Source of the DNA: a virus
Taxonomy: Duplodnaviria > Heunggongvirae > Uroviricota > Caudoviricetes
Virus record (IMG/VR): IMGVR_UViG_649989924_000003
Length of the DNA stretch: 64,000 nucleotides
Strand: one strand, 5' to 3'
Shown: positions 1 to 64,000 of the stretch, in pieces
Position numbering within the stretch: the stretch's first letter is position 1
How the letters are laid out: every line of letters begins with the position of its first letter
Program-made: the position numbers and the translations under genes
Notes under the pieces: model-generated
What the model saw: only the letters and a program-made list of their open reading frames with translations
What the model was told of the DNA's origin: nothing
Databases searched by the model: none

Positions 1-751
1 TGAATTTAATTAATCTGTTCTTTCTACAAGCAATTGATGACCTACTCCTATTTAGTTTCATCATACTATTGTCAATTGAATTTGATAAGATAAAATTATC
101 GTCCTCTTTGCTCCAATATTTGCGAGTAATTTTATTTTTTGTGCGTTTCCAAGATAAATTCTCTTGATATTTCTGATATTTTCTATCTAAATATAGATGA
201 CTATCACCATATAGAAAATTTCCCAACGTAATTGCATCTTCATTTTTAACAGTTATATTGTAACAGTCATCTCTCTTATTTTTATTACATATTTTTATTA
301 TACCAAACTCTTCTTCCAGCAATCTTAAATATGAATTAGCTAAATCTTCACTTTTTGTTATTAATGATATATATGGGTCACCATTTTTTATTTGACCTAT
401 ACTTCCATCACCATCAATAACTCCTCTCCAAAAATCACATTTAGAATACTCGCAGTTAGGTGGTCTTGCATTTATTGCTTTTTGGCATTTGGGATAACCT
501 TGCTTAAAAAAATAATCTCTATACTTTTTGTAAAACAAAGAAAATATACAACTTTCATGGTTTTGAGAAAAGTTTGTACTCCGTTGTCTAATACTTATTT
601 TGCTTTCTGGAAATATTATATGTAATTTATCTAAAATATTTCTATCTCTAATCGAAAGTTCTATCTGAATTTTACCCCTATTGCGTGTTGATGTTGTTAT
701 TGTTCCATCTGTGAGAACAAGTCCATAAAAATAACTAAATTCTTTATTCAT
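1..751 (-). CDS. LAGLIDADG homing endonuclease (double-motif), C-terminus beyond window edge
   Basis: Minus-strand frame is open from ATG (complement of 749-751, preceded by GAGGAG RBS) to position 1. My translation contains two LAGLIDADG-type motifs (YFYGLVLTDG... and FWRGVIDGDGSIG). Not in the supplied ORF track because no stop lies inside the window. Confidence 0.55.
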   Translation of the reverse strand, partial: MNKEFSYFYGLVLTDGTITTSTRNRGKIQIELSIRDRNILDKLHIIFPESKISIRQRSTNFSQNHESCIFSLFYKKYRDYFFKQGYPKCQKAINARPPNCEYSKCDFWRGVIDGDGSIGQIKNGDPYISLITKSEDLANSYLRLLEEEFGIIKICNKNKRDDCYNITVKNEDAITLGNFLYGDSHLYLDRKYQKYQENLSWKRTKNKITRKYWSKEDDNFILSNSIDNSMMKLNRSRSSIACRKNRLIKF

Positions 752-867
752 TTCACTCCTCTCTACTAAATTTTAATATCTTTATACATACAAAAAAGTC
801 TATATAAAAATAGACTTTCGTATGTTTTATTAATTATATCATATTTAGATAATTCATATTGGTTACC

Positions 868-1269
868 TTATAATTTATTCTTTTCATTATTTATTTCATA
901 ATAATTATTTACAACATCTACACATTCAAAACTATCAAGATAAAGTATTTGAGAATACTCTTCCATTTCGATTTTTGTCCAAGGTCTTGTCTCATCAACC
1001 TCATAAATATAAATAGAAGCAAAGTAATTATCATCTTTTATGTTTTCACTTTTCAAACGAATGGATAATGGTCTTGTTTTTGCTCTCACATACCCATATT
1101 TCTCCATCTTCTCCTTTATATTGTCATAATTATCAGTATTGATTGGATATTTTTCTTCAATAAGTTTTGTCATATATAAATTTGATTCGACCCAATTAGA
1201 AAATTCCTTTTTATTTAATTCGTCTTTTAACCATTGTGGATATTCTTCTACAGATGCTAACTTTATCAT
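868..1269 (-). CDS. hypothetical protein
   Basis: 133-aa ORF, co-oriented with neighbours, no recognisable motif. Confidence 0.45.
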   Translation of the reverse strand: MIKLASVEEYPQWLKDELNKKEFSNWVESNLYMTKLIEEKYPINTDNYDNIKEKMEKYGYVRAKTRPLSIRLKSENIKDDNYFASIYIYEVDETRPWTKIEMEEYSQILYLDSFECVDVVNNYYEINNEKNKL

Positions 1270-1270
1270 A

Positions 1271-1525
1271 TTAGTTTACTCCTTTAAATTTAAAATAAAG
1301 CGTATCTTTTCTTCCTTTAACCAACATTTTGCGTCCAACTCTGGCACCAATTCCACCAATACCGCTTAACTCTTTAGTCCAAGGATTCCAACTATCTACA
1401 CCATCTTTGTATCTCCGATACTCCCAGCTATTCTCATATTCTTCTTTGATACTTTTTAAATTATAATAAACATATCTTAATTCATTTTCAGTAATATCAT
1501 CTTTTGTATTAATTTGTATATTCAT
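1271..1525 (-). CDS. hypothetical protein
   Basis: 84-aa ORF, stop/start abuts downstream ORF (operon-like). Confidence 0.4.
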   Translation of the reverse strand: MNIQINTKDDITENELRYVYYNLKSIKEEYENSWEYRRYKDGVDSWNPWTKELSGIGGIGARVGRKMLVKGRKDTLYFKFKGVN

Positions 1526-1790
1526 TTTATTATTTTCCTCCTGTAATAAAAAAGACTCATTCCTGCTAGAAAAAGTCTCTTACTTCGTATATATTACAAC
1601 TCTAGTATAGCATATTTCTTGTAGTAAAAGTGATGGTTAGAATTGCAAAGAATAAGTTTTTAATACACTCAGTATATGTTTATGTAAAACAAAAACAGTA
1701 ACCACCACATCACGCAAATGTAAAATTACTGTTTTCGTATAAAAATATTTAATTGACATTTCATAGCAATCACTTTTCTCATTAAAGTCC

Positions 1791-1991
1791 TTACCAAATC
1801 TTTTCATTCTTCTTAATTTCAGGGTGTGTAACTTCCATATAAATTGTAAGAGCCATTAATAATTTACCAAGCCTCTCATTCATTTCATAAATATCCATTG
1901 GTTGGCGACATTCTACAATTTGTCTTTGTTTCATTAATTCATCATAAAAACCTTGTAAATTCTCAGAAAATTCTTTCTTATCATATTTCAT
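1791..1991 (-). CDS. hypothetical small protein
   Basis: 66-aa ORF immediately downstream of 1992..2594 with 0-nt spacing. Confidence 0.4.
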   Translation of the reverse strand: MKYDKKEFSENLQGFYDELMKQRQIVECRQPMDIYEMNERLGKLLMALTIYMEVTHPEIKKNEKIW

Positions 1992-2594
1992 TTATTTTTT
2001 CTCCTCCATTTCATTTATTTTCTTAATCACTCTATCATTATTAGGAACTTTATCTGAAATATGAATAACTAATCCATCAGCAGAAAAAACACCACTTGGA
2101 ATCAATTCCTCGATGAAGTTTCTATCTTTATCCATTCTTTCCATTCCATTTTCGTCTTCATATCCCCAATCACTCCTATCATCAAATGAATAATCTTTTG
2201 TGAGGTTCAATAATTCTTTCAAATTATCTACTGCCCAACTACTTCCAAATATCTGAACAAAATAACCTTCTATATCATGATGATATAATACAATATCTAC
2301 TAAAAAATCATTTAGATAGCATACAAACCATGAATCAATTCTATATCCAACTTCCTTTTGTCTCGCAACATCTTTTCGGAGTATATGAAAACAATAATTA
2401 CACCATTGCTGGTATGTTTGTGGCTTCTTTCTATCTGCAAATTCTTCATACTTCATGAAAAACTTCAATTCGCTCTTAATGACTTCTGGAATTCTATCTT
2501 CAAGTCTTTTTTGATATTCATTTTTAGCAGTAAGCAAACTTCTAAACAACTCTTCAGAATTCAATTTGAATAAATTTGGTACAACTGTTGACAT
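1992..2594 (-). CDS. hypothetical protein, candidate toxin partner of Panacea-domain gene
   Basis: 200-aa ORF 4 nt downstream of the Panacea-like gene; no known motif recognised. Confidence 0.45.
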   Translation of the reverse strand: MSTVVPNLFKLNSEELFRSLLTAKNEYQKRLEDRIPEVIKSELKFFMKYEEFADRKKPQTYQQWCNYCFHILRKDVARQKEVGYRIDSWFVCYLNDFLVDIVLYHHDIEGYFVQIFGSSWAVDNLKELLNLTKDYSFDDRSDWGYEDENGMERMDKDRNFIEELIPSGVFSADGLVIHISDKVPNNDRVIKKINEMEEKK

Positions 2595-2598
2595 TCTA

Positions 2599-3159
2599 TC
2601 ACTCTCCTTGTGTCAATCTTGATATATATTCTATTTTCAAATAGTCTAAATCAATTATTTCTCCTGAAACTTGATAAGCCCAGCTATCAAAGATAACTGA
2701 TTTTAATAGTTCAGTATTGCTGATAATCACGAGTTTATTTATGGTCTGTTCAAGAATTAATCTTGTTATTTCATCCAATTCTTCATTTTTGTAATATGCC
2801 AAAGCAAACGTATCATGACAATCAGGATGTACTAAGTATCTCCTGTAATAGGGAATACTGCAAAAAATGAACTCAGCCCAATACATATAATTAACTTCTA
2901 AATAAGTTGATGGAATAGTATTACCACCATAACTCTTTAGAAAAGCTTTATCAACTTCTTCAATTCTAACTCCATACTTGCATTTTTTTATTTCATCTTT
3001 AAATAATGGTTGGTGGTATATAGCTAAGGAAAGCCCTTGAGCTACATAAAGCAGCTTGCTCATTTTTAAAGGCGAGAGATAGCATTCTAATTGTTTTTTA
3101 TGAGTATAATCTACCATATAATATGCTAATTCTAATGCTGTATATTTTGCTTCTTTCAT
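2599..3159 (-). CDS. Panacea-domain (DUF4065/SocA-like) protein, putative antitoxin
   Basis: Motif KMSKLLYVAQGLSLAIYHQPLFKDEIKKCKYG resembles Panacea consensus K.QKLLY.AQG..LA....PLF...I.aWKYGPV. Confidence 0.5.
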   Translation of the reverse strand: MKEAKYTALELAYYMVDYTHKKQLECYLSPLKMSKLLYVAQGLSLAIYHQPLFKDEIKKCKYGVRIEEVDKAFLKSYGGNTIPSTYLEVNYMYWAEFIFCSIPYYRRYLVHPDCHDTFALAYYKNEELDEITRLILEQTINKLVIISNTELLKSVIFDSWAYQVSGEIIDLDYLKIEYISRLTQGE

Positions 3160-3168
3160 ATTTCCCTC

Positions 3169-3474
3169 CTATTCCAAATAACAATAACTTTCTACCAGTT
3201 TCTCATAGTCCTCATCTTCATTTGCTTCAATGACAACATATTCTCTTATTTCATCATCAGTAATAATGCTTCTATAGATTGTTCTCTCAAAGATATCATT
3301 TGACGCATCTTCCTCTTCTCTGATGTTAATACTCTTCACATCTCTTAATACTCTCTCATGCAACTTATCATAAGATGTGTATATACCTAAGAAAGTGGTA
3401 TTTCCTGATATCCCGTAATCTCCGTACTCTAAAAGATTTTTGGTATTTTTCAGTAATATTAATAGTTTTTTCAT
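3169..3474 (-). CDS. hypothetical acidic protein
   Basis: 101-aa ORF, operon-like spacing. Confidence 0.45.
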   Translation of the reverse strand: MKKLLILLKNTKNLLEYGDYGISGNTTFLGIYTSYDKLHERVLRDVKSINIREEEDASNDIFERTIYRSIITDDEIREYVVIEANEDEDYEKLVESYCYLE

Positions 3475-3581
3475 GGCTTTCCTCCTTTCTTTGTAACAAA
3501 AAAGGATGTACGTTTATGCACATCCAGTCGTTTAACTTTACTCTTCTATTGTATCATAAATATCACTAATTATAAGCATAT

Positions 3582-3929
3582 TTAGTATCCGATAGTATAC
3601 TCTATACTTTCTTTTACCTCTCTATAGTCTTTTGCTGGAATCATTTTCTTTAGCAATGTTACAGCTTTAAAATGTGATTCTTGATGATTTCCTTTCATTG
3701 TCATTCTTCCCTCTGAAGAAACATTTTCAATAATGAAAAAATCAATATAATCAGTTAATTTCAGTGGAAATCCATTTGAATTAAACGTATATATGATGAG
3801 ATTATTCTTATTATAGACTTGTTTCAGATTTCTCAAACAGATAGATTTGCTTTCCTTAAATAATAAGTTCTTCAATTTTTCATCATGATTTGAATCAATA
3901 ACCAATGTGTTTTCAGTAATCAGGCTCAT
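3582..3929 (-). CDS. hypothetical protein
   Basis: 115-aa ORF. Confidence 0.45.
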   Translation of the reverse strand: MSLITENTLVIDSNHDEKLKNLLFKESKSICLRNLKQVYNKNNLIIYTFNSNGFPLKLTDYIDFFIIENVSSEGRMTMKGNHQESHFKAVTLLKKMIPAKDYREVKESIEYTIGY

Positions 3930-3950
3930 ACTCTTTCCTCCTCTGATAAA

Positions 3951-4199
3951 CTACAAAATAAAAACGCAGCAAATATGGTTTGCGAGTTGATTTTCTATAG
4001 TTTGAATATCATCTTCTAAGCCATTCTCATAAACAATTTGAGTAGCAACCTTTACACCAATATATGAGCTTGGTCCTCCATGCTTATTTTGAGGGTATGT
4101 GACAACAATCTTCGTTCCAAATGGCAACCCCCTTATATCCTCTGCTCTTATTTTTTTCATGTAATCCCTCCTACCTAATTTATTATGAATGAACACCAA
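3951..4199 (-). CDS. hypothetical protein
   Basis: 82-aa ORF. Confidence 0.4.
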   Translation of the reverse strand: MVFIHNKLGRRDYMKKIRAEDIRGLPFGTKIVVTYPQNKHGGPSSYIGVKVATQIVYENGLEDDIQTIENQLANHICCVFIL

Positions 4200-4398
4200 G
4201 CATTAAAGAATACAATTCTTTTTCTCTGCACCCTTTATGAAACATCTTTAATGCATCTTCTAAAATAATCTCTCTTGTCATCAGAGTTAAGGTCTGCCCA
4301 TATAAGACTTCTAAATTCTTTAAACACGCCAGTTCCTCTTTTGCCATTTTTGCTACTAAGTCCCAATCATATTCAATTGTTAATTCCATTTCTATCAT
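4183..4398 (-). CDS. hypothetical protein
   Basis: 71-aa ORF overlapping downstream gene by 17 nt. Confidence 0.4.
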   Translation of the reverse strand: MIEMELTIEYDWDLVAKMAKEELACLKNLEVLYGQTLTLMTREIILEDALKMFHKGCREKELYSLMLGVHS

Positions 4399-4478
4399 CC
4401 TTTCTCTTCTACTTGAAAATAAAAAGAGATATATCTCTATAATGATATACCTCTTATTTCTCGTTTATTGTTACATCT

Positions 4479-4751
4479 TTATTTTATCATAAAATCTAAA
4501 ATCTTTCTTTTATCACTACTTATTTTCTTATTGCATATTAGCGTATCCAACTGAACACAGAGAAGATACAGCTGGTCTCCATTCATATCCTCAATATCTA
4601 GATTTTTGATATGGGCATTCTTTTTTAGCTGTTGATAATTTTCGCCTCTCTTGTAAGAAACTTTTAAACTATCTAGTTTCTCCATATTTCTTTTGGCTTC
4701 CTTAAGAAGTTCTTTTTTTGTGAATGAAGATATTTTCTTATAATAACTCAT
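4479..4751 (-). CDS. hypothetical protein
   Basis: 90-aa ORF overlapping the 3' end region of the DHH gene start. Confidence 0.4.
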   Translation of the reverse strand: MSYYKKISSFTKKELLKEAKRNMEKLDSLKVSYKRGENYQQLKKNAHIKNLDIEDMNGDQLYLLCVQLDTLICNKKISSDKRKILDFMIK

Positions 4752-5697
4752 TTCTCAACCTCTTTTTCCTAAAAATGATATTTATATAATCTGAAACAAC
4801 ATCAGCTGTTAAGGGAAACCCAGCAGCTTTCTTATGACCTCCACCATTAAATCTCTTTGCAAGAACACTGACATCAATATCTTCTTTAACAGTTCTTAAT
4901 GAAACAGTCCTACTTCCAATAATCGCAATTGCATCATATTCTGGATAGTTAAGTGCTATCTGATTTCCTAGTTCAGATACATACTGCTCAGCAAAGATGA
5001 CTCCCAAATGATATTCATATAGCTGTAATTCAAATATATCCTTTTCCTTTGCTTTTATGTAGTTACTTATTCTATGACGCTCCGATGTCAGTAAAACACA
5101 ATCAGTTTCGCGCAATAATAAGTTATCGCTTGTATCAAGAAGTATCTCAATCATATCTTCAGCAAAATTCTTAATACCTTTTATATATAACAAATCGTTA
5201 ATATCTTTTGCTAAGAGATTATTATATTTGCTCCAGTCCCATGTATCATAAGAACGAACTGCTTCAACAAAACGTTCTAGCTTATTAAAGATATCAAGCT
5301 GTAATTTAAATTCATAGGTTTTCTTAAGATATTGATAAAATAAGTATGTCCCTGACATGAGTTTATCATCTCTCTGTATACAAATGTGTGCAAAATCATA
5401 TTTGTTTAAGTCTAATGCACTTTTATGATGGTCAATGATTGTTGTTTTTTCTACAACCTCAGGTGTGAAAAACTGCTGAATATAATCATCATAGACAACA
5501 ATATCAGTCATGTAGATATGCTCATAATCATCTCCTTTTAATATAGTCTCTGACATCATTTCCTGAATATTGGAATGTGTACAATATGTTACATCAACAC
5601 CATAATGATGCTGATGAGCAAGTAGTATTTTTGCTACAATATAACATCCAACGCCATCTAAATCGTTGTGTGTCAGTAATTTAATTTTCTTTTTCAT
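4738..5697 (-). CDS. DHH-DHHA1 phosphoesterase (NrnA-like nanoRNase/pAp phosphatase family)
   Basis: DHH motif I LLTHNDLDGVG, motif III IIDHH, C-terminal DHHA1 GGGHKKAAGF. Confidence 0.7.
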   Translation of the reverse strand: MKKKIKLLTHNDLDGVGCYIVAKILLAHQHHYGVDVTYCTHSNIQEMMSETILKGDDYEHIYMTDIVVYDDYIQQFFTPEVVEKTTIIDHHKSALDLNKYDFAHICIQRDDKLMSGTYLFYQYLKKTYEFKLQLDIFNKLERFVEAVRSYDTWDWSKYNNLLAKDINDLLYIKGIKNFAEDMIEILLDTSDNLLLRETDCVLLTSERHRISNYIKAKEKDIFELQLYEYHLGVIFAEQYVSELGNQIALNYPEYDAIAIIGSRTVSLRTVKEDIDVSVLAKRFNGGGHKKAAGFPLTADVVSDYINIIFRKKRLRNELL

Positions 5698-5707
5698 ATT
5701 CTCTCCT

Positions 5708-6016
5708 TTATCCCAATAAGGCTATTTCTTCATTTGGTACATTATCAAAGCAGTAACTATCCATTCTTAGTGCCTCTAGCTCATCGGGATTGCTGTCAAT
5801 CATGTAAAACAATCCATGATAACCATTACCTTCATCGTCATTTGTAATAAATAATTTCTTTGCACCATTGCCTTGTATAACTTCTTCTAAAGCATTTTTT
5901 GCTAAACAGTGAATTTTATAAGGTCTTTCACTATCTAATTCGTCTTTTCCCAAATGATTTAACACCAAAGTGGCAGCCTTTAAAACTTCCAGTTCTTCTC
6001 TTGTTGCTTCAAGCAT
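5708..6016 (-). CDS. hypothetical protein
   Basis: 102-aa ORF. Confidence 0.45.
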   Translation of the reverse strand: MLEATREELEVLKAATLVLNHLGKDELDSERPYKIHCLAKNALEEVIQGNGAKKLFITNDDEGNGYHGLFYMIDSNPDELEALRMDSYCFDNVPNEEIALLG

Positions 6017-6353
6017 ATTTCATTTCCTCCTTTTCATCTAAATAGTCATAAATATTTGTTTGTCCTGTTATGGGATAATGATTTTGAGAATCCGTTTTGA
6101 TGACTCGCACCTCAATAGCCTCAATCATATTCTCATGAAATGAAGAATCTTTTGCAGCCCATTTTATTGCATCAGATAATGACTCTGATTCATAGATACC
6201 AATAAAATGATTAGGAATAAAATCATTCCAATTGTCATCTTCCGAATTATCATTGGAATCCATACTTCCACAATAAATCTGTGTATCTCTTAAATAATCT
6301 GACTTTAATAACGCAATATACTTTTTCATAATGTATTCCTCCTCTCTAAACAA
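6009..6353 (-). CDS. hypothetical acidic protein
   Basis: 114-aa ORF. Confidence 0.45.
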   Translation of the reverse strand: MFREEEYIMKKYIALLKSDYLRDTQIYCGSMDSNDNSEDDNWNDFIPNHFIGIYESESLSDAIKWAAKDSSFHENMIEAIEVRVIKTDSQNHYPITGQTNIYDYLDEKEEMKYA

Positions 6354-6426
6354 AAAAAGAATCGCTTCATCTGAAACGACTCCATTCGTATATATTACAT
6401 ATATATTTTATCATATAATGAGGTAA

Positions 6427-6789
6427 TTATTGAATTGGTATTATATGGATTGTTAGTCCATGCTGCATTGCCTGCTTAATTATATTGGATGTCCCTCTGC
6501 TTCCATTATAGAACGCAATTAAGACATCACTATATTCTGCCATCTGCTGATTACGCAGTGGTCCTGCAGATTTTCCGTATTTATCCCAGTCTGCTGGAAA
6601 TTCTTTCAATGGATAAGAAAACTCCTCTGCATATTGTTTAGCAATCGTATCAACACCTTTTGCTCCACCTTCAACAATCTCAGTCCAATCTTTGCCATCA
6701 TGATATAAAATCTCTAATTCTAAAAGTTTTGAAAAGATAAATTCTTTATTTGTAAAATTTCTTGGTCCTGCTATAACTACTTTTGCCAT
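6427..6789 (-). CDS. SLOG-family (DUF2493/YspA-like) Rossmann-fold protein
   Basis: VVIAGPRNF...GGAKGVDTIAKQYA...PLRNQQM pattern typical of SLOG/DUF2493 proteins common on conjugative plasmids. Confidence 0.5.
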   Translation of the reverse strand: MAKVVIAGPRNFTNKEFIFSKLLELEILYHDGKDWTEIVEGGAKGVDTIAKQYAEEFSYPLKEFPADWDKYGKSAGPLRNQQMAEYSDVLIAFYNGSRGTSNIIKQAMQHGLTIHIIPIQ

Positions 6790-6801
6790 TTTTCTTTCCT
6801 C

Positions 6802-7041
6802 CTAAAATCCCAATAATAAACTCTTATCAGTCATGTCCTCTTTATGAATAACAACTTCCTTCTTTTCTCCATTTAACATCACTACATACTCTTCATCAAG
6901 AGAAATGATTCCTTGTGGAAGCTCACCTCCTTCAATATCAAAAACCTCTTGCTTATCCAAATCAACCTTACAAATAGATTTTATATTGATTTTTCCACGA
7001 TTATAAATGGAATGATAATATGCATATACAATTTTATTCAA
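6802..7041 (-). CDS. hypothetical protein
   Basis: 79-aa ORF. Confidence 0.4.
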   Translation of the reverse strand: MNKIVYAYYHSIYNRGKINIKSICKVDLDKQEVFDIEGGELPQGIISLDEEYVVMLNGEKKEVVIHKEDMTDKSLLLGF

Positions 7042-7182
7042 TTTATCTGCCTCCTTTTTATATCCTTTCTTCTCTTTCGCCTAATAGCAAAAAAACTGTA
7101 ACTTTATTCTGTTACAGTTCTTGCTTATCGGAATATCTATACATCTATTTTACCATATATCTAAAAATTTTATATTTCATGC

Positions 7183-7647
7183 CTAGAAATCTTTCACATC
7201 GTCCTCAAAATCCTTTATCATTTGAACAACAAGTGTTAAATCGCTATTAGGAAGTTCTTTTTTTAACAATTCTATCAACTTTCTGATAATCTCAAAGTAT
7301 TCTTCTGCACTTAAAGAGTTATCTGATGAATAATCACGAGCTGATATATCTCCACTTTTATTCCTTATAGATTCCTTGAGCATAAATTCTCGATAATCTC
7401 CATTTTCATTATCCAATAATTCCTTACTAATATCTTCTCTATGCTCTTCGATAAATGTCAATACATTTTCAATATCATCAAAACAATTTTTCAGATGTTC
7501 ATCATCGTTTAACTTGTTTTTTAAAAGATTATGAACATCTATAATACCTAGCATTATTCCTAAAGAGTTCTCGTATTCACACTCGCAAGTGCATTCTCCA
7601 TTCATAAAAGTAAACTTCCCATTAAATATATAATTCTCCATTATCAA
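7183..7647 (-). CDS. hypothetical acidic Cys-containing protein
   Basis: 154-aa ORF. Confidence 0.45.
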   Translation of the reverse strand: MIMENYIFNGKFTFMNGECTCECEYENSLGIMLGIIDVHNLLKNKLNDDEHLKNCFDDIENVLTFIEEHREDISKELLDNENGDYREFMLKESIRNKSGDISARDYSSDNSLSAEEYFEIIRKLIELLKKELPNSDLTLVVQMIKDFEDDVKDF

Positions 7648-7721
7648 CCTCCGTAAAATCTTTACAATTCTTATTTTATCATGGAAATAGACATTTAAGA
7701 AATATCTTCCCTATCTATTCA

Positions 7722-7750
7722 TTGACTAATTTTACTTTATATGTTATAAT
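7722..7750 (+). promoter_or_regulatory. Consensus SigA-type promoter (TTGACT-17nt-TATAAT with TGn extended -10), copy 1 of a recurring module
   Basis: TTGACT 7722-7727, 17-nt spacer, tgtTATAAT 7742-7750; precedes topB. Confidence 0.6.
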
Positions 7751-7761
7751 TCGTTGGTAGA

Positions 7762-9948
7762 ATGAGGTGTTTTTTAACAATCTTCCTCTTCTTGGAGGTT
7801 ATTCCTATAAAGAAACTTATTATTGCTGAAAAGCCTAATGTTATGAGAGAATTTGTTCACGCTTTGGATTCTCATGCCAAGAGTATTTGCTATGCCAAAC
7901 CATATGTATATTACTATGAAGGAAAGGATTATATATTTGCAGCTGCTAATGGACATTTGTTTCAGGCAAAAAATCCTGAAGAAATTAGTATGAACAATAA
8001 AAAATGGGACGCTAAAAAACTAGATATCCCTGAAATTATTCCTATTAAGATAAATAAGCAATATGCTCAGTCATTTTATTGTCTAAAAGAACTTGTTAAA
8101 AGAAAAGATATTGATGAAATCATTGTTGCAACAGACCCAGATAGAGAAGGACAGTTAATATGGGAGCTGATTGCAAGAAATCTAAAAATAAATGTTCCTG
8201 TTACACGTATTTGGATTAATGAATGGACAGAAGCATCACTTATAAAAGCTTTTCATGGCAGAAAAGACAATAAGGCTTATCAGAACCTTGCCGATGCAGG
8301 CTTAGCAAGATTACAATCTGATTATCTTATTGGTATGACAGGTACTAGAGTGCATACTGTCTGCTTTGGTGGTTATAAAAATGTGATTAATGAGGGTCGT
8401 GTTCAGTCTCCTACTCGCTATTTAGTAGGAACTCTGGAAAAAACTATCATGAACTTCAAACCTGAAAATTATCATATCATCCAACTCCAAACTGGGTCTG
8501 ATGAAGCAGAAGCAATGACTCTCTTGAGTCATAAGTTAGACACAAAAGAATCATCAGGATTATTAGAGGTCTTGCCTTCCTATCAATATGAGATTTTAAA
8601 AGATGTTCATAAGGTTTCAAAAAAGGGGCCTAAACTATACAAGACAAATGATATTCTTATGGATGCAAATAATAAATTAGGCTTATCCGCTGAAAAAACA
8701 ACAGAAATTCTTCAAAAACTTTATCAGGACTATGCCTTAACAACATATCCGCGTACAGAAATCCAACAGATTTCTATATCTGCATCCAAAGAGGTTATGA
8801 AAATAGTCAACAGCCTTGAGGGGGTAGGTCTTGTTGATGAGATTATTGATGAGATTAAGTCAAAACATATGACATTCCAAAAGCATCTTATTAATTTTAG
8901 TGAGGGAGAAATGCCCCATGAAGCTATCACGCCTACATATGAAGGGAATCCAAAAGCAACCTTATCAAAATTATCTCATGATGAAAGAAATGTTTATGAG
9001 CTGATTGTAAGAAGATTTTTACAGGGATTTTATCCTGAAGCTATTATAGAAGAAACAAAAGTAGCAACTGTTATTTCCTATAGTGAAAAAGACTATACTT
9101 TCTCAAACTCTGGAAAAATCATTGTTGAACCATCATGGATGAAAGTGCTAGGCGTACCTCGTGACACTTATCTACCAGCCATTACTGACAGAAAAACCTA
9201 TCCTTATGTCAATTCATTACTTGAAAGGAAAACAACAAAACCACCTTCAAGGTTTACTGAAGCAACTCTCTTAAATGCTATGGAGAATGCAGCAAGATAT
9301 GTTGAGGATTCCTCATCAAAGACTATACTAAAAAAATCCAAAGGAATTGGTACAGGTGCTACTAGAAATGAAATCATTAAAAACCTTTATAAAAGTGGCT
9401 TTATTATCAAAAAAGGAAAAACTATCTATCCAACTGATAAGCTTATGCAATGGATGGAAATTCTTCCAGAATCCCCTCTAAAATCTCCTCAAATGACTGC
9501 TGATTTAGAAAGTCAATTATCTGAAGTTGAAAAAGGAACATTATCCTTTCATAACTTTATGAATTCAGTTAATAATCAATTAGATGAACTTATCAAAGTT
9601 GCTTTATCCTCGCCTAAAACAAGTATTGTCTCATCGTCTATCAAAACTCCTTCAAAAGACACTCATTCATTAGATTCTTTGGGGAATTGTCCAATCTGTG
9701 GAAAACCAATGAGAGAAAACAGCAAAAGCTTTTACTGCACAGGATACAAGGAGGGATGTAAATTCTCTATTTGGAAAGAAATTAAAGGCAAGAAAATTAG
9801 TAAAAGAACAGCCGAAACATTAATTCATAAAGGCTATACTGGAAAATTAAAAGGCTTTTATAGTGACAAAACTGGAAAGGATTTTGAAGCAAAACTTAAA
9901 ATCAATAAATCAACACAAAAAGTTGAATTTGATTTTGATAAGAGGTAG
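7762..9948 (+). CDS. topB: DNA topoisomerase III (type IA)
   Basis: TOPRIM KLIIAEKPNV...ATDPDREGQLIW. C-terminal Zn ribbons CPICGKPM...YCTGYKEGCKF. The true start is probably downstream of the annotated ATG, after GGAGG at ~7794. Confidence 0.9.
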   Translation: MRCFLTIFLFLEVIPIKKLIIAEKPNVMREFVHALDSHAKSICYAKPYVYYYEGKDYIFAAANGHLFQAKNPEEISMNNKKWDAKKLDIPEIIPIKINKQYAQSFYCLKELVKRKDIDEIIVATDPDREGQLIWELIARNLKINVPVTRIWINEWTEASLIKAFHGRKDNKAYQNLADAGLARLQSDYLIGMTGTRVHTVCFGGYKNVINEGRVQSPTRYLVGTLEKTIMNFKPENYHIIQLQTGSDEAEAMTLLSHKLDTKESSGLLEVLPSYQYEILKDVHKVSKKGPKLYKTNDILMDANNKLGLSAEKTTEILQKLYQDYALTTYPRTEIQQISISASKEVMKIVNSLEGVGLVDEIIDEIKSKHMTFQKHLINFSEGEMPHEAITPTYEGNPKATLSKLSHDERNVYELIVRRFLQGFYPEAIIEETKVATVISYSEKDYTFSNSGKIIVEPSWMKVLGVPRDTYLPAITDRKTYPYVNSLLERKTTKPPSRFTEATLLNAMENAARYVEDSSSKTILKKSKGIGTGATRNEIIKNLYKSGFIIKKGKTIYPTDKLMQWMEILPESPLKSPQMTADLESQLSEVEKGTLSFHNFMNSVNNQLDELIKVALSSPKTSIVSSSIKTPSKDTHSLDSLGNCPICGKPMRENSKSFYCTGYKEGCKFSIWKEIKGKKISKRTAETLIHKGYTGKLKGFYSDKTGKDFEAKLKINKSTQKVEFDFDKR

Positions 9949-9953
9949 AAAAA

Positions 9954-10415
9954 ATGCATCATAAAAAAATAAATCTTATTATCTTCTCTTTTCTTGTTAT
10001 TTGTTTTTTTTGTACTGGATGTACAAGTCGGCAACTAAAAGGAATAGAAGGAAAATGGTTGTTAAATAATCAGTCTCTTATGCTTATTGAGGAAAATACA
10101 TTTGTTTGGTATCAAAACATTAATAAAACAGATACAGATTACTTAAAAGGAAAAGATGTAACCATTCTCTCTGGAGAAGAAGCACTTAATGCAATTAAGG
10201 TCCCTGATGCGAACAAAGATAAATTATTAAACACACACATTTATTATTTAAGTGTCACTTATACAACAGTGGACATAAACGGTGTAGATGCTAGCCAACA
10301 AGCTGATGGAAAACTGAGTGAATTTGCCTTCCAGTTAAGTGGAAAAGACCAATTATCTATTGTCAATTTAAATACAAATGAACAATACACTGCAAAAAGA
10401 GAGGTAAAAAAATGA
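9954..10415 (+). CDS. lipoprotein
   Basis: Signal peptide with lipobox FFCTGCTS. Confidence 0.55.
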   Translation: MHHKKINLIIFSFLVICFFCTGCTSRQLKGIEGKWLLNNQSLMLIEENTFVWYQNINKTDTDYLKGKDVTILSGEEALNAIKVPDANKDKLLNTHIYYLSVTYTTVDINGVDASQQADGKLSEFAFQLSGKDQLSIVNLNTNEQYTAKREVKK

Positions 10416-11197
10416 GAATTTTTATAACTGGTGATACCCATGGTGATTTTTCTTCTATACATACATTTTGTGAAAAGATGAACACAACAGTAAAAGATAT
10501 TTTAATCATTGTTGGAGATTCAGGAATTAATTATAATGTCAATTCCTTTCATAATTCTCAATACAGTTATGAAGATACACAAGAGAACTTATGTTTTAAA
10601 AATTATCTGTCATATTTACCAATAACTCTATTCTGTATTCAAGGAAATCACGAGGCTCCGGCTGAACTTGTAAAAGGATATCATCTAATACAGAATGTTC
10701 ATCCACTTTTTAAAGAGCAATCTGTATTTTTACAAGATAATTATCCAAATATTCTTTTTGCAAACGAAGGTGAAGTCTATAATTTTTTAGGAAAAAGCGT
10801 TGCAATACTTGGTGGAGCGTATAGTGTTGATAAAAATTATAGAATTGCAATGAATAGAAACTGGTTCCCTGAAGAACAACCAGTAATAACTGGTAAAGAT
10901 AAATTGTTTTTAAAAAATCTAGAAACTCATAACTGGAAAGTTGATATTGTTCTTTCACACACTTGTCCATTTCACTATATGCCAACTGAAATGTTTTTAA
11001 GTGGAATTCAACAGGACCTCGTAGATAATACAACAGAGGAATTCCTTGAACATGTAGAAAAGAAATTAAATTATAAACAGTGGTATTGTGGACATTTTCA
11101 CACAGATAAAACTGTAGATAAAATAAAGTTTCTCTTCCACAATATTATTACTTTTATAGAAGATAACGAGGTACCCAATGACAAGACACAATACTAA
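10412..11197 (+). CDS. calcineurin-like metallophosphoesterase
   Basis: IFITGDTHGD, VGDSG, GNHE motifs. Confidence 0.6.
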   Translation: MRIFITGDTHGDFSSIHTFCEKMNTTVKDILIIVGDSGINYNVNSFHNSQYSYEDTQENLCFKNYLSYLPITLFCIQGNHEAPAELVKGYHLIQNVHPLFKEQSVFLQDNYPNILFANEGEVYNFLGKSVAILGGAYSVDKNYRIAMNRNWFPEEQPVITGKDKLFLKNLETHNWKVDIVLSHTCPFHYMPTEMFLSGIQQDLVDNTTEEFLEHVEKKLNYKQWYCGHFHTDKTVDKIKFLFHNIITFIEDNEVPNDKTQY

Positions 11198-11675
11198 AAA
11201 AAGACGAATACTTGATATTATTCCTATTATTATTTCGATTCTTCTGGTTATTGGAATTAATTTCTGTTTTCAACTGGTTTTAGTGAATGGTGATTCAATG
11301 AATCCAACATATCAGAACAATGACTTTTTAATCTCTTCAAAAATCGCCTATAAAAACCATTCTCCTCAAAAAGGAGATATCGTGATTGTAGATGGCAAGT
11401 CTAAAGATTTAGATATAGACATCATTAAACGAGTTGTAGCAACCGCAGGTGATACTGTAGAAATTAAAAAAGGCCAACTCATTATTAATGATAAAAAAGT
11501 AAAGGAAGACTACATAGATGAAACAATGAATAAGGATATGCATAAAATGACTGTAAAGAAGAATACAGTGTTTATTATGGGAGACAACCGAAATCATAGT
11601 ATAGATTCTCGGGTTTTTGGAAGTATTCCTGTTCAGGATATCATGGGGAAAGTTATCTTTGATTTGAAATTTTAA
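11178..11675 (+). CDS. signal peptidase I (S26)
   Basis: N-terminal TM, VNGDSMNPT (Ser box), IIKRVVATAGD (Lys box), GDNRNHSIDSRVFG. Confidence 0.8.
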   Translation: MTRHNTKKRRILDIIPIIISILLVIGINFCFQLVLVNGDSMNPTYQNNDFLISSKIAYKNHSPQKGDIVIVDGKSKDLDIDIIKRVVATAGDTVEIKKGQLIINDKKVKEDYIDETMNKDMHKMTVKKNTVFIMGDNRNHSIDSRVFGSIPVQDIMGKVIFDLKF

Positions 11676-11733
11676 GAGGTATCAGAAGATACCTTTTATT
11701 TTATATCCACTGTTAACTTAGAGTTAATTTATA

Positions 11734-11762
11734 TTGACTAATACCTCTTCATATGATATAAT
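11734..11762 (+). promoter_or_regulatory. Consensus SigA-type promoter, copy 2 (TTGACTAAT...tgaTATAAT)
   Basis: TTGACT 11734-11739, 17-nt spacer, TG-n-TATAAT 11754-11762; precedes FtsH-like gene. Confidence 0.55.
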
Positions 11763-11798
11763 ATCACTGTAATATTTACATAAGTGGAGTGATATTTT

Positions 11799-13439
11799 AT
11801 GAAAAAGAAAAAAGAATCGATGAAAAAAAACTCAATTATCCCATTTCTCTATGGGCTCGTTTTCATTGCTATTTATATATATTTAAGATATACAGCAGTT
11901 ACTGATGGCGTTCTTATTGCTTTTCTTCTTGTAGGCTTAATTAGCTTAGCTATCATCACATATAATCAGCTCAGAACAAATGAAATGGCTCATAGAAATG
12001 AAATTCTTACAAATGAAGCTGTTCAGTTAACCCAAACAGCTATGCATTCTCACCCCAGCAATAGGAATGCATCTATGAAGTCAGATACTGAAAATTCTAC
12101 ACCTACTCTATTTAAAGTCTACTCACCAGACAATATGAAAACAAGGATGAGTGATGTGGCTGGATGTAGTGAGGTCAAAGAAGACCTTATGGAAGTTATT
12201 GATTTCCTTAAAAATCCTCAAAAATATAATGAAATGGGTGCACACATACCTCATGGAATTCTATTTATGGGGCCTCCTGGCACAGGAAAAACAATGCTTG
12301 CAAGAGCTGTTGCTGGTGAAGCTAATGTCAAGTATATTTATTGTTCTGGCTCAGAATTTGTAGAAAAGTTTTCTGGGGTTGGGGCTGCTCGTGTCCGCGA
12401 ATTATTTGAAGAAGCTAAAAAAGCACAGGGTCCTTGTATTATCTTTATTGATGAAATTGATGCTATTGGTGGAGCTCGTAATCTTTCTGGAAATGACGCA
12501 GAAAAAGACAAAACCTTAAATCAGTTACTAGTTGAAATGGATGGATTTGAGAAATCAAATGATATCATTGTGATTGCTGCAACAAATCGTAAGGATATGC
12601 TAGATGAAGCCCTACTGCGTCCTGGGCGTTTTGATAGACAGATTCTTGTCGGATTGCCCACAAAAGAGGAACGATTAGAAATCCTAAAAGTACATTCCAA
12701 AAACAAGAAGGTCTCTTTGGATTTGGATTTGGAAAGTATTTCAAGAAAGACTCCAGGATTTTCGGGAGCTCAGCTTGCTGCAGTCCTTAACGAGAGTGCT
12801 CTGTTCGCTGTAAGAGAAAATAAACCATTCATTACAAATGATTTCGTGGATGAAGCAATTGATAGGGTTCTTATGGGTCCATCAAAAAAGAACAGAAAAT
12901 ATATTGATATAGAAAGAAACATCGTTGCTTATCATGAAGCTGGTCATGCTGTTGTAGGATTGACTTTGGAAAATGCCATGCAGGTTGAAAAAATCACAAT
13001 CATCCCTCGAGGTGATGCTGGTGGGTATAACTTGTTTTCTGAAAAAGAAGAGCGTTTTCTTAATACAAAAAACAGTATTCTTGCTGAAATTACTGGACTT
13101 CTTGCAGGACGAGCTGCTGAAGATTTAATGTTTAATGACATTACAAATGGAGCAACAAGTGATTTGAAACAAGCAACAAACCTAGCTAGGCGATATATCT
13201 GCCAATATGGGATGAGTCAATTGGGTCTTGTGCAAATGGACGATGTTCGAAATCTTTCACCTCGAACATCTGAAAAGGTTGATATTGAAATCAAATCAAT
13301 TCTTGATGAATGCTATTTAAAGAGTAAAGATTTATTAACTATGCATAAAAACCTTTTAGATGCCATTGCCTTGGAACTTTTGGATAAAGAAACAATTGAT
13401 TCAACTCAAATTCAGAAATTGGCATGCCAGTATTGCTAG
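11799..13439 (+). CDS. ftsH: FtsH-like membrane AAA+ Zn-metalloprotease
   Basis: N-terminal TM helices, Walker A GPPGTGKT, Walker [10 protein letters not shown]41 zinc site HEAGHAV. Confidence 0.85.
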
Positions 13440-13458
13440 AAACCTAATGTGACTTAGT

Positions 13459-13492
13459 GAAGCCTCTACAAACTATGTTTTGGCTTCTTTTT
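13459..13492 (+). terminator. Intrinsic terminator downstream of ftsH-like gene
   Basis: GAAGCC...GGCTTC hairpin followed by TTTTT. Confidence 0.45.
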
Positions 13493-13811
13493 CATAAATA
13501 TTTGCATTCTTCAACAAACTTTAGATTATAGAATAGAAATATAGAAAAATTTCCTAGTGATTTTATGTATGAGTTATCACTTGAAGAAATAGATTAAATA
13601 AAAATTATCAAGGTCACAAATTGTGACTTCACCAAATCACTTTCCACAAGACAAAATTCCTTTTTTATCAATAGCATAATATAATTTCTACTCTATGATA
13701 TAATATATATATATTTTCTAATCGAGGTATATTTCTATGAAAATAGAATAAAAACATAAACAAGGTTATAGTGGTTTGCTATAGCCTCTTATTATAATTG
13801 GAGGTGGTTCA

Positions 13812-14279
13812 ATGCCCTATTTAGATATCGCTTTTACATTTGTTCTCTTAAGTATCTGTGCCTACACTGATACAAAGTTCAGAAAAATATATAACTGGAT
13901 GACTCTTCCCTTCATAGCTATTGGTATTCTTAATACACTCCTGCTCTATGGACCTAAAGAGGGATTCATGAATTGTCTTTGGCTAATTCCTGCCCTTATT
14001 CTTTGTATTATCCTCTTTAAACTGCATCAGATTGGTGGAGGTGATGCAAAGCTTATTTTAAGTGTTGGGGCTCTTATGGGTCTGGAATACACTCTTATTA
14101 TCCTTCTTATTTCCTTTATATTAGGCTGGTTCTATTCAATATATCAGCTTCTTAAAAAAAGAAATAATAAAAAAGGAGTCTTAAAGGGACATCAGAAGAT
14201 TATGATTCCTCTTGGAAGTATTATGCTGGTGGCTTTTGGGATTGTTGGGGGATTACAGGTATATTTGTTGTATTTATAA
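13812..14279 (+). CDS. A24-family prepilin peptidase (TadV/CpaA-like short form)
   Basis: Polytopic; GGGDAKL motif and N-terminal Asp region. Confidence 0.6.
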   Translation: MPYLDIAFTFVLLSICAYTDTKFRKIYNWMTLPFIAIGILNTLLLYGPKEGFMNCLWLIPALILCIILFKLHQIGGGDAKLILSVGALMGLEYTLIILLISFILGWFYSIYQLLKKRNNKKGVLKGHQKIMIPLGSIMLVAFGIVGGLQVYLLYL

Positions 14280-14469
14280 AACCTAAAGAAGAAGTTTTTT
14301 ACTTCTTCCTTTGTATACTTTTCTTATTTCAAATAACACAAACACAAAAAATTTTATCACCTCCGTATAGAAACAATTCATTTATTTAGAATCTGAATGA
14401 TTTCTATACGGTTTTATTTTCATTTTTTTGACTATATGATTCAACTATTGCATGAGTTTACACCTAATT

Positions 14470-14726
14470 CGCGACAAAATAAAACTACACAGAAGCCTCC
14501 TTTATTCCCTATTTTTTTATAATCTAGATAGACTATAAAATAAAGGAGAAAACAAGTATTACTCTGCGTAGAGGTGAATTTGCCTTTGGCTTGCAGGATA
14601 AAACCTGCCCTAAAAAAAATGCTTGCCAAGTATCCTATTCATCGTTTTTGTAGATGGGACTATTAACGTTGTCTCAGAATTTTGGAGACATGAGCCATAA
14701 AAAGCAAGGGAGCAAAGGCTCCCTTT
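14470..14726 (+). repeat. Structured direct repeat A1 (copy 1 of 2) ending in a bidirectional intrinsic terminator; embedded 15-codon peptide frame MLAKYPIHRFCRWDY
   Basis: Shares >90% identical blocks with 26995-27262: 9-bp stem CTAC(A/G)CAGA/TCTGCGTAG, GCAGGATAAAACCTGC hairpin, and the terminal GGGAGC-AAAG-GCTCCC hairpin followed by TTTTT. Confidence 0.6.
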
Positions 14727-14853
14727 TTCCTTGGCTTAATTATATTATATAATGTTTTTGTTTTTTATTTATTTTTGATTGTGATTTGAAATTATCTATC
14801 TTGTAGCTTAAACTCAAGATAATAAAAAAGAGAACCCTCTCAGATTCCCTCAA

Positions 14854-15696
14854 TTAACATTTTACAAACTCGTTAAATACTTTTATCCCCTCTTCATTTC
14901 CTAGATGATTTTTCAAACAGTCAAGCAGGTCCATTTTACTTTGATAAGCTTCAACTACATAATCACTAATAGATAATTTTTCCGCCTTTTCTTTTAACTT
15001 CCGACTTGGATACAGTCTTTTATTATTTGAATAATTTTCGAAACATTTTAGTGCCTTTTTATATTCCTTCAACTTATTTATTTGTTTTCCGTTTATTAAA
15101 AATTGAAATTCTCTATTAAATATATCCCATTTCAAATTCAATATATCATTACGAATCTCTTCATGTCTAAGTAATATTAACTTATCATAGTTAAGCTGAC
15201 CTAGTAATTGGCATAGCTCATTCTCATTTCTTATATACACTAGCATGTCCAAATCTATAAATTTTTCCAATCTCTTTATTAAGAGTGGTTCTTTTTGATA
15301 ATCAGTAAGTATTTGACTAATAGATACATTAGGTATGCAGTCAATGTTGATGCTATAATCACCTTTTAATATGTTTATGGCATCACCATATCCTTTATCT
15401 TTCGATACAATATAATACTCTTTGTTTTCTTTATATTTTAAAACCATCTTTGTTAGCTCAACAACAATACAAAAATCTAGTGAGTTCTTCTTTTGTTTAC
15501 TGGCTGTATGTGTATAAAGCCCTATATTTCTATGATTCATCAATGTATTCACACTATTAAAATCTATTTTTGCATTATTATTGCAAAAATAATAATAGTA
15601 CGCATTTTTATCAATTGGAAAAGGCAATTCAAAACCTACATTTTCACAATCAATAAAATAAACTTTCTTATATTTCTTGAATTTATTATTAAACAT
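14854..15696 (-). CDS. NYN/PIN-like nuclease domain protein (tentative)
   Basis: N-terminal VYFIDCENVG resembles the NYN motif vFIDgeNv; rest unassigned. Confidence 0.35.
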   Translation of the reverse strand: MFNNKFKKYKKVYFIDCENVGFELPFPIDKNAYYYYFCNNNAKIDFNSVNTLMNHRNIGLYTHTASKQKKNSLDFCIVVELTKMVLKYKENKEYYIVSKDKGYGDAINILKGDYSINIDCIPNVSISQILTDYQKEPLLIKRLEKFIDLDMLVYIRNENELCQLLGQLNYDKLILLRHEEIRNDILNLKWDIFNREFQFLINGKQINKLKEYKKALKCFENYSNNKRLYPSRKLKEKAEKLSISDYVVEAYQSKMDLLDCLKNHLGNEEGIKVFNEFVKC

Positions 15697-15767
15697 TTAC
15701 ACCCTTCTTTCCATTTAAATTGCCAATTTTGGGGGCATTTCACTGCTCGTCCACACCTTTACAATGA

Positions 15768-16340
15768 TTACTTTTTATGCTCTATCCCATTTAAATTCTC
15801 TAGCTTTTTTTTCATTAGCAAAGCTGTATTATATGCATCATAAGAAGCATGATGTTCAGTCCCCTTAAACTCTCCAAATTCCTTTTCAACAATCTGCATA
15901 AGTGATGGCAACTGCTGAAAGTTTTCCTGTTCCATGATATAGGATTGAAGGTCAATAAACGTCATCTCATTAAACTCCTTCTCGAATCCATTATCCTTAC
16001 AGTTCACTCTTAAAACTGCTGAATCTCTAGGCCCCCATGATACATATAAAGTCTCTAAATTATCCTTATGAATCCATTTCAGGAATTCTTTAAAAACTTC
16101 ACTAAAATTTATTGATGATAGTATTTCATCTCTTGAAACTCCTGTTAAGGACAAGATAGAATTGGAAGGAATGTTATGAGGTTTAATGATTCTTCTGAAT
16201 TTATCTCCTTCAATAATTCTTTCTCCATATCTTGTTGTATATATTTTCTTAGCTGCTAATTCAAATATTTCTGTCTTATTCCTTTCTTTTGAAAATTCTA
16301 AATCAATAACGATATATTGCCCAGCATAATCATAATTCAT
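15768..16340 (-). CDS. DEDDh 3'-5' exonuclease (DnaQ-like)
   Basis: Exo I YIVIDLEFS (D-x-E), Exo III HHASYDAYNT. Confidence 0.65.
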   Translation of the reverse strand: MNYDYAGQYIVIDLEFSKERNKTEIFELAAKKIYTTRYGERIIEGDKFRRIIKPHNIPSNSILSLTGVSRDEILSSINFSEVFKEFLKWIHKDNLETLYVSWGPRDSAVLRVNCKDNGFEKEFNEMTFIDLQSYIMEQENFQQLPSLMQIVEKEFGEFKGTEHHASYDAYNTALLMKKKLENLNGIEHKK

Positions 16341-16488
16341 TAATGGTTTTCTCTCCTTTCATTCTCCAAATAAAAAGAATCTACAATTGCTATGTAGATT
16401 CTTTTGTTTCGTATATATTACCCTTATATTTTACCACATATCAAAGGATATGTACTATGTTCATTTGAATATCAATCAATTTATAATT

Positions 16489-18669
16489 TTAGCATTTTTT
16501 AAACACCTTAAACATTTCATTTGGCAGATTCTGCGGATTCTTAACACATACAGAATTTTCATAAATTTGTCTAATTGAATCAAAATCAAAATTACCTAAA
16601 CCAATGCCAACTGAATGGACTTGATAATGTTTTTTAAAAGTATTCATGATTTTCTGCATATCCTCTATTGCAGAAGCTCCACTATATTGTGCTGCTGCAG
16701 GTTCGCCATCTGAAAGTATAAAGAAATAAAGGTCTTCATCAGGTTGAGATGATTTTACCAACTCCCTTAAAGAATGAAATATAGCCAACCCATCTCGGTT
16801 ATTGTCATGAGCCTTAATATGAAAGAGATTATCGAGGGCCTGAAGTTTTCGACAGTTTTGGAAAGATATATATTTTCTTATTCTAAATACTTCTGAAGAA
16901 AAATCTTCATCATGTCCATATACAGCAAATGGGATTTTCAGCTTTTGAGCAGCCTTTGCTACCATCCAGCAGCCAACGATTGCATTTTCTATTTTAGAAC
17001 CTCTCATACTTCCTGATTCATCTACTAAAATGATAAATCGGACTTTTTTCTTCTCTCCAGACGTTTCCTTCTTAAAAACCTGCAAATCAGTTTTTATTCT
17101 ATAAAGTCCACTCATATCTATGCTTCCTTCAAATCTGCCTTTTGATATATCATCCTGACTTCTGTGCATAAGTATCTTTTTCATTTTTTTAGATAATTCA
17201 TTCACAGATGATGATAATTCATCTTTCTTTATCATTTTTAATGCTTCTTTTCCCTCTGATGTATATTCTTCTTTCATAGAAAGAGAATCCTCCAAATCAA
17301 TCATAGATACAGAAACGCTATGATGACACGCTGTCTCGCCTGCTCTTTCATCTTCATCAGATGTAATAGAGGCTTTCTCTGCTCTATCTTCAGTCTTCTC
17401 GAAAGTTTTTGATGCTCCATCTAAAGCTTCACTCATTGAATTGATGGCTTCATCTTCTAATTCCTTTGCTGTTGGTTTTGTTCTTTCTGGAGCAGCTGAT
17501 TCATCTGACTTTGAATCAGCTTCATCTTTCAGACTCTCTTTACCAAGTTCTTTTGCAGATTCTTCCATTTCCTTTTTTAAATCCTCAGGCAATCCTAAAT
17601 CATATTTGCTTGGAGCAGAAGATTTCATTTTAGCACCACCTCTCGCAGTGCCTCCTCCGCCCATGCTTTTCACTACTTCTGAATCAACTGAACCTGTACT
17701 TTTACTATGACTTTCTGCCTCTTTTGCCATTTTTTCCATCATCTCTTTGGCATGGTCAATATTATAAAGGTACTCATTTGTAAGATTATCTGCTATTTTG
17801 TCAAGTAGTGGCTGACAAAGATTCAGTAATGCTTTGGCAGTTGCTGCTCTTTCATAGGTTGTTGGTGCTTCAAATCTTGCATATAAAGCAAGATTCTTAA
17901 TCTTTTCAATATCATCATCTTCAAACAATGCATTCAATACCTGTATATCAATATGTTTTCGATATCCAACATGTCCAAAAGCCTGTGCTTCAAAAAGCAC
18001 AGCTCTTAGAGTATTGTCATCCCAATTATCCATGTCAAGGCATACATAACCTGATTCAATGGCCTGTCTGAAAAGTTCTTTCTGCTTATCATGTCCTATA
18101 TCCCTTAAAAATGTTAGGCATCCATTTTCTTCCCTTCCTTTTTCACACATACATCTATCTACAGATAAGTCTTCATATATGTTATTGACCTCTGGCATAT
18201 TAACTTTAAAAACAAAGTCTCCTACCTTTTCTCTGACAAGAGGAATTAAATCTGCCTTATCTTCTTCCTTGGCAGAATGATAATCATTTGCTGCTTTTTC
18301 TACTTCTTTTTTAGCATCACAAAAGTCTTGGTGAAGCTGACCTATTATATTAAAGTCTGAATAAAGCAAATGCCCAGACTCATGGTAGATGAGGGCTTTT
18401 GCAATGATATGATAATGAGATGTATCAAAGGCTTTATCTTCATAAGTCCACAAATCTATATTCATAATAGGATTGCCATCTTTATCAAAACTTGTAAAAC
18501 TGCTCCCAACCTTATCCATATAAAAGTTTAAGTTCATTCTTTTGGAAACTATCTGAGCCAAACTCTTGAAAGAAGCTTTGTACCCCTTGCTGGAAAGTAA
18601 TTCTATCCCTGTTAAAATTCTTTTTTTACTTTTCTTTCCCAATAGTGATTTCTTTGTTGGTTTCTTCAT
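16489..18669 (-). CDS. von Willebrand factor A domain protein (NorD/CbbO-like partner of the AAA+ ATPase)
   Basis: C-terminal MIDAS motif ILVDESGSM; long acidic low-complexity middle. Confidence 0.7.
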   Translation of the reverse strand: MKKPTKKSLLGKKSKKRILTGIELLSSKGYKASFKSLAQIVSKRMNLNFYMDKVGSSFTSFDKDGNPIMNIDLWTYEDKAFDTSHYHIIAKALIYHESGHLLYSDFNIIGQLHQDFCDAKKEVEKAANDYHSAKEEDKADLIPLVREKVGDFVFKVNMPEVNNIYEDLSVDRCMCEKGREENGCLTFLRDIGHDKQKELFRQAIESGYVCLDMDNWDDNTLRAVLFEAQAFGHVGYRKHIDIQVLNALFEDDDIEKIKNLALYARFEAPTTYERAATAKALLNLCQPLLDKIADNLTNEYLYNIDHAKEMMEKMAKEAESHSKSTGSVDSEVVKSMGGGGTARGGAKMKSSAPSKYDLGLPEDLKKEMEESAKELGKESLKDEADSKSDESAAPERTKPTAKELEDEAINSMSEALDGASKTFEKTEDRAEKASITSDEDERAGETACHHSVSVSMIDLEDSLSMKEEYTSEGKEALKMIKKDELSSSVNELSKKMKKILMHRSQDDISKGRFEGSIDMSGLYRIKTDLQVFKKETSGEKKKVRFIILVDESGSMRGSKIENAIVGCWMVAKAAQKLKIPFAVYGHDEDFSSEVFRIRKYISFQNCRKLQALDNLFHIKAHDNNRDGLAIFHSLRELVKSSQPDEDLYFFILSDGEPAAAQYSGASAIEDMQKIMNTFKKHYQVHSVGIGLGNFDFDSIRQIYENSVCVKNPQNLPNEMFKVFKKC

Positions 18670-18708
18670 AATTTCTCCTTTATATTGAAAGGGATGAAAA
18701 AATCATCC

Positions 18709-20505
18709 CTAAACTAATTCTATTGTTTCAAATTCATATTCTTTTCTTGGCATTTTAGGTTTAACGCCTGCAAATGTATTCATAATCTCATTATAAGCAT
18801 AATCAATCACAGGGTCTCCTGTTGCAGTAAAGTCTTCTGGTTTATTTGACCCCTTTACTCTATCAACTTCTTTTGATAGAGGGGCAAGTACTGTTGTAAA
18901 AGCGGCCCTTACTGGATTGTCAATATCCTTAATCTTTTTAGCCCAAGATAGACAATTACGTAAGTCAATATTTTGTGTTGTTTCATCTCCATCATCTCTA
19001 ATTTGTGTCTTGATGTTATTCTTGCATTTAATAATCTTAGAAGCTAAATCTCTATCAATACCCGTAGAGTTAACTATGATATTTGTTTCTGTCATCTCAT
19101 CATACCCTGATAAATTATGCCACTCATCAACACGTGAAATATGAGACAAATTATCTTCTTTTGTTCCTTCATATCCTATATTCATAGCTTCACAATATCT
19201 AAAATTATCATGAGCGATGATTGTTTCTCCAGTTTGAGGAATTGTATACATTCTTGTATCATCAAGCACATTATTTGTTGCTGAAACAACTCCTGCATTC
19301 ACCATGTTTCTTTCATCAAAGAAAAAGATTCCACCATATCTCATAATTCTTGTCAATGGACCTTCACAAAATTCTGTTGTACCATCCTTAATTGTCATAT
19401 ATCCATATAAGTGAGATGTTTCTGTATCACTATTTCCTGTCAGAATCATGAAAGGCAATTTTAACGCCCCTGCCATCATTTTAACGAATGTTGTTTTCCC
19501 TGATGCAGATGGACCATAGAATCCCATTTTCCAGATATTTCCGTTTTTAAAGCTTTGAATTGATTCCCATAACTCATCTGTTATTGACTCCTTATTTTTT
19601 TCAAATAAGTCCATAGCAATTTGACGAGTTCTTTGTAAATCAAGTGGTAATTTCTTTGCTTCTGCATCAGACATTAATGAATAGTCTCTTTCAGAATATG
19701 GTACAAATACAGTTGCTGCTTTAGCCTCTTTTCCTTTTTTACTCTTTCTTTTAATAGTTGGAGCATGAATTTCCTTAACTACTTCATCCCCAATATCAAG
19801 AGATAAATCATATACATTATTGTGCATTGCAACTAAAGGAAGAATATTATATTGGATATAAGGGGCATATTCTTCATCAATGAGTTCATCATTGTCAATC
19901 TCCTTGAAATTAAATCCATCAAATGTTTTAGCAGTAAAATATAGCGAATCACATAAAGGCAAAAATTTCTCTGCTTCTGATGATTCGACTAAAGTTCCTG
20001 CGGTTATAGAATCATATTTTTCCTTAGGAAGATTTTTAAATTCACACAAATATGAGAAAACTTCTCTTGCTTCATCACTTGCTTTATTCCCCTTTTTCAC
20101 AAACTCTAATAAATCATATCCCAAAATCAATCTATAAAAGAGATGTGAATAGATATTTGTAGCATAAATCATTTTATCTGCTGGAATGACTACGAATGTT
20201 TCAATAGGATTTTTCGTACCCCCAGTGAATTTACATAAAAGAAATTCCTTTTTATCCTTTTTTCCCCACGCCATAATTGTGTTTTCATCAACAATTTGCG
20301 AATCAATTACTGCTTTAGCAATTTTACTTGATAGCCTTGATACGATTTTTCCACTCGATGGTGAAGGTGTTGTATTTTTAATTGAATAAAAATGCTCATC
20401 CTCCTTGTTTGCTGTAAATTGAGTGTTTGGAATTAAACTTCCTGCATCCGTTGAAGAAAATGCCATCCTAGATGCTTGATAAATCGTTTTTTTAATTGCT
20501 GCCAT
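18709..20505 (-). CDS. MoxR/NorQ-like AAA+ ATPase
   Basis: Walker A GPSASGKTT, Walker B IFFFDE; directly upstream of the vWA gene. Confidence 0.65.
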   Translation of the reverse strand: MAAIKKTIYQASRMAFSSTDAGSLIPNTQFTANKEDEHFYSIKNTTPSPSSGKIVSRLSSKIAKAVIDSQIVDENTIMAWGKKDKKEFLLCKFTGGTKNPIETFVVIPADKMIYATNIYSHLFYRLILGYDLLEFVKKGNKASDEAREVFSYLCEFKNLPKEKYDSITAGTLVESSEAEKFLPLCDSLYFTAKTFDGFNFKEIDNDELIDEEYAPYIQYNILPLVAMHNNVYDLSLDIGDEVVKEIHAPTIKRKSKKGKEAKAATVFVPYSERDYSLMSDAEAKKLPLDLQRTRQIAMDLFEKNKESITDELWESIQSFKNGNIWKMGFYGPSASGKTTFVKMMAGALKLPFMILTGNSDTETSHLYGYMTIKDGTTEFCEGPLTRIMRYGGIFFFDERNMVNAGVVSATNNVLDDTRMYTIPQTGETIIAHDNFRYCEAMNIGYEGTKEDNLSHISRVDEWHNLSGYDEMTETNIIVNSTGIDRDLASKIIKCKNNIKTQIRDDGDETTQNIDLRNCLSWAKKIKDIDNPVRAAFTTVLAPLSKEVDRVKGSNKPEDFTATGDPVIDYAYNEIMNTFAGVKPKMPRKEYEFETIELV

Positions 20506-20681
20506 AAATTTTCTCCTTTCTTTTCTGCTCTTTTTATCTGATATCTTTTTTCTCTCATACGTATTGTCTCCATGACTTTTGTCAAAAGAAAAAAGACTTT
20601 CTCTCTGTAGACACAGATAAAAAGTCGTTTAATAATACATATATATTTTATCATAAATCATTTGATTTGTGATAAGTCTTT

Positions 20682-21038
20682 TTATTCTATAGAGGATTTT
20701 GAATGCTTTTGAAACATCTTTTCAAACTCCTCTCTCTTCCGATGAAGATTTTCCTCGTCTAGCTGTTTCCATAACTCTTTTTCCTTTGAAATGCGTTCAT
20801 ATGCATCATTTAAAAAAAGTGCATCTGGAGACATTCCAAAATAGCGTGAGATAAGATAAGCATCATTATATGAGAGTTCATTTAACCCTCTTTCTAACGC
20901 ACTCACATATTGAGGTGTTTTTCCTATAACTTTTGCAACATCAGCCTGTGTAATATTTAACCTTTTTCGCGTTTTTCTATAATGATTTAATCTTCTGCAT
21001 TCCTGTAAATTCATAACTTCCCCTCCACTATCTAACAA
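20682..21038 (-). CDS. XRE-family HTH transcriptional regulator
   Basis: LNITQADVAKVIGKTPQYVSALERG helix-turn-helix. Confidence 0.7.
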   Translation of the reverse strand: MLDSGGEVMNLQECRRLNHYRKTRKRLNITQADVAKVIGKTPQYVSALERGLNELSYNDAYLISRYFGMSPDALFLNDAYERISKEKELWKQLDEENLHRKREEFEKMFQKHSKSSIE

Positions 21039-21328
21039 AATTCTATATTTGTCATTTTATGATATAATAAATATGTACCTTTAGTACGAATTGTTTTTTT
21101 GTGATTCATATTGACTTTCCCTCCCTTTTATTGAGGATAGAAATAACATATCAGCTTATTTTATCCTACTAGAGTTTATATCCAATCACAAGACCTATAC
21201 AAATGAGTTATCTCCCTAACAAGTTTGTATATCATGTCATTAATTTGACTTTGAAAGTAATTGATTTTAAGAGACAGCATATAATATGTCTCGTCCGAAG
21301 CCCCTCATCTAGGGGCCCTTTTTTATAT

Positions 21329-22024
21329 CTATATATTGACATTCGTATCTACATTCTCATTAAAATCAATCATATTTCCACTCACTGCATTATAAAATTC
21401 CTCATTTTCATCAAAAGGTATAAACCATTGCTGTTTCTTATCATCATAATAAAACTCAACAATAAATGTTTTCTGATAATTTCTTTTTATTGTATGGACT
21501 GCGGATTTAATCTTTTCAATATTACGAGTTAAAAATTCCTCATGATTATAATTTATATCTATCTGTGTATCATCGTTCACAAGCTGCTCGATAATCTTAT
21601 CTAATATCTCTAAATTATTATATGTCGTTACAGTTATCTTTGCTTTGGAATAAGGAATATGACTTGACCAGTTATCAACTGTCATTGTCTGTATTTGATA
21701 AGAAACATTCCCGTATATATGTTCTTCTATTATATTGTGAATATCCTGATTATTTTCAAATCCTGTCTCAATAATAAACCTTTCTGGAGCGGTTTGAGAA
21801 ATCTCTGCAATTTCTTCAACGTTTTTATTATTCCATGCTATAAATAGCGATTCTACTTTAGCCTGAATTTGAGTCCGCTGCCTATAATTATCTTTTAGCA
21901 CTCCTATAACCAATAGCAAAGCGAAGCACATGAAAACAGACATTAGCATTTTTGCTATTTTTTTATAATTAAATAATCCCCATAAAATGAATGATTTTAT
22001 CTTTAGTTTTAATCCTCTTATCAT
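21329..22024 (-). CDS. membrane-anchored hypothetical protein
   Basis: N-terminal TM segment, 231 aa. Confidence 0.45.
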   Translation of the reverse strand: MIRGLKLKIKSFILWGLFNYKKIAKMLMSVFMCFALLLVIGVLKDNYRQRTQIQAKVESLFIAWNNKNVEEIAEISQTAPERFIIETGFENNQDIHNIIEEHIYGNVSYQIQTMTVDNWSSHIPYSKAKITVTTYNNLEILDKIIEQLVNDDTQIDINYNHEEFLTRNIEKIKSAVHTIKRNYQKTFIVEFYYDDKKQQWFIPFDENEEFYNAVSGNMIDFNENVDTNVNI

Positions 22025-22226
22025 TTGTCACCTCTCTCATTTCCTTTTTATTATATCACTATAATCACATTTCTATATTATACAAACTATAATTATAATT
22101 TTTTAGCATTTATACAAATTGTGATATAATATAAGTGTCTTTTTAATACGAATTTAATTATTATAATTACTTTCAAAACGTAAGTCCTAGTTATCCATAA
22201 ATCTAGGCAGAAGGGAGAAAAATTTT

Positions 22227-22751
22227 ATGGAACAATTTATTTTATTATCAGTTTATTCAGAGTATGAAAAAACATCAGAAATGATAGCTAATACTCAAAG
22301 ATTTATACCTTTTATTGCGCTTGCATTTATATTCTTTATAATTGTACTAGTTATTGTTGGAATTTGTACTGCCTTTTTTAGCTATAAGGAGCTAACTGTT
22401 AAAAGAAAAACAGAGCAAGCAAAAATTAGTGCAGAATTATTGAAAGCGAAATCAACTTTATTAGCTGCTCAAGCACAGTTTGCTCATGCTCAGCAAAAAG
22501 ATGTTGATAGTGTAACTGCAACTGCTTTAAGAACTGCTTTTGCTAAGATTAAAAGTCCTGAGGATGTTTTATCTGTTGTTGATTCAGCTGAACATCAGGC
22601 TCATTCTCAACTTTTAAAATCACCTCTTTTTGATGATGATTTCACTATTGAGTCTGAAGCAGACCTTAATCATTTTCTTGACCGCATGGCAGAAGATTTA
22701 ACTTCTGGTTTACAATCTCAAGATGTAACTGATACTATTCCCGTAGAGTAG
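22227..22751 (+). CDS. single-pass membrane protein with coiled-coil
   Basis: TM helix FIALAFIFFIIVLVIVGI then Ala/Gln-rich helix; RBS GGGAGA upstream. Confidence 0.5.
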   Translation: MEQFILLSVYSEYEKTSEMIANTQRFIPFIALAFIFFIIVLVIVGICTAFFSYKELTVKRKTEQAKISAELLKAKSTLLAAQAQFAHAQQKDVDSVTATALRTAFAKIKSPEDVLSVVDSAEHQAHSQLLKSPLFDDDFTIESEADLNHFLDRMAEDLTSGLQSQDVTDTIPVE

Positions 22752-22805
22752 GAATTCAAAATTCTGTAGCATTTGCTACAGTTTTTTTGTGCATTATTTT
22801 ATAAA

Positions 22806-23297
22806 TTATATCTTCCTATATTCTACCTTCAAATCTTTATCAAGCTTATAGGAGATTATGGAAGGAGTGTCTTTTTTATATGCATGGACATTCATAATAT
22901 ACCCTTCATCTATCTGATGAAATTCTATTGCAATTGGAATAATAGATGTTGTCTTTAACATATCGGATACTCTCCTATGTTCTATTTTAACACTTTCACA
23001 AATCCATAAAATGTTTGAAATATTTGTAAGTTGAGAATAGATAAGAACTTGTCCAAGGTGCTTAGAGTCACTGTTTTCATACTGATTCTCTACAATCAGC
23101 CCTCCTTCTCCCTCTTTCTCTTTGTATATCATATCTATTCTATACTCACCTATTGTGGCTTCTGTTTTAAAAAGAGAAATAGGATTATCAAAGATGTTGA
23201 GGGTTTTAGCTATATCTGGAATAAGATTATTTTTAGCCAGCCATGGTGTAAAATCTGTAGTCTCATTTGGGAAGATATCTCGTAAATCAATTTTCAC
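22806..23297 (-). CDS. possible PD-(D/E)xK nuclease-fold protein
   Basis: GEYRIDMIYK...GGLIVENQYE...GQVLIY resembles the D...E.K core of NucS/Hjc-like folds; weak. Confidence 0.3.
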   Translation of the reverse strand: MKIDLRDIFPNETTDFTPWLAKNNLIPDIAKTLNIFDNPISLFKTEATIGEYRIDMIYKEKEGEGGLIVENQYENSDSKHLGQVLIYSQLTNISNILWICESVKIEHRRVSDMLKTTSIIPIAIEFHQIDEGYIMNVHAYKKDTPSIISYKLDKDLKVEYRKI

Positions 23298-23329
23298 TCC
23301 TTTCTCACTCCTGGACGTTTGCCCAAATT

Positions 23330-23995
23330 TTACTTCATCGAAAAATCTAATATCTTTATCTGATTATCTCTTTCTTTTGTCTTTATATATAAATCAAAAT
23401 GATAAAACATTTCATATAATGAATCTTCCTCATAACAAAATAGGAATTTCTTCTCCTGCAAATCAAGTATGGAATATACCCCTGTACTATTCCCTAAGAA
23501 ACATTTTAATTCTATTTTTCCCATAGTTCCAAATAAAGGATTATAGTTAGCCAAATAACTTAGATAGGGAGTGAAAACAGCAAATTCACAAAAGCCATAC
23601 TCATCTATCAGAATATCTAAACAAAAAGATTCACCTTGATTCTTGTTTCTTAAAAGAGAAAAGTTATCACTATAATATAAAGAAGCCTTTGCCTTTTCTT
23701 TCTCCATTGGTAAAACATTCATTTTCTTTAGGCTTTTCAAAATCTTTTTAAAATCATCACCCACTACAAATAGATGCCGAATACTTCCATAATTCAATTG
23801 ATGGTTTCTTATAAGAATTTCTTCTTCAATACTTTTCAGGTATGTTTCTAGTTTCAAATCAAATAACCTCCATAAAAAAAGTGTCAGGCTTAGCACGACA
23901 CTTAAAAGTATAATATCTATATAGAATCTGCTTTGGCTCCTTTCTTTTCTTGATTTGTTTTTTGAATGCTCTTGATAACATCTATTTTTACACAA
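23330..23995 (-). CDS. N-terminally anchored membrane protein
   Basis: TM IDIILLSVVLSLTLFLW; overlaps the NTase gene 3' end by 79 nt, so the true start is likely internal. Confidence 0.45.
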   Translation of the reverse strand: MCKNRCYQEHSKNKSRKERSQSRFYIDIILLSVVLSLTLFLWRLFDLKLETYLKSIEEEILIRNHQLNYGSIRHLFVVGDDFKKILKSLKKMNVLPMEKEKAKASLYYSDNFSLLRNKNQGESFCLDILIDEYGFCEFAVFTPYLSYLANYNPLFGTMGKIELKCFLGNSTGVYSILDLQEKKFLFCYEEDSLYEMFYHFDLYIKTKERDNQIKILDFSMK

Positions 23996-24819
23996 TCTGA
24001 AACATAATCCTCAAAAAGAGAATTAAGTTTATCCAACGTTATATCATTAACTGTGAGAGAATTATTCTCCAGTAACTTGTTTATTTCACATTCGGCTTTT
24101 TTCACATATGTATCAGCCAAATAAATTGCTTCTGAATACTCTATTGGTGCTGTTTTATATTTCTTAATCTTATTTTTCTCTTTTATTGATAGAAAATCAA
24201 GATTCATAAGTGATTCAAAGTTTACTTTTCCATCTAATCTAGCAACTTCTGAGACCATTTCAGATAAACGTGCAAGATGATGCAACTGCTTTGGGTTATA
24301 TTTATAAATATCAAAAATTTCTTGTCCAGAATCTGTTCTCTTTTCAAGCCCCTTTCTTTTTTCATAAATAAATCCCTGCATTGACTTAACAAATCTTTTT
24401 ACATCCCGATTTGAGATATCGTCTCTCATTTCCTTCAAAGATTTTAAAAATAATAAAGTTCTAACACGTTGGTATTCCTTATTTACATAGAAATATGGGG
24501 TATATAATAACTCCAGATATGTTGGATTCATCTTATAAAGAAGATTTCCTAATAATCTAATATCTTTCACTTCAATATGACTCTTATCATTCATGACAAG
24601 TTCTTTAGAAATCATATTTGGTCTTTCAAGTAAGTCTTTAAGCGTTGGGATAATAAAGCACTTAACATCAAAATCACTGCTATAGTCGTCAGTATATTCG
24701 TCAAAACCATAATTCTGGGAACCTTGTAAACACATAAATGCAACATGATAATCAGTATTTTCTTTAAGCCAGTTCATTTTCTTTTTCATTTCATTTAATA
24801 CCATTTGTTTTTTTGCCAT
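23917..24819 (-). CDS. Pol-beta superfamily nucleotidyltransferase (ANT/CD-NTase-like architecture)
   Basis: GS-x16-DFDV motif (LQGSQNYGFDEYTDDYSSDFDVKCF) plus a ~200-aa helical C-terminal region. Confidence 0.5.
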   Translation of the reverse strand: MAKKQMVLNEMKKKMNWLKENTDYHVAFMCLQGSQNYGFDEYTDDYSSDFDVKCFIIPTLKDLLERPNMISKELVMNDKSHIEVKDIRLLGNLLYKMNPTYLELLYTPYFYVNKEYQRVRTLLFLKSLKEMRDDISNRDVKRFVKSMQGFIYEKRKGLEKRTDSGQEIFDIYKYNPKQLHHLARLSEMVSEVARLDGKVNFESLMNLDFLSIKEKNKIKKYKTAPIEYSEAIYLADTYVKKAECEINKLLENNSLTVNDITLDKLNSLFEDYVSDCVKIDVIKSIQKTNQEKKGAKADSI

Positions 24820-24863
24820 ATTTCTATCAATCCCCCTATCTCAAGTATTTCTTTACAACCACA

Positions 24864-24892
24864 ATTATAACATATAATTAGATTTTAGTCAA
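24864..24892 (-). promoter_or_regulatory. Consensus SigA-type promoter, copy 3 (minus strand)
   Basis: Reverse complement reads TTGACTAAAATCTAATTATATGTTATAAT; drives NTase operon. Confidence 0.6.
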
Positions 24893-24925
24893 TAATATGA
24901 ATTTTATTTACTTAGATAAATTATT

Positions 24926-26176
24926 TCATCTTAAAAAACCTGGTGGATGAATATCCATTCCTAACTGTGTTGAAAAATCAGAAAGCTCCTCATCTAGTAG
25001 ACTATGACCATATTTTATGCTTTTTTCTCCCCACCTCTCTTTAATTTCCTGAATAACCTCCTCTAAATGCAACTGTTCATAACGGTCCTCTTCATTAGCA
25101 GTATTAAATAGACTCATTTGATACGCATAAGTTTCCTTCTCAACAAGGCTGCTGACAGATATTGAAAGACTTCTTAAAGGAATAGCCATATTCCAATTAT
25201 CCCTAAGAAGAATCATTACCATATCCAAGATTTCCTGTGCTATGTTTGTAGGAGTATCTACTCGCTTTTGCCTGCTTAATCCCTGTAAATCCTTATACCT
25301 CATACCAATGGATATAACAGACCCTAGCTTATTTGATTGTCGCAATCGTTTAGCAACACTTTCTGCAAGCATTGACAGGACTATCTTTGCTTCCTCAATA
25401 GTATGTATATCATGTTTTGCTGTTATGCCATTCCCTACACTCTTTATCACTTGCTGACTTGAATTGACTGAGAGAGTGTCATAGCCATTTGCAAACAGCC
25501 ATACCATTTCACCATTCTTCCCCAGAAAACTCTTGATATATTCTTTAGATGATAATGCTAAATCTCCTAATGTATAGATATTTCTTTCATTCAATTGTGA
25601 TGATGTTGCTTTTCCTATATAAAGAATATCTGCAACGGGTAATGGAAAAACCATATCTTTAAAATTATCTCGTGTTATCACTGCAAGCCCTTGTTTCTTA
25701 TCTAAGTCACTTCCTAATTTTGCAAAAACCTTATTAAAGCTTAACCCCATCGATACTGTCAACCCAAGTTCTTTAAACACTCTTCTTTGAATCTCCTCGG
25801 CTAATTCCATAGCAGTCTTATGAAAAAGTTTTTCGGTTCCTGTAATATCAATCCAGGCTTCATCCAAGCCAAAACTTTCAACCTTATCACTATATTCTCG
25901 ATAAATTCTTTTGACTTCCTCTGTATAGAATAAATAGTCATCATAATGCGGAGGAACAATTAACAGTTCTGGGCATTTCTGAAAAGCGTCTCTCAGTGAT
26001 TCACCAGTTTTAATATGATACTTTTTAGCCAAATCATTTTTTGCAAGAATAATTCCATGCCTGTCCTCTTCATGACCTCCAATAGCCATTGGAACATTTC
26101 TTAATTCTGGATACATCATTTCTTCAATCTGAGCATAGCAATGATTAATATCACTATGGATTATCCATCTTTCCAT
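24926..26176 (-). CDS. Y-family DNA polymerase (UmuC/DinB/ImpB-like)
   Basis: N-terminus MERWIIHSDINHCYAQIEEM typical of Y-family; 416 aa. Confidence 0.85.
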   Translation of the reverse strand: MERWIIHSDINHCYAQIEEMMYPELRNVPMAIGGHEEDRHGIILAKNDLAKKYHIKTGESLRDAFQKCPELLIVPPHYDDYLFYTEEVKRIYREYSDKVESFGLDEAWIDITGTEKLFHKTAMELAEEIQRRVFKELGLTVSMGLSFNKVFAKLGSDLDKKQGLAVITRDNFKDMVFPLPVADILYIGKATSSQLNERNIYTLGDLALSSKEYIKSFLGKNGEMVWLFANGYDTLSVNSSQQVIKSVGNGITAKHDIHTIEEAKIVLSMLAESVAKRLRQSNKLGSVISIGMRYKDLQGLSRQKRVDTPTNIAQEILDMVMILLRDNWNMAIPLRSLSISVSSLVEKETYAYQMSLFNTANEEDRYEQLHLEEVIQEIKERWGEKSIKYGHSLLDEELSDFSTQLGMDIHPPGFLR

Positions 26177-26289
26177 ATGTCACCCTCCTTACAATTCCAT
26201 TATATATTCTTTACAGATAATGTGATTTATTATCTGTAATAATAAAACCCTTTTTTCGGTGTTAAAACAAAAAAGAGCAGCAATGCTAC

Positions 26290-26697
26290 TCATTCGTATC
26301 TATGTTTTTTCTTAGTACAATCTTTCCAGCTTCTGCTATATTGTCTTGATATGTCATCCCATGATGTTGGCAGGTTTTTTATTCTACCGTTTTTTAAAGA
26401 TAATTTTGTATTTGGATAATTCTCCTTATATTCTCTTCTCTCCTCTTTTGAAACTATGTTCTTTAAACTATGTGTAGTGTAAGGGGTTCTATAGTGTTTA
26501 TAATGGTTATGTCCAATATGAGGACAACTTTTGTATTTGCGTTTGTAAAATTCAAGTCTTTCATTGCGGTAATTATCATAGAGTTTTTGAAGATTAATAT
26601 AAGTTTTTGTATTATATTCAGCAAAAAGGAAAACTGTTCCCTTTGTACACATGAAATAATCATCTTGAATTATAAAAAAAATTATTTTTCCAAACAT
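26290..26697 (-). CDS. hypothetical basic protein
   Basis: 135-aa K/R/Y-rich ORF. Confidence 0.4.
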   Translation of the reverse strand: MFGKIIFFIIQDDYFMCTKGTVFLFAEYNTKTYINLQKLYDNYRNERLEFYKRKYKSCPHIGHNHYKHYRTPYTTHSLKNIVSKEERREYKENYPNTKLSLKNGRIKNLPTSWDDISRQYSRSWKDCTKKKHRYE

Positions 26698-26994
26698 CTT
26701 CCCAATTTTGAAAATTTAATGTATCTGAAAATTCCCATTTACTGTCTATGATTAATTTTCCATCTTCTGAAAATTTGTAAGTGGCAGAATAAATATCGTA
26801 AGTTTTAGCTTTATAATTTGAATGTATAGCTTTCATATCTTCCTCCTAAAAAAGACTATCTTTCCTTGAAAAATAGCCACTTCGTTATATATTACTATAA
26901 ATAGTATATCATGATTAAAAACATATTTAATTTTATCAACAGGTTTATTCTTATTTTTATAATTCAAGTTATACTTGAATCTATTTTATATTTA

Positions 26995-27262
26995 TGACAA
27001 AATAAAACTACGCAGACAAGTGATTACTCTGCGTAGAGGTGAAATTGCCTTTGGCTTGCAGGATAAAACCTGCCTTAAAAAAATGCTTGCCAAGTATCCT
27101 ATTCATCGTTTTTGTAGATGTCATAGAATGCCTGGCAACAAAAAACATGTCACTCATAAACACAATTATCTTTACCCTGATTGTAGATGTGACTATTAAC
27201 GTTGTCTCAGAATTTTGGAGACATGAGCCAAAATAGGCATGGGAGCGAAAGCTCCCTTTTAT
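26995..27262 (+). repeat. Structured direct repeat A2 (copy 2 of 2); peptide frame extended to 38 codons by an in-frame 63-nt insertion
   Basis: Same stem-loops and terminal terminator (GGGAGCGAAAGCTCCC+TTTT) as copy 1. The insertion is flanked by TTGTAGATG direct repeats and keeps the frame MLAKYPIHRFCRCHRMPGNKKHVTHKHNYLYPDCRCDY. Confidence 0.6.
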
Positions 27263-27373
27263 TATATCACATTTAGAAATTTGTAATGTTTTTTTTAACC
27301 TCTAAGAAATGCATATTGTATTTTTAGTGCTCATGGAAAATTATATATATCTTCTTTTTACATTATCAGCAAA

Positions 27374-27940
27374 TTATTTATTCTGAATGAATTGATTATC
27401 CAGGTACTTTCTTACATTTGTTGCAGACTGCTCTTGAATCTCAATAATTTGGGCACCATTTATATAGGCTATTTCTTTTAGTTCCCTACTGATTCCCGTA
27501 TAATCTGATGCTCCTACTACCAATAATGTATCTCCTTTACCTAGTTGTGAAACCATTTGTATCGCCTTGTTGTAGTTTGGTGCAATATCCCCATAAAGAA
27601 TAGGTTTATCTACAAGTAATGATGCATTATCTAATTCTTCTTCATCTGGAAGTGTTCCATGTAATTCTAGGGCATCACTTCCAGCATCCTTATGTAAGCC
27701 ATCAATATTCATTGTTATAATAGGAATTTTATACTCAGCCAGAGCTATATGAGCATCATTGGGCTTTGCTTCATTCACATTCGCCTTTAATTGTTGGATA
27801 ACTTCATTATATTCATCAGGAAAACTATTGGCATATTCTCTTGTCAGTTTATTTCTCAAGCCTTTCTGATTTTCAAAGGTTGGTATACCAGATTCTTGAG
27901 AAATACCTGCGCCAGTAAATGCTATTATCACCTTTATCAC
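27374..27940 (-). CDS. Sir2-family NAD-dependent deacylase/ADP-ribosyltransferase lacking the zinc-binding module
   Basis: FTGAGISQESGIPTF, PNDAHIALA, ITMNIDGLHKDAGS..LELHG catalytic His, LLVVGAS; no CxxC pairs; only 188 aa. Confidence 0.75.
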   Translation of the reverse strand: MIKVIIAFTGAGISQESGIPTFENQKGLRNKLTREYANSFPDEYNEVIQQLKANVNEAKPNDAHIALAEYKIPIITMNIDGLHKDAGSDALELHGTLPDEEELDNASLLVDKPILYGDIAPNYNKAIQMVSQLGKGDTLLVVGASDYTGISRELKEIAYINGAQIIEIQEQSATNVRKYLDNQFIQNK

Positions 27941-28010
27941 CTCAGTATATTTATGACTTTCTATACCATTAATTATATCATATTCATCTTTTCTTTATGC
28001 TATAATTTAT

Positions 28011-28730
28011 GTGAAAGGATGTTTGACTATGGAAAGCGATGAACTAGATATTTTAATGGAAGAATGGCAGGAATATGAAAGAAACCGCCTTGGGAATGAG
28101 TTCAAATATTTTATTAATGATGGATTTATTGATAAGAAGGCTTGGATGAATCAAACAGGAGTCAAGATTTGCTATTTTCTAAAAGAAGCCTATCATGATG
28201 AAAATAATGATACTCCGGAACATGTTCTTAATTGGATTAGAGATTGTATTCAAAAGGATGGTCCGACACATATGTGGAAAAAAGTATCTACATGGACTCA
28301 AGCCATTAAATTAGCTGAACTTTTAGAGATACCCGTGTATAATTACAAAGAAATTTACACAAATTGTAAAAAGAGAACTCGTGAAATCGCCTTTGTGAAT
28401 ATTAAGAAAAGCAATGGTTTATCTCATTCGGATTCAGAGGAACTGATGAAATTGGTAGAAGATAAGCAAACTGCTGAATATCTCAAAAAGGAATTAGAAA
28501 TTATTAATCCTGATGTTATTGTCTGTGGAAACACATTCAAATATCTTCAAAAAATCCTTGGTAATGAACTAACTGGGGAAAAGCCTAATGAAAAATACTT
28601 TGCATTTTGGAAAGATAGAATCATTATTAATTATTATCACCCAGCATCACGAACTTCACAAATTGTTAATTTCTATGCCTTAAGTGCAATTTATAAGGCA
28701 GCCATAAACGAAAGCAATCACAGCTTATAA
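28011..28730 (+). CDS. hypothetical protein divergent from the Sir2 gene
   Basis: 239-aa ORF with ATG 12 nt after a GAAAGG RBS. Confidence 0.5.
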   Translation: MKGCLTMESDELDILMEEWQEYERNRLGNEFKYFINDGFIDKKAWMNQTGVKICYFLKEAYHDENNDTPEHVLNWIRDCIQKDGPTHMWKKVSTWTQAIKLAELLEIPVYNYKEIYTNCKKRTREIAFVNIKKSNGLSHSDSEELMKLVEDKQTAEYLKKELEIINPDVIVCGNTFKYLQKILGNELTGEKPNEKYFAFWKDRIIINYYHPASRTSQIVNFYALSAIYKAAINESNHSL

Positions 28731-28852
28731 ATATTGCTTAATGCAAATTATAAAAAGAAATATAGGGAGTCAGTATGAAACGAGCCTCAAAATTTGGATA
28801 ACCAAATAATTGAGTTCACTTCTAAATAGGCTCCCTTTTTATTATTCTATAA

Positions 28853-30829
28853 TTATGCTTCCATAAAGAAGTTATTATCCAGTAATGATACCTCTTTAAC
28901 CTCTTTAGCCTTTTCTAAAGTTAGAATGACTTCTGCCTCTTCTTTATTATTGACCAAAATGCACCCTTGTCCTGTAAGCAGAGCTTCTAAATAAGTCTGA
29001 AGAGTAAATTGAGATACTTTTTTCTTCCCAGTTCCTTCATCTTGTGACCCATTAAAGATAAGAATCCTTCTCTTAACATCTATATAGCCATAATTCATAG
29101 CACGTCCAACTCCCTTTAAATGATGAGAAAAGAAACAATTCTTTTTATTATACAGTTTAACATCTTCTCCCAACTGGTTAACAGCTAGCATACCAACAAA
29201 ACACTCATCAATATCTTTGAAATTATCATATCCACTAAAGATATTAATAGAAGCATTTACAAAATCAAGTGACTGATTTTCTAAATCAACATCAATATAC
29301 TCTGCAGCATTGCTATGCGTAATGTCTCCTGACATAACAATTCCTTCTTTTTTATAGTGACTGTTCCACCCAATATGAATATCTTCCCCTTCAAGATTTC
29401 GTGCAAATGCATGTAAATCTATATCAACTCGTCTTTTATCATTCCAGTAGACAAAGAATCTCAATCTCTTCACAGCATCTGGAATCTTCAATGCTAATCC
29501 GCTTCGAATATAGCCTCCCTCCTGAGATTTTGAGTTCGTTTCTATCAGGGAGTTTTCAAGACTGATATTATTCATTTCAAGATATACCGAACGTCCAGTC
29601 AAAGCTGTTTTCAATGTTGTGGCTTTAGCTTCAAAGACTGCAAGGCAGATATTATAAACATCACGTGCTTCCTCCTCTTTTTCACCTTCAAACTCCTGAC
29701 CAAAATGAGTGAGAATGCTTACCAATGTCTGCATACTTAAGCTTTCAACATGCTGAATCAATTCCATCTGAATCTTTTCAGGAGAATATCCTAATCTCAC
29801 TAACCATGAAACCATTCTCAGTAGAGTTCCTGGATGCTGTCCAATAAAAGATACAGCATTTTCATCTTTTATAGAAAGCAAGTCATGAACTTTAGAATAC
29901 CAGGAATGAAGCTCCTTTTGTCTTAAAGACTTAACAGCCTGATTATGTTTTCGACTTCTTGAATACTCCTGATAATCAAGAGCCTGTAGTGCAAATAAAG
30001 TCTCTTCTCTTTTCTTATTCGAAATCATAATATTGACTTTGAAATCTGAAATAGGGAAACTTTCTAAAACCCTTACAAACATCTTTTTATTTGACTTTGT
30101 AAAATGATAATGGTTTCTTTTGTATACATATGATATGACTCTTAGAACATCCCCTGTATGCTGACAAATAGATGACATTGCCTTTATAAACTGTTCTTTT
30201 TTCATTGTCTCGAAAAATACCCAAGATAATTCCAATAAATTCTCCTTAAACTGAATAGAAGTATCTTTTAGGATATGTTCTGGGATATGAATACATGCCA
30301 TTGAAATCATTTCTTTTTCAGGGATTGTCATTCTCTCTCTCTTAGAAAGAATACGGATAAAAGGAGTTTGATATTGGTTTGTTTGGGGAATTAATTCTAA
30401 TACCTTAGCCTCCAATAATTTATCATCTTCTCTTGTTTTGATGCTTTCTTTAACATTAGGAAGCCAACCTTTAGCAACTTCTACAGGAAACAATGATTCA
30501 ACTCCATAAGTGGAGAAATAATGAACAAGCTGATGCATACGATATGTTGCTTCATCTATTTCCATAACCTGAGTTGGAAAATCAGGATACATAGGCTTTG
30601 CTGGTATTTCGTCCATTAGGGAAAGTAAAGAGTGATAAAAGGTATCTAGAGATAACGACTGAGCTAATAAAATAATATCTTTAGCATTTAATGTATAACC
30701 TAAAGAGAGCAGATTTTCATTTAATGTCACTGCTTTTGTCAAACGTTCATGAGTTAAAGAAAACTCCTCTGTGTTGTCATATAAAGCAATTCTTAATTCA
30801 GATAATAATAATTTTTCATATTTTTGCAT
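28853..30829 (-). CDS. Large protein with C-terminal TerD-like domain
   Basis: C-terminal ~190 aa match the TerD pattern: VDIDLHAFA..GEDIHIGWNS (DLDASAFLL..DFVFYNN), GIVMSGDITHSNAAEYIDVDL (GDNRTGEGDGDDExIxIxL), LDFVNASINIF. The N-terminal ~450 aa are unassigned. Confidence 0.5.
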   Translation of the reverse strand: MQKYEKLLLSELRIALYDNTEEFSLTHERLTKAVTLNENLLSLGYTLNAKDIILLAQSLSLDTFYHSLLSLMDEIPAKPMYPDFPTQVMEIDEATYRMHQLVHYFSTYGVESLFPVEVAKGWLPNVKESIKTREDDKLLEAKVLELIPQTNQYQTPFIRILSKRERMTIPEKEMISMACIHIPEHILKDTSIQFKENLLELSWVFFETMKKEQFIKAMSSICQHTGDVLRVISYVYKRNHYHFTKSNKKMFVRVLESFPISDFKVNIMISNKKREETLFALQALDYQEYSRSRKHNQAVKSLRQKELHSWYSKVHDLLSIKDENAVSFIGQHPGTLLRMVSWLVRLGYSPEKIQMELIQHVESLSMQTLVSILTHFGQEFEGEKEEEARDVYNICLAVFEAKATTLKTALTGRSVYLEMNNISLENSLIETNSKSQEGGYIRSGLALKIPDAVKRLRFFVYWNDKRRVDIDLHAFARNLEGEDIHIGWNSHYKKEGIVMSGDITHSNAAEYIDVDLENQSLDFVNASINIFSGYDNFKDIDECFVGMLAVNQLGEDVKLYNKKNCFFSHHLKGVGRAMNYGYIDVKRRILIFNGSQDEGTGKKKVSQFTLQTYLEALLTGQGCILVNNKEEAEVILTLEKAKEVKEVSLLDNNFFMEA

Positions 30830-30848
30830 ATCTGCACCTCCATTAATT

Positions 30849-30873
30849 TAAAAAAAGAGGAGTCAAAGACTCC
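30849..30873 (-). terminator. Intrinsic terminator inside the 5' leader of the TerD-like gene (attenuator or riboswitch expression platform)
   Basis: Minus strand reads GGAGTC-TTT-GACTCC then TCTTTTTTT, 20 nt before the GGAGGTG RBS and ATG. Confidence 0.6.
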
Positions 30874-31123
30874 ATGTGAGCAATCTTGTAGCAGTTCTTC
30901 TTTTCCCTTCATATTTACAAGATTTTGAATCAAAAGGATGCTACAACATAATAGAAAAGAAGTTCGCCCACAGCTGAACAATCCGATAGCAATAAAGTTC
31001 TTTTTCTGCAAAATGTCTTCTTTACAAAATAAAAGGAAGCTATCATATATAAATTTATTGAAATAACAATAAATTTGAAAAAAGAACCACGTCCAGCGAT
31101 TAATCTCTTTTCATTGCATAACT

Positions 31124-31152
31124 ATTATAACATATAATTTGTTTTTAGTCAA
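31124..31152 (-). promoter_or_regulatory. Consensus SigA-type promoter, copy 4 (minus strand)
   Basis: Reverse complement TTGACTAAAAACAAATTATATGTTATAAT; TSS about 290 nt upstream of the TerD-like ATG. Confidence 0.6.
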
Positions 31153-31219
31153 TTATATTTAAGATTATATGTCTTATTCTTAATTTCTTAAATGGTTATA
31201 AGTAGGTGTATTTCATTAC

Positions 31220-32479
31220 TTATTTTTTAACCCTTTCATTTTCTTTCACATCTATTTTACATTTTTCAGTCTTAATTGGTACTTTGTTATAATCAGTTAG
31301 GTAAGCAAATTCACCTTTCTCTACAAAATATGTTTTGATTTCGCTCTCTTCGTCATCACTCTTTATCATTTTTGTGTCAATTATTTTCATAATGATTTTT
31401 TCATTGTTTTTATTTTCTAATAACAAATATTTGTTTTCTTGATTTTCTTCAATAATATGATGTATTTCTTCATCAAGAAGGATATCTATTCCTTTATTAT
31501 AGAAATTATCTAGCAAAGATGACATACTGTAGATAAAATAACATGTCATTGCGAAAATAATAAGTATAGAAGATACAAGATAAAGAAATGTTTTTATTTG
31601 CATTTTATTATCTACATCTTCCTTTTTTTCTTCTTCATCTTGATTATCTTGATTAACTTCTTTTTTTTGAGTGACTTTTTTACCTTTATTTAAGTAACCT
31701 AGCCTATCTAATCCATCAACAAAGTAAGGTATATAAATAATATATGAAATTATAAAACTAATACTTAACCATCCTTGAGCTTCAATTTGTTTTAAACTAT
31801 ATATAAACCACACAGTCATACCAATAATAATGGCTATTGTACAACAACTTCTTATTACAATATTTTTTTGTGCTATAAAAACAATATAACCAAAATAACA
31901 TAATATCATAATAAGAAATATAACAATTGGTTTTATTATGAATTGAATTATTTCAATAGTTCCTGTATTCCCATAAAATATCAAAGTACAAATAATAAAA
32001 AGTAATGTTATCTCCATGAACACACAGGGGAAAAATATAACCTTATATACTAATTTATTCTTAAATTTATACATAATAATTGCTTCTATAAAAATTATAA
32101 AACAAACCGACAGGCCAACAATCAAATTACTCCAGTACGAAGAAACTTCAACATTTAAAGGAATATTATTTAGTCCCAAATATTCACAGTATCCCTCTGT
32201 CATAATTTGATTAAAATACCCCATTAACCATGGAAAGATACCAACAGTAATTGCAAATATAGCCCCAAAACTCGTTGCATTCTTTAAAAAGAAAAACAAA
32301 AAAGGATATTTCTTCTGTAACTTATCCTCAGCGGGGGTGTTTGTCTCACCCTTTTCTGGATTTTCAGCCAATTTTACTTTTTTGTCTTCTTCCATTTCTT
32401 GAGAAGTGGGTTCACCTTTTTGTTTCAGATTTATCTGTTCATTTTTTAATTGTTTCTTTGGATTCTTTCTTTTGCTCAT
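31220..32479 (-). CDS. polytopic membrane protein, basic N-terminus
   Basis: 419 aa, at least 8 hydrophobic helices. Confidence 0.5.
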   Translation of the reverse strand: MSKRKNPKKQLKNEQINLKQKGEPTSQEMEEDKKVKLAENPEKGETNTPAEDKLQKKYPFLFFFLKNATSFGAIFAITVGIFPWLMGYFNQIMTEGYCEYLGLNNIPLNVEVSSYWSNLIVGLSVCFIIFIEAIIMYKFKNKLVYKVIFFPCVFMEITLLFIICTLIFYGNTGTIEIIQFIIKPIVIFLIMILCYFGYIVFIAQKNIVIRSCCTIAIIIGMTVWFIYSLKQIEAQGWLSISFIISYIIYIPYFVDGLDRLGYLNKGKKVTQKKEVNQDNQDEEEKKEDVDNKMQIKTFLYLVSSILIIFAMTCYFIYSMSSLLDNFYNKGIDILLDEEIHHIIEENQENKYLLLENKNNEKIIMKIIDTKMIKSDDEESEIKTYFVEKGEFAYLTDYNKVPIKTEKCKIDVKENERVKK

Positions 32480-32608
32480 TGTATCATTCCTTTCTTTAAC
32501 TTCTCACAAATCTCTGTCATCATTATACAAAATTCAACAATTGAAAATCAAACAAACAAAGCAAAATAACAAGAAACTCAACCTTTTAGCAGCAAAAAAA
32601 GAGGATTC

Positions 32609-32890
32609 TCATAAAATCCTCCTAAAAAACACAAAACTTCCTACAATTACGCTGATATAGTATATATAATATGGCATACTCAATATATATATCACTTCTT
32701 TATTCACACCACAATCTATCCACCTACTTTTATAATCTTTCCATATATAGGCTATAAAACATCCATGAACAATCCCCATTGGGCCTATAAAAATAAGAAA
32801 TATATTGTATCTCATCAAAAATAAAATAAGTAATAATAAGCCAAATACAAACCAAAATTGCAGCCATTTCCTAACATATTTATTTTTCAT
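32609..32890 (-). CDS. small membrane protein
   Basis: 93 aa, 3 hydrophobic segments. Confidence 0.4.
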   Translation of the reverse strand: MKNKYVRKWLQFWFVFGLLLLILFLMRYNIFLIFIGPMGIVHGCFIAYIWKDYKSRWIDCGVNKEVIYILSMPYYIYYISVIVGSFVFFRRIL

Positions 32891-32979
32891 TGATATTTTC
32901 TATAGAAATATTAGCATCTCCTACCAAATATTTTATGACGAACACTCACTTTTTGCGTGTTGCTTTATAAAATAATGAT

Positions 32980-33054
32980 GGTGATTGTAGCACAATGGTA
33001 GTGCGGTGGATTGTGGCTCCAACTATACGGGTTCGACTCCCGTCTTTCACACCA
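32980..33054 (+). tRNA. tRNA-His(GTG)-like with G-1, probably defective or chimeric acceptor end
   Basis: D-arm GCAC/GTGC, anticodon loop TTGTGGC, T-arm ACGGG-TTCGACT-CCCGT and CCA encoded. The acceptor has two T-T mismatches (5-68, 6-67) and discriminator A73 opposite G-1. Confidence 0.5.
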
Positions 33055-33456
33055 AAGAAGAAATTTATTATAATGAAAAGACATCTGGGCATTTTGTGCC
33101 CATAAGTGATTTCACAATACAAGAGAACAATAACTTTATCAGATATAATCAAAGAAGGTAAATTTTAAATCAGTCATAACAAAAGAACTTATGTATCTGC
33201 GAAGTTGTGCCAGTAACATGAGACCGACGTAAAAGGCAATAGGGGACAATGACTCATATCAATTGAGAAACAGAAGAAAAACTTGGAAAAGCCTATGTTA
33301 GACACTTGAAGAGTTAGGGTTCATAGGAAAGTTCGCAATATATTTATATTTCAATACTTAGATTTAAGTGAATTAGAAATAAAAAAGACTCTATAAATGA
33401 TATTCATTTATAGAGTAAGATTCTATTTATTTTTTTTTTGCTTATGAAGAATAATA

Positions 33457-33711
33457 CTATTTAAAACTACCCACACGAGAATAGAAATTAAATGAAAAGG
33501 ATATAAAAATCCATTTTTTATTTAATTCTTCTGTGATATGAGGAAGATATCCATTGAAATATACAAACAAATATATTGAAATAAAAGAAACTATTAATCC
33601 TCCCTCAATAAATATAATGTATTTTTTTAAATCATTTTTTTTAATAAGTTTTAGAATATTAATAAAGATTAATAATAAAGTAATGGTTTCAATTAAAAAG
33701 TAAAATATCAT
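33457..33711 (-). CDS. small 2-TM membrane protein
   Basis: 84 aa; overlaps the upstream secreted-protein gene stop (4-nt overlap). Confidence 0.4.
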   Translation of the reverse strand: MIFYFLIETITLLLIFINILKLIKKNDLKKYIIFIEGGLIVSFISIYLFVYFNGYLPHITEELNKKWIFISFSFNFYSRVGSFK

Positions 33712-34511
33712 TTTTTCACATAAGTTCCTTTTCCATACATTATTCCAGGGTCTTTAGCAATTGGATAAGTTGGCCATAAATCAGATGCAGAATGACCATA
33801 CCATTTTCCTTGATAAGAAGTATTATATGCTGCATGAATAAGTCCTACACCAGCTTCATGGGCTCTTATATATGGTCTTTGTTTCGTAAAAGTACTGTAT
33901 TCTTCTAATATAAGATATGCACCAATAAAAGTTGTTCCGCAACCAAGCCAAGTTGCAAAAGCTGTTGCTATACTCTTTTGTATTCCTTTGTTTATAAGAT
34001 GATTAACAGCTTTAGTTAAGCTCCATCCAGCAATTTCTGTAATACTACCTTTAAACACTGAAACATATGAACTTGAATTAAACCCTGCCACCATATTTTT
34101 TACTTCATTGTAAGTCATATATTCAACACTTTTCATCCATACATTACCATTACTATTAACATTTGGTGCTCCACTCGTATATTTCCAATAGGCACCATTT
34201 GGTGCAGTTCCGTGAGATGTACCACTTAAAATGCCATCAAATAAACCAAATGTTGATACTGTTGGAACTTGTAAAGACACTATAGCTTCTTTACCCTTTT
34301 CTTCTAAATACTGTGTAAACATCGGCGAGGTTTCTTCATTTAAAATATAAGGGTTTTCAGCACTTCCGTCACCAGCAATAATAGATTCAGATATTTCTTT
34401 TTCATAAATATCATCTAAATCTGCTGCGAATACTGGGGTTACATTTATAGCAGCAAAAGTTAATGCTAAAATTGATACCCCAACAAAAAAATTCTTAAAA
34501 CTGAGCTTCAT
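33708..34511 (-). CDS. secreted protein of unknown function
   Basis: Signal peptide ILALTFAAINVTPVFA; 267 aa. Confidence 0.5.
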   Translation of the reverse strand: MKLSFKNFFVGVSILALTFAAINVTPVFAADLDDIYEKEISESIIAGDGSAENPYILNEETSPMFTQYLEEKGKEAIVSLQVPTVSTFGLFDGILSGTSHGTAPNGAYWKYTSGAPNVNSNGNVWMKSVEYMTYNEVKNMVAGFNSSSYVSVFKGSITEIAGWSLTKAVNHLINKGIQKSIATAFATWLGCGTTFIGAYLILEEYSTFTKQRPYIRAHEAGVGLIHAAYNTSYQGKWYGHSASDLWPTYPIAKDPGIMYGKGTYVKK

Positions 34512-34705
34512 AATACATTCCTCCCTTTTGAAACTCTTGAAATAAGAGTTGATTTATAATATAAATGTAGCATGATTTAAAGAAATTGTAAATATGTAAC
34601 AGGTTTTTATATGATTTTATACTTTGCAAAAGAAAGTAATAAGTTAAGTATTATAAATTTAAATAAATAAAAGGTACTAAAGTATCTTAATGAGGTGATT
34701 TTTAA

Positions 34706-35308
34706 ATGATATCAAAAGCTGTTGAAGATGAATTTAATCATCTTGTCACTTCTCAAAAAAACTTTTTCAACGACCATTCAGAAAATGTGTCAATGTATAT
34801 AAAAAGATTTGTTGAGAGATTGGACAAGGATATCCCTTCGTTAAACTTAACTGATTTATTTAAGTTTCATGTTGAATTGGCGGCTCTTGTTCATGATATA
34901 AGGAAACTTGCTATTCCTTTGGAAATTCTTTCAAAAAAGAAAACATTAACAAATAGGGAATATCAGATTATTCAAAATCATACTCAATATGGAACATATT
35001 ATCTCTGTAATCTTTTTAAATACTGTAAAACAGATGAAGATTTTGATTTTGCAAGCGTTTGCCAAAATATTGTCTTATATCATCATGAAAGAAATAATGG
35101 GAGTGGATATTTGCAGAATTTAAAGGGAGATACTATCCCTTTAGAAGCAAAAATAGTTGCAATTGTAGATAGTTATGATGCTTTAACATCTCAAAGATGC
35201 TACAAGCAAACACTAACGACGCAAGAGGCTATTCAGAGATTATTGGAAGAATCTTCTCAATATGATGAAAGATTGCTGAAAGTATTTATAAGGAGTTTAA
35301 AAGAGTAA
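34706..35308 (+). CDS. stand-alone HD-GYP domain phosphodiesterase
   Basis: HD (LVHDIRK), HHERNNGSGY (HHExxDGxGYP-like), DSYDALTSQRCYK. Confidence 0.7.
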   Translation: MISKAVEDEFNHLVTSQKNFFNDHSENVSMYIKRFVERLDKDIPSLNLTDLFKFHVELAALVHDIRKLAIPLEILSKKKTLTNREYQIIQNHTQYGTYYLCNLFKYCKTDEDFDFASVCQNIVLYHHERNNGSGYLQNLKGDTIPLEAKIVAIVDSYDALTSQRCYKQTLTTQEAIQRLLEESSQYDERLLKVFIRSLKE

Positions 35309-35335
35309 AAAGAATAAAAGAACGGAGGTGAGATA

Positions 35336-35545
35336 ATGAAATATAAACTAGAAATACAGAGTAATGGATTCAATATTGAAGAAAGCAGAATCATTAAGGA
35401 AGTTAAGGATTCCTTAAAACATAAAAAAATAATTCTTAACAAGATTAATGATTTGGAAATCTATTATGTAACTGATAAAAAGATTATTTATTATAATGGG
35501 CTATATAATGATGAAATCGTTAAAGGTGAAATCTATATTATATAA
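35336..35545 (+). CDS. hypothetical small protein
   Basis: 69 aa, GGAGGTGAG RBS upstream. Confidence 0.4.
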   Translation: MKYKLEIQSNGFNIEESRIIKEVKDSLKHKKIILNKINDLEIYYVTDKKIIYYNGLYNDEIVKGEIYII

Positions 35546-35700
35546 ATCATGATAGAATACAACAGTTCTATTTTTCTTTATCCTAATAATCTATGGTAAA
35601 ATAGAATTATGGAAATCGTGAGAGGACCTGTATAATATTGGCTGTTCACTTGGAGAGGTGAATGGCTTTCTTTTCACGATTTTTATAAGTATTCAGTGAG

Positions 35701-35961
35701 GTGAAGACAATGTCATATACTGAAAAAAGACATAATAGAGCAGTTTCTAGAAAGAATGAATTCAGGATTATTGAAAGAAAGAAAAAGATTTTGGATAGTT
35801 ATGGTGAGGGAGTTTTAGAGGAATTCACAAATGGGCAAACACATAGACTTGCTAAAAGTAAAATCCATTGCAGCTGTCCAATGTGTCAGGCAAAGACAAG
35901 AGCAATTGGATGGAAACATTCTGATAAAGTAAAGATTGAAAGATGCAATTATGTAGAATAA
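35701..35961 (+). CDS. small basic Cys-pair protein
   Basis: CSCPMC plus C-terminal Cys; 86 aa. Confidence 0.4.
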   Translation: MKTMSYTEKRHNRAVSRKNEFRIIERKKKILDSYGEGVLEEFTNGQTHRLAKSKIHCSCPMCQAKTRAIGWKHSDKVKIERCNYVE

Positions 35962-36280
35962 AGTTCCATAGTTTATAAATATTATATTATGATAAGGAAA
36001 AGACGTATCAAATGAGGTATGTCTTTTTCTTTATATAATGACAGCAGAGGGAAAACAGATAAATATTTGTTGTTTTCATAAATATATATAAAAAATTATT
36101 GTAAAAATAACAAATAAATGATATAATAGACTCATAAAGAAAGGACAGGTGCAAATAAATGACAAAGCATATAAAAAAAGAATGCACCTGTCTGCATTCT
36201 TTTTTTGAGGTGAAGACATGAAATAAGAAAGTTTAACAAATAAGAATGAAACAATTGAATAAAAAGAAAGGAGGTAGATT

Positions 36281-37738
36281 ATGTTAGATTTTTTAATGAA
36301 TACTGGAGTGATTACAAGTGTTTTAGTAGGAGCTCTTATTTTAGTGATTGTATTGACAGGATATGTCAAGGCATCACCAGACACTGCGTATATTATTTCA
36401 GGACTGAGAAAACAACCAAAGGTTTTAATTGGGAAAGCAGGAATTAAAATTCCATTTCTAGAGAAGAAAGATGAATTGAATTTACAGTTAATTCCCATTG
36501 ATGTCAAAACGTCTAGTGCTGTACCAACTGCTGACTATATCAACATTAATGTAGATGCAGCAGTCAATGTCAAGATTAGTGATAACAGTGAACGTTTAGG
36601 ATTAGCTGCACAGAACTTCTTGAATAAGAGAGTTGATTATATTGCCAATGTTGCAAGAGAAGTTTTGGAAGGGAATATGCGTGAAATCGTAGGACGTATG
36701 AATCTTGAGGAAATGGTTTCCGATAGACAGAAGTTTGCTGAATTGGTAAAGGAGAATGCTGAACCTGATTTGGCAAAGATGGGTTTGGATATTGTTTCGT
36801 TTAATGTTCAGAATTTTGTTGATGGTAATGGTGTTATTGAAAATCTTGGGGTTGACAATATTGTAAAGATTCAAAAAAATGCAGCAATTTCTCGTGCTGT
36901 GAGTGAAAGAGATATTGCTCAGGCTCAGTCAAAAGCATTCCAAGAAGCAAATGATGCAAAAATTGCTGCTGAAACAATCATTGCAGAAAAGAATAATGAA
37001 TTAGCTATCAAAAAAGCTGAATTAAAGAAGACTGCAGATGCAAAACAAGCTGAAGCAGATGCAGCATATACAATTCAGCAGGAACAGTCTCGTAAAGCAA
37101 TTGAAATTGCAACAGCTGACGCAAATATTATGAGACAGGAAAAAGAAATTGAATTGAGACGTAAAGACGTTGAAGTTACAGAACAGGAACTTGATGCAAA
37201 AATCAAGAAGCAAGCTGAAGCAGAAAAATTTGCTGCACAGCAAAGAGCAGAGGCTGATTTATATGCACGTCAGCAAAATGCAGAAGCGTGGAAATTTGAG
37301 CAGGAAAAAGAAGCTCAAGCCAAGAAAGCACAAGCTGAAGCCTTAAAATATCAAATGGAGCAGGAAGCCTCAGGTATCCGTGCAAAAGGGGAAGCAGAAG
37401 CCAAGGCTATTGAAGCCAAAGGTATTGCTGAAGCTGAAGCATTAGATAAAAAAGCTGAAGCGATGAAAAAATATGGCGAAGCAGCAATTGCAGAAATGTA
37501 CTTCAATGCATGGCCAAAAGCAGTTGAAGCGGCAGCCAAACCACTTGAAAAGATTGGCAACATTACAATGTATGGTGAAGGGAATAGCGCAAAACTGATT
37601 GAGGATGTCATGAAGACAACTCATCAAGTAAATACAGGAATGGAACAAGGGTTGGGCTTAAATCTTAATCAGATTCTTGGGTCATTAGTTGGAGTGAAAG
37701 CATTGGAAAAAATGAGTAATGATAAGAGAGAGGATTAA
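36281..37738 (+). CDS. flotillin-like SPFH/band-7 protein
   Basis: N-terminal TM, SPFH core, long Ala/Glu/Lys/Gln coiled-coil repeats. Confidence 0.8.
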   Translation: MLDFLMNTGVITSVLVGALILVIVLTGYVKASPDTAYIISGLRKQPKVLIGKAGIKIPFLEKKDELNLQLIPIDVKTSSAVPTADYININVDAAVNVKISDNSERLGLAAQNFLNKRVDYIANVAREVLEGNMREIVGRMNLEEMVSDRQKFAELVKENAEPDLAKMGLDIVSFNVQNFVDGNGVIENLGVDNIVKIQKNAAISRAVSERDIAQAQSKAFQEANDAKIAAETIIAEKNNELAIKKAELKKTADAKQAEADAAYTIQQEQSRKAIEIATADANIMRQEKEIELRRKDVEVTEQELDAKIKKQAEAEKFAAQQRAEADLYARQQNAEAWKFEQEKEAQAKKAQAEALKYQMEQEASGIRAKGEAEAKAIEAKGIAEAEALDKKAEAMKKYGEAAIAEMYFNAWPKAVEAAAKPLEKIGNITMYGEGNSAKLIEDVMKTTHQVNTGMEQGLGLNLNQILGSLVGVKALEKMSNDKRED

Positions 37739-37772
37739 TACCTCTCTTTTTAATAAAATATGAGGTTCAAAA

Positions 37773-38093
37773 ATGTGGAAAGAGAAAAAAGAAAGTTATG
37801 TATTGGAGTATTGCTACCAAAATGGTTTCGTTTCAATACCCTTCAAATTCTCCAAAAGTCTTACCTTAAAGATTGTAACTTATACAGATTTAGAAGTCAC
37901 TGGTCTTAGGACAGCAAAACTCCTTTGCAATTTGAAGGGTGCAGGCAAGGTTGCATTATGGAAGATAAAACAAGATATTAAGGCAAAAGAAAATTATCTC
38001 ATAACAGATGAAAAATATCTTCAAGATGCTTGTTACAATCTTTATTTATCTTCTCATATTCTTTACATAGTGAAAATGGATACAAAAAAATAA
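37773..38093 (+). CDS. hypothetical protein
   Basis: 106-aa ORF. Confidence 0.4.
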   Translation: MWKEKKESYVLEYCYQNGFVSIPFKFSKSLTLKIVTYTDLEVTGLRTAKLLCNLKGAGKVALWKIKQDIKAKENYLITDEKYLQDACYNLYLSSHILYIVKMDTKK

Positions 38094-38108
38094 ATAAGAG
38101 GAAATAGG

Positions 38109-38183
38109 ATATGAATGATGGTACCCAATATAGGAATCGAACCTATAATTGATGGTTCGTAGCCATCTGTTTTATCCATTAGA
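38109..38183 (-). tRNA. tRNA-Arg(ACG)
   Basis: Cloverleaf read by hand: acceptor ACCCAAT/ATTGGGT, anticodon loop CTACGAA, T-arm ATAGG-TTCGATT-CCTAT, CCA encoded. Confidence 0.55.
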
Positions 38184-38191
38184 CTAATTGG

Positions 38192-38265
38192 GTATGTTTT
38201 TTGGAGGCCTCGACCAGACTTGAACTGGTATAAATAGGGTTGCAGCCTATTGCATAGCCATTCTG
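38192..38265 (-). tRNA. tRNA-Cys(GCA)
   Basis: Anticodon arm ATAGG-CTGCAAC-CCTAT, T-arm ACCAG-TTCAAGT-CTGGT. Confidence 0.55.
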
Positions 38266-38319
38266 CCACGAGGTCGCAAATATTTTCTTTTTGTTTTACA
38301 ATATTTTAACTTTATATTT

Positions 38320-38649
38320 TCATTTAATGACCCATTGAAGTTTTGAATCATCAGTAAAATATAATTCTCCTCCATAATCAGAGCACCAACTTTTGTCCAA
38401 ATTGACTTTTTCTTCATTGTTTTTCAATTCTATTTCATAATCTTGTTTCATCTGAGAAACTAAATTATCTTCTCGTGAAATTGAAATATTACTCTTCAAA
38501 GTTTTGTTTATAATAACATTTCCACTAATAAGACTATCTTTAAATTCATCTATAGTGGCTTTTTTAATGATTTTTTTATATATTTTTTTATTTTGCACTT
38601 TCATAACAACAAATCTGTAATACTTTGCGTATTTGAAAATTAGGCTCAT
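38320..38649 (-). CDS. hypothetical protein (insertion within tRNA array)
   Basis: 109-aa ORF. Confidence 0.4.
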   Translation of the reverse strand: MSLIFKYAKYYRFVVMKVQNKKIYKKIIKKATIDEFKDSLISGNVIINKTLKSNISISREDNLVSQMKQDYEIELKNNEEKVNLDKSWCSDYGGELYFTDDSKLQWVIK

Positions 38650-39400
38650 ATCTTCCTGCTAAATAAATAATTATTGGGTTTACATAGTTACTAAATGTAA
38701 AAAGTCTTTTTTCTTTATCATCTAATTTTAGAGGAAATAAAATGATATAATCATATTTTTTATTTTCATCTAATTCACATAAAGAAGAACAAGTGTCCTC
38801 AACTCCATTATAGTTATAGATAATTTCATAATTCAAAAAATAATTATTTATAAGTTTTTTAATATCCTCATACTCTTTTATTTCTTTCAAAGGCTTTGCT
38901 TTCATTTTCTTTTGATTAAGAACATCAATAATAATATTTATGTATTCTTCTGTGACATTTTTATTATTAATAAATATAGGCTCAGATGTAAAATCGGTTG
39001 TACGATATAACTGAATTGTTTTTTCTCTATATATTTCATTTAAAACGTTAGCTACTTTATCAATATGATTGACATAAATATCCTTTTTCAAGAAAATATT
39101 TTCAATATAAAACTTTAAAACATCTTGCCAATTATTATTAACAAATAAATTTTCCATATCTTCTGGTGATGTAACATAAAAAAGTGTTTTTAACTTATCC
39201 ATCAAAATCTCTGATTTTATAAATGAGTCTTTTGTAAACATACTACTTAATTTATTATAATTGTCTATAGTTTCCTCTACATTTTCTCGAAGATGTTTTC
39301 CATGAAAAGCTTCTTCAAGGTTATTATAATATTTTTCCTTATACAAAAAACCATCTGAATATGTCGGTGACAGATTTAACTCTTTAATATTTGTTATCAT
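38588..39400 (-). CDS. hypothetical protein (insertion within tRNA array)
   Basis: 270-aa ORF. Confidence 0.45.
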   Translation of the reverse strand: MITNIKELNLSPTYSDGFLYKEKYYNNLEEAFHGKHLRENVEETIDNYNKLSSMFTKDSFIKSEILMDKLKTLFYVTSPEDMENLFVNNNWQDVLKFYIENIFLKKDIYVNHIDKVANVLNEIYREKTIQLYRTTDFTSEPIFINNKNVTEEYINIIIDVLNQKKMKAKPLKEIKEYEDIKKLINNYFLNYEIIYNYNGVEDTCSSLCELDENKKYDYIILFPLKLDDKEKRLFTFSNYVNPIIIYLAGRYEPNFQIRKVLQICCYESAK

Positions 39401-39676
39401 ATAACACCTCTCTCGTCCATCTAAAGGCTTTATAGTAGCCTTTTAAAAACTAGTTAAAATAAATCAATACTCCTTAAAAACCCCTGCTGGCATCTGCCAT
39501 ATATATTCTGGAGTGCTTTTCAGTATTCTGACTTACCATGCCAATATCAGAAGTTTGATGAACTGAAAAGAATTTTTTGAATAAGGTTTTACATGGATAT
39601 TTATATACCTTATACCTGTAGAGGAAAATTTTAGAATATGTTATCAGCAAAAACAATTTATATCCTAAATAATATT

Positions 39677-39704
39677 TGGTGCTCATAGTAGGATTTGAAC
39701 CTAC
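39677..39704 (-). pseudogene. Orphan tRNA 3' fragment (T-arm + acceptor 3' strand + CCA)
   Basis: Minus strand GTAGG-TTCAAAT-CCTAC-TATGAGC-A-CCA with no matching 5' half. Confidence 0.5.
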
Positions 39705-39716
39705 ATATGGGCATTT

Positions 39717-39792
39717 TGGTAGGAATAATAGGAATCGAACCTATATTGCACGATTATCGGTCGTGAGTACTCACCAGTTGTACGATACTCCT
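39717..39792 (-). tRNA. tRNA-Ile(GAT), C33 anticodon loop
   Basis: D-stem GTAC/GTAC, anticodon arm CACGA-CCGATAA-TCGTG, T-arm ATAGG-TTCGATT-CCTAT. Confidence 0.5.
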
Positions 39793-39795
39793 ATA

Positions 39796-39869
39796 TGGTA
39801 TCCGTTGGTGGTAATGCTCCACCGTCTTCAACTTGTAAGGATGATGTTTTCCTTTTAAACTAAACGGAT
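39796..39869 (-). tRNA. tRNA-Val(TAC) with atypical T-loop
   Basis: Acceptor ATCCGTT/AACGGAT, anticodon loop CTTACAA, T-arm GGTGG-AGCATTA-CCACC. Confidence 0.45.
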
Positions 39870-39870
39870 A

Positions 39871-39947
39871 TGGTCTCGATAAAAGGATTTGAACCTTTAC
39901 AAACTCGGTCCCAGGCCGAGTGCACTACCAAATTATGCTATATCGAG
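39871..39947 (-). tRNA. tRNA-Pro(TGG), C33 anticodon loop
   Basis: Anticodon arm CTCGG-CCTGGGA-CCGAG, T-arm AAAGG-TTCAAAT-CCTTT. Confidence 0.55.
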
Positions 39948-40074
39948 AGGAAAGAGAATATCTCTTCCGTATTTATGCTGGACCAGACATAATATGTTTA
40001 TCTATCACTACAATAGACTGGACTCCGAGATACTTCCCAATATCTTATCTTTACCTTATTTCATGAAGGAAATT

Positions 40075-40148
40075 GGCACCTCTTGAAGGAATTGAACCCT
40101 CATCGTGGAGGTAGAAACTCCATGCTCTATCCATTAAGCTAAAGAGGT
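40075..40148 (-). tRNA. tRNA-Arg(TCT)
   Basis: Acceptor ACCTCTT/AAGAGGT, anticodon arm TGGAG-TTTCTAC-CTCCA. Confidence 0.6.
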
Positions 40149-40351
40149 AATAATGATAACTATTTATCGCAATAGCCTTAGCATCTGACTCCTTATACAG
40201 AATATACTTTCATTTTCTATTCTTTCATGCACTTTCAAATATACTAAGAAAATATATATTTTCGTCAAAGCCAACCTCCTAGCTCGTGACTATCTGCATC
40301 CATTGCTTATGCAGTTTCCACATGGTTTTATTTAATAAATTATATAATCAT

Positions 40352-40428
40352 TGGTGGACGATATAGGATTCGAACCTATGACCAGTCGGTTATGAGCCGA
40401 CAGCTCTGACCATCTGAGCTAAACGTCC
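40352..40428 (-). tRNA. tRNA-Met(CAT), elongator type
   Basis: Anticodon arm GTCGG-CTCATAA-CCGAC, T-arm ATAGG-TTCGAAT-CCTAT. Confidence 0.55.
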
Positions 40429-40440
40429 ATATTTTTAAAA

Positions 40441-40519
40441 TGGTGGAAACTTTGGAATTCGAATCCAACTGATTTCCTGTGTGCAAAACAGGTGACCACA
40501 CCTAGCAGTCCCAGTTCCC
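40441..40519 (-). tRNA. tRNA-Ala(TGC)
   Basis: G3-U70 wobble pair present, anticodon arm CCTGT-TTTGCAC-ACAGG. Confidence 0.6.
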
Positions 40520-40531
40520 AATAATACATTA

Positions 40532-40619
40532 TGGCGCTGACTATAGGACTCGAACCTATGCTAGATTTACATCTAGTACGGTTTAGCAAACCGCTGCTTT
40601 ACCACTCAGCCAAGTCAGC
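40532..40619 (-). tRNA. tRNA-Ser(GCT), class II
   Basis: Long variable arm; anticodon arm GCGGT-TTGCTAA-ACCGT. Confidence 0.6.
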
Positions 40620-40627
40620 AAAAATAT

Positions 40628-40714
40628 TGGTACTCCTAATGGGAATCGAACCCATACGAGCTTTTGCCCACAGAAGTTTAAGTTCTGTATGTCTACCGAT
40701 TTCATCATAGGAGT
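40628..40714 (-). tRNA. tRNA-Leu(TAA), class II
   Basis: Anticodon arm CAGAA-CTTAAAC-TTCTG, long variable arm. Confidence 0.6.
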
Positions 40715-40717
40715 ATT

Positions 40718-40802
40718 TGGTCTTCTCGAAGAGATTTGAACTCTTACGCTATAAAGCACTAGTTTCTAAAACTAGCATGTCTACCTATTCCATCACGAGA
40801 AG
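40718..40802 (-). tRNA. tRNA-Leu(TAG), class II
   Basis: Anticodon arm CTAGT-TTTAGAA-ACTAG. Confidence 0.6.
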
Positions 40803-40807
40803 ATGAT

Positions 40808-40884
40808 TGGTGGTTTCAGATGGACTTGAACCAACGCTACGAGAAGTTTCAGTTATCTGCTCTACCAGATTGAGCTATGAAACC
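40808..40884 (-). tRNA. tRNA-Phe(GAA)
   Basis: Anticodon loop CTGAAAC, D-arm GCTC/GAGC. Confidence 0.6.
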
Positions 40885-40898
40885 AGATGATAAAATAT

Positions 40899-40973
40899 TG
40901 GCACCTCTGTAAGGAGTCGAACCTTAAGTTTTGGTTTTGGAGACCAATGTGTTCCCTTTTACACTACAGAGAT
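40899..40973 (-). tRNA. tRNA-Trp(CCA)
   Basis: Anticodon arm TTGGT-CTCCAAA-ACCAA. Confidence 0.6.
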
Positions 40974-40975
40974 AT

Positions 40976-41052
40976 TGGCATCAGGGAGAGGGCTCGAACC
41001 TCTAAATGTGGGAGTCAAGGTCCCATGTGCTTACCAGTTTCACCACCCTGAT
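40976..41052 (-). tRNA. tRNA-Gln(TTG), C33 anticodon loop
   Basis: Anticodon arm TGGGA-CCTTGAC-TCCCA. Confidence 0.55.
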
Positions 41053-41068
41053 ATCTAAATAGATTTAG

Positions 41069-41141
41069 TATACTTAGAAGTGGTTGAACCCTCATACCCT
41101 CTATTAGAAGTCGAGTGCATTACCAACTTTGCTACAAGTAC
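41069..41141 (-). tRNA. Degenerate tRNA-like gene (anticodon TCT, Arg-like), no encoded CCA
   Basis: Acceptor pairs only with two G-U wobbles; mismatches in anticodon and T stems. Confidence 0.3.
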
Positions 41142-41166
41142 AATATGTAATTATGAAATTTTTTAA

Positions 41167-41253
41167 TGGTGGGCCCCCCTGGATTCGAACCAGCAGCGTT
41201 TCTAATGTCACAGATTTACAGTCTGCTTCCTTCACCAATTTGGATAGAGACCC
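41167..41253 (-). tRNA. tRNA-Tyr(GTA), class II
   Basis: Anticodon loop CTGTAAA, long variable arm. Confidence 0.6.
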
Positions 41254-41260
41254 ATATGTT

Positions 41261-41347
41261 TGGCGCTCAGTGAGGGACTCGAACCCCCAAGTCCTTTCAG
41301 ACCAACTGTTTTCAAGACAGCACGACTACCAATTATCACAACTGAGC
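41261..41347 (-). tRNA. tRNA-Ser(TGA), class II
   Basis: Anticodon arm GCTGT-CTTGAAA-ACAGT. Confidence 0.6.
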
Positions 41348-41530
41348 GTTTTTAAATTATAAATATTGATTGACCTCACAACACTCCTATGAAATCACCC
41401 AATGGTCTATTGACAAGAAAGATATCATCTCAGAGTTTTTAATTATCTACTGTAAACTTTTTTTTACAATAATAAATAATCACAAGCTATACTTTTATGG
41501 TAGATACTGGAGAAAGTAACTAATGATTAA

Positions 41531-41604
41531 TGGTATCCGAGGTGGGAGTCGAACCCACGATATCTGATAGAGCGCTAAAGCGTAAACTGCTTGCCAACTC
41601 GGAC
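41531..41604 (-). tRNA. tRNA-like gene with canonical acceptor and T-arm but no canonical D/anticodon arms (isotype undetermined)
   Basis: T-arm GTGGG-TTCGACT-CCCAC and acceptor GTCCGAG/CTCGGAT+A+CCA are clear. The body contains an AAGC-AGTTTAC-GCTT hairpin that does not fit cloverleaf positions. Confidence 0.3.
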
Positions 41605-41609
41605 ATATT

Positions 41610-41686
41610 TGGCGGACCCTACAGGACTTGAACCTGTGACCCTTACGTTAACAGCGCATCGCTCTAACCAACTGAGCTAAAGGTCC
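41610..41686 (-). tRNA. tRNA-Asn(GTT)
   Basis: Anticodon loop CTGTTAA, D-arm GCTC/GAGC. Confidence 0.6.
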
Positions 41687-41707
41687 ATAAAATAATAAAA
41701 TGATACT

Positions 41708-41782
41708 TGGAGTGGGTAAAGGGAATCGAACCCTCATCCTCTGCTTGGAAGGCAGATATACGAACCATTATACTATACCCAC
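41708..41782 (-). tRNA. tRNA-Gly(TCC)
   Basis: Anticodon arm TCTGC-CTTCCAA-GCAGA. Confidence 0.6.
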
Positions 41783-41786
41783 AATA

Positions 41787-41862
41787 TGGTGCCATCTGAG
41801 AGATTCGAACTCCCAACCAACTGATTACAGGTCAGCTGCACTTCCAGTTGTGCTAAGGTGGC
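41787..41862 (-). tRNA. tRNA-Thr(TGT), C33 anticodon loop
   Basis: Anticodon arm GCTGA-CCTGTAA-TCAGT. Confidence 0.55.
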
Positions 41863-41866
41863 AAAT

Positions 41867-41941
41867 TGGCGGAACATAGGAGAATTGAACTCCTATCTCT
41901 TGATAGACAGTCAAGTATATTTTCCATTATACGAATGCTCC
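41867..41941 (-). tRNA. tRNA-Asp(GTC)
   Basis: Anticodon arm CTTGA-CTGTCTA-TCAAG. Confidence 0.6.
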
Positions 41942-41942
41942 A

Positions 41943-42019
41943 TGGTTGCAGAGGCAGGATTTGAACCTGCGACCTCAGGATAATGAGTCCTGCGAGCTAC
42001 CAAACTGCTCTACTCTACG
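41943..42019 (-). tRNA. Initiator tRNA-fMet(CAT)
   Basis: C1-A72 mismatch, D-arm GAGC/GCTC, anticodon arm CAGGA-CTCATTA-TCCTG, 3' end GCAACCA. Confidence 0.6.
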
Positions 42020-42125
42020 ATATTTCACAAAAGAAAAAGTTCCTCATACGAGAAACAATAAAAAAGAAAATTTAAAATATCTCGTTTATTGTTTGTTTTT
42101 CACTTCCTTTCGTGATTTCATAGTT

Positions 42126-42154
42126 ATTATAACATATAATATAAAATTAGTCAA
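42126..42154 (-). promoter_or_regulatory. Consensus SigA-type promoter, copy 5 (minus strand), about 100 nt upstream of the tRNA array
   Basis: Reverse complement TTGACTAATTTTATATTATATGTTATAAT. Confidence 0.6.
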
Positions 42155-42159
42155 TATAT

Positions 42160-42186
42160 AAATAAAAAGTGCATATAAATGCACTC
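42160..42186 (-). terminator. Intrinsic terminator downstream of 42217..42471
   Basis: Minus strand AGTGCAT-TTATA-TGCACT then TTTTTATT. Confidence 0.45.
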
Positions 42187-42216
42187 TTCATTTCTATAAA
42201 CAACATTTAATACAAA

Positions 42217-42471
42217 TTAATACTCATAATCAATTAAAAAATCCTTGACTGTGTATTCATTTGATTTTAATCTTTCATCTTCAGCTTTTTCCATTGCTTT
42301 TTGAATTGCTTCCTCAAATGGAATTTCATCATCTGCAATTGCTAGCAGGATTTGGTTGATTTTATTATTGTCCTCTAAAATATGTTCAGCACATGATTGT
42401 AATATATAATCATCACTATATCCAAAACTTTCTAATCTTTCTTTGACTTTATTTCTCATACTTACTTTCAT
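42217..42471 (-). CDS. hypothetical acidic protein
   Basis: 84-aa ORF. Confidence 0.45.
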   Translation of the reverse strand: MKVSMRNKVKERLESFGYSDDYILQSCAEHILEDNNKINQILLAIADDEIPFEEAIQKAMEKAEDERLKSNEYTVKDFLIDYEY

Positions 42472-42525
42472 TTCTTTTTCCTTCTTTCTTTTTAAATATT
42501 TTCTGCATAAGTTTTATATAATTTT

Positions 42526-42876
42526 TTAAATATAATTCCATCCATGAACTTCATTGTTCATAGCATAAACAAGCAACTCAAAAGGAGGAAGCTGTTCTAT
42601 AGCTTCATAATAACGAGAAATTTGTTTTGCCCTTGCTAATAGGACAGTACAAACTTTTGAGCTTCTCGCATTTAAAATTAAAATAATTGCTTTTGATAAT
42701 AAAACATGAATCTCGGGACCATTGGGATGCCCTTTATCAACCCAAAAAATATCCACAATATTCTGTTTGTGAATGTTCTCTATTAACATTCTGTTTTGTC
42801 TTTGTTTCATATGCTTAGATTCTATAAGATTATCTAAGGATATATGAAAGTTTTGATTTTCCTTTATAATCATCAT
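42526..42876 (-). CDS. hypothetical protein
   Basis: 116-aa ORF. Confidence 0.45.
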   Translation of the reverse strand: MMIIKENQNFHISLDNLIESKHMKQRQNRMLIENIHKQNIVDIFWVDKGHPNGPEIHVLLSKAIILILNARSSKVCTVLLARAKQISRYYEAIEQLPPFELLVYAMNNEVHGWNYI

Positions 42877-42934
42877 AATTCTGTCCCTCCTTTTTGAATT
42901 GATGAAAATAACTGCAATCTTTCTTGCTAAAAAA

Positions 42935-43138
42935 TCAATTGTATTTTAGATGTAGATACATCAGAGCAAATACTAGCTCTGCAACTAAAAAAAGACATCC
43001 ATCTAATGCTGTCTTATCAACTACTCCTAAAAATACTAAAATCATAATTTTTAAATAATTTAAATTTAATAGTGCGAGAACTGGGATAATCATGGTTAAT
43101 ATGACATGATTCCACTTAACTCTTTGTAGAAGCTTCAT
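42935..43138 (-). CDS. small 2-TM membrane protein
   Basis: 67 aa, two hydrophobic helices. Confidence 0.4.
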   Translation of the reverse strand: MKLLQRVKWNHVILTMIIPVLALLNLNYLKIMILVFLGVVDKTALDGCLFLVAELVFALMYLHLKYN

Positions 43139-43346
43139 AATTTCTCCTTTCCAACTTCTAATAATTTACGAATTTTCCCTCCAAAACTCATATCAGAATA
43201 AATTTATGGAACTCGTATAGATTACACTTATATTATAGCATAATCCTAAATATTATTAATTTTATATATGATAAGTCTAAATTTTATTAAATAAAAAAAC
43301 TATGACCTATGAAAATATTTCTAAGGTTATAGTTCGTTTAGTTCCT

Positions 43347-45059
43347 TTATTCATCCCACCAGTTATAATTTTTAATGTCATCTTCAATCTGATGAGAGCT
43401 TGAGGATGATTGTTTTTTTATTTGCCTGATTGCTTCACTTTCTTGAATTCCCGGAGAAAACCATGCTGGTTTATCTGAGTTGTTCTTCAAATCATTAAAC
43501 AAAAATGTTAGAAAGCAGTTTATTTGATTATCTGGAGTCTTGAAAGAATATCCAGAGGTTTTTATTCTATCAAGAATATTAAGCATAATTGAATCAAAGG
43601 ATGCCTGATGAATAATAAGTTTTTCAAGATTCATTATTAACAAATCCCCTTCTATCATTTTCGCTTCTTTACTCATATAGAATTTCTTAAAGAGCTTCAG
43701 TTTATTGAAGCAGGCATTGAGAAAGTCTTTATCAGTGTTTTCTATAAAGATTGAATTATAAATAGAAGAATTGATTTCATTAATTAAATTAATTAATAAA
43801 GAATCGTTTTTATTATTTTCAGTATAAGTATTTAAAGTTTTATTAATGTTGATATCTTTTTCGCTATTTTGTTTCTTTCTTTTTGAAGAAATTGTTTCTT
43901 TCATATCTGATGAAATGATGGCTCTTGATGGAGTCTTGATATCTGTCAAATTCTCTGAATTATGGCTCTTTTCAATTTTTTCTTCATCATCACAAGTCAA
44001 ATTCACGAAATTGTGGCTCTCATCTAATATGTCATAATCATCAAATTGTGGCTCACTGGATTCTTTCATGTCTATATCTTCAAGGTATTGCTTTACAAAT
44101 TGATATATTTTATCTGGGAAGTTTCTTGTTCCATTTTCCCATTTGGAATATGTCTGTTTATAAAGGCTTAATGAATATTTTTTATTTATAGCCTCTACTA
44201 TCTGTTTTTGGGTTAAGTTATGCTTTAAGCGAAGCTGTTTAACATATGTATAATTTCTTTTATTTTTATTGATAATTAAATCTTCTTTGAGTTGGTCCAT
44301 GCGACTCTTTAGATATAGTTTTTTGTTTTTGCTGTCTAAGCTTTCAAATTCTTCAACATTATCTTCAAAGTTGAAAAGTTTTAATAGATAGAAACGGGTA
44401 TCCTGTGAAAATGCTCTATATTCAAATAATAAACCACAGGCTTTTAAAAGATATCTTCCTCTTTTTAATGCTGACTGTCCAAGCCCTAATTTCTTTTCCT
44501 GAGTTTCAAGAGATTCTTGGAAGTATATTCTTTCTTTGTCATCCACAAAATAATTCATTTGAGATAAACACATTGTATCAAAGTATATAGAATATTGAAG
44601 TTTTGTAGCTAGAGGTAGATTGTTATAGATATCATCAAATAATTCATTTGGAAACCTAAAGAAATTGTAACTATCTAAATCTGTTTCATAATAAAACTCA
44701 TCTGTTTCATCTTTTTTATTATAGTTATATAGATATATCTTATTATTTCCAACGCTTCGCTTATAGTTGATGAGTCCAACCCTCTTTAAATCTGCTCTTG
44801 CTCGGCAACATGTTGATTCACTAATTTTTAATTTATTCATTATATCAGAATCTGAGTAGATAATATAAGGACCACTGTTATCTTTATAAGTGGTAATGAT
44901 ATATCTGTTTAAATAGAGAGAATACATAAACTTTGCTGGAACAGAAAGTTTTTTGAATCTATTATCTGAAAATAAGACTTTTGGTATAGATAAGAAAGCA
45001 TCTATTTTTGTTGTATCATTAATATTATAGTATTTAGATTCTTTATCCATAGAAAACAC
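43347..45059 (-). CDS. RepA_N-type replication initiator with internal HTH
   Basis: N-terminal region (LSIPKVLFSD..LSVPAKFMYSLYLNRY...RVGLINYKR) resembles Firmicute RepA_N proteins. Central HTH LTQKQIVEAINKKYSLS. Confidence 0.55.
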   Translation of the reverse strand: MFSMDKESKYYNINDTTKIDAFLSIPKVLFSDNRFKKLSVPAKFMYSLYLNRYIITTYKDNSGPYIIYSDSDIMNKLKISESTCCRARADLKRVGLINYKRSVGNNKIYLYNYNKKDETDEFYYETDLDSYNFFRFPNELFDDIYNNLPLATKLQYSIYFDTMCLSQMNYFVDDKERIYFQESLETQEKKLGLGQSALKRGRYLLKACGLLFEYRAFSQDTRFYLLKLFNFEDNVEEFESLDSKNKKLYLKSRMDQLKEDLIINKNKRNYTYVKQLRLKHNLTQKQIVEAINKKYSLSLYKQTYSKWENGTRNFPDKIYQFVKQYLEDIDMKESSEPQFDDYDILDESHNFVNLTCDDEEKIEKSHNSENLTDIKTPSRAIISSDMKETISSKRKKQNSEKDININKTLNTYTENNKNDSLLINLINEINSSIYNSIFIENTDKDFLNACFNKLKLFKKFYMSKEAKMIEGDLLIMNLEKLIIHQASFDSIMLNILDRIKTSGYSFKTPDNQINCFLTFLFNDLKNNSDKPAWFSPGIQESEAIRQIKKQSSSSSHQIEDDIKNYNWWDE

Positions 45060-45262
45060 CTCCTCCCTTTTTTATTATATCTTAATATATGAATATAAGA
45101 TTTGTATAATCTTATTTTAAAACCTATTTATTGGAGTTGTTTTACTTAATTTTCTTGACTTTTCTTATAAAAATGTTAAGATAAAAGTGCAAAAAATCTC
45201 TTATGCCAAAAAGAGTATTATAAAAACAACTGTCCGCAATGCCAATTTGGACTAAACTGATG

Positions 45263-45288
45263 ACCGTCTGCCAGGACGGTTTTTCTTT
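45263..45288 (+). terminator. Plus-strand terminator upstream of and antisense to the rep leader (candidate countertranscript end)
   Basis: ACCGTC-TGCCAG-GACGGT then TTTTTCTTTT. Confidence 0.4.
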
Positions 45289-45512
45289 TATAGAAGTGCC
45301 ACCTTCTAAAGAAAAAACAGCTTACTTGAACACACAACCTATGTCGTCGAAAATAATACTGAAATAGGTGATACACATCACCAAAAAGTGGTTATGTGCT
45401 CAAATAAACTGTTTTATAAAAAAATATATTCAAATGTTAAAAAACTCAAGATAAAAAATGTTATTATTTTCGACACTAAGATTATAACAAAAATGGGAAA
45501 ATAAAGCAAATG

Positions 45513-45564
45513 AAAAAAAGACATACATGAAAAGATGAAAATCTTTATGATGTATGTCTTTTTG
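45513..45564. terminator. Bidirectional terminator
   Basis: 10-bp stem AGACATACAT/ATGTATGTCT flanked by A-run and T-run. Confidence 0.45.
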
Positions 45565-45565
45565 C

Positions 45566-45967
45566 TTAAATGTGTGTGAGCTTAAAGCGCGGATGAGTTG
45601 TTAAGTTTGCAGCTTCAATAATAATAATCTCTTTTTTTGAATATTCTGTTTCATGGGTTATTGTCTTGATATATTTTAATCTAATTCGTTCTCCCTTTCT
45701 TGTAATGTAGTGCGAGAATCCATCAAATTGATTATGAGTTTTGTAGTATTTCTTTAAAAGTTCAAAAAGCTTTATTTTAACGTCATAGTCAAAAGAATTC
45801 TGACAATCTGCACATACAAAATTAATCTGTCGAGGCTTGCTCTCATCCATTTTAAATCCTTTGCCATTCAAATCCTTAATATTGGAGATATTCTGTCCAA
45901 CATGACATGCACATATCAATGCAATTGAGCCCCAATCATTTAAGGGGAAGCTATCTAACTGAGACAT
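45566..45967 (-). CDS. hypothetical Cys-containing protein
   Basis: 133-aa ORF. Confidence 0.45.
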   Translation of the reverse strand: MSQLDSFPLNDWGSIALICACHVGQNISNIKDLNGKGFKMDESKPRQINFVCADCQNSFDYDVKIKLFELLKKYYKTHNQFDGFSHYITRKGERIRLKYIKTITHETEYSKKEIIIIEAANLTTHPRFKLTHI

Positions 45968-46268
45968 TGATATTAAAAACAGCTAATTCAGAGTCTGTAT
46001 CTGCTATTTTTTCTAAAATAAACACAGGTGTAGAAATTTCTAGAATTTTGTTTTCAGTTTCTAAAAGCTTCCCTGCTCTGGCAATTGTTTTCATTGTGTT
46101 GGCAATGGCTCTGTTACCCATAGCCTTAATAGTTACTGTACTTCCTTCTTCAAGGAAATGCATTAAAGAACTTGAACATTTTGTAACATATGCAGGGATA
46201 TCTTGAATCCCTTCTTCAGTTCTGATAACTCCTTTCGTGATTTTCATAACCTTATTTCCGTTTTTCAT
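45951..46268 (-). CDS. SpoVS-like (Alba-related) protein
   Basis: TIKAMGNRAIANTMKTIARAGKLL resembles SpoVS IQAIGAGALNQAVKAVAIARG. Confidence 0.5.
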   Translation of the reverse strand: MKNGNKVMKITKGVIRTEEGIQDIPAYVTKCSSSLMHFLEEGSTVTIKAMGNRAIANTMKTIARAGKLLETENKILEISTPVFILEKIADTDSELAVFNINVSVR

Positions 46269-46364
46269 TTTCTACCTCCGTAGCTTTGCTACAGGAAATA
46301 TTATATCATGTATTTATGAAATCAGTAAATTCGTTTGTGAATATAACAAATATACATATTTATC

Positions 46365-47117
46365 TTAAATATTAAATAAATGCCCAACTATGAGAGTTGC
46401 ATTATCTTCTCCGCCTGCCTCATTAACTTTCTTTAAAACCATATCGACTCCTTCATTTATTGTTTGAGCTGTTGCTAGGATTGATATGACTTCATCAGGT
46501 GTTATATATCTATAGATACCATCACTTGTCATTAATACAACATCATCCTCTTTTAGATTTCCTGTTAAAAGGATATCTGCAGAAACTTCTGGAAATACTC
46601 CCAATGCAGATGTTAGACGACATCTTCCAGGATGTATATAGAAATCTTTTTCTTCAATTTTACCTGCCATCAACTCTTCATATGTTTCAGAATAGACTCT
46701 ATTCACTCTTTTAAACTGTCCATTTCGAATAAGCTGTATTTCCGTATTTCCAGTTGACGCTGTTAAGAAGTTAAATGATGTTTTACTGATTACTGATATT
46801 GATAGTGAAGAATAAATATTTCTGTATTTTTCACTCATTGCGTTGATTGATAGGAATGCCTGTGAGACTACATAAAAACCGAAATCTAGAGAGTCTCTAA
46901 TATCTATAATGGTTGTTTTATCATTAATGATTTTATGTAGATACTGGCTCATAATATGAATAGCGAGCTGACCTATATTAATATCTCCAGCCTGCCCACC
47001 ATTACCATCAGCTACCATAAGTATATAATAATCCCCTATTTCCTCCATTAAAATTCCATCTTCCAGCTTATCAAGCTGACATTTTGCTGTATTCCCATAA
47101 AAATAAAGCTGCTTCAA
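46365..47117 (-). CDS. PP2C-family Ser/Thr phosphatase
   Basis: LMVADGNGGQAGD and C-terminal GGEDNATLIVG motifs. Confidence 0.7.
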   Translation of the reverse strand: MKQLYFYGNTAKCQLDKLEDGILMEEIGDYYILMVADGNGGQAGDINIGQLAIHIMSQYLHKIINDKTTIIDIRDSLDFGFYVVSQAFLSINAMSEKYRNIYSSLSISVISKTSFNFLTASTGNTEIQLIRNGQFKRVNRVYSETYEELMAGKIEEKDFYIHPGRCRLTSALGVFPEVSADILLTGNLKEDDVVLMTSDGIYRYITPDEVISILATAQTINEGVDMVLKKVNEAGGEDNATLIVGHLFNI

Positions 47118-47247
47118 TTTTAATCACCTCTTTTTTCATCGTACTCTCCTATTATATATCAATATTTGTTAAAAGAACAAATATAAATGCATAGAGTTAT
47201 GAATAAAACAAACCATGTTATAATAATGAGGTAATGGAGGTGATTAC

Positions 47248-48237
47248 ATGAAGTTTAAAAAGATTGTTATGAGTATCATGGGTATTGGACTCTCATTAAA
47301 TCTTGTAGGAGTCTCGCCTGCATATGCAACAGATAATCCTTTGAAAGATTCCCAAGAGAAGGAGCAGGAAAATTTGAAGAAAAAAGCTCAAAAAGAAGAT
47401 ATTTCTAATAAGGCTGACGAAAATCAACCCTTTAGCATAAAGGATGAGGCTTATTCAATCTATGCATCATCTAAAGAGTCTTTTAATAATTTACAGATGC
47501 AATATGGCCATTTAGATGGAGACTCTCAAGCTGGTCAAGGATTTAAATCATATCTTAAGATAATAAGTGAGGATAAGGAAAATCAGCAGTTACAAGCAAG
47601 ATTAAATCAAATGGCACAAGGAGATTATAGTGTGAACGTTTCTGCTGATAAATATGATTCATTGAAGGACGCTGTTGAAGGAGTGACTGATGAACAAAAG
47701 GAATCTAATATGAATACTCAGGAGAATGAGGAGTCTAAAAGTAAGGATTCCCAGATTATAAATTCAGATGATTACAATAGTGATATAGCTTTTGGTTCGG
47801 GTTATCAGTCATATGTTCAGCAATATACCAATAAATATGAACAGAATAAAAAAGATACTCAAGATAGCTCAGAGGAGGTAACTTCGCAACAAACCAAGGA
47901 ATTTGGCAAAAGCAAGGAGAATAGTCAAAGTCAAAGTGAGAAAGATAAACAGGAAGTTGCTCAAAAAGAAAAAGAGAATAGGGAGGCTATTCAAAGAAAT
48001 TACAATAAGCAATTTGATTCTCAAAAGAATGAGAATAGCCAAAGTCTTTCCAAAAACGAAAAGGCTAATGAGAAGTTTTTAGAGTCTGGAAAGAATAAAA
48101 GTATTCTTAAAAGCTATAATCAATTGAAAAATGCGATTGTTGCTTCTCAAAAGGCTGTTTCTAATGCTGGAAAATCAGCAAGTGCATCAAAGAGTTATGA
48201 AAATAAAGTAAAAAACATAATTGCAAAATCTAATTAG
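47248..48237 (+). CDS. secreted low-complexity (Q/E/K/S/N-rich) protein
   Basis: Signal peptide then a compositionally biased sequence. Confidence 0.5.
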   Translation: MKFKKIVMSIMGIGLSLNLVGVSPAYATDNPLKDSQEKEQENLKKKAQKEDISNKADENQPFSIKDEAYSIYASSKESFNNLQMQYGHLDGDSQAGQGFKSYLKIISEDKENQQLQARLNQMAQGDYSVNVSADKYDSLKDAVEGVTDEQKESNMNTQENEESKSKDSQIINSDDYNSDIAFGSGYQSYVQQYTNKYEQNKKDTQDSSEEVTSQQTKEFGKSKENSQSQSEKDKQEVAQKEKENREAIQRNYNKQFDSQKNENSQSLSKNEKANEKFLESGKNKSILKSYNQLKNAIVASQKAVSNAGKSASASKSYENKVKNIIAKSN

Positions 48238-48712
48238 GAGGAGAAAAATGAGAAAATTAATAAGAATCATATTGGTTTTCTCTTTCTTTTTGAATATTTA
48301 TGGTTGTCAGAATGTTGACAGGAAAGAAATGTTAGATTACAAAGAGATAGAGATTGCCAATCGTCATAATGATGAGGATTTAATTGATAAAGCAAAAGAT
48401 ATTTATACTTCGAATCTATCCAAGGCACAGGAAGATGAGGAAAGGCAAGTCGCTACAGTCAAATATTTGGATGATATTTATCAGATAGCTTCTACACGAG
48501 TAAATCTGGATTTAGATATACTAAATGTTTTTTCTGAAGATTATGAAACATATATTGCTACAATGCAGGCATATTCGGAAGTATATCTTAAGGAACGTGG
48601 AGAATTAGTTAAAAATCAGTCTTTATCAAAAAAAGAAAATATTGATAAAACAAGTACAGGAAAAATGCTAAAACTTTTATATCAGGCAATTGATGAGCAA
48701 GAGACCCAGTAG
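48221..48712 (+). CDS. lipoprotein
   Basis: Lipobox NIYGCQN after hydrophobic leader. Confidence 0.5.
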   Translation: MQNLIRRRKMRKLIRIILVFSFFLNIYGCQNVDRKEMLDYKEIEIANRHNDEDLIDKAKDIYTSNLSKAQEDEERQVATVKYLDDIYQIASTRVNLDLDILNVFSEDYETYIATMQAYSEVYLKERGELVKNQSLSKKENIDKTSTGKMLKLLYQAIDEQETQ

Positions 48713-48738
48713 GGTCTCTTTCGTTTATATAATAGCAT

Positions 48739-49731
48739 TTAAAGTATCAATACAGTATCATTCATTTTGAAATATTCAGAACTGAGATATAACTCCTCAG
48801 CATTCATGAGAAGTTTTGTGAATTTGTAAGATTCAATAGGCTTTTTGACTGTTACTTTTTTTGATATCTCAAATATTTTTTCCCCTTGCAAATAGAATAT
48901 ACCATCAATCACCTCAATAATGACCTTGAATGGGGCATTTGTTTTTTTATTAATAGAACTATTCTTCTTTTTTAAATTCAATTCCTTCAGCTGTTTCAGT
49001 TCTTCCAAAGAAAGAGCATATTCTCTTGCTTTGGCATATTCACATAAGTATGCTTCATCTGTGTCTATTAAAGGAGCTACATAAATATCATTTTTCCCCT
49101 TAAATATTAAAGTTGAGGAATGATTGCGAGTTTGGATGGATAATTCTATATTTTCATATAATCCATCAGCAAAGCTACTTATTGCCTTGCAGATACTCTT
49201 TGAGAGATGATATGCAAGATTTTTGTTGGTGCTTGTGACACCTTCAAGTCTTAGCTGATGAATGCAATCTGTTCCCCAAAAATAAAGTTCCTTATTTTGA
49301 AGAATGAAAGTGGGATGTTGCAGGAATTTTAGATAGCTGAGACCTGTTGTCATTTCCTCTAGAATATTAAAATTTCTTAGCGTTCTGGAATGAATATTCC
49401 CTATAGCCTCACCAGTAATATCCAATATACTTAAATCCGCCTCTTTATAGGGTATTGTTATTTCTTCTACTAAGCTTCCATTCTTTTTCATATAAATAAC
49501 TATCCTATGGTTTTGAATGCCAAAGACATGCTTTGCGCCATGAATTCTCTTATATCCCTGATAAAAATCCTTTATTGTAAACATGATAGGTGCTTCAATC
49601 TTTTCTGGTAATATATGAATTTCTTTCGTTTTTGCTATGCTATCAGTTATACAGCATTTGTTATCAATAAAAATAATATCCCCTTCCCTATTCTCATAAT
49701 TCTCTATAAACTTAATATTTCTCTTAATCAT
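48739..49731 (-). CDS. hypothetical protein
   Basis: 330-aa ORF in DNA-metabolism operon. Confidence 0.5.
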   Translation of the reverse strand: MIKRNIKFIENYENREGDIIFIDNKCCITDSIAKTKEIHILPEKIEAPIMFTIKDFYQGYKRIHGAKHVFGIQNHRIVIYMKKNGSLVEEITIPYKEADLSILDITGEAIGNIHSRTLRNFNILEEMTTGLSYLKFLQHPTFILQNKELYFWGTDCIHQLRLEGVTSTNKNLAYHLSKSICKAISSFADGLYENIELSIQTRNHSSTLIFKGKNDIYVAPLIDTDEAYLCEYAKAREYALSLEELKQLKELNLKKKNSSINKKTNAPFKVIIEVIDGIFYLQGEKIFEISKKVTVKKPIESYKFTKLLMNAEELYLSSEYFKMNDTVLIL

Positions 49732-50069
49732 CTGACTACCTCTTTGTTTCTATATGGTCCTTTTCTTTTTGGATGAATATCCATAGAGATTGTAAAGATT
49801 GATGTCTTATCCTTGTATCGGGAAATATATTCATAGGTTTTGGAAAGAATGTTGAGAGAATCGGTGTTTATATAAAGGCTGATATTATTGGGAATATAGA
49901 TTTCATTGAATAGGTAATTTGTAAGTTCCTCATTTGTAAGAAATTCATCAAATCGGGGGTTTTGAAGATATAGCCAAGCAAGATATGACTGTAGGAATTC
50001 CTTATAGATATCCCCCATTTTCTCTAAAGCTTTTGATTTTTTTTTCTTAGCTTGTTCTTTTAGGCTCAT
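49728..50069 (-). CDS. hypothetical protein
   Basis: 113-aa ORF, 4-nt overlaps on both sides. Confidence 0.45.
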   Translation of the reverse strand: MSLKEQAKKKKSKALEKMGDIYKEFLQSYLAWLYLQNPRFDEFLTNEELTNYLFNEIYIPNNISLYINTDSLNILSKTYEYISRYKDKTSIFTISMDIHPKRKGPYRNKEVVR

Positions 50070-50650
50070 TTGCTTTCACTCCTGATAGATACATCAAGTT
50101 CTTTATTTTTTGAGATTCCTTTTCTACTATATATATCCTTGTCACGGAAAGCTTTTTTGGAAATAGATATGTAGTCTCTCAATTTATCATCTTCAGCTAG
50201 AGACGTTATGAAGTCCTTTGCATTTTCTATATTTGGCACAGTAATATATTTACATGTGACAGTTCCATATCCCTTAAAATGTATTGATTTCTCTGTTAGC
50301 CCTTCTTTTTTTGCATCAGTCATAATCAGTTCACCAATCTCAGACTTAATACTGTCAGACGCCCCTTTTATTCCTTTAAGTGTTTTTCTTGCTTCATTGA
50401 CATATGTTGAGGATTCCTTAATTAGCGTTTTGGCTAGATTGTGTATTTCTTTATCTGTAAAGCCTCTGTCTTTTAGTGTGCTGATTGTCTCATGAAGCTC
50501 TTCAGGAAAGTCTTCACTATTCTCATAGAATGACTGAATCATTTTGTTTGCACTATCAGAATACTCATCAAAGCGTGAGATATCTTGATTTATATTTTGT
50601 AAGTCTTCTAGCCTATCTAGAATTTTTTCCTCTGTTTTATAATCTTTCAT
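50066..50650 (-). CDS. hypothetical protein
   Basis: 194-aa ORF. Confidence 0.45.
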   Translation of the reverse strand: MKDYKTEEKILDRLEDLQNINQDISRFDEYSDSANKMIQSFYENSEDFPEELHETISTLKDRGFTDKEIHNLAKTLIKESSTYVNEARKTLKGIKGASDSIKSEIGELIMTDAKKEGLTEKSIHFKGYGTVTCKYITVPNIENAKDFITSLAEDDKLRDYISISKKAFRDKDIYSRKGISKNKELDVSIRSESK

Positions 50651-51206
50651 TGTCTTCCTCCTTTACTGTAATTTTGTTTTTATCAATATCTTCATGATAA
50701 CTTGCAAAGAGTGCAAAGGCATCACTGATATCTTCGTTTGGAAAAATATATCCATATTTTAATCCTAGAATTTCTCGGACTGTTTCCTTTTTTGCGTGAC
50801 CATCACCTGTTATGTTTTTTTTAATAACTGATGGTGATAAAAAGTACTGCGGAGTATCTATAAAATAGGACATTAAGAAACCATGGAGTTTCAAGAGTGT
50901 TTGTGATGATTTCAATCTCTTAGGATAAATAAAAATTCCTTCCATATACACACCTGTAATAAAATATTGGTTTTTAAGAGTATCTAGATAGTTTTTTATG
51001 CAGCCAAACTTGAGCTTTTCAAAATCCTCAGGTTTCATTTGGAGAGGTTTTTTGATTTTTGAGAGATTTATATCATCTAGTAATATTCTCTTACTTTTTT
51101 CTTCATAGATGACAACGCCAGTATTTGATGTTGAAGCATCTAAAAAGAGTTGAATAGATGGCTTCTTTTTTAAGAATTTCGTTTCACGTGAAACATTTTT
51201 TGTCAT
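50637..51206 (-). CDS. RuvC-family Holliday junction resolvase
   Basis: LFLDASTSNTGVVI (RuvC LGIDPGSRVTGYGV), VYMEGIF (Glu), ITGDGHAKKETV (VVGIGSAEKSQV), DISDAFALFA (DAADALAIA). Confidence 0.65.
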   Translation of the reverse strand: MTKNVSRETKFLKKKPSIQLFLDASTSNTGVVIYEEKSKRILLDDINLSKIKKPLQMKPEDFEKLKFGCIKNYLDTLKNQYFITGVYMEGIFIYPKRLKSSQTLLKLHGFLMSYFIDTPQYFLSPSVIKKNITGDGHAKKETVREILGLKYGYIFPNEDISDAFALFASYHEDIDKNKITVKEEDNERL

Positions 51207-51258
51207 ATTCCTAAACCTCTTCTTTAGCAGAAAAAGAGGCTTTATAGCCCCTTTTCAC

Positions 51259-51933
51259 TTAATCGATTAAACCTTCAGCTTTAAATGCTTCAACTGCTGC
51301 TTCTGTAATGGCTTTGGCTGCTTCGGTATTGAATGTTCCACAATGTGGAGCAGCTTTCCATTCCTTATTTGCATCTTGATAGCGTCTTGATGGGAATCTT
51401 AAATGATACTTTCCATTTTCATGATGCAATTCGACATCATGCATTGCCATTTTTTCAGTTGTTACAAATGATGCATTTCCAACGAGTGCCTCAAAAGTAG
51501 GAACATCGCGCAATGTAGGGAAACGGATAATTGTTGGGTTTTCTTCTAATGCATTTGCCATTTCATCTTTCTCTGTTTCCACAAACTTTTCTTCCACTGT
51601 ATCTTCAAAAGCTTTAACTACAGCAGCTTGAACTCTATCACGAACTTCCTTAGAAATAGGATGAATATAGCTTTGAGTCTGAGTTTCTCCATTTTTATCC
51701 TGATACTTTTTATATGGGAAGAAGATTGAGAATTTGTCATCTTCTTTTTCTGTCAATGAGACATTGCCAAATAGAGGTAAGCCCTCTGTTGTTACAGAGA
51801 AGAATCCGACTAATGTTGGATTATTTTCGAATGAAACTTTTCTAGGAAAAGTTACCTCCACTGATGGATTTTCTTTATCAGCTGTTGATTTTGAAGCTGT
51901 AGCTGCAGCTTTTTTTGCTTTAATGCTTGCCAT
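51259..51933 (-). CDS. Tandem double SpoVG-domain protein
   Basis: Two ~95-aa repeats each ending in a SpoVG-like motif (IHPISKEVRDRVQAAVVKAF; second repeat ...FNTEAAKAITEAAVEAFK). Confidence 0.55.
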   Translation of the reverse strand: MASIKAKKAAATASKSTADKENPSVEVTFPRKVSFENNPTLVGFFSVTTEGLPLFGNVSLTEKEDDKFSIFFPYKKYQDKNGETQTQSYIHPISKEVRDRVQAAVVKAFEDTVEEKFVETEKDEMANALEENPTIIRFPTLRDVPTFEALVGNASFVTTEKMAMHDVELHHENGKYHLRFPSRRYQDANKEWKAAPHCGTFNTEAAKAITEAAVEAFKAEGLID

Positions 51934-52047
51934 GTTTATTTCCTCCTTATGTTTCGCATAGATTTACGTATATATTTTATCATAAATTTCATGAGTTGCG
52001 TTTTTCTGTTTGGATGTTATAAGTGTCAAAGGGGTTAGATAGCCCAT

Positions 52048-52785
52048 TTACCCTTTGTCATGAATTATCCAATGCATAATAGCTAATTCTTTTAGCACTT
52101 CCTTTCTGACAACAATGTTAATTGGCTGCTCATATAATCCACATGATAAGACTGGATAGATATTCATGCGATTCCTATTTTTGACTAACTCTCCTTTTTC
52201 ATTGAACCTTGCAGCACTCTTTTGGTGTATTTCATATGCTCTTATCTTATCAACAAGTACCTCTAAATCTCCTAAATGTCTTTCAATCTCTTTTTTAAGA
52301 GTTTCTTTATTGATAAGCATTGCTTCTGTTTCAGCTACATTATCTTGTGTCATAAGAGCCTTACCTTGCCTGTAGGATGAAGCTCCAATAATCTCATGAT
52401 AGACGATAAGATAGTATTCTGTTTCTACATCTGGGTTAATTAGCCAACCTTTTTGCGAAGTGTTTATATTTCCTGAAATTTCAAAGCAGAATGTTGGAAG
52501 CTGTGAAGCAATAGACTTTATATCTACTTTGATATCCTGACCATAAAGTTGAGCAATGACGTCAATTCCTCGTAGCTGTCTATCCCTGTCCTTCACAATT
52601 TCCTGAATATTCATATCCTTAAATATATTCGTGTTTTGAAGATATTGGATAGAAGTTTCTTCAAATGCTTTATCCCCTACCCAGTTTGTTCTTTTATTTG
52701 ATTGTGATGAATGGATAGACCGAGATGTCCTGTTTCCTAGATTTAGTTTGTATGCGTGGTTATTTTCTCTTTTATTAAAATCCAT
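52048..52785 (-). CDS. hypothetical protein
   Basis: 245-aa ORF. Confidence 0.5.
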   Translation of the reverse strand: MDFNKRENNHAYKLNLGNRTSRSIHSSQSNKRTNWVGDKAFEETSIQYLQNTNIFKDMNIQEIVKDRDRQLRGIDVIAQLYGQDIKVDIKSIASQLPTFCFEISGNINTSQKGWLINPDVETEYYLIVYHEIIGASSYRQGKALMTQDNVAETEAMLINKETLKKEIERHLGDLEVLVDKIRAYEIHQKSAARFNEKGELVKNRNRMNIYPVLSCGLYEQPINIVVRKEVLKELAIMHWIIHDKG

Positions 52786-52806
52786 AAAGTTTCATTCCTC
52801 CTTCCT

Positions 52807-53472
52807 TTATTTTTTATCAATATTTAAGATAGGCAAATCACCATTATAGTCTTTTTTTAGATGTTCAAAGATTTGATAAAGTGCTTCAACATCGTTAATA
52901 GCTCTATGTGCGACATATTCAATACCATATAATTTTCCTAAGTCAGACTGCTGATTTGATGCAACAAGTCCTTTTTCTTTTAGCTTCATGTTTATTGCCA
53001 TCTTTAGTGTGTCTAGACTCCTTTCAAATGGAAAGTTAAGTTTGAATCTCTTTGTAGCTACTTTTAACATTCTGTTATCAAAACTATTAATATTTTGTCC
53101 AACTGCTAGACTTGTTTCTTTGCTGTTGCACCATTCAACAAACTGTTTAACTACATCATATTCTGGTGGCTTATCACTTAACATCTTATTTGTAATACCA
53201 GTAATCTCAACAATTCTTTGAGTGATAAAAATCCCTGGATTGCATAGTGCTGAAAATGAGTCAACAATAGTATTATCTTCAACATAAATAGCTCCAATTT
53301 CAATGATATGGTCCTTATTAGTTAAACCTGTTGTCTCTAGGTCATACATGATATAATTACCAAGCGTTTTATCTGTGACTTGCTGATAGATGCAAATCGG
53401 AAATCGCAGGCATCTTAAATCATTTGATTCATCCAATAGGCAACCACATATTGGACACTTGTTCTGTTTCAT
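52807..53472 (-). CDS. DnaQ-like 3'-5' exonuclease with N-terminal zinc finger
   Basis: CPICGC...C..C then Exo I YIMYDLETTG; Exo III-like HRAINDV. Confidence 0.7.
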   Translation of the reverse strand: MKQNKCPICGCLLDESNDLRCLRFPICIYQQVTDKTLGNYIMYDLETTGLTNKDHIIEIGAIYVEDNTIVDSFSALCNPGIFITQRIVEITGITNKMLSDKPPEYDVVKQFVEWCNSKETSLAVGQNINSFDNRMLKVATKRFKLNFPFERSLDTLKMAINMKLKEKGLVASNQQSDLGKLYGIEYVAHRAINDVEALYQIFEHLKKDYNGDLPILNIDKK

Positions 53473-53743
53473 CTTTATCCTCCTTTAAATAATAAGATAA
53501 TTGAAATTGTATAATAGACTGTTCTTTGATGTTCCTCCTCCTTGAATTGTTTAGACAGAGTCAATATGCTGACCTTGTCTTCAACAAAAAAAGATATACC
53601 TCTGCTGAGATATACCTCTTCTTCGTTCTAATATACATTCATATTGTATCATATTTTTTAGCATTGAGTATTTATATTAATCATGAAATTATTGTTTTAA
53701 GAGAAGTGACTCGTGAAATAAAAAGGGTTAGTTAACCCATTGT

Positions 53744-53765
53744 AAAGGTCAAGGGCTATTTAACC
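53744..53765. repeat. 22-bp inverted repeat, left arm (partner at 54487..54508)
   Basis: AAAGGTCAAGGGCTATTTAACC vs reverse complement of GGTTAAATAGCCCTTGACCTTT. Confidence 0.6.
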
Positions 53766-53807
53766 TTTTTTTATAAAAATGCTCTAATTAATTTGCAGGA
53801 TTTTATG

Positions 53808-53859
53808 TTGACTTTTAAAAGGGTTCTTCTTAAGTAAATATAACACTAACTTTATATTT
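53808..53859. repeat. 52-bp inverted repeat, left arm (partner at 55617..55668)
   Basis: TTGACTTTTAAAAGGGTTCTTCTTAAGTAAATATAACACTAACTTTATATTT; partner reverse complement differs at ~4 positions. Confidence 0.6.
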
Positions 53860-54486
53860 ATAATTATTTTTAAGAGAATTTTGGTCGTTTATTTATGGTT
53901 TTTCTTATTTCTTATTCAGAATGCATTTTATTGGATATTTTTTCAGAAAAACGCATATTTTTTCAATTTTTTGAATTAGCATTATACTATCACTATTCAG
54001 CCTTTGTTAAGTATAAAGTGAGGTGGGAGGGATTTATCAGGTATCTTGAAAAACTCTTTGAATATACTACCTCCTTAACATTCTTTAAAAACTCCTCCTA
54101 TACCCCTTTTATTTCATTTGAGCTTATATGCTATAGCAAGTTTTTATATGATTGCTTATATAATCTCTAAATTTCAATTCTAAGAGACTTTTATGTGCTT
54201 GGTGGATAGTCAGAGGGTGTTTGCGAATAGGAGGCGGAGAGAGGGATTTAAGAGCGTTTTTATATGCTTATGCTTAAAAATATATAAATGTTGATAAAGT
54301 AATAATTGAGTAACATCTCTTAACATCCCTCAATCTCTTTTAAACTCCTTTTTTTAAATTATGTTGGACCGTGATTCGTTTCATCATCTATTGAGAATCA
54401 CCTTATGAAAGGTAGCAGAAAAGCATGTAGAAAGAATTTTATATAGAGCAAGTTTTTATATTGGATATAAAAGGATTGTAGGGAGG

Positions 54487-54508
54487 GGTTAAATAGCCCT
54501 TGACCTTT
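54487..54508. repeat. 22-bp inverted repeat, right arm
   Basis: See left arm. Confidence 0.6.
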
Positions 54509-54863
54509 GATAAAGGTTAATTAGCCTTTGTATATAAAAGAAATGACTGGCATAGGTGATAATCCTATTTACATTCCAGTAAAAATCTAATGACATAAAA
54601 AACAGGTAGTTGTGGAAGGAGTTAAAGAGATTTTTGTCATGCAGATATGTGTTAGTATATAAAAGTTTCCTTTTATAATTCCTTCTATCCTCTTTTAATT
54701 CTAAATTTTAATAGATACAAAGAATGGTAGGAGGTTTTAATGAGAGTCTGCCTGTTAAGGGGAGTAGTTGGGGTATAAAGAGAATTTTGAGAGTAGATAA
54801 AGCTTATCTAGAAAAGTATGACTTGAGTTTGAGTGGAATAAAAAAAGACTCTCGAGAGAATCT

Positions 54864-55268
54864 TTACAAACACTTTCTAAGCTGTTCAGAGAGACTTCTA
54901 AGAATTTCCTGAGGGTATCTTACAAGCATGTTCAATGAGTCAGTATAGCAAAACTGTTTAGACTGAAATCTAAATATTATCCATGATAATCCTACTAAAA
55001 ATATAAATAGTATGAGCAGCACCAGAGAAAATGCCTGAGCATTCCATTGATAAGAAATGAGGATATAGAGGAGTGTTAGGAATGTTGAAAGAGCAATACT
55101 CATCAAATAATAAGTTGAAGTTTTAAATCTTGTATAAATATCAATCTTTGTTTTCTTTCCAGTCCCTAATAAAAACTCTATACATTCCTGCTTGATAAGA
55201 ATAGTTTCTCTTAAGTTAAATTTCATATATGACACCTCTTTTTTTTGTGAGTTACGAATAGCGAACAT
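54864..55268 (-). CDS. small membrane protein
   Basis: 134 aa with two long hydrophobic helices. Confidence 0.4.
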   Translation of the reverse strand: MFAIRNSQKKEVSYMKFNLRETILIKQECIEFLLGTGKKTKIDIYTRFKTSTYYLMSIALSTFLTLLYILISYQWNAQAFSLVLLILFIFLVGLSWIIFRFQSKQFCYTDSLNMLVRYPQEILRSLSEQLRKCL

Positions 55269-55616
55269 CTTTTATAGTTAGGATTATAACATAAATACTT
55301 TTGGAAATCAATAAATATATGTTGCATCAGGTAAAGTATTGCTTTAGCATAAAACTAGGAATGTGGTTGAATCAGAAGCAAACAAAGTATTTTGGGTAAG
55401 TGAATGGAATGGGTTTTTAAGAGAAAGGAAATGAATGTTGAGAGGAGGATAGGGGAGTAGGGAGAAGGGAGAGAGGTAGTAGGGGATAGAAAATGCGAAA
55501 TCAATAAAATCGCTTTAAAATCTTCAAAATTAAAAAATTCACCATAAAAAAGTATGATGAAATAAAAGTCCAAAAAAACGCTCAAAAACCTCTAGAAACT
55601 CCTTAAAAATAGTGGC

Positions 55617-55668
55617 AAATATAAAGTTAGTGTTATATTTGCTTAAGAAGAACTCCTTTAAAAGTCAA
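55617..55668. repeat. 52-bp inverted repeat, right arm
   Basis: See left arm. Confidence 0.6.
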
Positions 55669-55871
55669 ACCTTATTGACTCTCAATATATAATTATCTAA
55701 ATATATTAAAAAAAATCCAAAAACTTAAAGAATTATGCTTATGTGGGCTAACTAACCCATGAAAATAATTTCTATTGCGGAAAAAGTCAATTCAAGTTAT
55801 AATTGACTTTGATTAGAGTATCTTGGATATAAAAATATTATCAAAAAGCAAGGAATTTAATTGAGAAGGGA

Positions 55872-56825
55872 ATGGTAGCAATGGGCAAAAACACAAAAGT
55901 AATTACACTCTATAATCAAAAAGGAGGCGTTGGTAAAACAACAACAACAATTAATCTCGCTCAAGTTCTAGGGAGTACCTTTAATAAAAAAGTATTAATT
56001 ATTGATAATGATGCTCAAAACTCTCTTAGCTTTCTGGCAAATATACAAATAAGAAATAATGGAGCTGTAGAAGATGAAGATGGATTAAAGACATTAGGGT
56101 GGCTGGAACAGATGTTTCAGTTATACGGAGATGTTCCAACAGTTCGAGATATTCAGGAAACAATTATAACTCCAACATATCAAAAATCGGAGAGAATTGA
56201 AGGAACCATTGAGTGGGATATAGTCGAGAAAAAATTTGCGTTCGATATGATTCCTGGAACTGGAAAAGACTTATCTTTGGCTGAATTGATTTTTATCACG
56301 CCCAACGATGAACCTTTTATTCTTAAGCCAGAAAATAGAAAATTGGCGCCATATGTCTTGAAAGTTATCATTGAGCAAATAAAGAAATACTTTGATTATG
56401 ATTATATCTTAATTGACTGTCCTCCATCACTAGGTATCTTAAGTATGGGAGCTCTAGTTGCATCAGATTATTTAATTATACCAACAACAAGTGATATGCT
56501 ATCAACGATAGGGATTCAAACAATTATAGACAATCTTAAGGAATTACACTTATATGTACCAGACTTTAATATATTAGGGGTTTTGTTTAATTGCTATTCA
56601 GATACAAAATATGATAATGAGTTGATAGAAGATGTAAGAAATTTTGGAGACTCTCAAGGAATATCTGTATTTGAAGTGAAAATTCCTAAGAAAAATCAAA
56701 TGAGAATGGTAAGTTCTGAAGAGATTATAGCAGTTCTCAAAAACGAGAAGGCTTTTAAGAGTTATACTGAGTCAATTATTGACCTTGCTCAAGAAATTAT
56801 AAAGAAAAGTGAAGGGGGAGAATAG
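55872..56825 (+). CDS. parA: ParA-family partition ATPase
   Basis: Deviant Walker [15 protein letters not shown], Walker B ILIDCPP. Confidence 0.85.
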
Positions 56826-56827
56826 TT

Positions 56828-57856
56828 ATGCCACCAAAAAAGAAATCGATGAGTGATACGGGAACACATAAGGCTTCTTCATCAAGTCTGTTCTCAGCTC
56901 TTGGAGATGGAATAGATGTTACTGGTTTTGACCCAGATTCAAAAACAGTGAGTGAAACATCCAGATTTAGAACCGAATATCTAGAACTATCAAAAATTAT
57001 AGACAATAAAAGTAACAATTTTAGAGCCTTGGATACATTCTATTTGGAATTGTCAATTGCAAAGGTAGGGCAACTTCAACCAATTATTCTAGTTCCAGAA
57101 GTTGTAGAAGGAAAATCAACTGGGCTCTATGAAATAAAAGTGGGGTCTCGACGTTTTGCTGCATTAAATAGGCTACTAGAAAAAGCTTTTAAAAAGAGTA
57201 ATCAAAAGGACATTGAAAAGTACTCAAAAGCTTTTGCAATTATTCTGCCTTATGGTGCTACTCAAGATGAAATTGAAACAATTTATCGAGAAACGAATAC
57301 TACAGCCAGACCATTAACTGTAGAAGAAGTTTTCGCTCATTTTGATGGTATCTTTAAAATAAGTGACACAGGTGAATTTGTTCATATTCCAAAAGGTGTC
57401 AACAAGTATGAATATGTATCCAAAGAGTTTAAGAGGATGGGATTTGATTTTTCAGCAACAAAAGTCAAAGAGTACTTAACAATTTATAGTGCATCTGATA
57501 AAAGAGTTACAGACTGGTTTGAAGATAAGCTTTTAACACGTCAGCAGGCTGTAGAAGTGTCAAGAATGCCTTCGGCTATGCAAATATCTGTAATGGATAA
57601 GTTTGAGCAGATGACAACTAAGGAAATAAGTGATTATATTAAGACTTACATGCTAGAAAAGAAAACAGAGAAGCTTACAAAGAAAATGAGAGGAATCGAT
57701 GCAATTAGCTTTGTAATAAAGAGCAATAAAAATCTGAAACATATTGCAGTAATGGAAAATATCAGATTTCAATCAGAAGATGAGAAACTTAGTTTCTTAA
57801 GTCAGATACAGGAGCTTCAGGACCATTTGAATAAAATTGAAAAATTATTAAAATAA
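56828..57856 (+). CDS. ParB/Srx-fold N-terminal domain protein (partition or nuclease-like)
   Basis: IKVGSRRFAALNRL resembles the ParB GxRR box; translationally coupled to parA. Confidence 0.55.
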   Translation: MPPKKKSMSDTGTHKASSSSLFSALGDGIDVTGFDPDSKTVSETSRFRTEYLELSKIIDNKSNNFRALDTFYLELSIAKVGQLQPIILVPEVVEGKSTGLYEIKVGSRRFAALNRLLEKAFKKSNQKDIEKYSKAFAIILPYGATQDEIETIYRETNTTARPLTVEEVFAHFDGIFKISDTGEFVHIPKGVNKYEYVSKEFKRMGFDFSATKVKEYLTIYSASDKRVTDWFEDKLLTRQQAVEVSRMPSAMQISVMDKFEQMTTKEISDYIKTYMLEKKTEKLTKKMRGIDAISFVIKSNKNLKHIAVMENIRFQSEDEKLSFLSQIQELQDHLNKIEKLLK

Positions 57857-57873
57857 TAAATGAGTTATAAAAA

Positions 57874-57887
57874 GGGTTAATTAGCCC
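57874..57887. promoter_or_regulatory. 14-bp palindrome GGGTTAATTAGCCC (family member; also the terminator stem after parB-like gene)
   Basis: Followed by TTTTTATTT; related palindromes at 53725-53738, 54487-54501, 54515-54526, 55745-55758. Confidence 0.45.
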
Positions 57888-58027
57888 TTTTTATTTAATG
57901 AATATTTTATGTAATAAAATATGATATATGCGAAGCAGGACAACACATATCTTTAGATATGTGATACAATATATATGTAAATTTAAACGAGGCATCAGGA
58001 CTATATTCTCATAATATAGTCTTTTTT

Positions 58028-58486
58028 GTGCTCAAAAGGAGGAAATTTATGAGTTTAAAAAGTAGATTGAAAGAAAATCAAACAGAAGGAGATGTAAAAG
58101 AAGATGTTAAGAAATCTTTGAGTGAGGAAGAAACAGAAAAAATGAGCGATACATATGAAACACCGGAACGAATTGCGTTCAGCAAAGGAGAAAAAGATTA
58201 CCCAAAAAAAATAGACAAAGTTTATGCTCAAATGAAAACAGGAGATGTTTTTTTAGAAGTTCTTGAAGATGGTTTTAATCTAACTGATGAAGATAAGGGA
58301 TATAACACAAAAATTCATATCAATTTCTCTCAGCTGGATAAAAGTATGAAACAAAAAGCATTTAAAAGTCATTATCTTGACTTAACTAATTTTCTATATT
58401 TAAGAAACATTTTTCTCTCAGGTAAATATTCCGTATTAGAAGAATTGGAAAGAGCGACGTTAAATGCTAACAAAAAAATATTGTGA
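58028..58486 (+). CDS. hypothetical protein
   Basis: 152-aa ORF. Confidence 0.45.
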   Translation: MLKRRKFMSLKSRLKENQTEGDVKEDVKKSLSEEETEKMSDTYETPERIAFSKGEKDYPKKIDKVYAQMKTGDVFLEVLEDGFNLTDEDKGYNTKIHINFSQLDKSMKQKAFKSHYLDLTNFLYLRNIFLSGKYSVLEELERATLNANKKIL

Positions 58487-58734
58487 AAGTATTTTTTCTG
58501 AGTATAAACAGCCTGATAAAAGTATTTCAAATACTTTTTATGTAACTCCAGGAATGAAACAAGGCAATTGGATGATTGGCATTGTAGAAGTGAATTCAAA
58601 GACTAAGGAAAACCAAAGAATTCAGGTGCCAGTTACAACTGCCCGATTGATTGCCATGCTTGAGCTTATTTATTTAGCTTACCAGAAACATCTTTTTAGA
58701 AACTAATATTTCAATTGAACAGGAGGAGCTTTAA

Positions 58735-59124
58735 ATGGACTTAAGATTAAAGGATAGATACAAGCAAAGGCTGGCGAAGAATTCTATGCCAGCTTCTTCT
58801 CATAAAAAGGAAAATGAACTGGAAACAATTAGAGGTGCTGTTCAATATCGAATTGTACCTAGAGGATTTTTAGAATCAGATAAGTTAATCTGGGTAGTCA
58901 TGGATATTAAGGATGTTGCCACAAAAGAGCATATCAAAGTTGTTGGAGAAACCAATCACTACAATGTTGGAGACTATTTGGAATTTTATGGAACATGGGT
59001 AGAAAGAAATGGAAAAAAAGAATTTCATTTTAAATATGCATTAAGAGTAGATGATGATTATGTTGGTGCAACAGCTATGCTAGCTTTTCTATTTGGAGCA
59101 AAGACAGCAAAAAAGAATTATTGA
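58735..59124 (+). CDS. hypothetical protein
   Basis: 129-aa ORF with GGAGG RBS. Confidence 0.45.
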   Translation: MDLRLKDRYKQRLAKNSMPASSHKKENELETIRGAVQYRIVPRGFLESDKLIWVVMDIKDVATKEHIKVVGETNHYNVGDYLEFYGTWVERNGKKEFHFKYALRVDDDYVGATAMLAFLFGAKTAKKNY

Positions 59125-61039
59125 GCATTATGATAACAAACCTCAAGAACCTATGAATATCTTTAAAAACAATGAAGAGAGATTTAGAGAAGATATGAAG
59201 TCAGTTAAGGGAATAGGTGATAAAAAAATTCAAAAGGCCTATGAGAAACATAAAAAATATATTGCAGTTGATGCTCTTTATTTTAAATTTGCAAGATTCA
59301 ATCTTTCATTGTCAAAGGCTCTTAAACTTATTAAAAAGTGGGGAAGTGCAGCAGCCGATATTATTGATGAGAATGTTTATCAGTTAATTCATATTGATGG
59401 TTTCTCATTTGAAACAATTGATAGAATTGGATTAGGATATTATAAGTTTGATAAAAAGGATGGAAGGAGAATAGAAGCATATCTTATTCAAATTCTAAAA
59501 AATGCTGCATCAGGAAAAGGAGACTGTTTTTTGCCATTAGAAGGACAGGAAGGTCTTATTGCTCAGGCACAATTAGGCTTAAATATATCAGATAATCTTA
59601 TTAGAGAAAAAGTCATTGACCTTATCTATAAACAAAAGCTGTACAAAAGATTATATGAAGGCAATATAGTTATATATCTTCCTCATATTTATAAAGCTGA
59701 AAAAACTGTTGTGCAAATAGTTTCATCTGCAATACATAAGAATAAAGTTATCAAAGAAGATAAAGTTGATATGATAATTGCTGATTATGAAAAGAGAAAA
59801 GGCTTTACTCTTGCAAACAAACAGAAGGAAAGTATTAAAACCTCATGTATTAATCAGTTTAGCATAATATCTGGTCCACCTGGTTCTGGCAAAACAACAA
59901 TTGTTGATGTCATATGTGAAGTTTTTAGAAGGCATAAAAAAACATGTAATATCAAATTGGCTGCCTTGGCTGGGAAAGCAGCAACACGAATGGCTGAAAC
60001 AACAGGGATAGAAGCCAGTACAATTCATAGATTGCTAGGATATAATCCAGACACTGGATGGACATATAATGAAAAAAATCAGTTGCCAAATGTTGACTTG
60101 CTAATTATTGATGAGTTTTCTATGGTTGACATTCTTCTGTTTGAGAAATTGATGAAAGCTGTCTCAAGAGATACCGTTGTGATTTGTGTAGGAGATAAAG
60201 ACCAGTTACCATCAGTGGATTGTGGACAGGTTTTAGAAGACTTAATTGATGTTCCTTATATTCCTAAGACCATTCTAGAAGAAATCTATAGACAAAAAAA
60301 GGATAGCACCATTTTAAAAAGAGCTCTTGCATTTAATAAAGAACAAATTCCCTCTTTAACTGAAGCGAAGGATTTTAAATTTATTTCCTGTGAGGTAAAT
60401 GATATTAAAAAGACTTCAGAGACTGTCTTGGATTTATATGTAAATAAAATTAAGCAATGGGGAATAAAGAACGTCTGTCTCATGGTTCCACAAAATGTCA
60501 AAGAACTAGGAGGAGATATAATGAATCTTCAACTTCAAGGAATTATTAATCCGCCTGATAAAAGCAAAGCTGAAATCAGTAGTGGGCATAAAAGAGTTTT
60601 TAGAGAGGGTGATAGAGTTATCCAGTTGAAGAATATTGAGAATGGGATTTCAAATGGAATGGTTGGAACTGTTATTGAATGTTTTCCTACGGATAGACAT
60701 ATAGCATCAGAAGATAAGTTTACAGTATTATTTGATAATGGAAATGAAAAGACATATGCCAGAGAAGATTTTGATATGTTAAAGCTTGCATATGCATTAA
60801 CTATTCACAAAAGCCAAGGTTCAGAATATAAATGCATCATTATGCTGATGGATGAGCATCAGAGATTTATGATAAGAAAGAAATTAGTCTATACAGGAAT
60901 GACTCGATGTAAAGATGAACTTTTTATCGTTGGACAGGAAAAGATGTTTGAGCATGCCTTGAAAAATAAAGATAAGCGAAGAAATACTATGTTAACTCAC
61001 TTATTTATGGAATATAAAGAAGGAGCCACAATTTCATGA
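59093..61039 (+). CDS. recD2: RecD2-like SF1 DNA helicase
   Basis: Walker A SGPPGSGKTT, Walker B LIIDEFSMVD, VGDKDQLPSV, LTIHKSQGSE. Confidence 0.8.
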   Translation: MEQRQQKRIIEHYDNKPQEPMNIFKNNEERFREDMKSVKGIGDKKIQKAYEKHKKYIAVDALYFKFARFNLSLSKALKLIKKWGSAAADIIDENVYQLIHIDGFSFETIDRIGLGYYKFDKKDGRRIEAYLIQILKNAASGKGDCFLPLEGQEGLIAQAQLGLNISDNLIREKVIDLIYKQKLYKRLYEGNIVIYLPHIYKAEKTVVQIVSSAIHKNKVIKEDKVDMIIADYEKRKGFTLANKQKESIKTSCINQFSIISGPPGSGKTTIVDVICEVFRRHKKTCNIKLAALAGKAATRMAETTGIEASTIHRLLGYNPDTGWTYNEKNQLPNVDLLIIDEFSMVDILLFEKLMKAVSRDTVVICVGDKDQLPSVDCGQVLEDLIDVPYIPKTILEEIYRQKKDSTILKRALAFNKEQIPSLTEAKDFKFISCEVNDIKKTSETVLDLYVNKIKQWGIKNVCLMVPQNVKELGGDIMNLQLQGIINPPDKSKAEISSGHKRVFREGDRVIQLKNIENGISNGMVGTVIECFPTDRHIASEDKFTVLFDNGNEKTYAREDFDMLKLAYALTIHKSQGSEYKCIIMLMDEHQRFMIRKKLVYTGMTRCKDELFIVGQEKMFEHALKNKDKRRNTMLTHLFMEYKEGATIS

Positions 61040-61114
61040 TTATGACAGATACAAAGTTTCTAATAACGAGGAGGAGCCATAAATTCATGAATTTGACATG
61101 TTGGAGGAATAAAA

Positions 61115-61642
61115 ATGAAAAAAAGACTTATTTTGGATTTTGATGGAACTCTGGTTGAATTTAAACCAGTTGAGAGATTAGATGAACTATTGACTCCTGG
61201 ATATTTTTCAAAACTATTTGTTTTTGAGAATGTTGTTTTAGCTATTCAGGAATTATACAAAAGGCATCCAGAAATAGATATACTCATAGGAAGTAAAGTG
61301 CTAGATGCACCACATATTCCAAAAGACAAAGATGTAATTATAGATAAGCACTTGCCATTTATAAATAGAGAAAATAGAATCTATATCCCTTATGATGCTA
61401 AAAAAACCGATTATATACAAATTACGTCTTGTGATTATGTTTTGGATGATTTAACAAAAAACCTTGTAGAGGTTGAAGAGAGTGGGGGACATGGTATCAA
61501 ACTCTTGAATGGAATAAACGCTAATAAAAGAACATGGAAAGGACCAGCTGTACATAAGGATTATCCTTATACGCTTATTGTTGAGCAGCTAGAAATTTAC
61601 ATGAATTTGAAGGAGAAAGAAAATGAAATGGAAAAAGTATAA
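61115..61642 (+). CDS. HAD-family 5'(3')-deoxyribonucleotidase-like hydrolase
   Basis: Motif I ILDFDGTLVEF near N-terminus; ~175 aa. Confidence 0.5.
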   Translation: MKKRLILDFDGTLVEFKPVERLDELLTPGYFSKLFVFENVVLAIQELYKRHPEIDILIGSKVLDAPHIPKDKDVIIDKHLPFINRENRIYIPYDAKKTDYIQITSCDYVLDDLTKNLVEVEESGGHGIKLLNGINANKRTWKGPAVHKDYPYTLIVEQLEIYMNLKEKENEMEKV

Positions 61643-63461
61643 TAAGATAAGTGGATTGCATGTATGTCCTCAAATGGATATGTATCTTACATCTTGTGGA
61701 TTTACCAAGGCATCCGCCTACTACTTAACTCACCCTTGTGAGATGCATGATAAATATCTTCTACACGATTTAAGAGAAGTTGTTCATGCTATTGGGGAGT
61801 TTATTAAAAATAATAAAAAGATAGTTATTATAGGAGATTATGATGCAGATGGAGTGACATCAACAAGCTGCTTATATTTAACTCTAGATTATTGTGGGGC
61901 TTGTGTGGAGTATCTCATTCCACATAGAGTCAAGAATGGATATGGATTAAGTCATGCTTTGGTGGATGATGCTATTGCAATTAATGCTGATGTTATCTTA
62001 ACATGTGATAATGGCATTTCCGCCTTAGAAGCAATCCGATATGCTAAAAGCAAAGGAATCATTGTTATTGTGACAGACCACCATACACCAGGAGAAACTT
62101 TGCCAATTGCAGATTATATTGTTCATCCTGCTTTAGGAGACTATCCATTTTCTAATATAAGTGGATGTCAGACAGCATATAAACTATGCTTAGGTATCAT
62201 TGAAGAGTGCTCCCCATTAAAGGATAAGAAATTAATAAAAAAAGCAATGAGGAGAAAGGAATTCCAATTGAAGGACTATCTGTTTCAGTTGTCAGCAATT
62301 TCTATTGTAACTGATGTTATGCCACTTGCTTCCATTGATGAAGATACAGCAAAAGTCAATGAAAATAGAAAATGGTTAATGGATGGAATTGAAATGATTA
62401 AAAAGAATCCAGATTGGAGAATTCAAATGATGTTAAAAGAACTTGGGGTCAATCAAAAAACATTTGAAGAAACATCAATTGGGTTTTATGTTGGACCGTG
62501 TTTAAATGCAGTTGGAAGGTTAACTGATGCAGGTAAAGCAGTTCAATTTTTAACAGCACAAACTAAAGAGGAAGACAAAAAAAAGATTTTCATTTATGTA
62601 CTATATCAATGAAGAGAGAAAAAGGTAAAGTTGGAGTGCCTAGAAAAAATTCATATGAGTGATAAACATAAGATTAATTTAATTGTCCAAAAGGAACTGC
62701 ATGAAGGGGTACTTGGGATTTTGGCATCTCATTATACAAATCAGAATGGATATCCAACTTTTGTATTGACTGACTGCACAATCGAAAGTGGTCAAAAAGC
62801 TTGGAAAGGTTCAGGAAGAGGAGTAGAAGAACTAAATTTGTATGATATTCTTTCTCAGGTTCAAGATGAAACAGGGACACTCTATACCTTTGGTGGACAT
62901 GCGGGGGCAGTAGGGGTTACTGTTCTGGATGAAAATATTGAACAATTTAAAAGCAAAATAACTGAAATTGTAGAGGACAGACTTGCTCATTCCTCTTATG
63001 CAAAGAATTATATTCAATTGACAACAATTGAACAAAGAAAGGAAATTGCTGAAGCGGTCAAAGAATTAAAGCCTTTTGGAAATGGACTTCGTTTGCCAAT
63101 CGTGGAATTAAGCTATAATGTTAAGGAAATTAATCTGTATTATAAGTCTAAACACGCTAAATTTCTTCATAAGGAACCTGATAAATCAGGAACAAAGACT
63201 ATTTGGAATAATTTTGAATTATGGAACTATGGAGGATTAGAAGAAGCTAAAATACTATGTAATAGAGATTTTGTTTTATCTTTTGACAATGTTCAAAAAC
63301 TTATAAATAATGGAAAAACAGAATCTGAAGCTCAACAGCAAAAATATGAAAAATATATACGAAAAACGAAGGAATCAAGGGTGACATATAAAGTTGAAGT
63401 TGGTTATAGTGATTTTTGTGGAATGGGGCCAAGATTTAATGTTTTAGAGGTTACTTTTTAG
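61623..63461 (+). pseudogene. recJ: recJ-like DHH/DHHA1 ssDNA exonuclease interrupted by a single in-frame TGA (62610-62612)
   Basis: ORF 61623..62612 carries IIGDYDADGVTS and VTDHHTP. ORF 62631..63461 continues in the same frame with DHHA1 FGGHAGAVG. Only a TGA separates them. Confidence 0.6.
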
Positions 63462-63646
63462 TAGCCTTTTTTATATATTAGTAAGGTAATGTACAACTGA
63501 GTAGCATCTGTTTAATAATATATATAGGTTATATATTACACTTCTTAAGATATGTGATACAATAATAATGAAATATATAACGAGCAGAGGATATGTCATG
63601 AAGGCGTATCCTCTTTTGGTTAATAAACAAAAAAGGAGGAAATTTT

Positions 63647-64000
63647 ATGTTAACAGCGTTTGATGAGAAAGCGCAAAAAGCAATTGTCATTGCAGAGAGT
63701 ATTGCTTTTGATTTAGGACATAGTAGTGTAGGAAGTGAACATCTTCTCTTATCTCTTTTGAAGATAAAAGATTGTCCTTTTTCTAAGATATTAAAGACGT
63801 ATCATGTTGATGATGAAATGATATATGAGGATGTTGTAAGGTTGTTTGGTGAAAAAGATATTCAACCTTTTTATATGGAGTACAGTGAAGTCGTAAAGAA
63901 GATTTTAGAAGATGCTATGAGTATGAGTGAAGCGAAAAAAGAAAGTAAAGTTTCTTTGAATACTTTATCAATTGCTATGTTACTACAAAAAGAAGTGTAG
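63647..64000 (+). CDS. Clp ATPase N-domain protein (ClpC/ClpB-like), truncated by window end
   Basis: Clp_N repeat FDEKAQKAIVIAESIAFDLGHSSVGSEHLLLSLL. Confidence 0.6.
   Translation: MLTAFDEKAQKAIVIAESIAFDLGHSSVGSEHLLLSLLKIKDCPFSKILKTYHVDDEMIYEDVVRLFGEKDIQPFYMEYSEVVKKILEDAMSMSEAKKESKVSLNTLSIAMLLQKEV

Follow-up and report, generated by a model that had tools for sequence, protein, structure and literature searches.

Coprobacillus cateniformis carries a RepA_N plasmid of ~185 kb on which a small gene is repeated; this gene, whose product is the putative toxin, probably represents a new type I toxin-antitoxin-like family. The plasmid carries at least three direct copies of this module. Two lie on the plus strand of the window (the whole 64,000-nt stretch analyzed), at 14441-14727 (copy 1) and 26964-27260 (copy 2), and a third (copy 3) lies on the replicon outside the window in the same direct orientation. 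Three common blocks in the alignment (61 nt, 97% identity; 48 nt, 98%; 80 nt, 91%) and a 22-nt core occurring exactly twice in the window (0.00 expected from shuffles) bore out the two direct copies reported in the initial annotation. The named structural features were also found, namely, the 9-bp stem CTACRCAGA/TCTGCGTAG, the GCAGGATAAAACCTGC hairpin, the TGTCTC/GAGACA hairpin, and the GGGAGC/GCTCCC hairpin with its T-run. Intermediate variants (L029 and L027) place the homology boundary ~35 nt further 5′ than previously drawn, at 14441 and 26964, so that the −35 box falls inside the repeat unit. The comparison covered eight modules, among them distant ones from Massilimicrobiota and a related metagenomic replicon (L037, L038a, and L038b). 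The features of the two window copies are as follows.

Copy 2
26964-27003, plus strand: sense promoter (palindrome, −35, spacer, TG, −10)
27008-27036, plus strand: P1, 9-bp hairpin at the mRNA 5′ end, abutting the Shine-Dalgarno (SD) sequence
27036-27042, plus strand: SD sequence GAGGTGA (GAGGTGA, GGAGGTGA, or GGTGGTGA in all modules)
27046-27057, plus strand: 5′ strand of a long-distance pairing, covering the start codon and pairing with 27225-27239
27051-27236, plus strand: small-protein ORF, putative type I toxin, TTG start, 61 aa (MACRIKPALKKCLPSILFIVFVDVIECLATKNMSLINTIIFTLIVDVTINVVSEFWRHEPK)
27058-27073, plus strand: P2 hairpin GCAGG-ATAAAA-CCTGC, immediately 3′ of the start codon
27087-27138, plus strand: P3, 16-bp hairpin, its 3′ arm within the 63-nt segment
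27112-27189, plus strand: region bounded by TTGTAGATG direct repeats, containing the 63 nt (21 codons, helix 2) absent from copy 1
27203-27223, plus strand: P4 hairpin TGTCTC/GAGACA, invariant stem and variable loop
27225-27239, plus strand: 3′ strand of the long-distance pairing (GAGCCAAAATAGGCA), spanning the stop codon
27241-27260, plus strand: P5 intrinsic terminator, GGGAGC GAAA GCTCCC + TTTT, end of the mRNA
27261-27269, minus strand: putative antisense extended −10 promoter TGATATAAT, pointing into the module

Copy 1
14441-14480, plus strand: degenerate sense promoter (−35 ATGAGT at 14452-14457, −10 CAAAAT at 14475-14480, no TG)
14485-14571, plus strand: P1 stem with one A·C mismatch and a ~59-nt self-pairing insertion in the loop
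14586-14666, plus strand: ORF as it stands, short form, 21 codons missing, A8 frameshift at 14612-14619
14670-14727, plus strand: P4 hairpin (14670-14690) and bidirectional terminator P5 (14706-14725) with T-run
14739-14744, minus strand: antisense −10 TATAAT without TG

Coding capacity of the module

The pattern of substitutions shows the +1-frame ORF to be under purifying selection for a predicted protein of ~60 aa. Variable sites number 16, 11, and 30 at the first, second, and third codon positions, respectively, and pN/pS is 0.19 to 0.55 in all informative pairs. Of 14 distinct variants, 11 keep the ORF whole; in two of the others the start codon has become TAG, and the third is the window copy with the A8 frameshift. 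Both indels (3 nt and 63 nt) keep the frame. The TTG start codon is ATG in L034, L035, and L037, and the product is 60 to 63 aa long across modules (37 aa in the deleted form). This ORF is also called by NCBI pipelines in isolate genomes, where it is annotated as a C. cateniformis hypothetical protein, and the P0006 annotation is identical.

The protein has two hydrophobic segments (11-residue Kyte-Doolittle maximum of 2.4 to 3.2) and a charged C terminus, with a Lys-rich tail in L038a and L038b; AF2 predicts a helical hairpin (helices 7-30 and 33-57; pLDDT 68). Pfam and NCBIfam gave no match for the peptide at E values up to 10, including none to Fst/Ldr or any other known toxin family. A profile search of 1.84 billion representatives returned only P0008, from this plasmid family, and two distant homologues, P0011 and P0012, together with P0005, which was called from the same DNA with a frameshift, and a 1713-aa protein that matched weakly. 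The proteins of the distant modules are distant profile matches only (E = 4.5e-10 and 5.6e-5), yet the module architecture is conserved.

Copy 2 looks intact; copy 1 of the window is a decayed copy. The two large indels described between them are both real, although the self-pairing insertion in copy 1, in the loop of the 9-bp stem, is closer to 59 nt than to the ~65 nt first given. The extra segment of copy 2 is exactly 63 nt, as stated, and lies between the TTGTAGATG direct repeats (27112-27120 and 27181-27189), which encode a repeated VDV motif; all distant homologues have this long form. As it stands, copy 1 encodes LACRIKPALKKMLAKYPIHRFCRWDY. With A7 instead of A8 it would encode the 37-aa MACRIKPALKKCLPSILFIVFVDGTINVVSEFWRHEP, and A7 is found in every related copy-1 sequence with the same neighboring bases (in L026 the run opens with G and is A6). 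Preservation of the frame over the 63-nt indel had been read as selection on a peptide. Conservation of frame there is indeed meaningful, and a peptide is encoded, but the selected frame is the hydrophobic +1 frame rather than the Cys/His-rich frame originally proposed.

Promoters and RNA structure

In copy 2, the palindrome TCAAG-N5-CTTGA (26964-26978), which has no other occurrence within the window, overlaps the −35 box TTGAAT (26975-26980); a 17-nt spacer follows this box, with TG at 26995-26996 and the −10 box CAAAAT at 26998-27003. This sigma-A-type TTGAAT-17-YAAAAT arrangement, with its exact 17-nt spacer, is kept in all eight modules, the −35 box being TTGTAT and ATGAGT in two; relatives of copy 1 have TTGAGT where the window copy has ATGAGT. 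On the opposite strand, an inward-facing TGnTATAAT, a putative antisense promoter, stands directly beyond the terminator in seven of the eight modules. TG(A/G)TATAAT occurs 0 to 25 nt from the terminator in copy 2, copy 3, L034, L037, L038a, and L038b, whose flanks are otherwise unrelated, and TGATATAAT is an enriched promoter form of the plasmid itself (14 sites versus 3.1 expected).

The conserved stem-loops have the look of functional RNA structure, which supports the earlier argument for an RNA role. The sequence of P1 differs by lineage and the hairpin itself is present in all eight modules, four unrelated sequences forming an 8- to 10-bp helix at one position (z = −3.2 to −4.5; 0 of 200 shuffles as good). 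All five diverged mRNAs that were folded end in a terminator, and in the minimum free energy structure of each the 3′ end pairs with the start codon. A single compensatory change was seen in this long-distance pairing (UUGGCUU/GAGCCAA versus UGGGCUU/GAGCCCA), and the motif GAGCCA..AAA..GGCA is retained in L037, though the reading frame across it differs there. As modeled, the 5′ helix, which in its four sequence versions abuts or overlaps the SD sequence, and the pairing of the start codon would restrain translation in the manner of a type I toxin mRNA.

P2 has a loop longer by 3 nt in L015 and, in L037, a GCAGAC/GTCTGC helix with changed encoded residues (covariation). P3 is perfect in L015 and has an equivalent in L037 (AGCCATTCT/AGAATGGCT); its column pair 101/140 is A-U in L015 and G-C in L029. 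The sequence of the P5 helix changes in L037, L038a, and L038b. Structural support for the conserved helices comes solely from the three distant modules, and RNAalifold found no double-sided covariation among the close variants. An Rfam search, recommended in the initial annotation, matched no family: the Rfam 15 covariance models gave only tRNAs in the whole window at the gathering score and nothing meaningful around copy 1 at E values up to 10.

Several of these elements may also serve the opposite strand. P5, which had been described as terminator-like on both strands, is so in copy 1 only; it would also be the 5′ hairpin of the antisense transcript. P1 could double as the antisense terminator, since the minus strand carries TTTTATTTTG after it, and candidate 3′ ends of the antisense RNA are P1 with its U-run and P3 with U7, the U-run of P3 not being conserved. 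Across the helices, A·C pairs on the plus strand (G·U on the minus strand) are in excess by ~7 to 2, a difference that is not significant (one-sided p ~0.09, events nonindependent) and that fits a structured antisense RNA.

A probable toxin-antitoxin module and its alternatives

The sense/antisense layout is likely that of a type I toxin-antitoxin plasmid-maintenance module, self-contained at ~300 bp per copy. Type I toxins are small (usually <60 aa) hydrophobic proteins with a predicted transmembrane segment and a charged C terminus (PMC6563280). The protein described here combines hydrophobic segments, a charged tail, and purifying selection; its 61 aa and two helices put it a little beyond the usual size and at the upper limit for such toxins. 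Transcription from the extended −10 promoter outside the terminator would yield an antisense RNA that matches the mRNA with full complementarity, either over the 3′ portion or throughout. While the plasmid is present, this RNA would block translation or trigger degradation of the toxin mRNA. Upon plasmid loss, the more stable, structured mRNA would be translated, and the membrane peptide would kill or arrest the cell.

The coding signal, hydrophobicity, promoter, and terminator would fit equally well an ordinary small membrane-protein gene, such as one for a membrane-complex regulator or an immunity- or holin-like peptide, that is regulated by a cis-antisense RNA and is neither toxic nor an addiction module. 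The peptide has no homology to known toxins, and two helices are unusual for type I toxins, which also suits such a gene. We nevertheless consider this explanation rather unlikely, because the 5′ hairpin at the SD sequence, the predicted sequestration of the start codon by 5′-3′ pairing, the conserved convergent promoter, the several paralogues on one plasmid, and the frequent null alleles (start to TAG, frameshift, and deletion) are a typical type I toxin signature.

There is little likelihood that the copies serve mainly for recombination or mobility, delimiting an exchangeable 12.3-kb cargo cassette. They do look like recombination substrates, as the initial annotation had allowed: in other assemblies, L035 joins the left flank of copy 1 to the right flank of copy 3, L029 joins the left flank of copy 3 to the right flank of copy 2, the flanks of L023, L027, and L034 likewise differ, and the modules are located at the edges of variable regions. 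However, any dispersed 270-bp repeat would permit such exchange, the short recombinant contigs may be assembly chimeras, and the unit is a complete, selected gene. The idea of two copies bracketing a defined cargo module did not hold, because at least three copies exist rather than a pair, every one of them takes part in the exchange of flanks (L029, L034, L035, and L027), and the flanks have no TIR or TSD. Scanned against Pfam, the ORFs listed between the two copies gave no recombinase or transposase family, in agreement with the earlier remark that recombinases are lacking there, and the proposed search of related genomes for excision found no assembly with the 12.3 kb cleanly deleted. A composite transposon or repeat-bounded mobile cassette was not supported, as these listed ORFs gave no recombinase or transposase, the flanks no TSD or TIR, and the assemblies no unit-wise absence. 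The bracketing of the cargo is probably incidental, though the copies appear to recombine; as dispersed ~270-bp repeats, the modules would also act as homologous recombination substrates, reshuffling neighboring gene blocks.

Still less probable is a noncoding structured small RNA, on either strand, with an incidental ORF. Predicted structure is strong on both strands (z = −2.5 to −5.9) and stems are kept while loops vary, but the third-codon-position excess, pN/pS of 0.2 to 0.4, ATG/TTG interchange, in-frame indels, and conserved SD sequence argue against it, as do the protein-level homologues where the DNA has diverged and the lack of an Rfam family. Simply duplicated terminators, the outcome named earlier as one that would overturn the proposal, are refuted as an explanation: P5 and its T-run make a good terminator, and in copy 1 a bidirectional one, but this accounts for ~20 nt of a ~300-bp conserved unit whose promoter, SD sequence, ORF, and other helices are conserved too.

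The Cys/His-rich, metal-binding-like mini-peptide (MLAKYPIHRFCR...) of a dual-function RNA, as first proposed, is almost certainly spurious and was rejected. Both ORFs listed for it (15 and 38 aa) exist as strings in the window, the 15-aa one being the out-of-frame tail of the copy 1 product; no stop interrupts the Cys/His ORF in either window copy or in L029, and its CxC motifs fall on the direct repeats. But it lacks an SD sequence, while a GGAGG-type SD precedes most of the 43 listed plasmid genes, and its ATG is AAG, with an internal TGA, in the L015/L027/L028/L030 variants. Its frame shows 0 to 1 synonymous versus 20 to 26 nonsynonymous substitutions, concentrated at codon positions 1 and 2, position 3 being the least variable; the peptide has a GRAVY of −1.05 and no homologues beyond spurious calls over the same DNA.

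Relation to known type I systems

The proposed toxin-antitoxin module resembles the Clostridioides difficile type I modules CD2517.1-RCd8, CD2907.1-RCd9, and CD0956.2-RCd10 (PMC6563280, PMC7699646, and PMC5961336) in having gut Firmicutes hosts. Like those modules and their prophage and plasmid homologues, it has several paralogues and a mobile element as its carrier. Both encode small hydrophobic proteins with charged C termini, unannotated or hypothetical and without homology to earlier families, and the convergent, overlapping toxin and antisense genes of C. difficile, with their long complementarity, would have a counterpart here in the putative antisense gene. Unlike the C. difficile modules, to which it has no sequence similarity, the present one is known from sequence alone, its antisense promoter adjoins the mRNA terminator, and its protein has 60 to 63 aa and two predicted helices, versus 34 to 53 aa and one N-terminal transmembrane domain.

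The par system (Fst RNA I/RNA II) of the Enterococcus RepA_N plasmid pAD1 has convergent RNAs, a bidirectional terminator, and a 5′ helix restraining translation; Fst is a single helix of 33 aa, and RNA II pairs via dispersed direct repeats, not by full cis-overlap. Our module shares the RepA_N-type Firmicute plasmid, a proposed convergent layout around a terminator that is bidirectional in copy 1, and a predicted 5′ helix, but not an Fst/Ldr Pfam match. In hok/sok (plasmid R1) and aapA/IsoA (Helicobacter), both from Gram-negative hosts, a 5′-3′ long-distance interaction hiding the translation start locks the full-length toxin mRNA; these systems have a plasmid addiction role and many, often decayed, copies, and the hok/sok antisense RNA lies at the 5′ end and acts via a leader ORF (mok). 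The module described here has no homology to them, but a predicted start-hiding 5′-3′ pairing, multiple and in part decayed copies, and a proposed addiction role are shared. In txpA/RatA, bsrG/SR4, and yonT/SR6 of Bacillus subtilis, located in chromosomal prophages or the skin element, the genes are convergent and the antitoxin RNA overlaps the 3′ end of a structured toxin mRNA whose SD sequence is poorly accessible, the toxins being 38 to 59 aa long. Compared with these systems (PMC5848175 and PMC6563280), the proposed convergent layout and the predicted structured mRNA with a poorly accessible SD sequence are alike, whereas the toxins are unrelated and the overlap here is possibly full length, judging by promoter/terminator geometry.

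More tentatively, the module might represent an unrecognized type I toxin-antitoxin family with an unusual two-helix toxin, an operator-like palindrome over the toxin promoter, and a mirror-image design in which the mRNA 5′ hairpin is also the antisense terminator and the mRNA terminator also the 5′ hairpin of the antisense RNA. Its copies, three or more in number, would then stabilize this highly prevalent 185-kb plasmid, which is rich in tRNAs and belongs to an Erysipelotrichaceae species of the human gut, and would also reshuffle it modularly through recombination.

A small-protein gene within the repeated element

The two direct copies of a structured element reported in the initial annotation were borne out: identity is 91 to 98% across their common blocks, which measure 61, 48, and 80 nt, and the 64 kb holds exactly two instances of a 22-nt core, where none is expected. 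The element folds much better than shuffled sequences on either strand (z, −2.5 to −5.9). The insertion in copy 2 is exactly 63 nt and lies between TTGTAGATG direct repeats; in copy 1, the loop closed by the 9-bp stem does contain an additional self-pairing segment, of ~59 nt. The features concerned are as follows.

14441-14727, + strand: copy 1
14494-14562: self-complementary insertion in the loop of the first hairpin (P1) of copy 1, ~59 nt, CCTCCTTTATT...AATAAAGGAG
26964-27260, + strand: copy 2
26964-26978: palindrome TCAAG-N5-CTTGA, perfect
27051-27236, + strand: small-protein ORF of copy 2, starting with TTG at 27051, 8 nt after the Shine-Dalgarno (SD) sequence GAGGTGA

The element had no Rfam match at gathering or E-value thresholds, BLAST with the element and with 14 kb recovered no similar DNA from INPHARED phages or PLSDB plasmids, the 22-nt core pattern had 0 matches in IMG/VR, and a search of the window with nhmmer turned up no additional copies. 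Three gapped-pattern matches in GTDB were taken as chance, as the genomes were GC rich (47 to 60% GC) and nhmmer with the element showed no further similarity. Contigs with the neighboring genes, spurious gene calls over the element, a metagenome pattern scan, and small-protein look-ups together supplied the sequences compared: 14 distinct versions and, in addition, three distant ones.

Frame preservation across the 63-nt indel had been read as selection on a Cys/His-rich peptide (15 aa in copy 1, 38 aa in copy 2). The indel is indeed in frame and a peptide is encoded, but the wrong frame had been picked, the coding frame being +1. The Cys/His mini-ORF has no SD sequence, while a GGAGG-type SD precedes the majority of 43 listed plasmid genes; in five variants (L015, L023, L027, L028, and L030), its ATG is AAG and a TGA within the 63-nt segment interrupts the frame. 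Among four copy-2 variants, this frame has 0 to 1 synonymous versus 20 to 26 nonsynonymous substitutions and is least variable at codon position 3; by the same substitution counts, it is the +1 frame that bears a coding signature.

The hydrophobic +1-frame ORF was revealed by codon-position analysis, having been missed by eye in six-frame translations. Its product is MACRIKPALKKCLPSILFIVFVDVIECLATKNMSLINTIIFTLIVDVTINVVSEFWRHEPK, and NCBI annotation calls exactly this ORF as a hypothetical protein (P0006, P0007, and P0009). Across 13 versions, variable sites are distributed 16/11/30 over the codon positions and pN/pS is 0.19 to 0.55; both the 63-nt indel and a 3-nt indel in the loop of the GCAGG hairpin are in the +1 frame. 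ATG takes the place of TTG as start codon in L034, L035, L037, and both L038 modules, whereas L026 and L029 carry a mutation to TAG at this codon. The protein has a charged tail and two hydrophobic segments, the second helix corresponding to the 63 nt; a repeated VDV motif is encoded by the direct repeats, and AlphaFold2 predicted a helical hairpin (pLDDT 68).

No Pfam or NCBIfam family matched the protein, and a profile search of 1.84 billion representatives returned only two further relatives, P0011 from Massilimicrobiota sp. An142 and P0012 from a metagenomic replicon that is related and shares the topoisomerase-peptidase neighborhood. This replicon (L038) carries two diverged modules in tandem (4915-5235 and 5320-5640, encoding 62-aa and 63-aa proteins), each with its own promoter, P1, terminator, and inward-facing TGATATAAT; the second ORF was missed by the gene finder. 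We conclude that the element is very likely a real small-protein gene module.

Minus-strand ORFs (MNRILGKHFF... and MPILAHVSK...) were rejected, lacking an SD and having variable ends, and a Frpo/sso-type single-strand DNA promoter, an attC site, an IS200/IS605 PATE, and a retron noncoding RNA were each dropped, as the partner genes are absent, their architectures are different, and conservation is accounted for by the coding signal. As a lesson in method, an in-frame indel with conserved hairpins can flag a real gene, and yet the obvious ATG-initiated ORF may be in the wrong frame.

Module architecture and predicted RNA structures

All eight modules compared, including the distant L037 (Massilimicrobiota) and L038a/b modules, have the same order: a −35 element, a spacer of exactly 17 nt, a −10 element (C/T)AAAAT, P1, SD, and start codon. 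The palindrome TCAAG-N5-CTTGA overlies the −35 element TTGAAT in five of them and is imperfect in L015, L038b, and copy 1 of the window; its perfect form, overlying the −35 box of most intact modules retrieved, is present in the related modules L029, L031, L034, L037, and L038. It has no other occurrence in the window and may be an operator for a repressor of the small gene. In L037, two additional orphan copies of the palindrome lie downstream.

P1 is a hairpin of 8 to 10 bp located 0 to 4 nt past the −10 element in the eight modules. Its arms occur as four unrelated sequences (CTACGCAGA/TCTGCGTAG, CCTCTGTCG/CGACGGAGG, CCGTATAGG/CCTATACGG, and CCGCATAC/GTATGCGG), each of which folds far better than shuffled sequences, and it takes in the first SD bases in distant modules. 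P2, just 3' of the start codon, covaries (GCAGG/CCTGC versus GCAGAC/GTCTGC), the residues it encodes being altered, and P3 is perfect in L015, one of its pairs reading A-U there versus G-C in L029. In the minimum free energy structures of five of five predicted full-length mRNAs, the start-codon region pairs with nucleotides immediately 5' of the terminator, and this long-distance pairing shows a compensatory change in L038b (UUGGCUU/GAGCCAA to UGGGCUU/GAGCCCA). The 3' end is a GC-rich hairpin plus a U-run whose helix sequence differs among lineages. Helices were compared module by module, the MAFFT leader alignment not being structure aware; RNAalifold found no double-sided covariation among six close copy-2 variants, and such covariation was seen only with the distant modules.

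Directly past the terminator, on the opposite strand and facing inward, TG(A/G)TATAAT is present in copy 2, in copy 3 (a further copy on the same replicon, outside the window), in the L034 flank, and in L037, L038a, and L038b, in flanks that are otherwise unrelated; copy 1 has TATAAT without the TG at this position. The form TGATATAAT occurs at 14 sites versus 3.1 expected and is an overrepresented promoter form of the plasmid itself; one of these sites immediately precedes the gene at 21329-22024. In every lineage, UUUUAUUUU comes after P1 when the minus strand is read, an arrangement that could serve as a terminator for an antisense RNA. Where helices depart from Watson-Crick pairing, the cells mostly show A.C on the plus strand, equal to G.U on the minus strand (about 7 to 2), an excess that would weakly favor a structured minus-strand RNA.

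Copy 1, exchanged flanks, and the plasmid

Read from its sequence, copy 1 is a pseudogene, a decayed copy of the module. Its −35 element is weakened (ATGAGT) and the TG is absent, its P1 has one mismatch and the 59-nt insertion, it lacks helix 2 while all distant homologs have the long form, and in the window it is frameshifted by A8; the 15-aa ORF of the initial annotation is the out-of-frame tail of this pseudogene. The self-complementary insertion is shared with the mosaic contig L023. Other decayed lineages include the L009 type, without the promoter and 5' arm of P1, and L026, without a start codon.

The copies had also been proposed to bracket a 12.3-kb cargo module, which proved to be the wrong unit: among other assemblies, none was seen to have cleanly lost the 12.3 kb, and flanks are exchanged among copies. 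L035 has the left flank of copy 1 and the right flank of copy 3, L029 has the left flank of copy 3 and the right flank of copy 2, L034 and L027 have new flanks, and L023 and L008 are mosaics. These swapped flanks suggest that recombination break-points between variable blocks coincide with the modules, with the caveat that short contigs may be chimeric. The suggestion of a recombination site survives to that extent, but no recombinase, terminal inverted repeat, or target site duplication was found for the bracketed segment. In QSCY01000004.1, the copies are in direct orientation, with copy 3 at ~105.5 kb and copy 2 at ~145.9 kb; copy 1 would lie ~12.5 kb before copy 2 if the window spacing holds. 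The bracketing itself is most simply read as a side effect of having dispersed repeats. The initial observation is confirmed and its interpretation partly right, with the frame and the unit wrong.

The window is AT rich, has 22 tRNA genes, and encodes a ParB-like protein, RecD2, FtsH, a topoisomerase, a signal peptidase, and a prepilin peptidase. The features placed on it are as follows.

32981-33054, + strand, and 38119-42019, − strand: tRNAs
43347-45059, − strand: RepA_N initiator
55872-56825, + strand: ParA
1584, 3528, 4461, 6385, 16408, 20625, 43212, 51946, and 53623, − strand sense: promoter/5'-UTR family sites
57945 and 63538, + strand: promoter/5'-UTR family sites

This promoter/5'-UTR family, repeated plasmid-wide before many operons, consists of an extended −10 element (TGnTAnAAT) followed by a conserved leader, ATATGTAATATATACGAA. 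No phage structural genes were seen in the window with PHROGs, and we therefore regard it as a large plasmid. Protein matches identify the host as Coprobacillus cateniformis, with isolate contigs of 182 to 190 kb, and the window is part of a ~182- to 190-kb RepA_N/ParA/ParB-like plasmid of this species. The exact sequence of the PIN7 protein adjoining copy 1 is indexed in 413 public-assembly blocks, mostly human gut metagenomes, on contigs reaching 0.2 to 1 Mb; the plasmid is therefore very prevalent in human gut metagenomes. Queried segments of the window nonetheless lacked any DNA counterpart in PLSDB or among the phages. Literature on C. cateniformis plasmids yielded nothing informative, and a DEDDh exonuclease model was the sole PADLOC match among genes between and beside the copies.

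Several variants of the plasmid differ structurally. L015 and L028 have a junction of window positions 32926 and 38123 in which the orientation is inverted, suggesting inversion of the 5.2-kb segment 32927-38122 (tRNA-His and an SPFH/flotillin gene) in other plasmid variants; no long inverted repeats were found at its ends. L015 and L024 lack a 304-bp stretch (26671-26973) holding a promoter-like repeat and the 5' end of a 135-aa gene (26290-26697, − strand), so that the module directly abuts the 135-aa ORF. Part of the between-copies region is replaced in L002 (637-3142) by a Tn916-like sigma/Xis/integrase block and in L010 (15525-16685) by an IS110 transposase with ArdC/TraG-like genes after it. 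At 14364-14412, 3' of the prepilin-peptidase gene, a strong hairpin of 19 bp with A- and T-runs on its flanks is likely a bidirectional terminator; Rfam "trpB motif" matches there on both strands (26 bits versus a gathering score of 59) were taken as chance.

A candidate type I toxin-antitoxin module

The module combines a small, hydrophobic, charge-tailed protein, an mRNA predicted to form a 5' hairpin at the SD and to bury its start codon, a putative antisense promoter that is convergent and overlapping, and several paralogs on the plasmid with frequent null alleles. This set of features matches the signature given for type I toxin-antitoxin addiction modules in PMC6563280. It is reasonably likely that the module is such a system, for which we infer toxicity, an antisense RNA, and neutralization. 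Its layout is nearest to those of the convergent type I systems of C. difficile and B. subtilis. Its predicted 5'-3' lock recalls hok and aapA1. Within this known kind of system, it is probably a new family.

A plasmid addiction module is, as biology, more expected than surprising. If confirmed, the module would add a new toxin family to type I systems, a class hard to find by homology, and it could serve as a counter-selection or plasmid-stabilization tool in Erysipelotrichaceae. It would also be a first maintenance mechanism proposed for this large plasmid, which is rich in tRNA genes and very widespread in metagenomes of the human gut.

Follow-up and report, generated by a model that had tools for sequence, protein, structure and literature searches.

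A conserved tRNA gene array beside repA on a plasmid-like element of Coprobacillus cateniformis

A dense array of tRNA genes occupies part of a 64-kb stretch of DNA (hereafter the window), which is the terminal part of scaffold GL636582.1 (189,856 bp) from Coprobacillus cateniformis. The locus raises the question of whether such an array belongs to an accessory element or to the chromosome, and of what use the tRNAs may be to the replicon that carries them.

Composition and rearrangement of the array

The array was annotated with ARAGORN, which called 21 minus-strand tRNAs between 38119 and 42019, and independently with Rfam/Infernal, which found 21 tRNAs in the array scoring 39.8-67.9 bits (the Rfam tRNA gathering score is 29 bits). 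Combined, the searches define 22 minus-strand tRNA genes within 3.9 kb, or 23 with a displaced tRNA-His (GTG; 32981-33054, plus strand; ARAGORN and Rfam), and CCA is encoded in 22 of the 23. A tRNA added by Rfam at 39799-39869 corresponds to Val(TAC) at 39796-39869 in a relaxed ARAGORN run, and tRNA-Ala(TGC) at 40441-40519 (79 nt, with a G3:U70 pair) is the sole array tRNA missed by Rfam, whose search also found neither tmRNA nor other ncRNA with the array. The array that the initial annotation had proposed from hand-folded cloverleaves is therefore real, and its 21 named isoacceptors are all correct save for one refinement: the gene called Met at 40352-40428 is a tRNA, but by similarity it is of the Ile2 (lysidine) type with a CAT anticodon.

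Reading along the minus strand, the array opens with an initiator-type tRNA-Met (CAT; 41943-42019) that has a C1xA72 mismatch and the anticodon loop CUCAUUA (U37) and is 77-78% identical to Listeria, Bacillus and Mycoplasmopsis initiator tRNAs. It is followed by tRNA-Asp (GTC; 41867-41941; loop CUGUCUA, U37), tRNA-Thr (TGT; 41787-41862; loop CCUGUAA, C33), tRNA-Gly (TCC; 41708-41782) and tRNA-Asn (GTT; 41610-41686), all of these from the initiator onwards called by ARAGORN and Rfam, and by a pseudo-tRNA-Glu (41531-41604) that scores 27.1 bits, under the gathering score. Alignment shows a replacement of the 5' half of its anticodon arm; an intact Glu(TTC) is present in other copies of the element and scores 58 bits in copy L014. 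An ORF-free gap (41348-41530) comes next and exists as two alleles, the alternative one being about 90 nt longer and travelling with the intact tRNA-Glu; it includes a 43-nt stretch resembling positions 15223-15265 of L008.

A block of 11 tRNAs (40352-41347; ARAGORN, Rfam) then comprises Ser(TGA) at 41261-41347, Tyr at 41167-41253, a decaying Arg(TCT)-b at 41068-41141 (39.8 bits, no CCA), Gln(TTG) with C33 at 40976-41052, Trp at 40899-40973, Phe at 40808-40884, Leu(TAG) at 40718-40802, Leu(TAA) at 40628-40714, Ser(GCT) at 40532-40619, and the Ala and Ile2-type genes given above. Beyond a second ORF-free gap (40149-40351) lies Arg(TCT)-a (40074-40148), and beyond a third (39948-40073) lie Pro(TGG) with C33 (39871-39947), Val(TAC), which has the non-canonical T-loop AGCAUUA, and Ile(GAT) with C33 (39717-39792), with Arg(TCT)-a, Pro and Ile called by ARAGORN and Rfam. 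The third gap holds a 102-nt stretch 84% identical to that following Arg(TCT) in L024, and no structure signal was found in it. As originally described (with the third gap as 39948-40074), none of the gaps contains an ORF of at least 50 aa.

Three blocks of tRNAs had been proposed; we count five, since the array is interrupted by a further 1.44 kb (38276-39716). This interruption holds an orphan tRNA 3' half at 39677-39712 (T-arm, acceptor strand and CCA; repeat family D1), which, like the pseudo-Glu and Arg(TCT)-b, bears out the degenerate members noted before. It also holds a 359-aa ORF (38320-39400, minus strand) that a frameshift in this copy splits into parts of 270 aa and 109 aa. The ORF is intact in L012-L014, L017 and L018 and missing or replaced in some copies; it has no Pfam or PHROG match and no homologues outside the element (ORFan). 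Past the interruption, Cys(GCA; 38202-38275) and Arg(ACG; 38119-38193), both called by ARAGORN and Rfam, complete the array.

The 3' end of Arg(ACG) is an inversion/deletion breakpoint. It adjoins an invertible 5.2-kb block (32927-38118), whose orientation differs between copies of the element, with breakpoints within TACCA/TGGTA and containing tRNA-His together with ORFs of 95 aa and 267 aa, HD-GYP, ORFs of 69 aa and 83 aa, flotillin and an ORF of 106 aa. In L013, L014, L016 and L017, tRNA-His lies on the array strand 54 nt after Arg(ACG); in the present copy it is displaced because the block is inverted. Elsewhere in the element population, inversions have removed the CCA ends of Ile and Arg, the Trp anticodon has been altered, and copy L015 has lost nine tRNAs. 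Single array genes are dispensable within the population, as the decay of Glu and Arg(TCT)-b and the L015 deletion illustrate. The 1.44-kb interruption, the displaced tRNA-His and the absence of a tRNA-Lys had escaped the first reading.

Replicon context

Copies of the element are found as contigs of 183-204 kb, none longer, in isolates and in many gut metagenomes, and the element is plasmid-like, of about 190-200 kb, with the gut bacterium C. cateniformis as host. Replication and partition genes for RepA_N, ParA and a ParB-like protein are present, with a Y-family polymerase and TopB near the array. The repA gene (RepA_N plus HTH; 43347-45059, minus strand) precedes the array on that strand, at a distance of about 1.3 kb that includes three small ORFs; this layout is kept in relatives. 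The RepA_N domain matches PF06970 (E = 5e-15), and the N-terminal domain of the protein shares only about 29% identity with staphylococcal RepA. No relatives of this RepA were found among 185,579 species-representative genomes, nor close relatives of the element among known plasmids or phages; for the array itself, at most 10-19% was matched in phage and plasmid records, at 70-80% identity. The Rfam/Infernal search of the 64-kb window gave no rRNA match. Array gene order is unlike that of the canonical Bacillota cluster, and mean tRNA GC is 46%, against 57-59% in 51 cellular tRNAs. The contig sizes, the replicon genes, a RepA without relatives among species representatives, the lack of rRNA and the non-chromosomal order and composition of the tRNAs together support the original view that the array is element-borne, neither chromosomal nor rrn-linked.

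The same context bears on whether the element might be a jumbo phage-plasmid, that is, a temperate giant phage kept as a plasmid whose tRNAs sustain late translation after degradation of host tRNAs and chromosome. Jumbo phages typically carry large tRNA sets (PMC6409571), and a 91.6-kb contig of the element bears a vOTU label in one metagenome study. Just beyond the window the element also has small unknown ORFs in long co-oriented runs, together with a LAGLIDADG endonuclease and a Big_2 protein; it has AAA_5/VWA (CobS/CobT-like) pairs of a kind known in large phages, and its promoter class is uniform throughout. However, the ORFs tested, from the roughly 84 kb of the element that were read (about 115 kb lying outside that portion), gave no match to capsid, portal, terminase or tail proteins. 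A search of IMG/VR did not find the element, and phages in INPHARED are related to it solely via isolated domains. Moreover, large Firmicutes plasmids typically carry RepA_N, ParA/ParB-like proteins, TopB, Y-family polymerase and flotillin. On the part of the element that was read, we consider a phage-plasmid unlikely.

Promoter, leader and conservation across relatives

A dedicated promoter had been placed at 42126-42154 (minus strand), and the motif there, TTGACT-17-TATAAT with a TG extended -10, is indeed the top sigma-70 match in the region (11/12 positions). It is a member of an element-wide class, TTGACTAA-N10-TATATGWTATAAT, with seven matches in the window against 0.7 expected, of which five are perfect (7722, 11734, 24864, 31124 and 42126). 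The promoter is kept in relatives L024, L008 and L011. Between promoter and first tRNA lies a structured leader of about 100 nt (42020-42119, minus strand; MFE -23.3 kcal/mol, z = -3.4), made up of a purine box (GAAAGGAAG), a terminator-like hairpin (42039-42056) and a U/C tract that stops about 20 nt ahead of the first tRNA; the same architecture is found again in three further clades. Motif search also gave a weak promoter-like site inside the second gap (40268-40241, minus strand).

Arrays of 18-25 tRNAs, scoring 45-69 bits, occur at the same position in elements whose RepA is just 37-47% identical. Between this element and L024, identity is 89-95% for twelve orthologous tRNAs and 58% for repA DNA, and the spacers between array tRNAs are mostly unalignable. 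Stems keep their pairing, with compensatory changes in the anticodon stem of the L007 tRNA-Asn. The array is under selection, because orthologous tRNAs have stayed about 90% identical while repA DNA has fallen to 58%. The same data speak against a decaying hitch-hiker, captured once and kept by linkage to the replication region, with useless tRNAs whose odd loops reflect early decay. Such a history would fit the pseudo-Glu, the decaying Arg(TCT)-b, the nine-tRNA deletion, the CCA ends lost from Ile and Arg by inversion and the Trp anticodon change; but good tRNAs beside repA across divergent clades, tRNAs better conserved than repA or spacers, kept stem pairing and odd loop positions that are conserved rather than random make it very unlikely.

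Anticodon loops, decoding capacity and proposed function

In four array tRNAs (Thr, Gln, Pro and Ile) position 33 is C rather than the near-universal U, and in two (fMet and Asp), or three with an intact Glu, position 37 is U. Counting the intact L014 Glu, C33 occurs in 4/24 and U37 in 3/24, against 0/51 cellular tRNAs (Fisher p = 1.7e-4), the controls being 51 Bacillota/Mycoplasmatota tRNAs and the universal consensus rather than the tRNAs of C. cateniformis itself. The C33 of Pro and Gln recurs in L024, that of Ile in L008 and L029, and that of Thr in L028; Asp has U37 in all clades, including L024, L008 and L029, and fMet has Y37 in L008 and L029. These residues could stem from relaxed constraint or from drift under AT pressure. 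Capture of a chromosomal cluster was also considered and is contradicted by the GC of 46%, the different gene order and the C33/U37 loops common to relatives.

The set is near-complete, with one tRNA per codon box and 18-19 amino acids covered: four-codon boxes have one U34 tRNA each, Arg is read via ACG, and two-codon boxes are read via G34 or U34. The array is without Lys and elongator Met, and in this copy also without Glu; genes for Lys or elongator Met may be located in the remaining 115 kb or so of the element. A tRNA-Lys is absent in three clades, and the distant relative L031 carries one. No functional tRNA of the array as found here serves the two top codons of the element, AAA (Lys, 6.8%) and GAA (Glu, 6.0%). 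A near-complete set with these omissions would suit a tRNA back-up that withstands stress aimed at tRNAs. Since the commonest codons go unserved, codon compensation, one of the two functions first suggested, is weakened as a simple supplementation; the other, resistance to tRNA-targeting defences, gains circumstantial support from the conserved non-canonical loops.

A broader form of the codon-usage argument is that extra tRNAs for codons favoured more by the AT-rich element than by its host would speed translation and lower the cost of carriage. The anticodons, with U34 in all four-codon boxes and TAA, TCT and TTG, read A/U-ending codons, which fits the element's GC3 of 24%. On the other hand, the set is near-complete rather than selective, and Lys is absent from three clades as well. 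The G+C content of C. cateniformis is about 32-34 mol%, near the element's 31% or so, which would leave little bias to offset. [quoted passage not shown]

pMP7017, in which 17 of the 20 tRNAs next to the replicase gene are highly transcribed (PMC10832533), resembles the present element as an extrachromosomal element of about 190 kb in a human gut bacterium, with about 20 tRNA genes adjoining a replication gene in a few tandem units and diverging from typical cellular tRNAs. The two are unrelated in sequence, pMP7017 being high-GC, conjugative and actinobacterial; its tRNAs serve only 12 amino acids, and a tmRNA and a manA RNA motif accompany them, whereas the C. cateniformis array covers 18-19, has neither tmRNA nor Rfam ncRNA, and has C33/U37 loops. 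Expression is demonstrated for pMP7017, while the array described here is known from sequence. Mycobacterium tRNA array units on plasmids, phages and chromosomes (PMC5966550, PMC12803027) are likewise dense, with at least 20 tRNA genes on mobile elements including giant plasmids, but belong to another phylum and other replicons (linear plasmids in M. avium) and share no sequence similarity; the conserved site beside repA and the missing Lys and elongator Met are specific to the C. cateniformis element family. Clusters of large lytic phages (T4, T5, mycobacteriophage cluster C1; PMC10264068, PMC6409571) share AT-rich non-canonical tRNAs, tight clustering, anticodon-loop changes, avoidance of some isoacceptors and embedded ORFs. 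In contrast to these, our element has no virion genes in the portion read, has plasmid-type maintenance genes and is stably carried in cultured isolates, and no homing endonuclease can be recognised in its embedded ORF. The trnB-type rrn-linked clusters of Bacillus and Listeria also have about 21 co-oriented tRNAs, fMet-Asp adjacency and encoded CCA; the array differs in lacking rRNA, Lys and elongator Met, in order, in GC (46% vs 58%) and in C33/U37, seen in none of the control tRNAs.

A tRNA array on a plasmid-like element is thus an already known kind of feature, and it is the missing tRNA-Lys and several odd anticodon loops that stand out here. Phage tRNAs show anticodon-loop changes, and isoacceptors targeted in the anticodon itself are avoided (PMC10264068); phage tRNAs are reported to rescue infection from tRNA-cleaving defences (PMC11555353, PMC12409363), and mycobacterial plasmid arrays are regarded as putative anti-defence systems (PMC12803027). 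The one lead to a matching tRNA-targeting toxin is a toxSAS that attacks tRNA CCA ends, and it comes from Coprobacillus sp. D7, a strain other than C. cateniformis 29_1.

The reading that we favour is of a functional tRNA operon. The array would be transcribed from the strong sigma-A-type extended -10 promoter, via the structured leader, as a polycistronic precursor, possibly with weak internal starts in the gaps. Processing by host RNase P and 3' exonucleases is expected because CCA is encoded in nearly all the genes, and host synthetases and modification enzymes, with TilS for the Ile2-type tRNA, would charge and modify the products. With their conserved C33 or U37, the tRNAs for Thr, Gln, Pro, Ile, fMet, Asp and Glu may be poorly attacked by anticodon-loop nucleases or similar toxins, and Lys and elongator Met may be omitted because no tolerated change would protect them. 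We hold with about even confidence that the operon would thereby give the element and its carrier cells a host-independent tRNA pool, partly resistant to attack on host tRNAs.

Gene content, promoter and leader of the array

ARAGORN called 22 tRNA genes in the window: 21 on the minus strand at 38119-42019, adjoining repA, and a tRNA-His on the plus strand at 32981-33054. Infernal searches against Rfam independently recovered 21 minus-strand tRNAs scoring 39.8-67.9 bits (Rfam tRNA gathering score, 29). The additional Infernal tRNA at 39799-39869 corresponds to a Val(TAC) gene placed at 39796-39869 by relaxed ARAGORN. The sole gene missed by Infernal is the minus-strand tRNA-Ala at 40441-40519, which has a G3:U70 pair, a long (11-nt) D-loop and a 7-nt variable loop and falls below the Rfam gathering threshold; its length of 79 nt is kept in all clades, including the distant elements L008, L029 and L031. 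In total, the minus strand carries 22 tRNA genes and three degenerate pieces, namely a sub-threshold tRNA-like sequence (pseudo-Glu, 41531-41604, 27.1 bits with Rfam), a weak second Arg(TCT) without encoded CCA (Arg(TCT)-b, 41068-41141) and a tRNA 3' half (39677-39712). The initial annotation had estimated about 24 genes, which fits this total, and its 21 named isoacceptors were right in 21 of 21 cases. It had overlooked a 1.44-kb ORF-bearing interruption (38276-39716), the plus-strand tRNA-His and the missing isoacceptors. In line with its statement that ribosomal genes are lacking, Rfam revealed neither rRNA nor any other non-tRNA family in the window.

Read in the tRNA sense (minus strand), the terminator of an 84-aa ORF is followed by a promoter, a leader of about 100 nt and fMet, Asp, Thr, Gly, Asn and the pseudo-Glu. 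Next come an ORF-free spacer (Gap A, 183 nt, 41348-41530), Ser(TGA), Tyr, Arg(TCT)-b, Gln, Trp, Phe, Leu(TAG), Leu(TAA), Ser(GCT), Ala and an Ile2-type CAT tRNA, then a second spacer (Gap B, 203 nt, 40149-40351), Arg(TCT)-a (40074-40148), a third spacer (Gap C, 126 nt, 39948-40073), Pro, Val, Ile(GAT) and the tRNA 3' fragment. A 359-aa ORF (frameshifted in the window) separates this fragment from Cys and Arg(ACG) at the 3' end. CCA is encoded by all array genes except Arg(TCT)-b. Among other copies of the element, the ORF (38320-39400, minus strand) is intact in L012-L014, L017 and L018; L016 has other sequence in its place, and L015 lacks it. In the window, a frameshift at an A-run (about 38590-38650) leaves two pieces of 270 and 109 aa. 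No match to Pfam or PHROG was obtained for this ORFan, and its homologues are confined to the element.

The promoter predicted from the sequence at 42154..42126 (minus strand) was upheld as TTGACT-17-TATAAT with a TG extended -10, the top sigma-70 match within 6 kb. It belongs to an element-wide class, TTGACTAA-N10-TATATGWTATAAT, with seven matches in the window against 0.7 expected by chance. Five copies are perfect: 7722-7750 (plus strand, upstream of topB), 11734-11762 (plus, upstream of an ftsH-like gene), 24864-24892 (minus, upstream of rlaP), 31124-31152 (minus, upstream of 72-aa and 658-aa ORFs) and 42126-42154 (minus, upstream of the array); a further site of the class lies at 55283-55311 (minus). 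The leader (42020-42119, minus strand; folding z = -3.4) consists of an SD-like purine box (GAAAGGAAG), a CTTCT...AGGAAG hairpin and, immediately preceding the first tRNA, a U/C tract. Three other clades share the layout, which in L024 lies at about 12760-12949, in L008 at about 12680-12813 and in L011 at about 1530-1662. By its sequence, the leader looks like an intrinsic terminator placed between promoter and tRNAs, and might act as an attenuator or as a processing stalk.

No known ncRNA was detected in the gaps between tRNAs (Rfam, E <= 1). Within Gap C, a 102-nt stretch is 84% identical to L024 15591-15689 (repA DNA, 58%); this stretch neither matches an Rfam family nor gives a folding signal (z = -0.03), and contains a conserved mini-ORF, ATG AAA TAA.

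The carrier element and its relatives

The window forms the 64-kb end of scaffold GL636582.1 (189,856 bp), from assembly GCA_000186525.1 of Coprobacillus cateniformis/sp. 29_1. Two more isolate assemblies contain the same element, as do many metagenomes of the human gut; its RepA is found in 448 blocks of the contig index, and its longest contigs measure 183-204 kb, with none longer. The RepA_N, ParA, Y-family polymerase and TopB genes from which an accessory element had been recognized are all present: a RepA_N + HTH initiator at 43347-45059 (minus strand), ParA at 55872-56825 and a ParB-like protein at 56828-57856, together with TopB, the polymerase, an FtsH-like protease, two DEDD exonucleases, an HD-GYP protein, flotillin, RecD2 and DHH/DHHA1. 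The region 14854-30829 encodes PIN7, a DEDDh exonuclease, an AAA_5 (MoxR/CobS-like) protein with its VWA partner, SIR2 and RlaP, an RNA-repair-type nucleotidyltransferase. PADLOC, run on ten proteins near the array, returned just generic DEDDh and HD (Cas3-HD) matches.

We read the element as a large plasmid-like element. A phage-plasmid whose tRNAs have a lytic role is a live alternative, since one contig of the element is labelled as a vOTU and about 115 kb of the element lies outside the sequence read. Against it, a PHROG scan of ten ORFs (large or unknown) gave no match to any phage structural or packaging family, the sole structural-category hit being a weak Ig-domain match. RepA scans found no relative in IMG/VR or in 185,579 GTDB species-representative genomes, and PLSDB and INPHARED held no near relative of the element. 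Megablast of the array and of 21.6 kb of flank against the latter two databases gave a single 75-nt tRNA match and nothing more, and sensitive blastn of the array gave generic tRNA similarity only.

Elements with diverged RepA share a layout: after an exonuclease-to-RepA module come three small ORFs, and a tRNA array follows them. At least 18 tRNAs lie next to repA in L024, which with L028 has a RepA 45-47% identical to that of the window, and 25 in L008 and L029, which fall with L011 and L030 at 37-40%. L031 (37%) has at least 10 tRNAs about 6 kb downstream of repA, and L025 and L009 (30-33%) have none near repA. The array's carrier represents a previously undescribed, prevalent family of large gut RepA_N elements with the array position fixed next to repA. 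A module upstream of repA (45566-53472, minus strand) is kept in all clades, with equivalents in L022, L024, L028, L029 and L031; it encodes a DEDD exonuclease, SpoVG-like, RuvC-like, PP2C/SpoIIE-like and several unknown proteins and is probably a replication and recombination module of the family.

Twelve L024 tRNAs are 89-95% identical to their counterparts in the window's clade, while repA DNA is 58% identical and most spacers are unalignable, which is strong evidence for purifying selection on the array tRNAs. The between-clade comparison of stem pairs used independently called cloverleaves; it bears on the validity of the relatives' tRNAs and on the extent of their divergence, rather than on strict covariation. 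A purely decaying hitch-hiker array is unlikely given this conservation across the family.

An HD-GYP gene and flotillin also adjoin the array in L008 and L029, clades of 37-38% RepA identity. The stand-alone HD-GYP protein (motif HHERxxGSGY; window 34706-35308, plus strand; L008 17134-17826; L029 17199-17819) is 34% identical between window and L008 and could be a cyclic-dinucleotide phosphodiesterase. The L024 array contains a gene for a PTH2-type peptidyl-tRNA hydrolase (16147-16542, E = 4e-32). L008 (13064-13198) and L011 (1882-2017) have a tRNA-like gene in which about 43-60 nt are inserted within or close to the anticodon arm (48-51 bits with Rfam over about 135 nt), and L008 has a weak tRNA-like sequence at 14794-14866 with ARAGORN anticodon TTA, a non-U33 and no CCA.

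Anticodon loops, repertoire and natural variants

Chromosomal clusters of Listeria, Bacillus and Mycoplasmopsis supplied 51 control tRNAs for comparison with the array. Mean GC content of the array tRNAs is 46% (range 37-53%) versus 57-59% in the controls, and the gene order is unlike that of a canonical Bacillota cluster. U33 and a purine at position 37 are near-universal in anticodon loops. In the array, C33 replaces U33 in Thr, Gln, Pro and Ile(GAT), and U37 replaces the purine in the initiator-type tRNA, in Asp and in the intact Glu of other copies; ARAGORN and Infernal alignments concur on every one of these loops. Such anomalies affect 7 of 24 tRNAs (intact Glu counted) and 0 of 51 controls (Fisher p = 1.7e-4). 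C33 recurs in Pro and Gln of L024, in Thr of L028 and in Ile of L008 and L029; U37 occurs in Asp of every clade and in Glu of L024, and fMet has Y37 in L008 and L029. Because they are common to distant relatives, these changes are not random decay. The T-loop of tRNA-Val is also non-canonical (AGCAUUA). Non-G1 5' ends are frequent in the cellular controls too and were dropped as a peculiarity of the array.

Each four-codon box is served by one U34 tRNA (Leu TAG, Val TAC, Ser TGA, Pro TGG, Thr TGT, Ala TGC, Gly TCC), Arg is decoded via ACG, two-codon boxes via G34 or U34, and Trp has CCA. The first CAT tRNA is initiator-type, with a C1xA72 mismatch and 77-78% identity to reference initiators. 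The second is Ile2 (lysidine)-type, being 79-84% identical to the second CAT tRNA of reference clusters versus 70-77% to elongator Met, where reference genes were sorted into Met, Ile2 and fMet by the B. subtilis trnB order. The array therefore has no Lys, no elongator Met and, in this copy, no Glu. Lys accounts for 9.9% of the element's codons, and the two commonest codons are AAA (6.8%) and GAA (6.0%). No tRNA-Lys was found in the window or 10 kb either side of it, nor in the L024/L028 and L008/L011/L029 clades; the more distant L031 carries one.

Copies with identical or 99% identical RepA differ within the array. Glu is intact in L007, L014, L015 and L016 and dead in the window, L010, L012, L013, L017 and L018, each state being tied to its own Gap A allele. 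Arg(TCT)-b has a further 2-nt deletion in L013, L017 and L018, and in L015 a deletion spanning Ser(GCT) to Arg(ACG) has removed nine tRNAs. In L016 (14166-14240), tRNA-Trp has anticodon TCA in place of CCA and one more change; judged by its anticodon, it would read UGA, as an opal suppressor or in Mollicutes-like Trp decoding. The Cys-Arg segment is inverted in L007 and L010, leaving Ile and Arg without CCA ends.

A 5.2-kb block at 32927-38118 (tRNA-His, 95 aa, 267 aa, HD-GYP, 69 aa, 83 aa, flotillin, 106 aa) occurs in both orientations. One orientation places His on the array strand 54 nt after Arg(ACG), an Arg-His junction seen in L013, L014, L016 and L017; this junction, which had been predicted, was not found in IMG/VR. 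The window's orientation leaves His 5 kb off, on the opposite strand, with at best a weak promoter ahead. Both orientations occur with one array SNP haplotype (L018 versus L013 and L017). Breakpoints checked at the sequence level lie in (G)TACCA 3' ends of tRNAs or a remnant of one; those of the block map precisely to TACCA/TGGTA, one at the 3' terminus of tRNA-Arg(ACG) and the other in a remnant of a tRNA end (about 32927-32945). For the L015 deletion, tRNA-end breakpoints are likewise consistent with the 54 nt that separate Leu(TAA) from His. A dedicated invertase site is unsupported: no long inverted repeat surrounds the block, and its ends have TACCA/TGGTA alone in common. Together, the variation among copies and the family-wide conservation indicate that the array is maintained as a whole while single genes are expendable.

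Possible roles of the array

The array is best read as a functional operon adapted to the element, which would supply a near-complete decoding set independent of host tRNAs. Tuning of codon usage or of the tRNA pool, as proposed for pMP7017 (PMC10832533), is a live alternative, against which AAA and GAA, the element's commonest codons, have no array tRNA in this copy. A counter-defence model of the type published for phages (PMC10264068, PMC11555353, PMC12409363) appears to fit the array better than codon compensation because the set is near complete, the anticodon-loop changes are conserved and particular isoacceptors are consistently omitted despite serving most-used codons. Tentatively, and with the odds rather against the whole, these features may combine into a plasmid-borne, nuclease-resistant back-up decoding set. 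C33 and U37 would then be mutations conferring resistance, retained throughout an entire family of elements common in the human gut; Lys and elongator Met would be left out because their anticodons would themselves be recognition determinants of the relevant toxins; and the conserved purine-box/hairpin/U-tract leader would activate the operon under impaired translation.

Megaplasmids and phages are already established as carriers of tRNA arrays (PMC10832533, PMC5966550, PMC12803027, PMC6409571). Distinctive here are the C33/U37 loops, the lack of Lys and elongator Met, the fixed repA-adjacent position, the conserved leader and the natural variants. The role of such arrays on mobile elements is debated between codon supply and counter-defence, and this array offers an unusually clean test bed: it is widespread in the gut and present in cultured C. 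cateniformis isolates, its set is near complete, its loop anomalies are conserved across clades, and it consistently lacks isoacceptors for the codons that the element uses most. Copies that differ naturally in the state of Glu (intact or dead), in a deletion of nine tRNAs, in whether His lies within the operon and in the Trp anticodon (CCA to TCA) could be compared directly. If the nuclease-resistant reading is true, the counter-defence idea for phage tRNAs would also apply to plasmids with stable inheritance, in a gut commensal that can be cultured and has natural deletion variants.

Follow-up and report, generated by a model that had tools for sequence, protein, structure and literature searches.

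Why do four tRNA genes of a single array carry cytidine at position 33, and can such genes make working tRNAs? Uridine 33 is among the most conserved nucleotides in biology, and forms the U-turn by which the anticodon is presented. The DNA analysed here, a 64,000-nucleotide stretch (the window), is part of a 190-kb scaffold of the gut bacterium Coprobacillus cateniformis, and the initial annotation had reported C33, flanked by 5-bp stems, in its tRNA-Ile, tRNA-Pro, tRNA-Gln and tRNA-Thr genes. ARAGORN, the Rfam model RF00005 and an enumeration of stems all bear this out. The four genes lie on the minus strand and read C32-C33 in the anticodon loop, the plus strand being G at each C33 site. The tRNA-Ile(GAU) gene occupies positions 39717..39792 (C33 at window position 39759; anticodon arm CACGA-CCGATAA-TCGTG; Rfam score 58.3 bits), tRNA-Pro(UGG) lies at 39871..39947 (C33 at 39914; CTCGG-CCTGGGA-CCGAG; 61.4 bits), tRNA-Gln(UUG) at 40976..41052 (C33 at 41019; TGGGA-CCTTGAC-TCCCA; 51.9 bits) and tRNA-Thr(UGU) at 41787..41862 (C33 at 41830; GCTGA-CCTGTAA-TCAGT; 59.1 bits).

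By the measures usually applied to tRNA genes, these four appear intact. All match RF00005, for which the gathering score is 29 bits, over its full length (model positions 1-71), and ARAGORN folds each into a cloverleaf with a 7-nt anticodon loop, the T-loop GTTCRA, G18G19 and U8; for tRNA-Ile and tRNA-Pro the minimum free energy fold is likewise the cloverleaf. Every invariant position other than 33 is intact, and it is at position 33 that all four depart from the U33 of a canonical elongator. A better-scoring fold with U33 had been named as a finding that would speak against C33, and it was looked for by enumerating, in each of the four tRNAs, every 5-bp stem with a loop of 6-9 nt. No register with a 7-nt loop gives U33 in any of them; a 5-bp stem is combined with a 7-nt loop only in the canonical register, and an alternative U33 register is thus ruled out. 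The four sequences recur without change in three independent metagenome assemblies (L002-L004) and are therefore not assembly errors; sequencing error is ruled out on the same identity. Recent paralogy was also rejected, the mutual identity of the four tRNAs being 51% vs 48-49% for other pairs within the array.

The array itself spans positions 38119..42019 on the minus strand and comprises 21 ARAGORN genes, a tRNA-Val(TAC) found only by Rfam and relaxed ARAGORN (39796-39869), and remnants. The contrast drawn in the initial annotation between the four genes and the rest of the array holds: U33 is present in the other 18 ARAGORN tRNAs and in tRNA-Val(TAC). With 22 genes in 3.9 kb (5.6 per kb), the locus is a tRNA array unit as defined by Tran et al. 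2016 (PMC4758250), namely at least 20 tRNA genes at a density of at least 2 genes per kb. It is interrupted by an ORF of 270 aa (38588-39400), for which a search for relatives returned near-identical copies only. The best promoter-like site in the region, recognised by consensus matches only (11/12; TTGACT-17-TATAAT with an extended -10 TG), lies at 42126..42154 on the minus strand, approximately 105 nt upstream of the array's first tRNA.

The carrier is an extrachromosomal element of roughly 190-206 kb with a RepA_N/ParAB replicon, phage-like accessory genes and an array of 22-24 genes. Its family marker is a gene for a RepA_N and HTH replication-initiator-like protein (43347..45059, minus strand; Pfam RepA_N 5e-15), which is accompanied in the window by the plasmid-type genes ParA/ParB and topoisomerase III and by phage-like accessory genes (LAGLIDADG, a weak Apyc1 match and many small ORFs). 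Neither the 64-kb window nor its 10-kb flank showed a capsid, terminase or tail gene, and the status of the element as a phage is therefore unproven. The genome has a GC content of 30%. The GTDB representative of C. cateniformis does not carry the element.

Several routes to relatives led nowhere: queries with two window proteins gave none in IMG/VR, RepA_N peptide patterns had no matches in GTDB or IMG/VR, an exact tRNA-Ile pattern returned no matches, and blastn against cultured phages and PLSDB plasmids gave nothing beyond generic tRNA-level matches. Full-length RepA_N homologues of 31-52% identity, on the other hand, revealed contigs with syntenic neighbours and tRNA arrays. The array is thus one of a new family, marked by RepA_N and drawn from gut metagenomes of Erysipelotrichaceae type, in which the fate of C33 can be followed through orthologues.

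Cytidine 33 is retained in the syntenic arrays of relatives whose RepA_N proteins are only 37-52% identical. Family-wide, 19 of 111 tRNAs have C33 and none has A33 or G33. The trait is confined to Ile (4/4), Gln (5/6), Pro (4/6) and Thr (3/6) and, in some members, Cys (2/4) and Phe (1/3). For Ile, C33 occurs in every family member notwithstanding a tRNA divergence of ~20%, in the orthologues of L171 and L239, in a second Ile gene of L165 and in an insertion-bearing orthologue of L164. The Gln gene has C33 in L164, L165, L239 and L166 (there with U32), and U33 in L171. The Pro orthologues of L163, L164 and L165 keep CC together with a compensatory stem change (CTTGG/CCAAG), and those of L239 and L171 have UU instead; in Pro(UGG), CC at positions 32-33 (5) outnumbers CT (2) and TC (0). 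Thr has C33 in L163 and L165, and U33 in L164, L239 and L171. As judged from these alignments, position 33 switches between C and U on evolutionary time scales. Unconstrained loop positions of the same C33 tRNAs have changed repeatedly among orthologues; together with the presence of C33 in such distant relatives, this implies that C33 has persisted against the AT mutation bias.

These comparisons bear directly on whether the genes are dead. The array does hold relics. A decayed orthologue of tRNA-Glu(UUC) at 41531..41604 (minus strand) scores 27.1 bits with Rfam, below the gathering score, and alignment with the Glu genes of L164 and L165 shows an intact acceptor and T arm and scrambled D and anticodon arms; a second Arg(UCU) is defective; and a 3' tRNA half remains at 39679-39716. 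Pseudogenes, or genes rescued by deamination of C33 to U33 after transcription, might accordingly have been expected here. The Glu remnant, however, provides an internal control for what a pseudo-tRNA of this array looks like, and the intact C33 genes do not resemble it. They have perfect cloverleaves, encoded CCA ends and, by inspection, what we take to be retained synthetase identity features (G1-C72/C2-G71 in Thr; C1-G72/A73 in Pro). Furthermore, they evolve by compensatory change: orthologue alignments have 94% to 100% of cells paired, with double changes in three pairs for Thr, eight for Gln and 13 for Pro. As for editing, scans of the window proteins (PADLOC, Pfam, PHROGs) detected no deaminase, and we know of no bacterial C33-to-U editing. 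Decay and editing rescue therefore both appear highly improbable, and the suggestion in the initial annotation that the four might be pseudo tRNAs is contradicted by their intact invariant positions, their compensatory changes and the occurrence of C33 in relatives of 37-52% RepA_N identity. Sequence comparison shows U33C to be inherited and maintained, not a sign of decay, and the four genes probably encode functional elongator tRNAs in which C33 is kept by selection.

Is selection on C33 really needed, or could the position simply drift? On a near-neutral account, auxiliary array tRNAs would relax position 33 to any pyrimidine wherever modification enzymes tolerate it, and C33 would have no adaptive role. 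We consider this unlikely, even though the toggling of Thr among close relatives (C in L163 and L165, U in L164) and the restriction of the observed substitutions to C, the mildest, are both in its favour. A general relaxation is not what is seen: deviation in the family affects position 33 (19/111 tRNAs) and position 37 (11/111), and invariant positions 8, 53-56, 58 and 61 deviate no more frequently than in background tRNAs. Nor would independent neutral hits be expected to produce the coupled change between UU and CC in Pro, or a C33 that is kept in every Ile gene through ~20% divergence and a strong AT mutation bias. C33 is also accompanied by another conserved anomaly next to the anticodon, U37, which is found in Asp, Met and Glu tRNAs of the family. 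In the window, it is seen in the adjacent tRNA-Asp(GUC) and initiator-like tRNA-Met(CAU) genes (41867..42019, minus strand; loops CTGTCTA and CTCATTA), and Asp-U37 is retained in 6/6 family members.

The strength of the enrichment argues in the same direction. In Fisher tests that count related arrays of the family as independent observations, the family exceeded a first background set both for C33 (p = 6e-9) and for a pyrimidine at position 37 (p = 2e-5), and exceeded a larger background for C33 (p = 4e-10), the rate being 17% vs 2.4%, which is about 7-fold higher, with an odds ratio of 8.5. This background consists of the other phage and metagenome arrays that were fetched, loci retrieved with tRNA-based probes and not a random sample, in which ~2.4% of tRNAs have C33; against that rate, the 4/23 of the present array has P = 0.002. 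A low background spread over many unrelated mobile-element arrays is, for its part, what near-neutral variation would also produce.

Outside the family, C33 turns up repeatedly in the arrays of other phages and mobile elements. Other phage families conserve it in the loops of their Met (CCCATAA), Ser (CCTGAAA) and Cys (CCGCAAC) tRNAs, and C32 accompanies it in 56/60 background cases. We found no relevant report of C33 in phage or plasmid tRNAs in the literature. A 17-nt Thr pattern gave 27 apparent C33 matches in IMG/VR, 25 of which were coincidental matches in protein-coding DNA and only two of which were tRNAs; because this pattern mostly matched coding DNA, the C33 scans that followed took the T arm as anchor and ARAGORN as filter. 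One class of tRNA never has C33, namely the GUN (queuosine) tRNAs: 0/246 vs 41/1491 others in the background (p = 0.003), and 0/20 vs 19/91 others in the family. The bacterial enzyme TGT needs U33-G34-U35, and the absence of C33 from GUN tRNAs fits this requirement. The distribution of C33 therefore seems to be shaped by selection on working tRNAs, although exclusion by such a constraint, rather than positive selection, would also suit the near-neutral account.

Cellular genomes provide further examples. A chromosomal tRNA-Thr(UGU) with C33 adjoins rpoA in Ureaplasma-like/Mollicutes-like MAGs, and low-GC Clostridia MAGs form a second lineage with such a gene. These tRNAs resemble the Thr gene of the array in having the same arm, CTGA-CCTGTAA-TCAG, and they occur in several species with compensatory changes in the acceptor and T stems; they differ from it in being single chromosomal genes in a housekeeping context, in a survey that covered Thr alone. 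Hence, C33 elongator tRNAs are compatible with cellular translation, and the cost of C33 can be small, as near-neutral variation would require. The statement in the initial annotation that U33 is near-universal consequently stands with a qualification, since C33 is recurrent in mobile-element arrays and present in the chromosomal tRNA-Thr of two low-GC lineages.

One might ask whether the element merely mimics its host, that is, whether C33 is already used or preferred by C. cateniformis itself, in its chromosomal tRNAs for Ile, Pro, Gln and Thr or by its ribosome or modification machinery. The two lineages just described lie near, or resemble, the host neighbourhood, which lends this idea some appeal. 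However, a GTDB scan for C33 tRNA-Thr that has the common CTGA/TCAG stem gave 39 matches, none of them in an Erysipelotrichaceae genome; orthologous tRNAs have U33 in some related elements and C33 in others; and the tRNAs of the element are AT-rich, unlike typical Firmicutes chromosomal tRNAs. Taken together, these observations make host mimicry improbable.

The same chromosomal genes might be read in terms of decoding. If C32-C33 loosened the loop and changed the range or speed of wobble, for example by permitting four-way reading by U34, then a minimal array with one tRNA per box would serve all codons, or would tune the translation of element genes. In favour of this, U34 in a family box accompanies C33 in many cases (Thr UGU, Pro UGG, Ser UGA and Gly UCC), C33 is associated with C32, and Mollicutes-like genomes, which carry the C33 tRNA-Thr, make do with one U34 tRNA for each box. 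Yet Ile(GAU), Gln(UUG), Cys(GCA), Phe(GAA) and Met(CAU), which are among the commonest carriers of C33, belong to split boxes, where an expanded wobble would mean misreading. Altered decoding is, in our estimation, very improbable.

The leading explanation, which we hold tentatively, is that C33 serves to evade enzymes that target the anticodon loop, be they nucleases or modification enzymes. Positions 33 and 37 would be contact, cleavage or modification determinants for such enzymes, which may be tRNases encoded by the host or by competing elements or, alternatively, modification enzymes whose products such tRNases read. The C33 copies would remain usable while U33 host tRNAs were attacked or marked. 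Their cost would be a weaker U-turn, and a pyrimidine, usually together with C32, might be kept because it is the substitution that the ribosome tolerates best. Evasion fits the limitation of the deviation to positions flanking the anticodon. Precedents exist for its components: CdiA-CT EC536 cleaves tRNA-Ile(GAU) exactly between C32 and U33 (PMC11724271), a precedent confined to E. coli, the E. coli TsaBCDE enzyme is unable to make t6A37 on a U33C tRNA (PMC8887486), and phage tRNAs evade tRNases by means of substitutions in the anticodon arm (PMC10264068; PMC12409363).

Some observations run against evasion. Colicin E5 and the K. lactis gamma-toxin cut C33 substrates as well as U33 substrates, so C33 is not a general shield, and the set of C33 isoacceptors matches no obvious target set of a known nuclease. 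C/U toggling in close relatives and the chromosomal C33 tRNA-Thr are, furthermore, also expected under near-neutrality. Among the window proteins, PADLOC, Pfam and PHROGs revealed no PrrC, RloC, VapC-type tRNase, colicin-like tRNase or RNA ligase, and PADLOC found no known tRNA-targeting defence system in the window, the only finds being a PIN7 protein, uncharacterised and at a distance of 24 kb, and a RlaP nucleotidyltransferase. The explanation as a whole, in which functional array tRNAs maintain U33C and thereby evade loop-acting enzymes, is in our view quite plausible, though short of probable.

Known systems offer partial parallels. The tRNAs by which phages escape tRNases (van den Berg et al. 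2023, PMC10264068) likewise reside in mobile-element arrays, are otherwise canonical, deviate in the anticodon arm and are conserved within an element lineage; comparable pairs are the T5 tRNA-Lys/Thr/Asn and PARIS AriB (PMC12409363), and a phage tRNA-Tyr and a retron effector (PMC11555353). In the present family, however, it is the near-universal U33 and purine-37 that are changed, not isoacceptor-specific loop or stem positions where cleavage has been mapped; the cognate nuclease is hypothetical, the carrier is at most a putative phage, resistance is likewise putative, and two characterised nucleases ignore U33C. The tRNA array units and L-arrays described earlier (PMC4758250; Santamaria-Gomez et al. 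2021, PMC8421152; and, in mycobacteria, PMC5966550 and PMC12803027) also have at least 20 dense tRNA genes covering most amino acids, lie on a horizontally mobile replicon and contain some degenerate copies. Arrays of this kind have been proposed as a translation back-up under stress or as anti-defence. Unlike what is seen here, the searchable text of these papers does not report C33 or pyrimidine-37 as conserved. The initiator tRNA-Met of multicellular eukaryotes is a natural and functional C33 tRNA, in which C33 blocks the formation of t6A37 by bacterial and yeast enzymes (PMC8887486); it binds the P site directly, whereas the tRNAs of this array, elongators of bacterial type, have to pass decoding in the A site.

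A broader form of the evasion hypothesis is possible, if doubtful: C33, usually as C32-C33, and pyrimidine-37 may constitute a general anticodon-flank camouflage of phage and plasmid arrays, which would hide their tRNAs from uncharacterised U33- or R37-dependent tRNases, or from modification enzymes (t6A, possibly others) whose marks tRNases read. In a more extreme version, the element itself would destroy the U33 tRNAs of its host and substitute its own resistant set. If the camouflage were real, one could read off, from the C33 isoacceptors of a given element family, which tRNAs are attacked in its host.

It seems, then, that C33 is a maintained trait of these arrays, possibly an escape from enzymes that attack the anticodon loop. 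A C33 that is conserved, recurrent, excluded from queuosine tRNAs and in part chromosomal indicates that the U33 rule is softer than textbooks say. Pairs of C33 and U33 tRNAs offer a concrete way to test, against tRNases, TsaBCDE, TGT and the ribosome, why mobile elements bring their own tRNAs. Furthermore, should C33 be a mark of tRNAs that resist nucleases, the pattern of isoacceptors that bear it could serve to predict tRNA-targeting defence systems that are as yet unknown.

ARAGORN identified 22 tRNA genes in the window, 21 of them minus-strand genes within 38119-42019. Four of these minus-strand genes carry C33: tRNA-Ile(GAU) (39717-39792; CACGA-CCGATAA-TCGTG), tRNA-Pro(UGG) (39871-39947; CTCGG-CCTGGGA-CCGAG), tRNA-Gln(UUG) (40976-41052; TGGGA-CCTTGAC-TCCCA) and tRNA-Thr(UGU) (41787-41862; GCTGA-CCTGTAA-TCAGT). 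Each of the four is a full-length match to the Rfam tRNA model at 52-61 bits (gathering score 29 bits), and enumeration of all 5-bp stems with 6-9-nt loops across the anticodon region showed that the canonical register alone pairs a stem of 5 bp with a loop of 7 nt. Furthermore, the four sequences are identical in three independent metagenome assemblies, and apart from C33 the genes are canonical. The initial annotation had described these C33 tRNAs on 5-bp stems in an array otherwise bearing U33, and both observations were confirmed: U33 is present in the remaining 18 ARAGORN tRNAs and in a tRNA-Val(UAC) (39796-39869) detected by Rfam and relaxed ARAGORN only. Every tRNA call reported here is from ARAGORN or Rfam. 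Sequence comparison of the four window tRNAs rejected the idea that they are paralogues of one another.

The array is a tRNA array unit under the published definition. A promoter-like site, near-consensus with an extended -10 and identified by consensus match only, lies ~105 nt upstream (42154-42126, minus strand), and between it and the first tRNA is a terminator-like hairpin with a T run (42039-42056, minus strand), which could represent a leader, an attenuator or simply a chance match. True decay is present within the array, also on the minus strand, and differs from the state of the C33 genes. The stretch at 41531-41604 is a decayed orthologue of the family tRNA-Glu(UUC), its acceptor and T arm intact and its D and anticodon arm scrambled; a second tRNA-Arg(UCU) (41068-41141) has a G.A mismatch, lacks CCA and goes undetected by ARAGORN in two variant assemblies, L003 and L004; and a bare 3' tRNA half (39679-39716) abuts tRNA-Ile. 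Intact Glu and Lys tRNAs, found in relatives, are missing from the window array. The 79-nt tRNA-Ala(UGC) (40441-40519, minus strand), in which position 8 is G and the D arm is unusual, was called by ARAGORN and missed by Rfam at E<=0.1; two relatives, L171 and L239, carry Ala genes that match it in anticodon and loop.

The window corresponds to the final 64 kb of scaffold GL636582.1 (189,856 bp; GCA_000186525.1) of Coprobacillus cateniformis. Its proteins occur on hundreds of nearly clonal metagenome contigs, the maximum sizes of which cluster at 190-206 kb, and its GC content is ~30%, rising to 40% within the tRNA array. The replication and partition genes comprise a RepA_N+HTH initiator-like protein, ParA/ParB and topoisomerase III, accompanied by a DinB-type polymerase, CobT/CobS-like proteins, RecD-like helicases, RecJ-like and DEDDh exonucleases, and signal and prepilin peptidases. 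Away from the array lie genes that are possibly RNA- or defence-related, namely a PIN7-domain protein adjoining an RNase_T exonuclease, RlaP (an RNA-repair-associated nucleotidyltransferase) adjoining DinB, a SIR2 protein and an IetA-like ATPase (14854-15696, 15768-16340, 23917-24819 and 27374-27940 on the minus strand; 11799-13439 on the plus strand). The 10 kb upstream of the window hold many small ORFs, a LAGLIDADG endonuclease and a weak Apyc1-like match. A 5.2-kb segment (32922-38123) containing tRNA-His, a 267-aa ORF, HD-GYP, flotillin and a 106-aa ORF is inverted in L004; the breakpoints have in common the 5-bp inverted repeat TACCA/TGGTA, the right-hand one being the CCA end of tRNA-Arg(ACG). 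No capsid, terminase or tail genes were seen in the window or the 10 kb upstream, two window proteins used as queries found no IMG/VR relatives, and similarity to cultured phages and PLSDB plasmids was generic and at the tRNA level only. We therefore call the carrier a large extrachromosomal element, either a megaplasmid or a phage-plasmid; phage status goes beyond this evidence.

Full-length homologues of the RepA_N protein were found at 31-52% identity in public assemblies. Most of the contigs fetched have common neighbours (RNase_T exonuclease, SpoVG-like and RuvC-like, then RepA_N and small ORFs), and a tRNA array follows in every relative whose contig extends far enough. A tRNA-Ile probe of metagenomes added a further member, L239 (208,810 bp). 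These relatives are metagenome contigs. Beside the arrays of L164 (16147-16542) and L166 (21564-21917) are a PTH2-type peptidyl-tRNA hydrolase and an NTP_transf_2 nucleotidyltransferase.

Across the seven family arrays, which are related and not independent observations, C33 occurs in 19 of 111 tRNAs, and position 33 is never A or G. The carriers are Ile(GAU) (4/4), Gln(UUG) (5/6), Pro(UGG) (4/6), Thr(UGU) (3/6), Cys(GCA) (2/4) and Phe(GAA) (1/3), with none in any other isoacceptor. The Ile count leaves out the orthologue in L164 (15867-15965, plus strand), which has A32-C33 and a 23-nt insertion within the anticodon loop, immediately following position 38; the insert might be intron-like or might inactivate the gene. 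Orthologues share 58-95% identity with the window C33 genes; compensatory double substitutions affect 3 Thr pairs, 8 Gln pairs and 13 Pro pairs, and 94-100% of cells are paired. The Pro arm reads CTTGG-CCTGGGA-CCAAG in L163-L165, and the Gln arm CGGGA-CCTTGAC-TCCCG in L164 and L165. This compensatory evolution, in tRNAs that are not mutual paralogues, therefore argues that the four are working genes under purifying selection with which C33 is inherited. That they are pseudogenes, as the initial annotation had allowed, is unlikely given a cloverleaf kept by compensatory changes and the different appearance of true decay in the array; rescue of C33 by editing is also unlikely.

The C33/U33 state is dynamic across the family: U33 is found in Thr of L164, L239 and L171 and in Gln of L171, Pro positions 32-33 are UU in L239 and L171, and L171 has C33 in Phe and Cys instead. 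Such toggling, like the low C33 rate in background loci, would be accounted for by near-neutral drift with position 33 constrained only to be a pyrimidine, the main rival explanation and one that we regard as possible but doubtful. It explains less well the fixation of C33 in Ile, the UU-to-CC coupling in Pro, the seven-fold C33 excess in the family, the position-specificity of the deviation and the linked U37 anomaly.

The last two features emerged when ARAGORN structural annotation was parsed for the family and three background sets. The remodelling is limited to two anticodon-flanking positions: at positions 8, 53, 54, 55, 56, 58 and 61 the family deviates no more than background, while position 33 deviates in 17% of its tRNAs (odds ratio 9.2, p = 6e-9, against the first background set; p = 4e-10 against the larger, 41/1738). 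Position 37 is normally a purine; a pyrimidine is found there in 11/111 family tRNAs (10%) vs 9/639 in background (p = 2e-5, first background set). Window examples are tRNA-Asp(GUC) (41867-41941, minus strand; loop CTGTCTA), with U37 in 6/6 family members, and an initiator-like tRNA-Met(CAU) (41943-42019, minus strand; C1xA72, loop CTCATTA). The family Met-U37 loops, one of them in L171, read CTCATTA or CTCATTC, and L164 and L165 have Glu-U37 (CTTTCTA).

Outside the family, probes that left position 33 as Y, with matches filtered by ARAGORN, revealed C33 in 12/111 Ile(GAU) with the same stem in IMG/VR and 7/114 in metagenomes, 2/24 Thr(UGU) with the same arm, 0/103 Gln(UUG) and 5/120 Pro(UGG), the last three in IMG/VR. 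Positions 32-33 of these Pro tRNAs were UU in 113, CU in 2, UC in none and CC in 5, every C33 thus being CC. Among non-probe tRNAs of the probed loci, which are not a random sample since they were obtained with tRNA probes, 41 of 1,737 (2.4%) have C33. Per locus (70 with at least 10 tRNAs), 46 had none, 21 one, two had two and one had three, placing the window's four at the extreme (P = 0.002). C32 accompanies C33 in 56/60 cases vs 74% among U33 tRNAs (p = 2e-4). Other IMG/VR phage families conserve C33 across many contigs in Ser(UGA) (CCTGAAA) and Cys(GCA) (CCGCAAC), or in one of two Met(CAU) genes (CCCATAA or CCCATGA); the loci keeping C33 Met, Ser or Cys are L342, L356, L360, L382, L386, L391, L401, L403, L434, L435 and L449; L348, L364, L381, L392 and L422.

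GUN-anticodon tRNAs (Asp, Asn, His, Tyr) had no C33 in any fetched locus (GUN vs other, background 0/246 vs 41/1491, p = 0.003; family 0/20 vs 19/91, p = 0.02). Bacterial tRNA-guanine transglycosylase requires U33-G34-U35. The distribution of C33 is non-random relative to modification requirements, and the absence from GUN tRNAs implies that these tRNAs are selected for modification and use. The C33 tRNAs are probably expressed and used in translation. An altered wobble conferred by C33 is contradicted by the split-box carriers and seems improbable.

Scanning one genome per GTDB species for C33 tRNA-Thr(UGU) on the common CTGA/TCAG stem yielded 39 loci, 33 of which carry a C33 tRNA-Thr(UGU) according to ARAGORN; many of the loci belong to tRNA arrays in MAGs. 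Six Mycoplasmataceae/Ureaplasma-like species (L181, L185, L187, L191, L206, L212) have an orthologous gene with a compensatory acceptor-stem change, in L185 in a chromosomal housekeeping context between AP endonuclease and rpoA, and four low-GC Clostridia MAGs (L175, L179, L182, L194) have a common Thr(C33)-Glu-Lys cluster. In these ten it appears to be a chromosomal gene, and its stems differ between species by compensatory changes. No Erysipelotrichaceae genome was among the matches at one genome per species, and host mimicry, in which the element's C33 would match host tRNAs, is improbable, though marginally less so than altered wobble.

Precedents exist for protective changes in mobile-element tRNAs. 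T5 tRNAs resist PARIS AriB via substitutions near the cleavage site (PMC12409363), a survey proposed phage tRNA loop mutations as tRNase evasion (PMC10264068), and mycobacterial plasmid tRNA arrays have been discussed as anti-defence (PMC12803027). The window array would act in the manner of such nuclease-evading tRNAs and may belong to their class, which is defined by phage origin, difference from host tRNA, a cognate nuclease and demonstrated resistance. CdiA-CT EC536 cleaves tRNA-Ile(GAU) between C32 and U33 (PMC11724271). Colicin E5 requires merely a pyrimidine 5' of GU (PMC1635277), a C33 stem-loop is cut by gamma-toxin with wild-type kinetics (PMC2275089), and no tRNase genes were found within the window, all of which speak against C33 acting as a simple shield. 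[quoted passage not shown]

Three features appear new in the searchable literature: replacement of the near-universal U33 by C in elongator tRNAs, with conservation across an element family; recurrence of C33 at ~2.4% in arrays from phages and metagenomes, where its distribution is structured (linked to C32, missing from Q-tRNAs and common in Ile, Met, Cys and Ser); and chromosomal C33 tRNA-Thr in some Mollicutes-like lineages. In this family, C33 is held in specific isoacceptors across large divergence, against AT mutation pressure. We infer that it is maintained because it would alter how some anticodon-loop-acting enzyme recognises these tRNAs.
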